DNA of 64,000 nt. Origin: Geosiphon pyriformis uo1 (lineage: Eukaryota; Fungi; Glomeromycota). Made by a program: the position numbers and the translations under genes. Below the pieces are notes generated by a model. It worked only from the letters and a program-made list of their open reading frames with translations. It made no database searches and had not been told where the DNA came from. Positions 1 through 64,000 of the stretch are shown in pieces. How positions within the stretch are numbered: the stretch's first letter is position 1; each line of letters begins with the position of its first letter. The stretch lies in NCBI GenBank assembly GCA_016748015.1, contig JAAOMT010000258.1, forward strand, positions 560,173-624,172. The letters are read 5' to 3'.

Positions 1-2131
1 TTCACTAGTAGATTCCTCATCCTTGCCATCTGCTGAAGAGAAAATTCCGGTGGACCAAGAATGACCCATAAACCAATCAAAAGCACGGAATGTCGGAAAG
101 TATTTGTCTTCAGATGAAGGATTGGCTACATCACGTATAAGACTATTAACCCATTCTTCATGGTTTTTACCCCAAACTTCATCATAATGGCGAATTATGG
201 CGGCAGCATGAATATGGTAGCCATAATGATAATGATGGTCACTTTCAAAAAGAGATGGATATAAAAATTATAGAATAGATTTTGTATAAAATAAGTCAAG
301 GATTGGGTTGATGGGCAAGTTTAGATTGCACGAGTAGTAAATCTGAAATTGGTTCAACATACTTGTACCAAGTATTTCCAAAATCCGCAGTTGGACCGTT
401 TGTAAAGCCTTCTGAACTGATTATTCCTTTCCATGTCGAGTCATATTGAAGTGGAAAAGTTATATTATTACTGACCAAAGGTTCCATAGCAGCCTATTTT
501 CATTGAAAACCATTTAAATCCAACTCGAATCAAAATGGACTAGAGCTTTGTAAAGTTTATTAATAATACCTTGAGTTTATCCAAACATTCTTTTCCAAGA
601 GCTTTATCATCAAGAAAATCGTTCGCAACTAAGCAAACCATGCCAAGTTTGGCCAATCCTTTTCCAGAGAAATATATGGATTTTAAATCCAAAGTTTGTG
701 CCTTAAAATCACTCGCGACATCGAGTTTGGCTTGTTGAGCTATTGTGGCTTTCTGTTCAGCGGTAATATGAGAATACGTTGGTAAGAAGTCGACCTTGTT
801 AAGTTCCTTCTCTACAAAAACCCAGTTATCGCCTAAATAAGCAGTCATCATTCCATTTGTGATCGAAGGCAATTGAATTTCAGTCGGATTAACATTGGAA
901 GTTGGAGAAAAAGATTCAGAGTGATGTGGAAGAGCAAAGTGTAGTAGTGGTTGAGATTCATTTCCTCGCACAACGTTCCATTTGAATGCATAAATTCCAT
1001 TTCTAAAGTTGGTAAAAAATAAAATTATTTCTTATTTCTAATTAATATCGAAAAATGATTCAAAAAATAATTTTACCCGTCACTATTAGAGACTTGAAGC
1101 GTGGCACCGGTTGCATAGGTGCCAACATTTCGATCATACAAAGCTTCGGTTTGAGAACTACCAAATGGTATTTTGGCAATTTGAACGATACCCGTGAATA
1201 GGCCGGAATCAGATCCTAAAAGATTCGGACTTCTCAATTTCAAATCGAGAGGTTTACTTTTATCATTCGACGGTTTTGCATACAAAAGCCATACAACCCC
1301 ATTTTCCAATAATATTCTATATTTTTGCCAGCCGTTTGATACTAATTTTGGTATTTCTTCCGTTACCAATTCAATATTTCGAAATAATACCACAGAACCG
1401 AAAATTGGTGTTAAGTTTTCATAATTTGCTGTCACATAACTCATTCCACGAACAATTGGTATCGAAATATGAGCTGAACGCTCAAATTTTTGGTCTAAGG
1501 CGGCAGGAAAAAGGTTTAATTCTACAGAGAATTCATCAAAATTGGATACTGTCATTGTGTGGTTCACGCCGAATTCACTCGCTGAAATCGAAAGACTCGG
1601 AATGAATGGATTAAAGAAAAATCTAGCTGGATCTGCGGCTGGATCTGGCCCAAATGTCTAAAAATTTCAAATTTTATGTCTTTCAAAGAAATCTCTTAGA
1701 AACCCGAGGTGTTAGACTTGATAAAAATTAAAAGTGCTCACCCTAGTACTTGCGTCGGCCTGCGAAATACTCAACCCTAGGATTCCATTGGTCTGTCCAT
1801 TTTCCCAACGTAGACCATACGGCAGCGGCCAAACTGGTTGACGGCCATTATCCAAAACAAAATTATCGTAAAATTTATTTGTTGGTATCGGAGTTTGTTG
1901 TTCGTCATTTAAACTAGGGCCAAGATGTTGAGGCAAGACAGTATGTTTTATGACAGAAAATAAACTGTCAGGTGCTTTCAGAGATATTGGTTTCAGTAAA
2001 TCAGAATTTATATTAAATTCCATCGGTTTGATTTTCGGATTTTTATAAGGGGCGCTTGAAGCCAATTGGACGAGCATTAAGAAAGATAAAATCGACGATG
2101 ATGATAATATGATATAGAAGCGACGCCACAT
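1..2131 (-). CDS. Secreted endo-1,3(4)-beta-glucanase, glycoside hydrolase family 81 (multi-exon, 3' end runs off the window)
   Basis: Hydrophobic signal peptide (MWRRFYIILSSSSILSFLMLVQLASSAP). GH81 motifs: PIPTNKFYDN, P(I)VRGMSYVTANY, HFALPHH, YFSGKGLAK, YDSTWKGIIS, ADFGNTWY, DHHYHYGYHIHAAAII, FRAFDWFMGHSW. GT-AG introns. Confidence 0.92.
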
Positions 2132-2728
2132 CTTGGATTTCCCGCAATTTAAATAAGTAGGAATAAATAGTTTTATATTCGCCTTTTTAAGTAATGGCAG
2201 ATTTTTGCAATGTGTAAACTACTAAATTCAAGGTGGCTATATAGCTGACATTTATAAGGGTTAGAGAAATATACCTAATATACCAAAGGCTAGCTTAAAC
2301 TTGGTTATTTTTACTATCACGCCAATTTTGGAACAAAAGTTTGTAAAAATATATTATCTATTTTTGCTTTATCTACGGGTTTAGGTTAATTCCTGAACCA
2401 TACGGAATCACAATAAGCGAGATAATGATCAAATTTTCATCTAGGCTCAAAAAGTAAAAGAAGCACACCGTTGTGAATTTCTTTTTTTGATGAACATATA
2501 TATCATCCCATACAAAAAGGAAGTAATTTTCCAATTCTTTGGAAACAAACATATTCCCGGCATTTCTTTTCCTATTTCAAGCTCTTGTATCGTGTTGCTA
2601 TAGCAAACAAACTTACCGCAAAGCAAAGCAAGAGAGAATAATAAAAACTACGAACAAATAGTTTCTATCTCTTAAACTAAGATTATTGAACACACCAAGT
2701 AAGTCTTTTGGGTTGCTAGCCTAATCTG

Positions 2729-6138
<3,410 letters not shown>

Positions 6139-7622
6139 TTACTTTTTGGCTATAACAAAGTTTCGAGATTGGTTTACTTTCTACTTATTTTTGGAATAAC
6201 GTTACACATGTTATGTCGCAATACAATGGATATGATGGGTAGAGTCATTTTTTAAAAAAAGTATTCACCTGCCAATTTTAGTCAGTTTTCGCTGCTCAGA
6301 AATTAATTTTTAGGCATTTTGAAAATTAGGGGGGTAAAAATGACTGTTTTTTTTTAATCAATCTAAAAACATGCCATAAAAAGATTGACTGTAACTCAAA
6401 CTAGTATATTTTAGGGAAAATCTCAAGTGGTTTGCTAAGTTAGATGGAGAAACGTAACCATTCAAGCCTTGAAAATTTTGAAATCATCAATGATTTTTTT
6501 TTGTAGCTTAAAATTCCAAGGCTTTAAAATTTAAAAAATGAAAATTTCGATAGCTGTAATATTAAATAAGTTATAGTTGAGCTCAAATTTCTTAATACAT
6601 CGTTAAAGATGTATAGTAATTTAAAAAATTAAAATAAGAGATCTTTATAATAAAAAATTTATTTTATTATAAAATTTTAAATATTAAATATTATAAAATG
6701 TAAAACAAGTAAAATTATCTGTTATGAATTTGCAAGTATATTTCAAAGTAAAAATAACTTTAAAATTATTTTGTTTTTATTGTGAAATCAAAAAAGAAAT
6801 TACAAAGAATTAATTTAAGTATTCGAAGTAAATATTAATAACCATTAATTTATAAATATACAAATCAATACTATATTTTTTATTTTGAGAATATTGCGAT
6901 ATAATATTTATTTTGATTTTGATTTAAATATAAGATAATTTTTATTGTTGTATATGTAGATATATATTAATTTAATTGAAAGTGTTTTTTCAAATGCTTA
7001 CCCCTTTTTTAAAAATTAACATAATTTTTCAAAATAAATTTATTAAGTAAAAATAAGTATTTAAAATTAATTTTAAACAAAACTTTATGATTAATTTGTT
7101 TAACCAGTATTAATTAAATTTTCCAATTAATAAAATTTTAATTAATGACTTTAATTTTAATAATACTAACATTTAAATAATATAAAATAAATAAAAAAGG
7201 CTTTAAATAACAAAATCATAAAACTTCATAAAATATTAATGTGTAATTATGTAATTTTATATTATTAATTTTTATTAATTGTATTTATTAAAATGAATAT
7301 TAAATATTTTAAATATAATTTTTTTTAATTTATATTTTTTTTTGTATCTTAAATTATTTTTAAAATCATAATTTTTTTTAATATTTTGTAAAATTTTGAT
7401 TAATTATTGAATTTAAAAGTTGATAAAAAATAGTATTAATATTAAAAAATTGAACATAAATAATATAGTTAATTTAACATCATACATTAATATATTCTTT
7501 ATATAATTTATAAAAAAAACAATTATTGTATATTATTAAACAAATCATTACAAAAATTTTATTCAAAAAATTGTAAATGTTTAAATTACAATTATAAAAA
7601 GAATATATATTATCATTATTAC

Positions 7623-7680
<58 letters not shown>
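7623..7680. repeat. (TTA)n microsatellite within an AT-rich intergenic patch (~6550-7760)
   Basis: Direct reading: about 19 tandem TAT/TTA units. Confidence 0.95.
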
Positions 7681-7681
<1 letters not shown>

Positions 7682-9484
7682 GTATATTAAATACTACTAA
7701 ATCAATAATTAGAAAAATTATAAATAAAAAATATATTTATTAACCTTTAAACTCCAACAACAATCACTCGTGGTTTATTATTTCTTAAAAGTTATAATCT
7801 CGCTGAGATTACTTGAAAATTCGAGATGTATATAATAACTTTTTTTCTGCGCCTTTTATAATTGGAGTTTTACTTCTTTCATGTTGAAAGATAAACATTA
7901 TCCTAAAAGCTCTTCACTGAATTAGATTTGAGCAATCTTTGAGTCTTCCTCCATCTATTCCTTTCGATTTAATGGAAGGCCAATCTTTTAAGTATTTTCA
8001 CATTTCTTTTAGTACTTTACAAAAGTCTGCAGATAAAGATAAAGCAACATATTAATCAATTAAATAGTGGTGAACGAACTTGCAAATATGAATCATTTGA
8101 TACATACCATAATTTCTTAGGAATATATATGTCCGTAAAAGTGCGATTTGTCACTTAATTTTAACCCATTACCTTATTCAGTTAATATAATATCTCTGAA
8201 ATAAATTCAATGTGATAAAAATTTGTTTTTACGCGTGTCCACAGACACCAAGGGTTCAAGTCTTTTAATACTTTTTATACTTTTGGGTAAAAATGAAACT
8301 TGGAATTTTTAGTTGGATGAAATATAAAAAGCTTGTAAAATTCATAATTTATAAAACTTGGTGGTTTTATTAAGGTGTACTCTTTTTTTGAACGCTATAA
8401 GAAATTGATATAAAATTTGCAAAATTTAGAATGGTAATTTTGGGTTTGAATTTATTATTATGATTTTCAACAAGACTTTTCGTAAACCTCATTTTTAAAC
8501 TAATAACCCAATTATCCACTATTTCCATCCTTAATCCACCCAGTCAAATATCTCACTTGCAAGAATTCGCACCTACTATTTTCGAATTCCCTTGTATAAT
8601 CTGTCTTTCCCTAACGGTTTTAATTGAATAATTATCTCCTAATTCGTGGCTTTCTCTCAACAAAACCCCTAAAAAATAAAATTCAAAGCAAGAGATAATT
8701 ATTTAAAAAGAAATATTTTCGGGGACAAAAACCATCGAATTATAAACTACAATTTTATTACTTACGAAAAGAGGTTCGCGTCGGATCTTCCGAAACAGCT
8801 TGCACAACATTTTTGCGTATGATTTGTGCCACTTTTTGGGCGTAATCGACTTTCTGAATAAAAAAAAGCCAATCTCATTTTTAATCCGATGTTTATACTA
8901 TTAATATTCTTATCAAAATTTTTTACCTCTAGAATTGCTTTTTGATTTATCTCATTGGCATTTGACAAAAAACCTTTTTTAGTCTGATCTCGAGCCGCTT
9001 TTCATTTCAAAAATTATTAATTAATAGTGTGTAAAAATATATATTTCAAATGCAATCCACAATTCAATCTAAGTTAATCCTTTGAAACATAATTCACCTT
9101 GAAGGCGCTCAAAATCGCCTGATTAATAGAAAATTTAGTAGAAATGTATCATCAGGGAATTTTTATTCAAAATATAATGAAATGCATATATAATAACGAA
9201 TAACGTGGAAAAGTATACCATGAAAAGTCTCCCGTTCGGCCTTCAATAAATCCCGATACGCTTTTAACACTAAGGCACGTAATCCCGTCTTCGATGTTGA
9301 TAAACATGTGGCAGTTTTTTGGGTAGACATTTATCAGTCAAAAACCTAGTTGATCAATTTTTTTTCAACATTTCTCGGTGTGCTTTTGATCAGCATACCG
9401 TCACTATTTCATTAATAATTGGAATGATCAAAAATTGCTGTAATCTCCGTTTCGCTTTGGCTACCAAATACACCTAGAGTTAAA

Positions 9485-10886
9485 ATGCTCAATTTCAAAT
9501 CTCGTTTGATTGTTCTTAATCTTTGCAATTCAAGAGCCTTTTCTTACCACCCAGCTCTTGCTTCCAAATCGAGAAGCTTGATTGTTCAGACGTTTAGAAA
9601 TCAATTTACACGTGGATTTTATGTACCAACAGAAAACCGCGTGAAACAAAAAGATAAAAATCCAGGTCAAGTTAAAAAAATGATAACGCATATAATTTAT
9701 TAACTAAGATCTTTTATCAAAATCAAAACTTGGAAATAAATAGAAGCCGAAAATTTACCACGACGTTTTTGGGAAAAAGTAACTTTGAAATTAGATGAAT
9801 CTAAAGGTAAAATAGATTTATAACCTAAGATCTTACCAAAAATATTTTCTTAATAAATTCTCAACTTACCTTTTGAATCCTATAAACTGGACCAAATATT
9901 CTAAGGAATTTACCTAATATTGTTGGACAAACGTGTTTTAAAAACCCCAGGCGGTGTTCCACTGAGTATACAACCTACTAAAAAGACAGTAGCATATTTG
10001 GTTGCAGGTGAATGGGAGTCACAAAAAACTGTGATAAAGCCTCATTTATTGCCACTGGTTGGTAAATAATTATCTTTTCATTAAATTAATTTTTTCCTCT
10101 ATGTTAATTCTCATTTCTTCTCTTGATAAATCGAATAGACTTCTTTGGTTGCTAGAGCCATTGATACTTTCACAGATCTTCATTCGAAGCAGCGTGAGAA
10201 AGCCATTTTACGTTTACTTCCATATTTTGACACAGATACAATTTGGTAGGGTAATTGTCGTATACTTTTCCCTTGCATAATTTTCTGACTCGTCAAATGT
10301 GTTTGAACATTCTATAGCTATCAACAGCCATTTCCGGAATCTCTCGTAGAGTTACAAACTCTATATTGGAATCCAGTTTTACTATGGGCCCAACAATTCT
10401 ATGAAGTTGAAATCAAGACAACTCATAAAATCATAGGCGTAAGACAGCCACAAGTTACTAAAGATAAATTATGGAAAGTCGTCGATAAATTTGACCCATT
10501 AAAATTGGCCGGTATGATGCATTTTTTTAACTTCAGTTTGATTATTATCAATTTCTTTGATCAAGAGAAAATAAACATGAGGGATTCGTTGGTTGATCAG
10601 CCTTTGAGCGAGCGGTGATGACTTCCAAATCTTATCTCATTGGACTTGGACTAGTAGAGAAACAGTTCACAGCGGAACAAGCAACGCAGGCTGCTCAGGT
10701 CGAGATGGTATCCCAAACCATGCAATGGGGGCAAATTGAAAACGGTAAGTAGGATTGTCTTGGTAATTAAATAGCCCTTCCTCATACTGGAATCGTTTTA
10801 TTATCACAGTCCATGATCTTGAACATGAAGAAATTAGGCGTCAACTTGGATCTGTTGCCTGCGCATTAATTACAAATGATGCCTAA
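9485..10886 (+). CDS. ATP12: Mitochondrial F1-ATPase assembly factor Atp12/ATPAF2, multi-exon
   Basis: Arg/Ser-rich presequence. Spliced PRRFWEKV, LLDKRVLKTPGG, AGEWESQ, LRLLHILTQ region read as FDTDTIC in the spliced frame, SKSYLIGL, QWGQIE, HDLEHEEIRRQLGS. Stop TAA 10884-10886. Confidence 0.9.
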
Positions 10887-11101
10887 GAATAGACAAAGAA
10901 TTGCATATATCAATTTTAAATGGGATGTCATACCAAAATAACAAAAAAAACCTAATGATTTGATGAATATGCCGTGTTTTAATCGCATCTCAGCAAATAT
11001 TTGATTCCGCATCTAGCCTTGTCTTCTTTGTGTCAATTATTACCTTCCTAATGTCAAGGTGGTCACTTTGAAACTTAAATTTATCTACTATTTTTGATAA
11101 T

Positions 11102-12075
11102 TTAAATTAAAATAGGTTCATCAATTGGGGGAGGAAAATCAATTATGGGTTTTGATTCATCCTTAGGAGGTAATTTATTTCCTTGGGGAGCTTGGATTAG
11201 CCATTCTTTTGGAAATATATAGTTCGGATGTTTTCGCTTAATATGACGTAAATCAATTGGAATATCGGCAAAGGTATCTTTCATATCCTATCAAAGAAAA
11301 TATTAATTAATAGCCGCCAAATTGAGACTCACGCGCAAAAATGCTATTGAAGTTAAAAAACAAAGGGAATACTACAGTTACCTTTGCTTCATTAACCAAA
11401 CGATCCAACAAATCACTCAAATACTTTTTATTTTGTGCTTGATGGGGGAATTTATCACAAACAAATTTAAGCGAGCCTCGGAAGGGCCACTCCTTGTCAT
11501 TGAATGTTTGTTTCCATGGCGCCCCTTTGGGAAGATTATAATGCGGCCCACATAATACTATAAATTTGTGTGCTTGAACACGAACCATCTGTGTTTGCAA
11601 GATTAGATCACTAAGTTGAAATGTTAGTACAACTTTTTTTTCAATTGGGCTCGGTTCTCCTATTAACCATTGCGTTTGAAAGCAAAGTATTTGTGACTTT
11701 TTCGGTGGAATGAATGGCTCTATAAACTCTAGAGACAAAGGAAAAAAAATTGACGTTGGTTGTTACCAAAAACTGTTTAAAAGAAGACTTAAAACGTAAA
11801 ATGCTAGGCCTACTATTAAGTTGGGGTATCTCGTATTTAGTCTTTCGAAGGTACTTTCGCACCTCACGTTGTGACCACAAAATCTCCTGCCCAGTTGAAG
11901 TCATATCGTCGAATCGATATTCATCCATTCTTTCAACGTCATAGCCTGCCTTTTCACGCAAAGGAGCAAGCCGACGCTGTTTACGGGCATTTGGGACGAA
12001 TGTAGTAGAAAAGAATCTACGAGGGGTTAAATTTGAGTGTGTGTTGAGCGAAATTAGGAATGTCCTTTTTAACAT
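11102..12075 (-). CDS. RSM24: Mitochondrial small-subunit ribosomal protein mS35/Rsm24, 3 exons
   Basis: Presequence MLKRTFLISL..PRRFFSTTF. FDDMTSTGQ..QREVRKYLRKTKYEIPQL, EPFIPP, EKKVVL, HKFIVLCGP, CDKFPHQAQNKKYLSDLL..L.NEAK, DTFADIPIDLRH..FPKEW. Confidence 0.88.
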
Positions 12076-12239
12076 TATCAATTTAATATGACAAATTGAA
12101 GAATAGGAAGGTCTTTTGCAAATTGGGGTATCCAGAATCGCTGATCCTGTAAAAATTAAAATTTTCAAGATTCACCTCTTGTTAAACATCTTTAATAGAA
12201 AGTCAGCTTATCGCCCAAACTCTTTTAAGAGCACCCAAG
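12076..12239. promoter_or_regulatory. Probable bidirectional promoter shared by RSM24 and RAD3
   Basis: Only 164 bp separate the divergent start codons (12075 on -, 12240 on +). Confidence 0.6.
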
Positions 12240-15200
12240 ATGATGTTAGTGCTTAAATGTTATTGAAATCATTTTAAATTTGCAACAGAATATAACCCAA
12301 ACGAGAGTTGCATTTCTTTAGATTCAACATTGGCGAAATTACTGTCTATTTCCCTTACGACAAAATATATCCTGAACAATATGCCTATATGGTTGATCTC
12401 AAAAAGGCTCTTGACGCAGGGGTAAAGAGTTGCTCAATTTTTTGGACCCTCACCCTTCGCTATTAGATCTAAATCTAATTTTATTTTTACAGGGTCATTG
12501 CCTTCTCGAGATGCCCTCAGGAACAGGAAAAACCGTCTCCCTTCTATCTCTCATAGTGGCTTATCAAACGGTGCTGTGACAATTTAGATTCTTTCAAACT
12601 TCCAGAAAACTCAACCTCTCGGCTAAAACGGCATACGAATCTTGTACAAAGCATTTTCCTAAACAAGATAGAAAATTAATTTACTGTTCTCGAACTGTCC
12701 CCGAAATTGAGAAGGCCTTAGCAGAATTAAAAAATCTTTACCAGTATCGTACAAATAATCATTGTAATAAGCAATTTCTTGGTATCGGGTTGACATCTCG
12801 AAAGAATCTTTGTTTGCATCCTGAGGTGAGAAAATCCCCACATGACAGAATTTAAATTTTATGCAAATTTTAATAACTACTCAAATTCAGGTTAGTAAAG
12901 AAAAAAAAGGCAAAGTGGTGGATGCTCGTTGTCGTAATATGACCGCTTCATGGGTCAGAGAAAAGGGTGGAAATACAAAGTTATGCGACTTCTATGAGGT
13001 GACCGAGCATTTCTAATACTAGGCTGATTACAATTTCAAAGTAATAGGATCACTTCATTGCTTAATTTCATGATAAATTTAGCAATTGGAAGCTGCTGAT
13101 CAGCAAAATTTATTGCCTGATGGGGTATACACCCTTGAAGATCTTCGAATTGAAGGCAATAAAAATCAGTTTTGTCCATATTATTTGGCCAGAAGATTGG
13201 TAGGTTCAAATAATACCGCCGATTTTGAATTACTTCTAATATGTCATCTCTTTTCTACATTCGTAGATTTCTTTTGCTAATGTAGTGATTTATAGTTATC
13301 ATTATCTTCTCGATCCCAAAGTTGCCGAATTAATATCTAAAGAGCTTTCCAAAGATTCAATTGTCGTGTTCGATGAAGCTCATAATATTGGTATTTATTC
13401 ATTCACCGACTCATTTTCTTTGAGAATAGTTATTCATATCTTTTTTAATCATGTGTGCAATAAGACAACGTATGCATAGAGTCTTTAAGCATTGATATCA
13501 CCAAACCAATGTTGGATTTAAGTGCCAGAAATCTCGCTGATTTAACGGCTAAAGTAGAATTGTATATATATATTTTTTCTTTGTGAATTCTTTCTCGTAA
13601 TTCAATATTGTAGATAAAAATAATTCAATTTTTTGAAAACTACCTTTGGTCAGGATCAAGCAAACAGATTCTCAAAGGTTACAAAACGAGTATCAGAGAC
13701 TTGTTGAAGGTTAGGATATCCTCCTATAAAGTTGATTCTCAATCGATAAGGTTAAATTTCATATGAAGAGTTGTACATTTCTAGGTCTAAAAGAAGCACG
13801 ACAATACCGTGATGAAGATGTCTACATGGCAAACCCTAGTATGATTTCTCTTATCTTGGTTAAGCTTATTAAATAATTCATCAAATCATGAACCTTCTTG
13901 TAATTTAGTATTGCCTGATGATTTGTTGAAAGAAGCTGTACCGGGTGGCATAAGACGCGCTGAACATTTTATAGGATTTCTTCGGCGCTTCGTTGAATAT
14001 CTAAAGGTGAAAAATGATTCAATTTTTTATCTCATATTACCACCCAGAACACCTTTTATTGAAATATATAAAGACTCGTATGCGCGTACAACACGTCATT
14101 GCAGAAACGCCTGCGTCTTTCCTCCAAAATTTGAGAGACGTAACCTTAATCGAGCGCAAGCCTTTGAGGTAATCTCATATTAAAATCGCACTTTAAACTT
14201 GATTTTTCAAATGATTTTAATCAGAATTTTACTTAAGGTTTTGCAGTGAACGCTTAACAGCTCTAGTTCGTACGCTGGAGCTAACTGATCTCGATCATTT
14301 TTACGCCTTGCAAAAAGTTGCCGCTTTTGCCACACTTATCGCTACATATGATAAAGGTAGTTTAATTTTCCGAGTTGATATAGGCAAAGTATTAATCATT
14401 AACACAAAGTATTTGCTAGGCTTTTTGTTAATTTTGGAACCATTCGAATCGGATTTGATGCCAAATCCTATTCTGCATCACACGTTAGTCTTATCATAAA
14501 GTTTATTTGATAGTTTCTTTTCATGAAAAACTTCAATTGATTGGTCTTCCTTTTTTTAACTTTGCATTACAGATGTCTTGATGCCTCTATTGCGATTAAA
14601 CCTGTTTTTCAAAGATTCAGCTCTGTTGTCATAACATCTGGAACACTTTCCCCTCTTGATATGTATCCCAAGATACTTTCCTTTCAAGCTGCCGTCCAAG
14701 AAAGCTATTCGATGACACTAACACGAACATGCTTTCTTCCCCTGGTCGGCCACCCTTTGAGAATTATTTGCTCTATGATACATAGCGTATTCCTATTCCC
14801 CCTTGAGCTAAAATCAGTCCTAAATATTCTAGGTAATTACCAGAGGTAGCGATCAAGTTGCGATCAGCTCTAAATTCGAAGTGCGAAATGATCCTGCAGT
14901 AGTTCGTAATTTTGGACAAATTCTCGCCGAATGCGCAAAGATTGTGCCAGATGGAATTGTGGCGTTTTTTCCCAGCTATCTTTATATGGAATCCATCGTT
15001 GCAATGTGGCATGAAATGGTAATTAAAATAGGATATTTTTTAAGTTATATACATTATCATAATTTAGCTCTGATGAAATTGAAAATCAAATGACAGGGAA
15101 TTTTGAACCAAGCGTGGAAAAGCAAATTAATATTCGTTGAAACCCCTGATGCATCTGAGACAAGCCTAGCGCTCGAAAGTTATAGAAAGGTATGATGCTT

Positions 15201-15914
15201 TCTAATGTGTAATTTCATTAATAAGTTTAATAATATAATAGTTTTTTACTAATTCGAACAAATATATTTTTTTAGGCGTGTGACAATGGACGTGGTGCTA
15301 TTCTATTATCAGTCGCACGTGGCAAAGTATCCGAGGGTATTGATTTTGATCATAATTATGGAAGGGCTGTAATTATGTTCGGAGTTCCATATCAATATAC
15401 TGAAAGTCGAATTTTGAAGGTGTATATTATTTCCATAAGTTTTTCAATATAAACAACAAATCTGAATGTTTTCCTTGTTTTATCTTTCGATTACAGGCGA
15501 GATTAGAATTTTTACGTGACAATTATCGCATCAGAGAAAACGATTTCCTCACTTTTGACGCAATGCGTCATGCAGCCCAATGTGTTGGACGTGTTTTACG
15601 TGGCAAAACTGATTACGGATTAATGATATTTGCAGATAAGGTAAACAAGGCACGATTGAATTCAATGTCTTTTAAAAAAACTAATTAAATTGCTCATATT
15701 CCAGCGCTTTGGTCGTGCTGATAAGCGGGCAAAGTTACCAAAATGGATTAATCAATATATAACTGAAGCCAACACAAACCTTTCAACAGACATGGCACTG
15801 GTAAATGCTAAGAAGTTCTTGAGGGCAATGGCCCAACCTTTTGAACATTCAAATGAATCTCTTTGGACAGTTACAGATATTATCTCAAGGCAAAATGCAG
15901 AAAGAAGGGTCTAG
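12240..15914 (+). CDS. RAD3: TFIIH/NER DNA helicase XPD (Rad3/ERCC2), about 20 exons
   Basis: ATG AT|intron|A TTC gives [21 protein letters not shown]. Walker [10 protein letters not shown]. Four Fe-S cysteines ([24 protein letters not shown]). [42 protein letters not shown]. All introns GT-AG. Confidence 0.97.
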
Positions 15915-16196
15915 AGAACTGAATTGTAATTGAATATATTTCAATATTGATGCATTAATTTGAGTATGATCATTCATCGGCTGGAACAAAATACCCGATA
16001 CCTATTTTAGAATTGTATTACAATTAAAATCCTTTGGTAGCTAAATGATTTCTTCGCAGGCAATGTGACTGCGTCATAGTGTTCATTGGCTCCAAAAAAA
16101 GGTTTTAACTCTTGAAATTTTTAATCGCCATATTATCAGAACAAGTTTGAGTATCATTGATAAATTCCTCAAGATTTCAACGTAACTTTAAACATA

Positions 16197-19100
16197 ATGA
16201 GGCGGTTTACTCGACGTCGCGTATCTTATGTCATCACCCATGACCAACACGACCATGGTCATCTGTTGGGAGTTAATTCTTTGGCCCTTGATACTACTAC
16301 TGTCCAACAAAGTGCTGACAAACCCGAAGGGATATTGTATTCTGCAGGACGTGACGGAGTAATTGCTTCCTGGGATTTAAATTTGCGTTTCAAAGAGAGA
16401 AAGACAAGGAGTTCTTTATTGAATGGATCATCATCTAAAGTTAGCATTAGTAACCTCGAAAAACAAGCTGAGGGAGACGAAGGGGACGAAAATGTACCTC
16501 TTGCCCAGAAGTTAAACGAGTATAAAAGTGATTGGGAGCTCAACATTGACGAGCTTTCTACAATGGTAGGCTTAGACGCTCTGCTTCTAGTCTACAAGAC
16601 TTAATTAAAAAACAAGTTCCAACAATTATAATTTACACATCTTAAATTATCTCCCTCTAAGGACTCCCCGCCAAAATCAACCTTTCGTCAATCCTTTCAA
16701 AGCCATACCGATTGGGTCAATGACATAATATTATGCCATAACAATCAAACTCGTAATTACACATCCTTAGCCTCATTGATCGTTTCCCGATATCGAATTT
16801 CATGTTATTTCGTTTTTGTTTACTGTGTTTGAGGTAATCCTTAGTTATATCCGCTTCCTCCGACCGAACATTAAAGCTTTGGCATCCACACAAATCCAAT
16901 AGTCCGGTTAATGTCGGCTATCATACTGATTACATCAAAGCCCTTGCTTATGCCCCTGGTCCTGGCTGGGTGGCTAGTGGTGGATTTGATAGAAAGATAA
17001 TCCTATGGGATATTACTGAATGCAGACCCTCTAGCGAATCGAAACTTAGTATTCCTGTAGAACATTATTTCAAACCTATAGGTAAGGTAATTGCAAAATA
17101 ATCAGCTCATTTTTACACTAAAATAAATTTCAATACCAAGAGCAGATTTTTTGCGCTTCTATTGATTGATCTTTATTCACAAGAAATTGAAGTACCAAAT
17201 GTCTTTCGCCCTTCCCTCCTTACCATCATTGCAAATTGCTTCAAGTTACGATTCCTGAAGCTTCCCCAAAGTCATCTGTGTACGCGCTTGCTTGTAACCC
17301 TTCTGGAACCGTCCTCGTTTCTGGATCTCCTGAAAAGGTATATTAGTTGAACCAAGTCTTATTTTCAAAAGAGCAGAATTTTCAGAGATTTTATAAACTC
17401 TAAGCTAACTTCTAATATTTTATTTCAGATAATTCGCGTATGGGATCCACGTTCAGGCAAACGAATAATAAAATTCACGGGCCACACTGATAATATCAGA
17501 GCTATTTTAGTCAGCGATGACGGAGAACTAGTGAGTTAGTCTAGATATACTATATTGAAACGTCATGTTTGCTACCAACCAAATAATGAAAAGTAAAATT
17601 TTCAGATTTTATCGGGATCTTCAGATACTACTATTAAACTTTGGTCTTTGAGGGCTCAAAGATGCATTAATACTTTCACGATTCATTCTGATTCGGTATG
17701 GACTCTCTTTTCGGATCATCCTCGCCTAGAAACTTTTTATTCAGGGAGCAAAGATGGATTAGTGGCTAGGACTGATTACAGTGGTTATGCCGAGATTTGT
17801 GATGGTGAATGTATAGCCATATGTAAAGAAAATGCGGGAATCGTAAAGGCAAGCTTCTCTATTCATAAGTTCAGTTGGGAAAATATGAATTGAATTTTTA
17901 TATTTTCCGAATTTACTAATTCTACCAGGTTGTTGCGTTGGACAACACCTACGTTTGGACAGCAACATCCAACTCCAGTATCAATCGTTGGGCAAGTTCA
18001 TATTTAAATTACTTATTCTCCTTTCAAATCAATGAATATATTCTGATAACCATTCTGTTTTCTATATTTATCCAGTTAGATGTCCCAAAACATTCACGGG
18101 GTAAAGCTTTTCCCTCATATACACCGGCACCCTCATCGCCTGTTTCTCCCTCTGTTCAGGTCATACCTTCTTCTGCCATTATCAAGCTGACTCATAGCGA
18201 TGTCTCCTATGCGGCATCCAGCACAGATTCAGAAGTTGCAACATTACATTCTTCGGCTACAGATGAAAATCAATATTGTGAAGCCGATTCTGATGATCCA
18301 ATTCCGATAAGGGATAGACCCGAGTTCGTAATTCCAGGTATTGAAAATTGTTTCGAAACAAGAACCTCTGTAATCTTGTTTTATTACATATTTATATATT
18401 GATGGCTTTACATTGATTTTTGGTCATCAGGTCAACACGGGTTAATTAAGCATTGTATATTGAACAATCGCAGACACATTTTGACCCTTGATACTTCTGG
18501 TGAAGTTGCACTTTGGGATATAATAATGGTAATTTCGATATCCGCACTTATTTTTGTCCAAGTGAAAATCCCGCTAAATACATTTTATATCAGTGTATCC
18601 GAATCAAAACTTATGGAAGGTGTAACATGGACGACGTGTATCAAGAAATTAATACCATAGAATCAATACCCAACTGGTGTTCTGTTGACACAAGAGTGGG
18701 GGTAAGTAGCATATGATTTGTATACTCAGTATTGTGACTATTAATAGAATTCTGTAATTGTTATTAATATAATTAAAGGCTCTGACCATTCATTTGGAGG
18801 AGGCTCGCTGCTTTGATGCAGAAATATATGCTGATGAAGTTGGGGTACCAGAAGATCCCGATATTCGAGAAGAGCCGAAAAGTAAAAATGTCGAAAATAT
18901 TTCAAGTTCGATAAATTACGTGCAAATAATCTAAAATTTATTGTTTTTTTTAGTAAATCTTGGCAAATGGGTTTTGCGATATCTTTTCAGTAATTTTTTT
19001 CAGGCGGTATATGCAGCGCATGTTATTCAAAGACATCAATCCGCCAACGAATTACATGCAACACAAAGCCCTCAGTCACCACTACGACCAATTCCACCAC

Positions 19101-20835
19101 ATCATATCTCCTTTCCTCCTGCTACGGTGCACGCAGGTCAATTCGGAGATATGACAAATATGACGGCTAATGCAAACTTATCGATGTTTAACATGAATTT
19201 ACCTGGAGCTAATGTTGCCGCCCCTTCTGCTTCATCTTCAAATGCCATGAATACAGCACCTCACAATAGTCCCCAGTCACCAACTACACCTTTGGCTGCG
19301 TTTACGACTGGTCCATACACTGCTCCAGCAACATCTACCCATGGACGATCAGATTACTTCACAGGCTCTCATCATAGCTCACCAACTAGCCCAACAGGAC
19401 CATCGGGTATGCTGACGCCACCAAATACTACAATGATGGATAGAATGGGATCGGTTGCAACAGGTCAGGTTATACAACCCCCACCTCCAGCATTTGTAAA
19501 CCAAGCATCAAGTAACAACGGATCCTCAAGTTCTGTGATTGGGCGAATCAAACATTCATTTAGTAGTGTTCGTAAGCTGTCTAGATCTCCTAGTAGCGAA
19601 ACAAAAATAGATAATTTTGCTTTGGGAGGGAGTGGAAACTATTCAAATTTAATGAATCTTGCCCCGCAAGTTCCAGAAGGACAAAGTCAGGGAACTACCG
19701 AAGAAGCTAAGGTGCCTCTACTTTATATTCTTGTAGATTAAAATTTTACATTTCATTAAAAACTTTTTCGGATTTTCCTTATCTCTCCTTACAGAATAAT
19801 TCACTCTCTGGTCACACCGCCGAAACAACACCCTTACTCTCGGATATTCCACCGGTGGTTCAACAAAATAACGAACAACCAGAGGTACCAATTCAACCCA
19901 TTCCATTGGGGCATTTCTCTTTACTAGAAAATCCGGAAATCCACATTCCCCCACACACGACAGTAATCATATCAGAAGAATCTCACGAGGCCTCAACTAA
20001 TGTTGACTTGTATCGCGGAACAATGATTTCTCTTGGCACAGACTTTGAAGAAATTCATCAAAAAGCACCGGCATGGCTCATAGAATTTCTTATTAAAGTA
20101 TTACGCGAAACTTGGTCTTATTTTATGATTCTTCTCAACATCTCTTGTTTAAATCATTTTTATTCCATCTGTTCAAGAACAAAGTTCCCCCTAAGGATCA
20201 GGTCAAAGTCAGCTTTGTACTTAAGCCACATGAAGGATCAGACCTTAGCGAGTTAGCCAATGGGTATTAAATTTTTTTGTGATATGTTCTTTAAACAATA
20301 ATAAAATAACTTTATCCAAAAACATTTAGTAATCCTCGGCTGTCAGCGAACAGGATACTTCGCGTGCGAAAAATACTAACTTATGTAGTAGAGAAACTTG
20401 AGCTAGAACATCTTTCGGTTCCTGTAACTACCGATCCCCACCAAAACCGTACTTATTCAGCAGAGGGACGAGACAAACAATTGGAAAGAGAAAGGGAAGA
20501 AGAAATGAAAAGGTTTGAAATCTTAAAACCCGAGATGTGGCTAGAATTGATATGTCAAGATCAGGTAGTTGAAGTAGCTAAGTATTCAAGTATAATATTG
20601 TTATAGTCTGGCAAGAAAATTTTTCGATGGTATTTTCTTTTGTTTGATATAGATATTACCACCCTCGATGACGCTAGCAACAATAAAATCACACATATGG
20701 AAATCGGGGGGAGATTTGGTTATGTATTATCGGTAAGACACTTTAGGCTCAAAATCCTTAAAATGACTTTGCTTCTTAATTTCAATAGTAAATCTTTTTT
20801 TTTCATCCCTTAGCCTACGAATGAAAAGCGTTTAA
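16197..20835 (+). CDS. WDR48: WD-repeat protein WDR48/UAF1 (Duf1/Bun107-like, deubiquitinase activator), multi-exon
   Basis: [101 protein letters not shown]-terminal [37 protein letters not shown]. Stop TAA 20833-20835. Confidence 0.93.
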
Positions 20836-21521
20836 GGGAGAGAAGTAATTTCGATGATAATACTCTTGATTATATAAATATTATTGGGCTTGAAAATTTA
20901 TGATAGTTATATTACTTTATTGTCGTTAATAGTGATGTTCGTCATTTACCAGCTGATTGGAATTTATTATTCCGCTGAGTGCTTAGCTTTGATAGTGTTG
21001 GGGCACTGGAAATCTGGGTATGTGTTTTCCAAACACGAGCTTTAGCGAACTCTGGTGAGCAAAAGGCTATCTCAAGATTTACCGATTAATGTGAAATCTT
21101 CAATTTTATAAATTCTTTTATTAGGCTGTAAAAATAGTAACTTGTGTAATAATGATAAAAAATGGGAAATCGAACAAATGTGACTTAGTCATCTGACAAT
21201 TTTAATTGATAGAAATAACTTTTTCCATAATAATAAAATTAATTTCTCTTGTTTTTTGGCATAACAAAACAAAAATGAAAAATGTTCAAATTTGTACAGT
21301 TAATCTGGCTTCGCCAGTAATTAAGAAGGTTTCATCTCTTCAACTCTATTCAGAGAAACTATTACACTAAAAAATAAAATTCTAATACTTTAGATAAGCG
21401 GAAAAAGAGTAAAGAAAAAACTAATATATATATAGATATAATAAAAGCTATGACAAATCTTTGAATCGGATATTTAATCTCACATTTAGAATATTTTTTG
21501 AATTTACATTGCCAATACTAT

Positions 21522-24500
21522 TCAAAGCCTCAAGGTGACCATGGGGGGCATTCCGTCCTCCTCTCTCACTTGAGAATTGTTCCCTCGAGCAAATCTCCTC
21601 ATTAATCCCGGCTTCCCGATAGCTCTCCCCTGTTTCTCCTTGCCTCCATTGTGTTGTTGTGCATCATGACATATAGGACATGTCGGAGGATTGCCTAAAG
21701 ATCGAAGTAAGGTAGAATGCCTTATCTTTGGCCCAATAGTGTATCCAGCGCTCGTTAGCTTGATTGCATTCTCAGAAGTTGGAGGAACATTATCTTCCAA
21801 AAGACATTTTTCATGGTAAGCATGGCGGCAGAAGAAGATAATAGTTGTAAGGTTCGTTGCTGCGGTTTCTATAGTTATAAATTGAAAAGTAAATAAATTA
21901 TGATGATTAAAATCTACGAAAAATCTTGATTTACCGTCTGAAATAAATATTTCTTGACATATCGAACAGCTCAAGTCGTCTAATAAATAAAAATAAAATG
22001 CGATTTATAAATAAAAATTGAAGTCACATTGAATTTTCAAATAATGGAATTATACCTCCGCATGAAATACCACGTTTCTGCGCACGCTGAAGTTGATCCG
22101 CCATTGCAACGCTGTCACTTACTAAAATTCTTTCACATCCTTCTCGCAATGAAGCCTGTTAGAAATTTTGATCCAGTAGTTAGTAAACTTATAATCAAGA
22201 ATTTTAGCTCGATTTTCTACACTAACTTGTAGATTATAGTCTTGAAGAACTTTTATCAAGGAGTCTTTAAGTTCTGGAATTTCTAAACCCTTAGGAATTT
22301 GATTAATCAAACGGATCGGATCAATGTCAGTACCACCAAGGTTTTCTAACAAGCCTTTGATGAAAACTGTTTTTCCAACGTATTAAAAATTTATTAGATG
22401 ATATAACATTTAAATTAATAAATATTGACATATCAATAGACTCACGAGGCTTGTCCTTAGAATAGGTTAATAGATCTTCCCATAAAACGTCATCCTCTTG
22501 CTCTTTGGCAAAATCAATGGCCTGTTAAACATGTAATTTGTTAAATCGATTGAAAAATCTTTCATGCTGACCGAGTATACCCTAATACTCACTCGTTGGA
22601 CATCTTGAAGTCGTTCAATAATCAACATCAGTGCCTTTTTGTTATTACCCGTACGCCCAAGGATAAAAACCATTTCTGGAACCAAATCACGTTGTTCACA
22701 AACTTTATATGCCTAATTAAAATAGATATGACTGTTTTAGTGATATGAAGAATAATATCATGTTGATAAAAAGCTAGTGGCAAATTATAGTACCTTCTCA
22801 AGTGAAAAATAATTACTGGTTCGCAAAAAATCCATTAGTCGTGAAGCGTCGTACTCTGCATACAATTCTACCTATTTTAATGTGATGCCATCATCAAAAA
22901 ATGTAATTTAAAACCAAAGAGAAATAAATTACCAAAACACCAACCTGCAAATCATGATACTCATAGCCCATATGTGGATCATGTAAGAAAAGAGCATCAA
23001 GATATATGTAAATAAAATAAGGGTGTTTCTGCAACTGTTTGACAACCCGGGAGATCTGTGAGAAGAGTAAATGAATAAGATAACCAGAATGTGACAAATA
23101 TAGAAAGCTGAAATTTCAAGACGGCATACGAACAGGAACTGATTCAGTATTTTGCACAAGAAGTTGCACAGCAGGGCCTTCACTTGGTTTTGTAATAACT
23201 GGTGACTTCGCAGAGTTTTCATTCGATTCTTGGGAATTTTCAGGGGCATCATCTTGCTTTTTCTCTTCAAGTGATAATAAATGTTGGTCGAATTCCATTA
23301 ATAAGACGACTTTATCTTGAACCGACGAGAATAAATTGTATTCTCGGATCAAATCAAAAACATTCGGCCGACGGAGTCGAAGATTATATTCTAAGGCCTT
23401 GTCGGGTTCATGATTATAGGCATATCTGTAATAAAAAATTTTATTTCACGTAAATGAAGTATCTCAAACCTCAAATGTGATAATGGATTTACTTACAATT
23501 CTGCTAAACATTCCATTAAAATGGTATTGTCGCCTTCTTTATGTAAGCTGTCTTCAACCAAAAGGATCACGCTCTGAATGTTATAGATCGTAGGTGGCCA
23601 GCGGGTTATGGTTGCGTAAAGAGCCTAAGGTTTTTAAGGGATCTTATGACTAGTAATGTATTCTTTTTGATCTGATAGGTGAATTAAAGAAAAATCCTTT
23701 AAAAATTGCAATTACCTGGTGATCATGGTTTAGAAAATGTGCTAATACCATTTCATAGACTACGCTGCTCAATTGGGGATTTTTGAAAGGTATATACGGT
23801 GTGATTTCCTAGTAATAAAAAGTTCTTAGTTAATCATAGAATATAGAAGTTTATTAATCTAATAGGTTCCCAACCTTTAAATGCCGATGTTCAGCAAATC
23901 TGAAAATCCAATCATCCCAAAGTTTAGCTTCATCCCAGTGCTTAGAATCTGTCTTAAGAATGGTAGGACAAGCCTTGGCCGCCTTTTCATACTCTCCTTT
24001 AAAAGATAATTAAAATGAATACATCTTCAAATTCTTAAAAATAAAGGATACAATTGATGTTAAAATAATCTTTACCCTCGTCGATCAAGTGAGATAAATA
24101 TTTAAGCCCAACGTCTGTAATGTCATATGCCTTGCTACCTCCGAAAACTTGGGCTTCCCGAAGTGAACTCAGGGCTTCTTCGTATCTCAATCGTTCCAGT
24201 AACCACCCGATATGATCATCAAGATCACGGGGTTTAGCAACCACCAAGTCTTTTGGACTAACCACATAAAACAGATCTTCATCGGAAGGTAAGAAATCGA
24301 GTACATAATCATTTGCTTGATACTCTTGAAAACCATGGAGAGAAATTGCGTCGGCGGAAACTTCTTCGTTGTATTTATTGATTATACGTAATTCTGGTCG
24401 TTTTGCACGCTACATTTAAGAATAATAGCAATTAATGAGCTTCTCCTGGTATTCAAGCCAAATTTAATAATCTACCAACAGGTCTTTTTTGTTGTTCAGG

Positions 24501-25976
24501 ATTGTCGGTCTCCTCATCTTGAATTATATCATCAGTAAGATATGCCATGATGAGAATCATTTCCTGAAAGGGTGCAATTCCACACACAATAAAATCTGTT
24601 CTAAACCTACAGAATGCAAAGAATCATTGAATATTAGGTGCACACACAAATTCAAAGGGTTAATTGAATTAATTGTAAAAGACTTGTACAAGTTAATAAT
24701 TTCAACATATCGCGAAGGTCCTTGAGTACTGGTATCCCTATTTCTCTCCTATGATCATGGTTTTAGATGTAATAAGCCAAAAATAAATTTGGAAAACATA
24801 AAATCTACAAAATCTCTAAGTACACACCTTTACCGCTGCTACTTGCACATTATTAGCCCAACCGATAAGCAACTGGTTATCATTGCGCCAACATAGATGG
24901 CACTTGTAAAGATCGGCTCTGGGACTGTCTTCAGGACGAGAAATATATGTAATGCGTTGCTGTGAAATTACATCATACATTTTCACGCCCTAAATAATGA
25001 CCAACCGGATCGACAAAAATAACTTCATGTGGTAAAATTGATATATATTTGAATTGGAACACTAAAGATTTTTAAGTACCTTGTCATTTGCCCAAGCAAT
25101 CAATGAGCCTCGCCATTCAACTGCGTAAATTGGCCCTTCACCTTTCTGCAATGTAGTATCAACATTTCCGAACCAACCTTGAATTTTATAAATTTTAATT
25201 TTTTGGTTTTGCTAATTTCTCTAATGAAATTTTTGAGAATTGTAACAAACCTTTTTCATGCAATATCAGTTGTCCAGCCATACCGCCAGATACAAATTGA
25301 CCAGTAGACTTTTTGCTAAAGTCTGGATCAAGAGCGACGCATTTTACTGGACGCCGATAATCGTGGCGCTGGACTTCGCTGTTGTAGAGACCATATATCA
25401 CAATTTTCCCTGTTTTTATTTTAATTAGGATTAAATTACCCAGCGAAGAATCCTAACAGCTTTTTCGGAATTAATTTACCATCCATTGAAGCACTGGCTA
25501 CATATTCTCCAGCAGTGTCTATCGAGAGATCATGAACTGTGGCGGTGTGGGCGGCAAAACGTTTGATTTCATTGCCGTCAAAATCCAACAATAATACAGC
25601 ACCATTGTGTGTCCCTAACACCTGGAAAAAGCGATTTTAGCCATCTACTATTAATTATCTTTTTGGCACTTTGAGCATGCAGCGGGCAATTTTGGTTACA
25701 AAGGTTAAGGGTAAAGCTAACCACAAAACGTTCAGAAACAGCCAAAGCACTCGCGGCGTCTTGTGTGAGAATTTCTCCAACACCAGCGCCCAAGCGTTGA
25801 TATTTGAGTTTAGGCTCCTCATCCTCCGAATCCTCGCTCTCGCTCTCTAGTCCCTCTTGTTCAGAGACTTCTTCATAAGACTCCTCGGATTCCTCAGATT
25901 CCTCCTCTACCTCATTAACAGCTGATCCTTCAAACGACTCGCCTTCAACTTGTTCATGAATCCCTTCCGGAAGCAT
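21522..25976 (-). CDS. VPS41: HOPS subunit Vps41 (WD40 + clathrin-repeat + C-terminal RING), multi-exon
   Basis: Acidic N-terminus then EEPKLKYQRL, LGTHNG, ASASMDG, RRPVKCVALDP..FVSGGMAG, VSPKDLVVAKPRDLDDHIGWLL, PEMVFILGRTGNNKKALMLIIERL, IPKGLEIPELKDSLIKVLQDYNLQ, CSIC..FFCRHAYHEKC..CPIC. Confidence 0.95.
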
Positions 25977-28680
25977 GTTGCGGTGATTCTATGATCTGTA
26001 TTGAGAAAGCGAACTTTTAACAATCGAAATTCTCTATAGTCAAAATTATTAATTGATTATAAGAATACAATCTATTAAAAACAAGTTTTATTTTAACTCT
26101 GATTTTTTTTATTAAAAAATACGGTATTTAAGTATATATTTCTTGTCACAAAAATTATTCTTTATTTTTAATATTCAAATAAATTTAAGATATTAGAATT
26201 ATTTATATTAAAATTCAACATAATATTTTACTTGATTTTATTTAAATCTAATTTAATTATATAAACCAAAAATAAAATTTCGATTAATTATATAATAAAC
26301 AATTATTATATTGTTAAAGTTAATTCATAATATATAACAAATCATTATATAATTGCAATAAAAAATAAGTTTATTAGATCCTTGAAAACACATTTTAAGC
26401 TTTAAAAATAAATGAATTAGTTTTATTACATTGAGTTGACCAAATATATTCTTTAAAAATCGTAATAATATTTTTAAATATTGAAATTGAAAAATTTCAT
26501 TCTTAAATCTATAATAATATTTTGAACAAATAAAATGCTGCTTCAATAGTATATCAACGAATAAAGGATGTTCAAAAATTCAAATCTGCAAATTTTACAT
26601 TTTAAGTTTGCCAAAGAGGTAAATGTTGATGACTTGCCATATTTTTATACTTTTCAAATTTTCAGAATTGAATATCTTGTGAAAAGTTGAACAACCATTA
26701 TATTAATTATGCTGAAAAATTCAAAAAAATTGTTGCAAGGTAGAAAACTCTTCCAAAAGCATCAGAAATGCCATTAAAATAAGAAATAAAATTTTCTATT
26801 GCAATTATAAACTTTGGAATTTACAAACCATCATAAAATATAATCTCATTGGATAATCTCATCTAATGTCAAAGCCTAAAATTCAGACATCCATGCAACA
26901 AAATAAATCTTTCGAATCTGAAAAAAAGAGTAATTAATATGTTCAATGACCTGAAGTTCTATCTAGATTTCCAGCTAACTTGGGAAAAAGAGCATATTTA
27001 CATAGAGGCAAAACGCAGTCTTGTAGGAGTTGTCATAAGATTCAGAGGTATTTTGAATTGGCTTTTCCATTAGTACTGCAGCTCTTTTAATGATTTTAAA
27101 ACTTCTAAAGAACGAAAAACTTAATTTATGTCTCTGAGTTGATAAAAATAATTCGACATAATTATATTCCCATAGACAGTAGAAAAAATTTGTGTGCTAT
27201 TTAGAAGTGGAGAGCTGATCTAAAATATTATGAAGATCAATAAATGCCTTTTAATTCATTAAATTTGGGACCTAATTAATTTAAATACTTTTCTAGAGTT
27301 TATATATTCACTCAATTTTGTTTGTGCTATATTTAAATTAATTGGTCATCATTTTAATGTATAATTTTTATATTTTTGTGATAAAATAGCTTTTAAAGCC
27401 CAAATTAAATTCAAATATAATTAAGTTTTTCGACATCTTTTGAAATTAAAATTTGCAATTGAACTTTTATCAAAATATTCAATATAATGGCCAAAAATTA
27501 GATTAGATATTTTTTAAAGAAATTAGGCTAAAAAAATTAATGTTTAATTTTTTTAATAGCTTGTTTTTGTAATTTTTGTTATTTTTTAGTCCTAAATATT
27601 TTACAGAAAAAATTATAAAAGGGCATATTATTTATTAACTTAAAAAAAGCAATTTAAATTTGAAAATTTAGTTTGTATTAATTTTAAATAAATACTTATT
27701 TATTATAAATACATAATTTAATATATTTGGTAACTTTTTAACTCTAAAATTAATAAATTGTATTTATTTTTAAATGTTTATTATTTTGATTATTATTTTA
27801 AATAATAAATTAATTTATTTAAATAATAATTTTGGTAATTTTTTATATAAAAAATGTTTTTGCAATAATTAATATTGAATTTGTTTTCAAAAATGTTGAA
27901 ATACATTTTTTATTAACATTAATTTAAAATTATTTAATATAATTATAATAATTTAATACAAATTAGTTAATGCTGCTTTAATTTGTTTTAGTAATTTTAA
28001 ATTTGCCCAAATTCATAGTTAAAAATTAGAAATAAATAAATAATAATTTAATATTTGTAATTATAAAATTTATATATATTGTTTTTTAAAATAAAATAAT
28101 TAATGTATATTTAATATAAAACATGCTGTTAATTTTTATTTACTTATTATACAAATAAAAAAATAAGATTTTAAAAATATTTAATAAGTTTAATAATATA
28201 ATTTTGTTGATTTTGCCAATTAATATTTAATATTAATGAACTTTTTATTAATTCCTTTGCAAATTACATGTTAAAATTTTAATCTTCTTGAAATAAAACT
28301 TACAGTTATTTTTTTCAATTTTTTGATTATATAATGTTTATTGTTTTCCAATTTAATGAATAAAAATGATTTGTAATTCATGCCAATCTTACATACAAAA
28401 TTCCCAAATTATCAAAAAAAAGCAACAGGACAAAAATGAAAATTTTTTAATAATTAGAAAGTATAGGTTGATCAAATTCCCTAACTAATCGACTTAAATG
28501 TTGAGTTTTAAAAAAAAAATTTTTTGATAAACTCAAATAACTGCATCAATTGAAGAAACATATATATTATAATTAATTCCAGGTTGAATAATAAAGACTC
28601 AAATGCACTTTTGAGTTATTTTAATAAAATTTTATCTCTGATCGGCATTAATATTATATAATAAAATTCTCTGATAGTTA

Positions 28681-29037
28681 CACGGAATTTGAATTAACGC
28701 TTCGTGCTTGAGCTTTTCAAGCCATTTTGAATTACTTAAAGCTTATCAAGCTAGCTTAAATAGGATCGAGCTGATGTTGCAGCTCCATAACATAAATTCT
28801 ACAATTGTTACACACAAAATTTTCGACTTTGAAATATTAACCACATAAGTTTTAAAAGTTAATAAATATTAATAGTGATAAAAATTTTGAAAGTTGAACT
28901 AGTAGAACCAAGCCAAGCTGACAGTTATTAAGCTTTACTCGGCTCAAACCAAGACATTTATTATCATAGCTTGGTTCAAGCCAATTATTTATATTGTGGC
29001 TCGGGTCGAAGCGCGGAGCTTTATTCAAAATTTGGCG
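28681..29037. mobile_element. Putative MITE-like element with imperfect ~25-30 bp terminal inverted repeats
   Basis: Left tttgaattaacgcttcgtgctt vs reverse complement of the right end tttgaataaagctccgcgctt. Internal AAGC/CCAAG/GGCTC repeats. No clear target-site duplication. Confidence 0.45.
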
Positions 29038-29041
29038 AGAT

Positions 29042-31423
29042 TTATTTTAGAAACTGCTTATACACTGGGTTATCATTTTCGTCCACGATATGATACCCGA
29101 GCTGATTCTTAAAAAGTTCAAAAGCAGCGTCATCATTAGGAGGTACTTGAATACCAACAAGAACTTTTCCGATATCTATAGAAACGTAACAGGAACTATC
29201 AAATACCTAGCGAATAAGATAAAAAGAGCGCAAAACTTGACATCAAATGCTTAATGGGTTTACCTGCGCCGTGATTTCTGTAATGAAATAAGGAAATGTT
29301 CCAATCTGAGCGCAAACCAATTAAGAATTTCTGGAGTGCTCCAGGCCTCTCAGGGAATTCTGAAAATGGGAATTGAAAATTAACGTGTATAAAATTTTTG
29401 AAACCGAAATAAGAGGCAAAACACGATGAGGAATAAATAAAATCACAATCTGAAGTGAGACTAGTAATTATTGATGGAATGGAAGGAGTAACTTGGTCAC
29501 ATCATGAAACCATTTTCCAAAAATCAATCTTTACCAAATCTATATAGCCGTTCATTTTCCACTCGACTTCGGCCTCCTACCAAGTATCGGGCATGACTTT
29601 TAGCCATCTCGTTATCACTGATATCTTGTCCACGCATTCCATTATTTTTTAATTCTTCCAAAATCTCAGGGACCTCTTTTTCATGATGCTGTACTCTAAA
29701 GGACATATAAATCCACGCATTTTCAGAATCAGAATACCTACGCAAAAGTATAAGGTCATAAGTTAGACTCTTAAATAAATTTGATACAATTGAGTTAATT
29801 ATAAATGATTATCAACCTGTATGAGAACTCTGTGATAGGTCGAGGATGTATGTGATTATAAAGTTGAATAAAACTGAGGGAAAATTTTATAAATTCAATG
29901 TTAAGCAGAATCTGTATTTGATCAAAAGACAATTAAAAGGATTCATTCACCTTCCTGGCCGTTCTGGTATAATCACTGAAAACAATACTTCACGTCTTTC
30001 CCCAATTTCGGCCCTCTCAGCTACAAATCTAAGGCGATCAAAATTCATATTGGCACCAGACGCGATGGCGACAAAACAACAATCTTTCAGGTTATGTTGT
30101 TCAATATATTTTTTTAGACCAGCCACTGAGAGTGCTCCAGATGGTTCGACAATAGAACGAGTGTCTAAAATATTATTGAGATTTGAAGTAATTCTTTTTG
30201 AATTATATATAGAGGGAAGTGATATTCATGGCAATAAATTGTTGGGTATGGATTACCTTCGAATATATCTTTGATGGCAGCACATATTTCATCATTGCTA
30301 ACCATTATCATTTCATCAACTACCTCACTGCACAATCTAAATGTTTCTTCGCCTACCAATCGAACCGCTGTACCATCGGCAAATAACCCAACCTCATTCA
30401 ATAATGTTCGCTCTTTTTTCTTCAGTGACAAAGTCATGGCATTCGAATCAGATGCCTCAACCCCAATAATTTTTATACGAGGACATAACCGTTTGACATA
30501 GCTCCCAATTCCGGCAATCAAGCCACCTCCCCCCACACAGCAAAAAATAACGTCAATCTCATTGAGGTTATGTTGACGTAATATTTCCATCGCGATAGTG
30601 CCTTGCCCAGCGATAACATAAGGATCATCATACGGTGGGATATTGGTGAGATGGTGCAAAGCTGCAAGACGAGAACATTCGTGTTTTGCTTCATCGAAAT
30701 CAGACCCATACAAAATCACTTTGGCTCCCAAGCGTTCGACATTTCGCCATTTTATGGCTGGGGTCGCGCTAAGAACAATTGAATAATTTAATTGGATATG
30801 AATAAAGTATAATGGAATCGCAGGTAAGACTCCCAAAGTTTATCCTTTCAGCAAAGATAGAATGAAATTTAACCGAAAAGGAATTTATAGACTTCTCGTA
30901 CACTGGCATAATAATTGTGGCTGGTAGACCAAGATATTTCGCAGATAATGCAACCCCTTGGGCATGGTTTCCTTCAAGAAAGGGATAAAGTTAATAAAAT
31001 AAAATTGCCCTATGGAAGCTATTCGATATGTAAGATGCGAAAGTTTTGGCACCTGAAAAATTGTCATAAATCCCTAGCCACCTTAATAATTAAAAAAAAC
31101 CAACCCGCAGAACACGCGATCACGCCATTCTTTTTTTCCTCTTCGTTGAGGTGAGCAAGTTTATTATAGGCACCTCGAATTTTAAAAGAAAAAATTTCTT
31201 GCAAGTCTTCCCTTTTTAGTAAAATTTTATTCCCAAATCTATTTGAAAGGTTGGTTGCGTGTTGTAAAGGAGTTTCTTTAATAACCTCGTAGACACGCGA
31301 AGTTAATATTAGACCAAGATAATCAGGATTTCCGAAAGGGTTTGAGCCACTCAAATTTTTTAGGTGTGAAGTCGGAATGGAAGTAGCAGTTTCTACAAGG
31401 GCTTTACCACTAGGCACAGACAT
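29042..31423 (-). CDS. ILV1: Biosynthetic threonine dehydratase/deaminase (PLP enzyme with ACT-like regulatory domains), multi-exon
   Basis: [31 protein letters not shown] (PLP lysine), [87 protein letters not shown]. Stop TAA 29044-29042. Confidence 0.96.
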
Positions 31424-32597
31424 TATTACAAAACAAATATTTGATTAACATTGCATATATTGAATAAACTTGCTTTAATATATTTGTTATCTATTTCTTA
31501 TATATTATGAACTCAAAAAATTTCAAATTATTAAATTAAAAGACATTTGTAATTATTTAACTTTTTCTCTTTTTTAATTTCATAATTATAAGCAAAACAA
31601 AAAAAAAAGTTTTTTAATAATAAAAACAGTTAGGAAAATATTTTAAAAGTGTTATTTTAATATAAAGCAATTTTTAATTTTTTAATTTTTTTTTTCAATT
31701 AAAGTTTTTAATAATTGTTTTTGCTTCAATAATCAAAAAAATCAAAGTAATTTTTTAATATTACTGCAATAAATCTTTTAAAATTTTTTTGGTCTATTAA
31801 AACAAATTAACAATAATTGTATTATTTAATGTAATTATTTTTAATAAATTATTGCTAATTATAAAAACAAACAATTATGTTTTATTATATAACTTTATTT
31901 AATTATATTATGATAACATAAAAATAAAAATATTTTTTTTATTTTTGTAAAACTTTTATTAATTTTAATAATATTTATGCAAATATTTTTATTTATGACT
32001 TAATATTTTTTATAAAAATTAAATTAATTTATGCTAAAATTGTTTTTAATTATTATAAATATTAAATTTATAGTTAAAAATAAATTGATTAAATTTTTTA
32101 ATTGTACTTAAAATTACAAAATTTAAATTAAGTTTTAATTTTGTTTTTGTCTTTACTGTTATTATATATTGTAATATTTTTTTAACAATATTAAAAATGT
32201 TTTTAAAGTATTAAACTATAAAATTAAAATTTATTGTTTTATAATAAGATATTGTTATTTATTTTAAAAATATTAAATTTGCTAATTATATTTTTAATTA
32301 TTAGTTAAATTTGATAAAAAAACAATATTAAAACCAAATTAATTTAATATAATTATTTAAATATATAATTAAATATATATATTTTAACTATAAAATAAAA
32401 AATAAAAAAAAAACATACAAATACATATTTAAAAAATCAATTTATTAATCTTAAAAATAATATAACAAAAATTGATTAATTTAGTCTTAAAAAATTTAAA
32501 TATTATTTTTTATTATTAAAATTAATTAGTAAGCAAAAATTATTTTATTAGCTTTAAATTTTTTAAATACATAATAATATATTATTATTAATTAACA

Positions 32598-35500
32598 TAA
32601 TATGACTGTTAGTCTGTTTGACATATTTAATAAACTATAGAAATATTGTAATAATATAATAATAAGATGTTTTTTAAATCTGTTAAATTTTTGTTTAATT
32701 TTCAGTAATGTTTCAGCTTTTTGAAAAAGAGTATAAATTTTTATAATCTTTAAACTTTATAATTATGATGTCATTTTTACAAATATATAATCTATTGTAT
32801 TAATTAAGACAATAAAAAAAATTTTGTTTAAAATTTTATTAAACCATATTTTTTTTTATTTATAATAAGTTTAATGTTTTTTGAGATAACAACTTTTTGG
32901 TTTTAAAAAGTATCTTGACTTAATTTTTTGTATTTATTGTCAGTTTATTAATAGAAGGTGTTTTAAAAAAAAACCATAAGATTTAATTGGTTTTACAGAA
33001 TATATACAAAGCTTATAATTTGGTTAGATAACATGATTTAAAAACTAGTTTAAAGTGTGTTAAGATATATAACAAATTTATTAAATTTTTTGAAAACATA
33101 TACATAAATAGAATCAATTAAATAATAATTGATTTTGGTCTATTTAATGACTACAAAGTACTTAATAAACTAAACTAAAATAAAATTTTCTCACTATTTC
33201 TTTGGAAAATTTTTTATGATTTTTTTTTGTACAAAATGAAAAAACATAAACACTTATGTAAATATAGATTAATTACAAATTTTGTAACAAAAATAAGCAA
33301 AACAAAAGTTAGTAAAAAAAGATCTTTCTTTTTTGTAACTGATGTTTTTATAGATAATACAATTTAGATAAAAAATTGTCAGATATTAACACAATATATT
33401 TTGAATATTGCTAGTAAATTTTTTATGATTAATAACATTTCTATTAATACTGATAAAACAATAATTATTTTCATCAATTAAAAGATTATAAATCTTTTTT
33501 GCACATTAGTAATTAGCTAATTTCTATTATTAAGCATAGTAAATTTTACAGATACTTAAGAATTTTTTTGTTAATAAAAAGTATATTTAAGCTAAATTTT
33601 GTTAAAACATATTCAGATATTAAATTTTTTCGAATATAATACTTAAAAAAATATTGTTAAATAAACAGTTTTTTTATTTAGTTTTAATAATCTTGTAATT
33701 TATAATTAGTTATTGAATGCAATTTAGTTTTATGGCTAAAAATATATATTAAAAATAAAATATTATGATTAGAAAAAAGTTTTAATTTACAACTAATTTG
33801 TTAAAAGCCTTTTTTAATAAAATTTGTATTACTTATTCTTATATAAATTAAAATCTTTTAAGCAAATACAAGTAAAAAGCAAGATAACTTTGGTAATTAG
33901 TGTTATCATTAGAAAATTAAGATATTAATTAGAATAAATTTATTTTATAATTCTTATTATTAATTAATATATATTATTATTTCAATTTATTACTTATTAT
34001 TTTATCAAGTTATTCGAATTATTATTTAATTAATAATCTAATTTGTATAATACACAAATTAGATAATTTAATTACATAAAATCTTGAACTATATAGTATT
34101 CAAAAATTTACCAAAATTTGTAAAAATTTGCTAAAATAATTAATAATTTACCAAAATACTAAATAGTTTATAAAAATAACTTGTAGTTTGCCAAAATATA
34201 TTTTTAGTATAGTAAAATAATAGCAAAGAAAAAAATACAAGTTTATAAACTAATACTATAACAAATTGTATAAAAGAAAAGCTTTTCTTTTCAAGAAAAT
34301 ATATTTTAAAAAATAATAATAATCTTAATTAGAATTATCTTTACTAAAAATATTTTCTTTAATATCTATACAAATTATTTCAATAAAAATCATATTGAAA
34401 AAAAAACAACAAAAACTTAAAGTATTTTACATGAAATTTTTTAAATCTCAACTAATATTTTAAAATTAATTAATTACTAATTTTAGTAATTAATTAGTAA
34501 CTCTAAACTTAAACAGAAAATGACTCTCTTAATAAAATTTTCTTTTTTTTATATTTTTTATATATATATATTTTTTTTATTACAATTATTAAGATAAATT
34601 AAACAAGATTTCTGTAAAAAAATTAACTTTTATAGCAAAGTAACTACATAATTTTAGTAAGCTTTCAAATAAACATTACTTGAAAAAGAGTTAATTTTTA
34701 CTACAAAATAACTATATAAATAATTAATATAGAATTGGCTATTTTATTTATAAATTCAGCAGTTCAAATTATAGAAAATAATTTGAAAATAAATTCAGTT
34801 ATTAGAAACTCACTAGCTTTTAATAATTAGAAATTAACAACAAAGTAATAACAATAATATTTAAAAAAAACTAAAAATCTCCAATAATATTGGGTTTTTT
34901 AATGCAACAAGAATTTTCAGTTATCTGTTTGAACACTATTTTTTAAACTTGCAAATTGCAGATTGGATGTCAATAAACTTACTGCAATATTCAGTCAAAT
35001 TAAGAGTTAGTTCTATAAATAATTTTTTAGTGAACATGATAAAAATTTTTTTAAACAACAAAATTTTTTTAGCAAATAATTTGTCTAATGTTTTTTATTC
35101 TTTTAACCATTTTTTAATATTTAAAATTTTAAGTAATTCTTATTATTTTAATATAATTTGTTTTTTAAAGTGTTTTGGAGTTGTCTTTAGAAACAAGTTA
35201 TTAGACAAATATAGATTGGTGATAAATTGGAAAACTTTTTGTTATTGGAAAAAATTAAGTTTCAAAGATCTAATTTTATTGTGATTTATGAAGACTTTAG
35301 TTTATATAAATAATTTTTTTGTTGGAACTAATATAATTATTTTTAGCTTTGGTTGTTCAAATTTTTTGTGTTTAAAAAAATTTTCGAATATTTGGAAATA
35401 TTTATACAAATTATAAATTGGAATAATTAATGTTTATATTAATAGTTTATTAAAAAAATTAAAAATAATAAAAGTAGTTAATAAGATAACAGCTTATTTT

Positions 35501-36850
35501 TTTGATATTAGAATAAAAGTAGATGTTAAGGTTTATAAATTGTTGTTATTAACAATAATAAAGCTGCAGGTAATTGTCTTGGTTTTGAAATATGTTTTAT
35601 TATCTTGTTTAGTAATTTTGTAAACAAACAGTCAAGCTGCTATAAATATGTATAATTTAAAGCTTAAGTAGTTTTTACTAGATTTTTAAAACAAGTATTG
35701 AATAAAAAAACACCATTTAGTTAATTTGATCAAGTTTAAGAATATTTTGGTATAATAAATAAAGGTTAAAAACACTTAAAAGATGTTGGCAATAATTAAG
35801 CTAATGCTTTTGCTAATGTTATAATATAGTTTTATGTAGTCTTTTTTATTGGTATTTATAAAAAATTTTATTGTGGCTAATAATTTGGTTATTTTAAGCA
35901 ATACTCATTATTTTGTTTATAATATTTATCAAGTTATTTGTTGTGCTTAATAGAAAACAGATTTAGATTTAAGTATTGTTGATAAATTATTTATTTATAA
36001 AATAAACTAAACTTGTATTGTTAAAATTTGGTATTTGGATTTTTATATGCTTTCTGAGTTTATAAGTAAAATCTCAGTAGTTTTATGTATATATTTGATA
36101 AAAGCAGTCTACAAAAAATTGCAAATTATGATTAAAAAGAAACTGTATAACAAAAATTATTTAGACATTCTCTGTTTTTTATATGATAATATTAAATTAC
36201 TAAATCATATTTTTATTTATTTAAAAAATATTTCTATATGCTTTGAAATTTTGTTAAATTGTATTGAGTTGTAAAAGTTTTTAATAGAAGCTTGTTTTTT
36301 TTAATATTTTCAGTGCTTTAAACTTTTTTATAGTATATATTAAATATAAACATTTACATAATTTTATATAAGAGTTTTGTTCTCAAAAATTGAATTGATA
36401 AGATAATATTAGTTTTTGGTAATAAAAAAAGGCAGTTTTGATAGTAATTAATTTTGTCTACTATCTAATTAAAAAACATTATAGTATATTGTAATTGTTT
36501 AAGTTCAAATTTAAGATAAATATAGAAAAAAGTAACTTAATTGGTAACATAAAAATTTTGTTAGATAATATATTATTATAAGTGATTATTTAAGATGTTA
36601 GAACAAATAACAAACCTATAACTCAATGTTTAATAGCTAATAATTTTGGTAATTTCTAAAGGTTTTGATTGAGTTTTTTTTATAATAAACAGAGATTTAA
36701 TTAATAATTTTTTCATGAATTTTTTTCTTTAGTGTAATGACCAGTTTATTCTGGCAGTTATGTCTTTCTGATAAGCTATTCTTAAATTTTTACTTTTTTT
36801 TTGGGTTTTTTATCAGATTATTCTTAACATTAAATACTTAGTACTTAATT
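32598..36850 (+). mobile_element. Dead, 5'-truncated non-LTR retrotransposon (RT - RNase H - CCHC), interrupted by a solo LTR
   Basis: Degenerate RT catalytic motif VFIDNTI* (~33345; FVDDTIW if transitions are reversed). RNase H VYINSLLK..IIKLQVI..TNSQAA (YTDGS..AELQAI..TDSQAA). C-terminal LCFLYDNIKLLNHIFIY (C-x2-C..H..C zinc knuckle). A-rich tract at ~36870-36925. The ancestral peptides are inferred by reversing C>T and G>A. Confidence 0.8.
33901..34889. mobile_element. Solo LTR-like element, family A copy 1, inserted in the LINE
   Basis: Starts TGTTA and ends TA (from CA). Flanked by TTAG/TTGG 4-bp TSD. Removing it restores the LINE frame (GTA ATT GGG TTT). Aligns to 37501-38422. Confidence 0.75.
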
Positions 36851-37224
36851 TTTTTAATTAATTAGTAAACAATAAAGAAATAAAATAAAAAAAATAAAAA
36901 AAAATAAAAATAAAAAATAAAAAATTAGTATTTTATTAATAGCCATAATTAAGAACTATTGGTCTAGTATAGTTTAGTATTAAATTTTATTCACATGAAT
37001 TGTTAATAGTAAAAAAGTAATTAATATTCTTAATTAAGCAATAATAACATAGATTGGATAATAATTAAATATTTTATTAATATTAATATAATTTTGTTTT
37101 AAGTTATAGAAAACTATCTTTTAAAAGAAAAAATATTATTGTTTTAAACTCTATTAAATTCTGAATTGAATTTTTTTCTGCTTTTAATACTTTTACTATA
37201 TATATATAATTTATATTATAAAAG

Positions 37225-37378
37225 ATTCCTTAAAATTTTTTAATTTTTTTAAAAAGAATTCTAAAATCTTGTAATTCTAAAATCCTGTAATTTTCTGAGA
37301 AAAATTCTAAAATTCTGCAATTCTTTAAAAAAAATTCTGGAATTCTGCAATTTTTTGAAAAAAATTCTAAAATTCCTC
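37225..37378. repeat. Degenerate ~30-bp minisatellite
   Basis: Units such as aaaattctaaaattctgcaattctttaaaa and aaaattctggaattctgcaattttttgaaa. Confidence 0.75.
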
Positions 37379-37500
37379 TTTTTATTATATTTACTTTTGA
37401 TTGGTTATTTTACTTATTATTATAATTCTTAATTTATGTAAGTAACAATATATAAATTGTTTAATATTTTGTCAAAAAAAATGATTTGGTTACTTGATAT

Positions 37501-38422
37501 TGTTATTAATAAAATTTTAGTTATTAATTAATATATTATTATTATTTCAAATATTACTTATTATTTAATCAAAATTATCAAATATTACAATTCAATTAAT
37601 AACTTAATTTATATATTAGAAATTAGAATAATCAGAAAATTTACAATTCAAACTATGTAACATTCAAGAATTTGCCGAAATTTATAAAAATTTGTCAAAA
37701 TAATAAATAGTTTACTAAAATAGTTTATAATTTGTAAAAATAATTTGTGGTTTGTTAAAATATATCTTTAATTTGCCAAAATCATAGCAAAAAAAAAGTT
37801 TAAGTTTATAAATTAGTATTACAACAAATTGTATAAAAAAAAAGCTTTTTTTTTGAAAAAATATATCTTATTTATAATAATCTTATTCTTAAATAATAAT
37901 CTTATACAAGTTAATAAAAACAAATACTTTAAAAAATAAATTCTTTTAATTAAATTATACTTGAAATTCTCCAAAACTCAATTAATATTTTGAAATTGAT
38001 TGGCTACTAATTTTAATAATCTGTTAGTAACTTTAAACTTGAACAAAAAATACTTTTCTTAATAAAATTTTTTTTTATATTTTTTATATTTTCTTTTATT
38101 TTTTTTATTATATATATTAAAGTAACTTATAAACAAAATTTCTGTAAAAGAGTTGACTTTTATAGCAAAGTAACTATATATTTTTAGTAAGCTTCTGGAT
38201 AAACAATTTCTTGGAAAAAGTTAACTTTTACTGCAAAATAACTATACAAATAACTGACATAGAATTGGTTATTCCATTTATAAGTCCAATAGTTTAAATT
38301 ATAAAGGATAATTTGAAGATAAATTCAGTTATCAGAGGTTTAACAGCTTTTAGTAATAATAAATTTACAGCAAAACAACATTAATAATATTCAGAAAAAG
38401 AGACCAAAAATCTTTAGTAATA
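37501..38422. mobile_element. Solo LTR-like element, family A copy 2
   Basis: TGTTA...GTAATA termini. Colinear with 33901-34889 over most of its length. Possible TSD ATAT/GTGT. Confidence 0.72.
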
Positions 38423-38426
38423 GTGT

Positions 38427-39678
38427 TGTTAAATTATTTGCTATTAGTTTTGGTTTATATAAAATTTGTTTATTTTTTTTAAAATTAAATAATAGTATAA
38501 ATATTTGTATAAGTATGTAGTATTGTTTTAATTAGTCTAAGTGATTAGTTATATGTAGTAAGTACATAAATTATATTTAGCTGTAATTATTTGGTTTGTT
38601 TTTATATGCTAGATAATAATTGAACTGTACTTATTAAAAATAAAAAAAATTAACAAATTTTAAATTATTTTAAGAACTTTATTAAAAAATAATTACATAA
38701 AATAATAGCAAAAATTAAAACAACAACAAATATTATTAAAAATTTAACAATTATTAAAGCAATAAAAAACAGAAAATTAGTAAGTTAAACTTAAATAATA
38801 ATATTTAAAAATATTTAAAATATAAATTTCATATAAAATAGCTTAATATTGTTTTTAAAAACCGATTTTATATTAATAAAAACACATATAAACCAAAAAA
38901 CAGTCTTAATATAAACCTATTTAATTTTAAAAAAAGCATTAAATATTAAAGTAATAATTATTTATTTAAAAAAATTTTAATAATTAATTATTAAAAACAA
39001 TATTATTAAAAAACAAAAAAAAAGTATTTTAATTTTTATTTAATTAGTTTAATTTTCGAAATTAGATGACTTAATAATTTAATTAATTATAAATACTTAA
39101 AAATATTTTTTTTGTTTTTAAAATCAGCAATAATTAATTAAAAACCAATATTTTAAACAATATAACCAAAAATTAATCTAAATTAAGATTAGTTAATATA
39201 TTTTTATTGTTATTGTTTAGAATAAAAAAAAAATTTTATTTATAATTATAATAAAATTAAGTATTATAATTGATATAAATAATATTAAATTAATAAAAAT
39301 ATTAAAAAAAAATAAAAAAAATAATTTTAAATTAAAAAAATTATTATTAAACATAGCAAAAATTTGAAAAAATTATATTTTAATTAATTTAATTTTTATG
39401 GTTATTTAGATAACAATAAGAAAAAAAATAGAAAAAAAATAACTTGATTACTAATTTATTTTATTTTAATAAGTATAGTTCTATTATTATTTAATACAAA
39501 AAATCAAATCAAAAAACTTTAACTAAATATGACTTATGTATTTATTACATATGATCAAATATTCAGTTTAATTAAAACAATATTACATATTATCCAAACT
39601 ATTATATTGTTATTTAATTTGAAAAAAAACAAACAATATTTATAAAAATCAAAATTAATAGTAAAAGTCTTATTAATA
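38427..39678. mobile_element. Pair of ~230-bp inverted repeats (38427-38655 and 39449-39678) enclosing ~790 bp
   Basis: The reverse complement of 38427-38655 aligns along 39449-39678. The first arm has TGTTAA...TTAACA termini. Confidence 0.65.
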
Positions 39679-39719
39679 CTAAATAATTATACTATATTAT
39701 CTAATAAGTAAAAAAACAA

Positions 39720-42700
39720 AAAATAAAACAACCCAAAAACCAAGTTTATATTGTTAATTTTGCTATAATGTTTTATATTTATTCTAAATTTTGATCTAAA
39801 TACTTATATTAATATCTTATAATGTTTTATAATTTGGTAAGCAAAATTTATTATTATTAAATATCAGCATTGTTTTTTTAAACTAGTTATTTATAATAAA
39901 ACTTTTATACAAAATCTTATACAAACTAATATCAAACAAACTTAACAAAAAAGTTTTTATAATTGTTAAAAAAAACAACAACCTAATACCAACCAAGAAT
40001 TTTTATTTAATAATTATTTTTTAAATTATATCTATATGTAAATCAGTATCTTTTAGATAAATAAAAACATAATCAGAGATTTCTATTTTGTTGTATAGCA
40101 GACACAGTACACTAAAATAATATTTGTCATAAAGTTTTTTCTTAATAATAACAAATAATTTTCTATATACTGTTTTTATTAAATAAGTATATAAACTCAA
40201 CAATACTTTGTTAATATAATCAAAACATATGTAAAAATTCAGATATTAAATAGCCACAGTCTGAATTCAATCATAATTCTTGAATTAAAACTTATTTTAT
40301 AACAAATATAACAGATTAAATTAAAAATATTACACAAAAAATAACAAATATTTCTAAATACAAACAAATAATCTACAACAATAAACTTTTTTTGAACATA
40401 ATGAAAAAAAAAACAAGAATAAACAGTAATACTTACAAGTATATTTGCCTAATTGTTATTCATATTATCTAAATAACTTTTAATTTTTACTTATCTTATC
40501 AAAAAAATTTTGTTTTAATTAAATTAACTATATGTTGCTGCTTAATCTAATAACTAGTATAAAAATCAGACTGCCATAAATCCAAACTCAAAAAGCACAA
40601 ATTAATTGCCATTTGACTGTTTAAATATAAAACTACAGAACAAAATAAAAGTACATATTTTAGTATTAAAACAATGGTTTATAATTTAACTATTATTAAA
40701 AACATTAGATTTTAAACTTCTATTTTAATACTGTTATAAAAGCATTTTTTTAGAGATTGTATTATAATTAATTTCTAATATAGTTTTAAATCAAATAATG
40801 ATATTAGAAATTATCTAATTATAATATGTAAATAAGTATATTAGTCTTAATAAATACTATTCTTAATTTATGTTAGATTTTTGTTTGATAGATTAATACT
40901 ATTTTTTTTATGAAAATTAACTTGGTAAATTTTTTCTAATTCTTAGCAAGTATTAAATAATTTTTTCTGATAAGTGTTTTTTTATTTGATTTAATATTTT
41001 ATGTATTATTTCTATTAAAATTGTTGTTAGTAGTTATTGCTATATTAATTTTTTTAGAAAAATTTCTGTTATATTTCTATATTTTAATTGTGTTTTTTCT
41101 TGAGACTTGTATAAATATATTTTTTTTTATAATATGCTAATACCAAATATTTGTATTTTTTTATTTATAGTAAAACAATACTTTATTCTTAATAAATATA
41201 AAAAAATTCAAAAAAACAAAATTCAAAAAAATTAGTATTTGAAAATAATTTTGATCAAAAATTATTTTTCCAAGACATAAAAAAATTATTTTGGATTTTT
41301 AAATTAACTGTTTATTTTTAATTAAAGTATTATTATAAATAGATTCTATACAATTATATATAGTTAATATTTTTCTAATGTGTTTTTAATTTTCTTAAAC
41401 TTAGATTTTATCTGTATTTATTATTGTATTAAGTATTTTGTTGTTTTTATTAATAAGAAATAATAATAAGAGGTTTAATGATCTTTTTTAAGATTTGGAT
41501 TATAAAAAAGGAAGGTTTTTAATTTTACTAATTTTAGTATTAGTAGATATTATAATACAAAGCTAAAAAAGTATATTTTCTAGCTTTTTTTGAAATTATA
41601 ATCTAATTTGTTTGTTTTTTGTTTTTTTATTTTTGTTTAATTGATTTTTATTTTTTTGTCTTTTTTAGAAAGCTATTATATATATATATTTTTTAAATTA
41701 TACATAATTGTGTATATTCTAATTAATTAGTAAGTAATTACTAAGTTATTAAGTCTTTTGTTTAATTGTAAATGCTTTTTGGCTTACTTGTTTATGATTA
41801 TATTAAATTAAATATATTTGTATATATTTTATATACTATTATATATATATTATATTTTCTAATTTTATTTATTAATTTGTGCTATTTATATTGTTATTTA
41901 CTGATTGATTAATATATTATAATATTATTATTTTTGATTTTTGTTAATTTTTATTAGATAATAATATTTATATTAATATTTAAAAAAAATACCACTGTTT
42001 TACAAATTATAAACAAAAAACCAATACTTTTTAATAACTTATTAATATATATATTAAAATATTTAGATCAAACTCTATGTAATTAATTTTAAATAGTTAA
42101 AAACTTATTAGAATTTAGAATGTTTAAAAAATTATAAACAAAAAGTGAGCTCAAAGATACATAATAGAAATTGACCATAAATTTAAAAATTATATCAAAT
42201 CAAAAAATGCTAGATCTCTTAAATTAAGTTTTTTCTAATAGCAGAACGTTTTTTAATTTATTATTTTATTATATTTATTTAATAACTTATTATTAAAACC
42301 CATATCAAAATACTTTAATAAGTCTATTATACTATAATAATAAAAGACTCTTAAAATTATGAACATTAAAAACTTGCCAGAATAACAGAAAACATTAGAA
42401 AAATTATTAATTAAGAAGATTTTATTGTTCAAAAGAATTTTCATTATATTCACAAAAAAATTGTTTACTAAATTAATTTTCAATTTTATTAAATATTATA
42501 ATAGATCTATAGATATTTATCCTAAAATTTACAAATCTAAAAAATGATAATTAAACAGTCATTTAAAAATATTAATAGCATTAAAAAAGACAAACAATAC
42601 AGCAATTTTCTCTTTTGTTTGAACTTGTTTAAAAAAACTTTAAATTATACAAAAAAAGATAATATATAGTTTTGTTAAGAAAATTTTTTAATAAATTAAT

Positions 42701-45700
42701 CTTAGTTTTAAGTTTTTTTTATATTAAAGTATTTTATTTGTTATATACATTTTTCAAAACAAAACTAAATTGTATTTTATAACTTACAATTGATTGCAAA
42801 ACTGCAAACACTAAATAAAAAACTGCTTATTTAATAAAGTTTTTTTTAATACCAAGTTAAAAAAAATCTGATATCTTAATATGTTTTAGTCAAACTAGAC
42901 TTTAACATATCTTTAATTAACAAAAAAATATTCAAATATCTATAGGATTTGCTTTTTTTTGCTATTATAATTAATAGTCTACTAATAAACAAAAAAACAT
43001 TTTTAATTTTTTAATTAATAAAAATAACTATTGTTTTTTTATTGTTAATTAAAATATTATTGATAAAAAAAAACTTATTAATAATGTTTAAAATATATTG
43101 TATAAATACATAACTATTTTTTATCTAAATTATATTATTTACAAAAATACTAAATACAAAAAACAAGATTTTGCTTGAACTGGTTTTAATTTTGTCTAAT
43201 ATGGTCAAATTTAATGTTAATTTGGTTTCTGCACAGATGCTTATGTTTTTTAACTTTACATAAAAGTAAATTGTAAAAAATTTTCTAAAAAAAAGACAAA
43301 AAAACTTTATTTTAATCCAATCTATTATGTATTTTGTATTTATTTAAGAACTTAAACTTTGTTATAACTTAATTATCTTTATTTTTATGCAAACTGCCAA
43401 AAAAACTAATAAATTTTTTACATATTTTTTTTTACTTTAGACTTTACTATAAATAATTTTAACTAACAGAATTATAAATTTTATACATATTCTACAAAAT
43501 CAATTATATTTTTTGGCTTTTTTTTAAAGTATTTTTTATAATAAAACTTACCATAAAAACAAAAATTTGCATAGAAATATCTTTAAACACTAAGAAATTG
43601 TTTTCATAAAATACATTAAACTTATTATAAACAAAAAAAACAAAATTTTTCTAGTTGTTTTAATTAAAACTATTAATTTAATATTTATTAATATTACTTT
43701 CTATTTATATAACTTTAAAATTATAGACATCTAAGTTTTTCTTTAAGAAATAAGAACAATTTTTAAAACCAAACAACTATTTAACAAATTTAAAAGACAT
43801 TTTAAATCATGTTTATTACAATACTTTTACAGCTTATTTAGATGCCAAACAAATCTACAGCTTTGCTATTAGAAAAACTTTTAATAGTGGATTTTAATTT
43901 ATCCAAGCTAATTGTTTTTATGACTTTAAAAAAAACACTATTATTTATGTAATCTAAAGACATATACTGGCAAAACTAGATTAAACATGGTTTTTAGCAT
44001 TAAATGCTTTTTTGTTTATTTTTTTATGATCATATTTATCTTAAGTTTTATTTTATTTGGCTTTAGAATCAACTTTTTTCCAATTATCAAATGATCTAAC
44101 ACTATTTTACAAAAGAGTTTTTTTAAAACAAATCTAATTATAAAATTTTTGTCTATGTAAAAAATTTTTATTCTGGTTTTAATTGTTTTTTTAATAGTTG
44201 TAACTTTAACAATCTTCAATTTACATAATTTAAAAACTTAATATTTTTTTCTAGTTTTAAACAAATACAACAGTCTTTATAATTTTGGAAATTAATATTT
44301 TTAACTTATAAAATCTAAAAAACTGCTTGTTTTTAAAAGTATTAAACACATTATACTAATATCTAAAAAAAAGCTTTATTAATTAACTTAACTATTACTT
44401 TTTTTAAAATTTTCTATATAAGTTTCAAATCTTTTTGCTTTTTTATATTTTGAAAATTATTCAAATTTATAGATATTTTAAATAACAAGTAATCCTTAAA
44501 ATGCTTTTATTTTGTATTATTAACATCTTTTATTTTAAACTTTTAACAATTTTTATTAATTTATTTATAAATAACAATTAAATAAATATTCAAAAAATCG
44601 TTCAAACCAAAAAAACTGAGACATTTTTGTAGTCAGTATTAAAAAATTCAAAAACATTAGAAATTTTCCAGTTTATTAATATTAATAAAAGATATTTATT
44701 AACAAAAATATACTTAATAATCTTATTTACATTTCTTTAATTGTTTCAAATTAATAGCTTAGATATAATATCCTTATAAAATGAATTATATAAACTCAAA
44801 TTAAAATATTTCTTAAAACTTATATACTGTTTAAAATTATTTTTATTAAAATTTTCACTTAAAACTATATATATATTGGTATTAATAATATTGGCAATAA
44901 AATTATTAATACCAGCAACCTAAAAAAATCTAGCTTTAAATAAAACACCAATATAAAGCCCAATAACAAACAATAAAACTTTGTTTTTGAAAAAAACTAA
45001 ACAAAAATAATTTGACCAAGAATTTTAAAAATCTTAAAAACATAATAAACCAGAAAATTTCTCACTATTAATGTAATACTCAATTTTCTAAAACCTATAT
45101 CTATATCAGAATTAAATACATAAATTTTATTAAATTTGTTTTTAATCCAAAGCCTAATATTTGTTCTTAATTTAATTTCAGTAATAAATAATATCAAATT
45201 GTTTATATCTTTGTACTATCTAATAATATTATTTTACTTAATTTTATTGTTTATACTTTAATATTATAGATAACAAACTTCTAAACCATATTACTTATTG
45301 AGATAAAAAAAATATTAAAAAACTTAAGCTAACATATAACTAATTTAACCTTATTAAAACTAAACTAACAAAAATCTTAAAAGCTACTATTTTTGACTTT
45401 AGACTACTCATTTTAATAGTTAAGGCTTTAAAGCTACTTAAATTTAAAACTAAAATCTTAACAATTATCAATAAAAAAAAAAGAACAATATTTGTAATTT
45501 ATTTAAATCCATGCTTAAATTTACATCTAAATTAAAAGTTATTAAGTCTTTTAAAACAAGAGAAAAAAAAAACCAATAATGCTAAATTTATATTACTTAA
45601 TTTGTATACAATACTAGATACTTAATTAGCCAGTAACTTTAAAAAGTGGTTTAAAAAAACCAAACAAATATTAATAAATAAAACATTTTAAAAAAAATAA

Positions 45701-47130
45701 AAGATCTTAAGGCACCAAAAAAAAAAACCAGAGCCAAAATCAGAGTAAATATTATTAGAAACAAAAATCAACAAAATTACTTAAGCCCAAAACTTATTAT
45801 TAAAAACAATAGAATATAAAATAAAAATACTCTTTTTAATATATAATTTGGTTAACTAAAAGCAATTTTCTTTTAATATATACTTTTTATATATCTTCAA
45901 AAATAAAAAGAATACTACACTTAAAATATATATATTTTTTATATTAAACCAAATTTAATTTAGCCTAAAAAAGCTTTATACTATTTAAAACTGGCTTTGT
46001 ATAAAAAACTAACTCCAAATTATCTTTTAATTTAAAATCAACTACAGTATAGTTAACTTTATTGTTAATTTTAAATCATTAATTAATAATACAGATTTTT
46101 TTACTGACTTTTTTTAATAAAACAGCAGAATTATAAACAGTTATTTCTATAAACAAAATAAACAAAAGTGTTTTAAACCAATTTTTAGACATCTAAATAT
46201 CATAATTTTCTACAGTTTTAATTACATATACTGAATTTTTTTGATTAGAAACAATTATTTAAATATTAGCAAATTAGCTTGATTTGATTTAATAAATTCT
46301 ATTACAGTTTTTTATTATAGTTCAATTAATTGTAATTAAATTAATACTATTTAATAATACTTAGTTATTGCAGTAATAATCATATTTTTGGCATATTTAT
46401 AAAAATTTTCTTAATTATTACAGTTTAATTTGAATAATAACTTTGTGTTTTAATATTATTGTTTACTTTAATGCTTTTTTTTAACCAATAATACAGTTTT
46501 ATTTATACTTTTTTAATATAAATGTAAATTTAATAATTTTTTTAAATTTTAAAAGAGTAATAGCCTTTCTAAAACTATTAACTATTAAAAAAAATTTCAA
46601 ATAAACTGAATTTTTTTGGTAACTAATTTGTTTTTTATTGCTAAAAAATTAATATTCAAAGCAAATGACTTTTTAATTGGTATTTTTACTAAGTTTTAAT
46701 AATTTTAAGATTAATTTATCTTCTGTTCAAGAAAATATTAAGAAAAAATAGAAAAAGTTCAATATTTTTTTTTATTTTGAAATTAAAAAAACCAAAAAAA
46801 GATCACAATTTATATCAGAATTTATTTTTTTGGCTTTAAAAATAATAGTAGCTAAATCTAAAAAAAACCTATTATTAATATTAATTATAATACTATTGTC
46901 TTCACTATTACTAAACTTATTGTCTATATTCGAATATATATTATTACTAAAACTAAACTTGACCAAAAAAACATCTTTCTTATTATTAGAATATTTAATA
47001 TTATTAAAAATAACTCTTTTTTTTGAGAAAAAAAGCCATTAACAAGATCATAAAAAGCTTCTTTGAGCATTTTTTTCTTAAGCATACTATTACTTAAAGC
47101 AGCTTTTAAGTTTATAATAAAGGGGTTATT
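39720..47130 (-). mobile_element. Dead, near full-length non-LTR retrotransposon (ORF1 - APE endonuclease - RT - RNase H - CCHC)
   Basis: ORF1-like start near 47100. Endonuclease ILFITEIKL..WIKNKF..VF (44997 ORF). RT IFVNNII* (~43125). The ORFs at 42253 and 40021 are paralogous to the + copy ORFs at 34949 and 36035. RNase H is split by an insertion. Confidence 0.8.
40732..41963. mobile_element. Solo LTR-like insertion (~1.23 kb) inside the LINE RNase H domain
   Basis: Starts TGTTA and ends ATAATA. Flanked by ATAC/ATAT. Excision restores the minus-strand frame NINISIKIEV. Confidence 0.65.
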
Positions 47131-50100
47131 AACTTAAAAAATATTAAAAAATAATAACAAAAAAAACAAAAAATTTCATTTTCTAAAAAAATGCTCTTTA
47201 AAGAATTTTAGACATAAAAAATAAAGAAGTTTATAATTATGAATTTTTTATTAAAAACTTTAAAACTTTTAGCAAAACAAAAATTATAAAAAAGAAAAAT
47301 TTTTAATTAAAAACAAAAATAATTTTAATAATTTTATTTTAAAAAAAATTTATTAAGTAATTTTAATAATTATAAATGTTTTATTAATAAATATTTTAAA
47401 AAATAAAAAAATTGCATTTTTTTTAATTATTTAATAAGTAAAATCGAATTGTTATTTAATATAATACAATAGATAAGTATTTTAAACTAGATACAACTCA
47501 TATATTTTTTATATATAACTAATATTATTCATAAAATAAAATAAAAAAGAAATAATTAATAATATAATATAAATTACCAAATTATATAATATTAAAAATT
47601 TTAAAAATGTCAAAAATTTAATAATAATTTAATAAAATTGTAGAAATTTTATATTGTAAAGATTTATATAGTAAAAAAAACAAACAAAAATTTTTAAAAA
47701 CAAGTTAATTTTATCTTATTAAGTAATTTTTTCAGTTAGTAATTTAATACTTAAAATTTATATTTATTTAAATAAATTTATTATTCATATTATTCAAATT
47801 CAATTTTATGAATTTATACTTATTTTATTAAAATTTAATTACTTTTTTATTTTTATTTTATTTTTTCTGTTTTGTTTGTTTTGTATTTACTAATTAATTA
47901 AAAAGTATTAAAATTATAATATTAAAAATTGCCTAATAAAAACATTAAAAAAAAGTATAAAATATATTTAAAAACTAAAATTTATTTACTAAATAAAAAA
48001 CACTAAAATAAACTAATTATTATATTAAAAAAATAAAACATTAAGTATTAATATTTTTTATTTATTAACTAATTTATAAAAGCAATACCAAATCTTTTTA
48101 AAAACTAAACTATTTTAAAATAAACAATATTTAAAATATTAAACATAAAAATATTCTTAATAAACCAAAAAATTTTAAACAAATTATTTATAAGAAAAAT
48201 ATTATAATTTATAAAAACTTTAATAACTTTAGCCAAAAAATTGTTTTAAAAATTAATATTTAATTTGTTAAATATTATAAAAAATTTTTGGATATCCAAT
48301 TTAATATTTATAAGTTTATAGAATAATTATTAAATAAATAGCTTAAAATATTACAAAAATTAAAAATAGTTATAGTAATATAAATAAATAAATAATAATA
48401 TATGTTTTTTTATTAAATTTTTTTAATAATATATTAAGATTATATATAGTTATACTTATAAATAAAATATATAAAAGTGTTTTAAACTAATTTTTAAATA
48501 ATTAAGTAACATAATTTTTAATAGTTTTAACTATATATATAGAGTTTTTTCTAATTAAGATAAATTATATTAATATTAAAATATTAATTTAATAATAATT
48601 ATAGGCTAATTTAAATATACTTTATGTCTTTTAAAATTGTTGTTTATTAAGATCTTTATTTTATATATTAAAGCTTTAGCTTTAATTAAAGTTTTTTTAA
48701 AAGTAAAGATAAATTTAATAATTTTAAGAAAATAATAATTTTTTTAAATCTATTTATTAAAAAAAATTTTTTTTTAATAATCTGTATTTTTGCTGTAATG
48801 TTTTTTTTTAATTACTAAAAAATAAATATTCAAAACATAAGATTTCTTAATAAATATTTTCATTTTTTTTTTGATAATTTTAAAATTCATTATTTTTTTT
48901 TAAAATAAGAAAGTTGAATAAAAAAAATTATTTATATAATAGTTATAAGCACTAATAAAAAGACCAACTATTATATTAATATTAAATTTTTTATCTTAAA
49001 AATATATATTTCAAAATTAAGATAAGATTAATTTTTATTATCTGTTTTATAATTATTATCAGTTAAAAAAATACTACTTATTTTTTTAAAAATTTGTTAA
49101 TAATAACTAAAAATTTGTTTAAAAATATTTTATTTTATTTTTTAAATACCTAATATTTTTAACTAAATTTTTTTGCTTTTAAAAAAAAGTAATATTAATA
49201 AAATTATAAACAAATTCTTTTACTATCTTTTTTTTGTTATGCTATTATTAAAAGCAAATATCAGATTTATTATAAAAAAGTAAAAATATTGAGAAATATA
49301 ATAAGTAAAAAACAAAAACTTTTTTATTAAAATAATGTTTTTTAAGAAATTTAAAATATACAAAAAAAATAAAAATTTATTTTTATATTTTTCACTTTGG
49401 TTATAATTATGAAAATACATAATATATACTTATTATTAGTATTTATATGTTTTTTACTAATAATATATTTAATTATAAAAAGAATTTTATATAATGCTAA
49501 TTTAAATTATAAATAATTATATATAATTAATTATTTAAATTAATTAAAATTTTTTTATTCAATATCTATTTAAGAATTTTTTACTATTATTTATAATAGT
49601 TTATATATTTTAATAATACAAAAATATTTTTATTAAATATTATATTTTTTAAATTATTTTTAAATTTATTATGTTTTTATTATTTTTATATTTAAGTATT
49701 ATAATTATTTGTTTTTTTAATATTATTTTTGACATTCAAACTTTTTTTAATTAATTTTATAATTTATAATTTTGTTAATTTATTTTATAATTATATTTAC
49801 ATATTAAATTTTTTATTTAAATATTTTATTATTTTTGTATAAGTTTTTATATCTCTTTTTTGTTGTTGTTTTTTTTATTAACATTTATTAATTTATTAAA
49901 ATTAAATTTATTTTAGTTTTAATTGTTTATATTTAATTTAAAATATAAGTTATTTTAATTTTAATTAGTATTATTATTATATTTAAAAATATAATTTAAC
50001 TTTTTAATATTATTATATGTTTATTTTTTAAACCAAATTTTAAATTATTATTAATTTTCTAAATTTTCACAACTTTTTTTTGGTTTATTTTATTAATAAT

Positions 50101-50944
50101 ATATATTTAAAATTTAATAATTTTAATAAATTTCTATTTTATACAAAATTTTTTTAAATATAAATTTTTTATAACCTTTTTTATATTATAAAATCTAGTT
50201 ATTTTTTAACAATTTTTGAAAAATATATTTTTTTTGATTAAATAATATTTAATTATATTAATAATTAAGTTGTTAAGTTTAAATTTAATAATAATTAAAA
50301 AAAATATTTTCTTTAATAATTTTTTAATTATAATAAATATATAAGTTTCACTTATTAAATAAATAAATAAATAAAAACATTGTTTTAATATTTATAATCT
50401 ATTTTTAAAATCATTTTAAATCATAATAATAAATATATAAAAATCAAAAAACTTTTTTTCTTATTAATTCTTTATTTATAATAAAAATTAAAAAAAGCTA
50501 AAAAAATATTTTACTCTTTTACTTTTTACTCTATTTTTTAATAAATTACTTTTTCAATATATTTTTGTTTGTAAAAATAAATTTAATAGATTTTTTTGTT
50601 AGTATTTTAAATATAAACAAAGCTAAAATAGAAATTTATTTTAATATAAGAAAAAAATTATATCTATATATATTTATAAAATACTAATAAAAAAGCTAAA
50701 AAAATTATTTTTAAGATTAATATAATTGATTAAATAATAAAATAAATAATATTAATAATGTATTAAATATTAATAACTTAAAAAATTCAATTATAAAAAA
50801 AATTTATTATGTAAATCTAAATGATTTAAAAGATATAAATAAAGTAATTTTATGAAAAATTTATATTTAAATCTATAATTTAATTAAACTATTATTATTA
50901 ATTTTTTTTAATAACATAAATAATAATAATATTTTAAACTTTTT

Positions 50945-51200
50945 TTTTAAGTCTATTAATACAAAATTTTTAATGTTAACTACAAAAAAAAAGTTTTAAT
51001 TTAGCGATTAATATAGTAGTTATTAATAAAAAAAATTTAAATAATAAGTTAAAATTTGATAAAATTATTTTATCAAATAATATAATTTTAAAAATATTTT
51101 TATTAAGTCTATTAATATAAAATTTTTAATGTTAATTACAAAAAAAAAGTTTTAATTTGGCTTAATATTATAATAATTAATAAAAAAAAATTAAATATTA
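50945..51200 (+). repeat. Local direct duplication (~60+ bp core, copies ~156 bp apart)
   Basis: ttaagtctattaatacaaaatttttaatgttaactacaaaaaaaaagttttaattt recurs near 51103 with C>T differences. Confidence 0.8.
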
Positions 51201-51219
51201 AATAACTTATAATCAAAAC

Positions 51220-51460
51220 TTTTTATAAAAAAATTAATTTTTATAACAAAATAACTAAATATTATTAAAAAATTTACAAATAAAATATTTTTGAAAAAGT
51301 TAATTTTTACTACAAAACAACTATACAAATAATTAATATAAAATTAATTCTAATATAAACTTAATAATAATAATAATTCAAAAAAAATACTTTAAAAATA
51401 AATTAATTTATTAAAATTTTACCAATTTTTATTCAAAATAATATTAACAATATTAGCAAA
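51220..51460 (+). mobile_element. Third, more degenerate fragment of LTR family A
   Basis: gttaatttttactacaaaacaactatacaaataattaatat matches 34690-34730 and 38220-38260. Confidence 0.65.
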
Positions 51461-54400
51461 TATTTAAAATTTTTAATAATATTATTATAAAATAGTTAAA
51501 AATATTGATTAAATATTAATATAAATATTATTACTGTTTACACAAACAATTTTAATTAAAAACTTAGATTTTTGTAATATAGTTATAAGTATTGTTGTCT
51601 GTTTTTTAGATTTTGATTTTAAATAAAAGTTAATATTTATAATGTTTTTTAATTTATTATAATTATATTAATAATATTATTAATATAAAATTAAAACTTA
51701 TTTTAACATAATTAGCAATAAATATATTAACTTTTTTACTAGTAATTTTACATATTTGTCTTTTATTTTATGTTTTAATATTTATAAATAATATTTAATT
51801 ACAAAAAACTAGCTTATTTTTAAAAATACATAATATTTTGTTAGAAAATTGTTTAATTTTGTTAGTTTTATTAAATAAAAATTAAAGTTTACTAAAAAAT
51901 TTGTAAACAGAATATTTGTTTATAATTTTAATTTGGTATATATAATTTTAATTTAATAAACTTAATATTTTTTGCTTTTTGTTTTTATTTTATAAAAGCT
52001 TTACATAAAAATTTGTTGATTATTATAAAAAAAATTATATGTTTTTATATATTTAAGTATTGCTTGCTTATATTATAAGTTGTTAAAAAATTCAGATTAT
52101 GTTTTCTTGTATAATATTAATTTTATTATTAAAAAAGATATTGTTTTTAATATTATTGTTAAATAAATACATATTTCTAATTATTTGGCTATAAATTTAT
52201 TAATTATTTAATTATTATATAATATATTTGTTAATAATATTATAAAAATATTTTTTTGGTATATTAATTATAATTAGTTTTTTGTAAATTCTTTAATTTT
52301 ATTTGTATAATAATATTGATATTATATTAAAGACTTTTTTATTGATATTGTAATATAAGTTATTTTTTAAATTTTAATTATTATGTATATTTATGTATTT
52401 TTTTTAAAGATTAATTTAAAATCTATTCACAATAGTAAAGTCTTTTTTAAAACTATTTTTGCAATTATCTAAAGTATTTTTTTAATTTAAAACATAAAAT
52501 ATTAATAGTTTTTAGCATTTTTTATAATTTTTATAATAAATTTTTTATCAATTAATAATAATATAAATAATTTTGATTAGAAATTATTTTTTTAAAGAAT
52601 TCAGTTAATAAATAATAGTTTTATTTAATAAATAATACAAATAAGTTTCTTAATATTTTTAATTATAATAATTCAAATTTTAATATTATTTTTTATTAAA
52701 AATTTCGTTGAATATTTATAAAAAATAAAAATAAAGATAGATTTATTAAAATTGTTGTTCTTAAAACTATTATATATATATATGTTTATAATTCTATAAA
52801 AAATATATTATAATAATTTTTTTTAATATTTTAATATAGTGCTTACTATAATTATAAAATAATACTTGTTATTATATTAATTATTATCTTTTTAAAATTA
52901 TTACTGTGCTATATTATGATTGAATAATTTATATTATTTTATAAATTTTTACTAAATTTTTAAATCATAATAATTATTATTTTTATAAAATTGTAATTAA
53001 AAATTTGTTTTAAAATATTTGTTTTTTAAGACTGTAAAAATATTTGATAATACTAAAAAAACTATTATATAAATATGTAATAAAAGATTATTTATTTTAT
53101 ATTTAAATTTTAATATATAAATTAAGAATATAAATAGAGATTTAAAATAAATACAATTTTAAATATGTATTTTATTATTTTATTATAAAGAATAAAATTT
53201 AATTATCATAAATTATAAAATATATATTTTTTCAATGTTAATATTAAAATTAATTAAAGCAATTTTCTGTTATTTATTATAATATATTAGGATTAAATTG
53301 TTCAAATTTTCAATTTTTTGGTAAATTTAAGATTAGGAATATATTAATTATTATAATAATTTATTTATTATATATTATATGTTATAAGTAAAAGCTGTTT
53401 GTTTAAAATTAGATCTTAAAATACTTTTATATTAATGGAGAAGAGTTTTTTGACCGTTTTTAATATTTATGGTTTTAAAAAGTATTCTAGTATTAATGCT
53501 GAGATTAGAATTTGTATATGAATTGAACTTTTTTTTTTAAGATGTTTTATCAAAAAGTTTTTATTTAAAAATTTTTATTGATTTAATATTTACTTTTTTG
53601 AAAGTCATTTTTGTAAATATTCAAAAAATTATATTATATAAAAAAAAATCTTAATAAAACTTAAATTTGCAATTACAAATTTTAAAAATCTTTAAAATTT
53701 TCATTTTTTAAGGTTTAAAATTTTTATTTTTAAGGTTTAAAATTTAATTTATGTATGAAGTGACATTTAATATATGAAACTTGATGAATTTGATTTTATA
53801 AAAAAATCAAATAATTTAATATAGCAAATTTTTTTGTTTTCCTTCAGTATTAAAACTTTGGTTGAACAATTATTTTTTTAAAAAAAAGATAAAGAGTCGA
53901 ATATTTTAAAAATAAAATTCCATTGATTATAAACTGCAACATGATTAAATTAATAGATTTTTCACAAATATATTTGTGTGTCCTGAATTGAAAATTGGAA
54001 TAGTCAATGTTTTATTCCAAAAGTGGTCATATTGTTAGTATATCGAAAAAAATACTAAATGATCAAAAAAAAAAATATTTTTCTTGAATTAACTGTTTAA
54101 ATATCCTTGAATTATTCATAAAAGATAAAAAACTAAAAAAATTGTTGTAAAGATGCTATAAATTTTTCTTATATTTGAATGGCTCTAAATATTTTGAATG
54201 TGAAAAAAGTTTATTTAAAAGTTTTGCTAGATTTGAGATTTTTTTGTTTGTTTTGTAGTTTTTTTTTTTTTTTTTTTCGTTTGATGGTTAAAAGATTTGA
54301 AAAATATGGTTGATTTTTCTTTTATTTAATTTCATAATATAAACCAGAAGTTAAGGCTTCATTTCCATGATATAAGTTAACGATCGAATTTCAATTTTGT

Positions 54401-54869
54401 AAAATTAAAATCGTGTTAATTTTGAAATATTTTTTCTAAACAAATCTTGAAACTTTTTTTTTTTTAAGTAAGTATTTTTGAAATCTTTAAAAAATTGAAA
54501 AATAAAATAAATAAATGCTATAATTCTTTTCTATTGTATTTATGAACAAGATTTCAAATTTTTGTAAAAAGTTTTCTATAGTTTCCCCAGCTGAAATGAT
54601 TAGTATAGCTATAATTAATTTTTACTAAACTGCAGATCACGGGATTTGAATTAAACCCACCCACACAAACAAATATATCAGAGGTTTAAATAATGATTTC
54701 ATCTTAATTATTTTCCCTTATCGCTATGATATTCCTGCCTGTCAAAAATGGCGCGTTACACATGATAATTCTGAACCAAATTTGTCCGAAAACATTGACT
54801 ATTTTAAAGGAGTATATAAAAACGTCATTTTTGAACAATAAAATTAATTGAATAATAATGTATTGCCCT

Positions 54870-54870
<1 letters not shown>

Positions 54871-54903
<33 letters not shown>
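54871..54903. repeat. (CT)n microsatellite downstream of a TATA-like tatataaaa (~54814)
   Basis: Direct reading. Confidence 0.9.
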
Positions 54904-54907
<4 letters not shown>

Positions 54908-55249
54908 CCTTTCGTTTGTTAGAGAAAAAAGAAAATTTTTTTATCAAGGTCCAATTTTGATTGTCCTTTAAAATTACTTTGTTACAAAGTATAATTTCTT
55001 GAAAATTTAAAGGTTTTTTTTTGCCCTAATCTTCCGATTCAGAATAATTACCCCAGATGTGAGTAAGTGTTCTCAATTTTAAAGAGATTCAAGTTTAAGA
55101 TATTGGGGATTCAAAAATAATTTCATTTAATTACAATCAAAATTTTATATTTTAAAGAAATAAAAATTAAAAAAATTAGAATCAAAAGGTTATATAATTC
55201 CAAGTGATGTTTTTCTTTTAAAAGACTTTTTCTAATAAATTTCCTTGCA

Positions 55250-55297
55250 AGCCAGCCAGCCAGCCAGCCAGCTAGCTAGCTAGCTGGCTGGCTGGCT
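55250..55297. repeat. Compound tetranucleotide repeat (AGCC)5(AGCT)4(GGCT)3 containing a perfect 40-bp palindrome
   Basis: 55258-55297 equals its own reverse complement. Confidence 0.95.
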
Positions 55298-56078
55298 AAC
55301 TAAAATTAACATACAAATTAAAGATATTCTCCTTTTAAATAAGTTAATATACGTAGACTATTATTCCCCATTAACATTTTAAGAAATGAAGGTGAATCTC
55401 TTTCAAAAATTGTTGAATTTTGATCAAAAATTCGTATCTATCACCTTTAAAAATCATTAATTAGAATTCATAACGTAAACGTATTAAATTTTATCAATCA
55501 CACACATTTGAATGTTTATACCCAAATAAACATTTATTTTTAAAAATCAAAAATTGTCAAGTGTCACACCTGTTCAATCATTCTAGCATAAATCATTTAT
55601 TCATAATTCTAACCTCGGCCCGTCAAAGCCAAGCACGGAAATGTGGCATCATTTGGATGGTTCAAACTCAAATTGTATAATACTATTGTATTTATCTGCA
55701 ATTGCCCCAAAAGATCTGCTTAAATCAAACTCCTTTTTAATTGTTTGAACTGGTTTTACCAATTGCTACAAAAGGATGTAATGCATCAATTCGATCAACC
55801 ATTCGGATCACCCGGGATTTCATGTTTGCATTTTTGAGATATATACATCATAAAAAGAGTGATCCCTTTTTCTACTGGATAAATTTAATTTTGCCTTTTT
55901 TTACTTTTCTTCCTTTCTATATCAATTTTTACTTCCTTTCTTCCTTATCTTTCGTTTTCTTTTGAACTTTTCTTTATAATTCACCCTTCCCTTTTTTTTT
56001 TAGAAAATTTTCTTGATTCATCATCAAGATTTTAAATTAGTTTGATGTTCCTGTAAAAATAAATTCAGGTAATGAAAT

Positions 56079-59279
<3,201 letters not shown>

Positions 59280-59873
59280 TATTCATGGCATTATTCTGAT
59301 TTTTTTATTTTCCCAGTAAAATTTGATCATCTTTAGGCAATTAAATTGAAAATTATTTAATCCCACAACTGCCAGTTGTTATGGAAATTAGAAAATTTTG
59401 TCGAGAACTTCAATACATTGTCTTGGTAATATAGTGGCTTTAATAAAACGTAAAGTTGTTTGGAATGCAGGTTTCTTGATAGAAAATGAAAGCTAAATAT
59501 GAAATTTACCATAATATCTCTATGATGAAATAAATCACTTTTTTGTTAATAGAAAAAGCACGTCAGACGTCACATTCAAAATTAAAAACTAAGAGTAATT
59601 CATTTCTTGAAGTAAATAATATTGGAATAAGTTTAAGCTTGATGGGTTTACAAGATTTCAAGGATTTAATGATTTATAATAGGCCTGCTTGTATTTCATT
59701 CGCGGGAAACTTATCATGATGGAGAATATGAATACAGAAAATCAATAATATTTTATCTGCTAAAAAGTGTATTGATTAAATCAATTAAAAACTTTGTCGC
59801 GTTACCAAAAAAGGACGACGCGTGAATGTTATTTTTGTTTACTAATTGATGTCGCACTGCTTATTCCTCGCAA

Positions 59874-60249
59874 ATGTCAGCAATTATCCTGCTGGGAATA
59901 TCCATATTTTCTGGTCACATTGTCATAAAAGTGGTTGTTTTATATGAATACATGAAGAAAACCAATAGGTTGTACATCATGAAACCATGCCCCCAACGAA
60001 GAATGGGGATAGTCACGAGTTTGCCGATCAATCCAAAACACACCTCCTATGTTACGCATGATGACCTTCAAGCAAAAATTCTATGTCGTGTTCCGCCTTG
60101 GTCATCACATACCCCAGATCTCAACCCCATTGAAACATAACAGAGGAAAAAAAGTAAAAAGGAGGATGTATATTCTTTTTAATATTCGTAGAATGGGTGC
60201 CCATATTCAAGCTTGTATAGATGTAGAAGGAAACCGCACTAGATATTAG
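59874..60249 (+). pseudogene. Tc1/mariner (IS630-Tc1) DDE transposase relic, C-terminal part, frameshifted
   Basis: NPKHTS...PWSSHTPDLNPIE (cf. DNDPKHTS..WPSQSPDLNPIE) and MGAHIQACIDVEGNRTRY* (cf. MPRRIQACI.AKGGHTKY). Confidence 0.82.
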
Positions 60250-63200
60250 TTTTTTTTTTTTATTGTAACATTGGTATTTAATAAAAAAAGTTTCCAGTAG
60301 TTGTGTTTTAAAAAAGAAAAATTTATTATCGCAGAAGTGAGCTTGATAGCTATTTTCCAAATAATAAATGTAAAAAAACAAACATATTTTTATTTAAATT
60401 CTGATCTTGTGATGTAATGATAAATTTTTCTCTTAGATAAGCCAATTCCTATTGTCTCAAACGATCCAGCAATCCTAGTCATTAGAATGTTTTAAAAATA
60501 TTAAAAATGTAATGTAAATCAAAAAATTGATAGTTTTCACATCAAATGATAGATATTTTTTTTTTTTTGCAACTAAAAAAAAATCAATTATTTACTTCAC
60601 TTCAAAATGTAAAAAAAGAGAAATTTGAATGCAAAAAAAAAAAATAAATAAATTTGAGATCAAAAAAATAAAATTGCACAAGAACACCATATATATTAAA
60701 AAATGTATTTTTAATAATTCAAAATTCTCAACTAATGAAATTTCTATTCAGTTTTTGAATAAAAAGTTAATATTAAAAAATTTTTGGTTTAACAAATACG
60801 CATATCTTAAAAATAATTCAAAATAGATAAAAATATTTTTTATTACAATTCAAAAATATGAAATTTCAAAACAAATAATGTCAAAAGTAAAATTAATTAA
60901 ATTAAATTAATTAAAAAAAAATGCAAAAATTTTTTTCCTTTATAATTTTAAGTTATCGGCTCATAAATAATTAATGGATAAAAAAAGTTGATAATCTCGT
61001 TAAAAAAATAACTTTTACGATTTACTGTTACATTTTGAATAATAATTTGGTTTCCGATATGACTATACATTTCTCGGTGTTGGATACAATTACTTTACAA
61101 CTTCTATATAGTGGCTCTTTGACAAGTTTACATAATTTTCAATATATTATCTATCCAATTTAAATTTTTTGAATTTTATTTTATTTTATTTGATAAAAGA
61201 ATCTCACTTCACAAAAATGGAAAATAAAAATTTTAAGTAAATTATTTTTTTATTGTTTGGATAATTTCTAAAATCCCCAATTCATTGGACCATATTTTTC
61301 AAAATGGATTTTTTTTTTTGAAAAGTAAAAACAGAAAATGTGAGACCTTTCTCAAATTTATAAGTTAATTCAGAAAAAATATGAGACCTTTTTTTATTTT
61401 TAAAAGTTAATTCAGAAAATGTTCAAACATGGTTTATAGAATTTGATTATGAAAACTATTTCAAAAAAAAAAAAAAAAAAAATGTGCTGAAAAATCTAAA
61501 GTTTTAAAAAAAAAAAATTTAAAATCTGTAAAACTTGAAGAAGAAAAAATCTCGTTAAACAAAAAAATATAAACATTTAAAATATTCAAATTTCGAGATT
61601 AAATTTTTTTAGGCATTAAAACATTATAAATTTAAATTACATTATAAAATAAAATAAAATAAAAATTTAAAATTATAAATAAATTATTAGAAAATGTGTT
61701 TTTCTTGATACTTAGTTTTAAAAAAAAATTATGAAAAAAAAACCTCTTAATATCTTTAATAACTTTTTTTAAAAATAAAGAATATTTTAAAAATACAATT
61801 TATATATATATATATATATATAATTTGATTTCATATAATAATAAATTGAGAAATAATCTTATGTGAAAAATTAATTGAAACTTATATCACAAATAAAAAA
61901 TGATTAAAAGTGAACAAAGTTTGACCAAATAAAAATTTTGATAATTATACCTTTTATTGCATTTGCACTATACTTTTTATGTTTTCATAGAGATAGTTAT
62001 TCTTTATAATCAAAAATAAAAATAAAAAAAAAAGAAGTAAAGAATATATTTCATAAATTTTCAACAAAAAAAGAAGTAAAATGAAAAAATTTATGAAATT
62101 CTTTAATAAAAAAATCATATTATGAAAAGATTTACCATCACAAAGCTTTAATATTAATTCTATACATTTTTACTTTTAGGAAATCTTTTTCCACCACGAG
62201 ATACACGATGTATATAATTTAAATATTTCATTTTAAAAAAACTTTTTAACAACAACAATAATAATAATAATAATAAAACTTAATAGGATTTAATATGTTT
62301 TAAAATGAAAATAGCCACATAAAATGATAAAAACTTTGAACCTTATGATTAACGATTTGTGAAATGAACAGGATATTATAATGAAGAGATAAAGCGATAA
62401 TAATAGGATTATCATATCAGAAACCAACAATTTCTCATTTCGTTATTAGTCACCAACCAGAAACGTACTTTAAAAATATATATATATATATATTTTCTAT
62501 TTGGAACAATACTCGAAAACATAATTTATTTAAAATAACTTTGATAACCCATTTCTAGCTATAATAAAAAAAGTAGCATCAAAAATCAACAAAAATGGGA
62601 TTTTTGTTCTTTTAAAAACAAATTTTTAATCAAAATCATTAAACAATGACACAATTTCTAGTAAAAAAATTTTGAAAAAAACTGCAAGTTAATAAGTTTT
62701 ACAATCAAAAAAATTGAAAGAAATTATGAATCTCAAAAATTGTTGGAAAATTTATTTGTAAAAAATGATTTCATGCCCAAGAAATTTACAGGGCTATCAT
62801 AAAAAAAAGTAAGGGTAATTTTTGTAGAAGAAATAAAAATTGATTTCCTGTTTTGATTAGCAACAAAAACAAATTTAAGAATTTGAGTACAGTTTTCGAG
62901 AGTTATTATTTATTTTTAATTTTAAAAGACACCCAAACAGCCAAACAGCCAAAAACTCAAAAGAATGCCCCTGAAAATCTACGTCAGACGGAACACGTGA
63001 ACATATGCTGTGTAGACTTTTTTCACGAAAGCTCAATCCGTAAAATTCCGCTTATCTCATTTACGTTTGATAGTAAAGTTCCCCTGATCCAAAGATTTTC
63101 TAATTGTTAAGTGCCAAGTAAAATTGGGTTGGTTCGAGACTCTAAAAAATTTTATGACGAGCTGTGAGTAATTTGTTTTTAATAGTTAAACTTTGATTTT

Positions 63201-64000
63201 GTAAAAATGTCACGCATAATATTCTTTAGGGGGAAGGGGGTCATTCTCTTAAAGAAAAGCAATATATATATATATATATATATTTTTAACATTGTTCCAA
63301 ATAAAACACAATGGCAATAGAAATCTTTTTTGTTTTAAATATATTGACCACATTTTTTATTTTCGGATGTATTGAGATTTTCTACCTTTTTAAAATTCCA
63401 GAAAAGGATAAAATAACATTTTTTACTTGGGAAAAGGATAAATTTTTTTTGTACAAACTTTTTTTTTTACAGATAACATCAAAAAATTCAGAATGTTTCA
63501 CATTGAAAAAAGTCTCTTACAAAAAAAAATTCTGAAAATAAACTGTTGTTTCTAATATTTCAAGATAGATAAATCTTTGCTTCTTTATTTACGGGTTTAC
63601 GAGTTTTACAAAGTTTTAGAATTCGTGAACGAATCAAGTTTTTTGTTTTAGTATAGGAATATTTGATGATTAATTTATAATTAATTTCATTTTTTTAAAA
63701 TAAAATGTTTTATAATTAAAAAAAAGGTAATAATTTGGGTATGTTATATATTTGGTAGATTTTAACTTTCATGATGATGATGATGATGATGATTATTATT
63801 ATTATGTTTATGATGATCAGAGATTCTGATAAATCTTCAAAAGTGAATGCATTTATTTTTATTCTCATGACCACCAAACTTTACTTCATTGTAAAGGATC
63901 CAAAATAATCGTTTCACATTTGTGTTACATCAAAAAATAATAATTTATTATTATTATTTAATTTTAATTTTAAGAACCTTTCAACACTGCAGGGTTCGAT

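Follow-up and report, generated by a model that had tools for sequence, protein, structure and literature searches.

Does a repeat-directed, RIP-like process of C-to-T mutation operate in a fungus outside Dikarya? The question is raised by a window of 64,000 nucleotides (positions 560,173 to 624,172 of contig JAAOMT010000258.1), in which AT-rich, dead retroelements lie beside normal genes. The host is Geosiphon pyriformis (Glomeromycotina), a relative of the arbuscular mycorrhizal (AM) fungi and outside Dikarya, as the original prediction had it, and not an ascomycete with canonical RIP. Canonical RIP leaves clustered, strand-coordinated mutations in each round. A TpCpG pattern is known from rusts and Microbotryum, and CpG hypermutation that strikes transposable elements (TEs) of Basidiomycota as well as certain lower fungi was reportedly described by Clutterbuck in 2017.

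A repeat block with sharp edges

The hypermutated block (31424..53400, no strand assigned) has a GC content of 13.6%, with CpG nearly gone, GpC enriched and TpC depleted. On the left the last CpG lies at 31373, and the start codon of the unmutated threonine dehydratase gene ILV1 (29045..31423, minus strand) adjoins the block; on the right the signature fades near 53400, short of the 54500 first proposed. Wherever the alignment stays clear of introns, the ILV1 exons match G. pyriformis G9A89_010062 at 98-100% identity. The flanking genes do have the normal GC (33-44%) and abundant CpG (O/E 0.6-1.2) claimed for them, against 8-18% GC and CpG O/E of 0-0.5 per kb in the block. No duplicated host genes were found within the window. 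The letters of the TE block are those of the assembly alone. Of four matching sequencing runs none is recorded as RNA, and the best-matching DNA run may be the window's own sample and thus gives no independent support. One sequencing run showed three differences from the window, too few for a spectrum.

The nest at 31.4-53.4 kb consists of one LINE family and solo LTRs. LINE copy 1 (plus strand, 5'-truncated) comprises a reverse-transcriptase (RT) part at 32605..33900 (profile positions 1017-~1437; C:G>T:A load 0.61) and an RNase H to C-terminal part at 34890..36569 (positions 1437-2020; load 0.55); a LINE 3' end at 38423..38656 (plus strand), which aligns with copy 3 at 39676-39448, is likely its displaced end. 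Copy 3 (minus strand) runs near full length from its 5' part, with endonuclease and RT, at 41957..47115 (profile positions 24-1668; tblastn to 47115; load 0.60-0.65) to its RNase H and 3' end at 39448..40732 (profile positions 1665-2063 at 40732-39591; load 0.60). Between these parts lies an insertion of ~1.2 kb (40733..41956, ends approximate, no strand) to which no identity was assigned and whose composition is block-like (GC 13.7%, 0 CpG). Copy 4 (48018..48782, minus strand) is internally deleted, with a load of 0.72 from 47 sites only. Fragment 5 (51603..52244, plus strand) is an RNase H/C-terminal part (profile positions 1718-1945, E 7e-23) within the most AT-rich stretch, 49-53.4 kb, at 8.7% GC.

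These elements are of the non-LTR retrotransposon type (endonuclease-RT-RNase H, one ORF2, no LTR), and the family is tied to an intact relative, L001, and to named AM-fungal relatives. Of 10 family members scanned, 8 had RVT_1 and RNase_H, in most cases under the Pfam cut-off, and PF03372 was present in some. Pfam matched none of the four X-read frames of the elements, whose identity was taken from phmmer (248 relatives for copy 3); the ESM Atlas returned generic RT/RNase H clusters only, and the self-blast list of the window was mostly low-complexity noise at 47-53 kb. The retroelements had been described as colinear and largely in frame. Their long colinear frames are real, yet frameshifts, numerous stop codons and nested insertions break them up.

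Solo LTR 1 (33901..34889, 989 bp, no strand) starts with TG, its terminal CA reads TA, and the halves of its 4-base target duplication differ by one G>A. It is an insertion in LINE copy 1, because copy 3 runs unbroken across the same point. Solo LTR 2 (37501..38422, 922 bp, no strand) is of the same family and has its own 4-base target duplication, with two G>A differences; a partial third copy (51192..51450, no strand) is 71-73% identical to both. One LTR element spanning both was ruled out by the separate target duplications, so the "LTR copies" of the original prediction are one family but independent solo LTRs, not two ends of one element. They are 78% identical, with 107 transitions and 52 transversions in 731 gap-distant columns. 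Comparing 34691-34810 with 38221-38340 again gave precisely the counts first stated, 22 transitions and 0 transversions in an ungapped alignment; T/A stands in the first copy at 16 of the changed sites and in the second at 6, so each copy was hit. This stretch shows the pair at its best: among 88 sliding windows of 120 columns across the whole LTR pair, just 2 lacked transversions, and the median was 14 transitions and 7 transversions.

About 60% of cytosines are lost from both strands

Changes were polarised by comparing the window LINE copies with a protein reference of the LINE family. C>T was observed at 155 of 262 sites and G>A at 367 of 591 (0.59 and 0.62; 113/191 and 274/456 in a first tblastn pass), as against 11/710 for A>G, 6/787 for T>C and 0.2-3% for each transversion class. 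As under RIP, C:G>T:A dominates (522 of 611 polarised changes), and on either strand ~60% of C and G in the dead elements of the block has turned into T and A. The S>W to W>S ratio is 30:1, implying an equilibrium GC of 3.2% (2.3-4.5%); the GC of introns and intergenic DNA predicts 3.4-3.7:1. The predicted amino-acid signature was recovered in full measure (D>N 45, E>K 36, H>Y 22, C>Y 19, and W>stop at 35 of 43 W codons). Strictly non-CpG changes were frequent (H>Y 22, 0.69; C>Y 19, 0.59; M>I 13, 0.81; T>I 23, 0.51) and in the block numbered 143 forward vs 4 reverse.

Raw transition/transversion ratios were 0.7-2.0 in ten repeat pairs and were not used as main evidence, since they understate the process: the same cytosines go from both copies, and divergence at third positions is older. 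In the LINE pair 88 of 129 transversions fall at third codon positions, which we read as probable subfamily divergence predating insertion. The polarised spectrum makes a stronger case than the short LTR comparison.

The changes post-date insertion because the copies are independent: copies 1 and 3 were mutated independently (Fisher P 0.17), and no excess of shared changes was found in any of 7792 pairs of copies. Each copy was thus hit on both strands after insertion, as RIP would have it, and the target duplications differing by G>A agree. No APOBEC-type one-strand G>A bias was found on the element coding strand; APOBEC-type editing of retroelement cDNA was ruled out by strand symmetry and by independence between copies.

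All contexts are affected, with no CpA preference or clustering

Each of the 11 context/strand classes that could be tested had C>T at 0.43-0.75. CpA (0.58-0.63) was not preferred over TpC (0.75) or CpC (0.53-0.75). Among surviving NCN trinucleotides the block/genic ratio was 0.06-0.20 for NCG, 0.45-0.53 for TCA, TCC, CCC and CCT, and 1.8-2.5 for non-CpG GCN; CpG is lost fastest, then cytosines after a 5' pyrimidine (TC, CC), and those after a purine more slowly. CpG-encoded Arg columns were also the least conserved class in other family copies (R kept in 0.385 of 867). At W codons, losses of the middle G of TGG, which is an opposite-strand CpA, exceeded those of the last G (TAG 13, TGA 4). 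None of 22 one-kb windows passed the RIPper thresholds (PMC7882544).

No strand bias per copy was found among family gene models (χ2 137/143 df, P 0.62), no same-strand runs at 5-30% load (0.539-0.556 vs null 0.543-0.547) and no patchiness in the window copies (P 0.21, 0.26). The clustering and strand-run test was made at the protein level only, where many rounds could hide clusters. GG pairs in gene models had a mild excess of same-strand double hits (odds ratio 1.55, vs 1.09 for GC), CC gave 0.62 and the window had no excess; this test for tandem (UV) hits was inconsistent.

Single-copy DNA is spared

In the block, 12 CpG were observed vs 101.2 expected (Poisson P 3e-29). Single-copy non-coding DNA (7.7 kb) had 83 vs 87 expected, and 15 introns, with a GC of 22.6%, had 11 vs 11.9. 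These introns are 15 of 69 joints, supplied by spliced contigs from two sequencing runs over 8.2-26 kb. They had no CpG loss, no GpC excess and no TpC loss; fourfold sites of host ORFs have 36% GC. Introns and intergenic DNA keep their CpG at 21-23% GC; single kilobases of host non-coding DNA go down to 14%. Against both controls, then, repeats are hit and single-copy DNA is spared, although block spacers with no homologue detected in the window also bear the signature. The same spectrum in single-copy pseudogenes and introns had been named as grounds for rejecting the idea; in introns it is absent, and on the intron and intergenic controls a general AT bias is rejected.

The LINE family elsewhere in the genome

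The family comprises at least 254 gene-model proteins, of which 233 were scored. These share the signature at 5-31% load, compared with 54-72% in the window copies; with the confinement to repeats, this rules out a sequencing or damage artefact. From a set of 150 family gene models, 144 together gave C>T at 0.147 and G>A at 0.142, with transversion classes at 0.0015-0.006. No unmutated copy was found among the 233 (lowest load 4.7%), an absence expected under RIP too, and all members were singletons at 90% among the 120 clusters listed. The retrieved proteins are mutated LINE relics, and those with a known name are nearly all long "hypothetical" gene models.

Transversions among A/T-coded residues were 6.8% in window copies vs 2.4% in gene models. 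Among the gene models, C>T load varied beyond chance (χ2 270/146) and did not correlate with transversions (rho -0.12, P 0.15; tertiles 2.5, 2.4, 2.1%). The uncoupling speaks against a strict clock, which predicts coupling, but divergence among subfamilies makes the test less sharp. For the nested, younger LTRs the load was estimated at 0.48, and for the LINE pair at 0.55.

Other AM fungi and their enzymes

LINE relatives in other AM-type fungi are intact, with a CpG-only signature and non-CpG changes that lean only weakly forward (217, against 124 reverse); L001 has an ORF2 of 1843 aa, 42% GC, CpG O/E 0.38 and CpA 1.31. The comparators (9 of 10 clusters yielded columns) are metagenome contigs of low divergence, in part collapsed and probably subject to selection, which puts them on an unequal footing with Geosiphon. 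In R. clarus and Entrophospora near-identical LINE copies persist. The available text of PMC12344493 counts one DNMT1, two DIM2, no DNMT4/RID and no DNMT5 gene in R. irregularis, and that of PMC8298701 gives 32.5-49.5% of its cytosines as methylated. The latter also states, citing Bewick 2019, that the AMF clade has RID, and the presence of RID in AM fungi is disputed. Heavy 5mC on TEs, with DNMT1 and DIM2 genes, is described for Rhizophagus irregularis and Gigaspora margarita in the parts available of PMC8647823, PMC8298701 and PMC13443276, which map CpG methylation only and report RIP signatures as absent from G. margarita; AM fungi are also cited as lacking them (PMC8647823, in the text available). 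A 1,239-genome screen, in its available text, describes RIP-like signatures as unique to Ascomycota and as sharing a CpA preference; its 7 Glomeromycetes include neither Geosiphon nor Archaeosporales (PMC12543289). Our literature search found no report of such a repeat-confined, all-context pattern outside Dikarya.

Discussion

Cytosines are lost from both strands and all contexts of the TE blocks at ~30 times the reverse rate, a spectrum better matched by steady deamination linked to methylation in silent chromatin than by RIP. Probably, DNMT1, as the enzyme of CpG maintenance, and an all-context DIM-2-type enzyme would methylate silent TE chromatin densely, and methylcytosines would be deaminated singly, spontaneously or by a coupled enzyme, across many vegetative nuclear divisions. 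The trigger would likely be chromatin state rather than DNA pairing; the outcome is RIP-like, with irreversible inactivation and AT-rich blocks. We favour steady deamination over RIP because there is neither CpA preference nor strand-coordinated clustering, and gradual loss is suggested by the lower loads in gene models than in the window, by the additional transversions in the window and by the lighter load of the younger LTRs. Against it count the different context preference of the known Dim2 mutator, gene-model load that does not track transversions, the lack of any unmutated copy and the mild GG double-hit excess. So do the intact LINE relatives of AM-type fungi: R. irregularis has DIM2, and the presence of DIM-2 alone is therefore insufficient. 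Of the process originally proposed, then, both-strand mutation of a repeat block beside spared single-copy DNA stands, while RIP's CpA preference and strand-coordinated clusters were not found.

True RIP would require recognition of duplicates by homology and bursts of mutation by a RID/Masc1-like enzyme in a cryptic premeiotic stage, with relaxed context and many weak rounds erasing clusters. The magnitude of the loss (60% of C, with equilibrium GC at 3%), the lack of any intact or near-identical member among long gene models, the uncoupling of load from transversions, the bias towards the middle G of TGG and the RID stated for the AMF clade would suit it. We nevertheless consider it unlikely, given the context profile, the lack of strand bias or runs even at low load, the failed RIPper indices, the DNMT4/RID count of zero in the newer table for R. 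irregularis, the growth of the family to its present size and the signature in spacers. Quite improbable in our estimate is an AID/APOBEC-like cytidine deaminase, or the exclusion of uracil or T:G repair from silent chromatin, acting on unmethylated TE cytosines, the repair gap possibly involving UV damage at dipyrimidines in a soil-surface fungus. Faster non-CpG loss after a 5' pyrimidine and the GG double hits are in its favour; CpG as the fastest context points instead to methylation, cDNA editing is excluded, and a tandem excess is absent in the window and at CC. Neutral decay of old GC-rich elements, through genome-wide AT bias with CpG methylation, was already disfavoured and is very unlikely. 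Host non-coding DNA is indeed AT-rich, transversions do rise with load from gene models to window copies, and introns may be constrained or off equilibrium; against this stand the 30:1 polarity, the non-CpG changes, block GC down to 8-9% (under any single-copy stretch) and introns free of the signature.

It is doubtful that Geosiphon has genuine homology-triggered RIP of relaxed context, the first outside Dikarya and hidden from CpA-based screens; if it did, RIP would go back as far as the ancestor shared by Mucoromycota and Dikarya, or else have arisen separately, and a cryptic premeiotic stage would exist in a lineage without observed sex. New questions are whether methylation alone can do the job of RIP without sex, which enzyme set gives all-context loss, and why other DIM2-bearing AM fungi keep intact LINEs. 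For Geosiphon, TE ages estimated from divergence are likely too high.

Comparison with known systems

The TE methylation of Rhizophagus irregularis and Gigaspora margarita occurs in the same subphylum as Geosiphon, where R. clarus and Entrophospora still have near-identical LINE copies. Basidiomycota-type CpG hypermutation is likewise a repeat-linked loss of CpG through C>T, seen also in the LINE relatives of other AM-type fungi, whereas Geosiphon loses mostly non-CpG cytosines, GC falls to 8-17%, and the TpG/CpA products are erased too (CpA O/E ~1.0). The Dim2 mitotic mutator of Zymoseptoria tritici, as described in the available text of PMC8016269, is confined to TEs and mostly C>T, with an all-context methyltransferase and no need for a sexual cycle, both of which Geosiphon would share on our favoured reading; there, however, >98% of changes are at CpA and CpG is spared, while Geosiphon is hit in all contexts and fastest at CpG. 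RIP itself, in Neurospora and other Pezizomycotina, depends on RID and DIM-2. Geosiphon differs from it in lacking CpA preference and strand-coordinated clusters, in losing CpG fastest, in its negative RIP indices and in its position outside Dikarya, and resembles it in both-strand C:G>T:A change confined to repeats, sharp-edged AT-rich blocks by normal genes, and dead elements. Geosiphon is thus a non-Dikarya genome whose repeats end as they do under RIP, by an all-context route that standard indices score as negative.

Host and repeat content of the window

The ILV1 exon at 30165-30782 best matched G. pyriformis G9A89_010062 (98%), followed by other Glomeromycotina (81-85%), and the remaining ILV1 exons matched G9A89_010062 at 100% where the alignment stays clear of introns. 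The exon matches thus place the window in G. pyriformis, or in a fungus very closely related to it, and so outside Dikarya, in line with the original prediction. The normal GC first noted in the flanking genes was also found, gene-rich kilobases having 33-44% versus 8-18% across 32-54 kb. A kinase-like exon of 431 codons (57308-58603) has a fourfold-site GC of 59% versus 21-41% in the other ORFs measured, and an ATT trinucleotide microsatellite (7590-7680) lies in an intergenic kilobase of 14% GC yet normal CpG.

A profile built from 150 family proteins placed five LINE copies within the AT-rich repeat block: copy 1 (32605-36569, +; interrupted by a 989-bp insertion), the near full-length copy 3 (about 47100-39450, -; interrupted by a 1.2-kb insertion), copies at 48018-48782 (-) and 51603-52244 (+) and, at 38423-38656, a short LINE 3' end. 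The LTR copies originally compared belong to two solo LTRs (33901-34889 and 37501-38422), which each have a TG start, a decayed end and their own 4-base target duplication, the copies of which differ only by G>A (1/4 and 2/4 bases); a partial third LTR copy occupies 51192-51450. Pfam found no domain in four read-through frames of the elements. A phmmer search with the RT frame (42700-44100) returned 248 proteins, and all ten matches looked up were G. pyriformis hypothetical proteins; RVT_1 or RNase_H was present in eight of ten family members scanned, mostly below cut-off. In a further search the best 120 of 423 matches were all from G. pyriformis, each a singleton cluster at 90%. Among the G9A89 gene models (P0121-P0374), hundreds of long 'hypothetical proteins' represent mutated LINE relics. 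Their alignments to the family profile show internal gaps, and the models were probably pieced together over stop codons; some few also carry host domains as fusions (P0365 with TPR repeats; also P0299, P0321 and P0326).

Polarised mutation spectrum of the block

The 22 transitions and no transversions originally counted in 120 bp of LTR (34691-34810 vs 38221-38340) were reproduced, but this is the best stretch: only 2 of 88 sliding windows lacked transversions. The entire solo-LTR pair has 107 transitions and 52 transversions, ts/tv was 0.7-2.0 among ten repeat pairs, and transversions between LINE copies 1 and 3 fell mostly at third codon positions (88/129). Pairwise counts mask most of the signal, and changes were therefore polarised against the LINE family, using the first two codon positions of columns with ≥60% conservation across it and leaving out residues that lay close to gaps, had a low posterior or showed <24% local identity. 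The predicted C-to-T change on both strands was evident in the block LINE copies (C>T 155/262, G>A 367/591), the reverse transitions being A>G 11/710 and T>C 6/787. Transversions were A>T 20, T>A 13, A>C 12, T>G 3, C>A 8, G>T 13, C>G 2 and G>C 1. The load of C:G>T:A change was 0.54-0.72 in the seven block LINE segments, and a separate tblastn pass agreed with this spectrum.

Every context was mutated (0.43-0.75; CpA 0.58-0.63), TpC being highest and GpC lowest outside CpG, and changes that cannot be CpG numbered 143 forward versus 4 reverse. CpG was the fastest context, with 12 remaining in the block versus 101 expected; across other family copies, CpG-Arg columns retained Arg in 0.385 of residues. 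Among the remaining trinucleotides NCG was far below YCH, and YCH below RCH, with the exception of TCT. None of the 22 block kilobases passed the RIPper thresholds (from the excerpted text of PMC7882544).

Confinement to repeats

Fifteen control introns (15 of 69 splice joints, from spliced contigs) had a GC of 22.6% and 11 CpG versus 11.9 expected, and non-coding DNA in which no repeat was detected (7.7 kb) had 21% GC and 83 CpG versus 87 expected, bearing out the proposed difference between repeats and single-copy DNA. Fourfold sites of host ORFs (n=690, a set that may include some intron bases) had 36% GC. The block substitution matrix gives an equilibrium GC of 3.2% and a polarity of 30:1, versus 3.4-3.7:1 from the intron and non-coding controls. 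A general AT bias does not account for the signature.

The signature begins at most about 200 bases from the ILV1 start codon and extends over block spacers without a homologue in the window; these may derive from old repeats, or they may be single-copy sequence into which the mutation spread. Upstream of ILV1, 31424-32600 lacks CpG and, past the initial 200 bases, has 6-12% GC. Since an intergenic GC of 21% less 60% would give about 8.5%, this stretch could be single-copy sequence affected by such spreading. A second AT-rich stretch (26200-28400, GC 18%) has a partial signature, with CpG 8 versus 18 expected (P 0.006), GpC O/E about 2.2 and TpC near normal; a homologue search within the window found none, and the stretch may be what is left of a small, old repeat or a spacer that was mutated in part.

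The LINE family in Geosiphon and other fungi

In the 144 of 150 G. pyriformis family models that passed filters, C>T was 0.147, G>A 0.142, T>C 0.005 and the transversion classes 0.0015-0.006; A>G reached 0.029, mostly as I>V and K>R, and is read as erosion of the reference. Load was 4.7%-31.5% in 233 of 254 family proteins, none being at zero, and heavily mutated copies like those of the block are absent from this set because gene models avoid stops. We found no strand bias per copy among gene models (P 0.62), no same-strand runs of changes in family copies and no changes shared between copies in 7792 pairs. Gene-model load varied beyond chance, without a link to transversions (rho -0.12). Window LINE copies exceeded gene models in C>T (0.60 vs 0.19) and transversions (6.8% vs 2.4%), and the nested LTRs had a rough load of 0.48, below the 0.55 of the LINE pair. 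A gradual build-up of mutations is favoured, though not proven.

A metagenome scan yielded seven distant loci, whose signature is CpG-only. One contig carries a two-ORF LINE of the AM-fungal clade (L001:355-8590), an intact element with ORFs of 951 and 1843 aa, GC 42%, CpG O/E 0.38 and CpA 1.31, and an additional 853-aa open frame at 8914-11475 (-); the six remaining loci have GC 31-32% and CpG O/E 0.11-0.45. Named relatives from Rhizophagus, Entrophospora, Glomus and Gigaspora formed clusters with several members at ≥90%; in nine of ten of these, covering 61,028 residues, non-CpG changes numbered 217 forward versus 124 reverse. This imperfect comparison suggests that AM fungi as a group do not share the all-context loss. 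Clutterbuck 2017, from its title, reportedly concerns CpG hypermutation in 'some lower fungi'.

Mechanism and relation to known systems

We consider the repeat-confined, all-context C:G>T:A hypermutation in this Glomeromycotina fungus to be real. The literature searched contains no report of this pattern for Geosiphon. Its novelty may also depend on the genome paper of that fungus, on Sorwar 2024, Venice 2020, Bewick 2019 and Clutterbuck 2017, and on the Zenodo data of PMC12543289. In the parts of the published work covered, RIP-like signatures are confined to Ascomycota, in a genome table with seven Glomeromycetes and no Geosiphon (PMC12543289), RIP signatures are undetected in G. margarita and Mucoromycotina (PMC8647823 and its preprint), an account of Geosiphon TEs mentions neither RIP, GC content nor AT-richness (PMC11952901), and methylation is mapped at CpG only (PMC13443276). 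Two papers, each available in part, conflict on RID and DNMT5 in AM fungi (PMC8298701 vs PMC12344493).

Because the loss is CpG-fastest, all-context and unclustered, it probably reflects methylcytosine deamination of repeats, which would act under a putative CpG maintenance enzyme and a putative all-context enzyme in Geosiphon. According to the accessible text of a review, DIM-2 methylation covers all CpN contexts (PMC13297926). Editing of retroelement cDNA is ruled out by strand symmetry and the independence of changes between copies; a deaminase or a repair gap seems doubtful, and plain decay highly improbable. For Z. tritici, the available part of PMC8016269 describes Dim2 mutating repeats during mitosis, but at CpA, whereas the Geosiphon block is mutated in all contexts and fastest at CpG. 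True RIP is unlikely: the Geosiphon hypermutation resembles it in outcome, but two tested RIP features are missing. The hypermutation is best regarded as a novel form of methylation-linked repeat mutagenesis.
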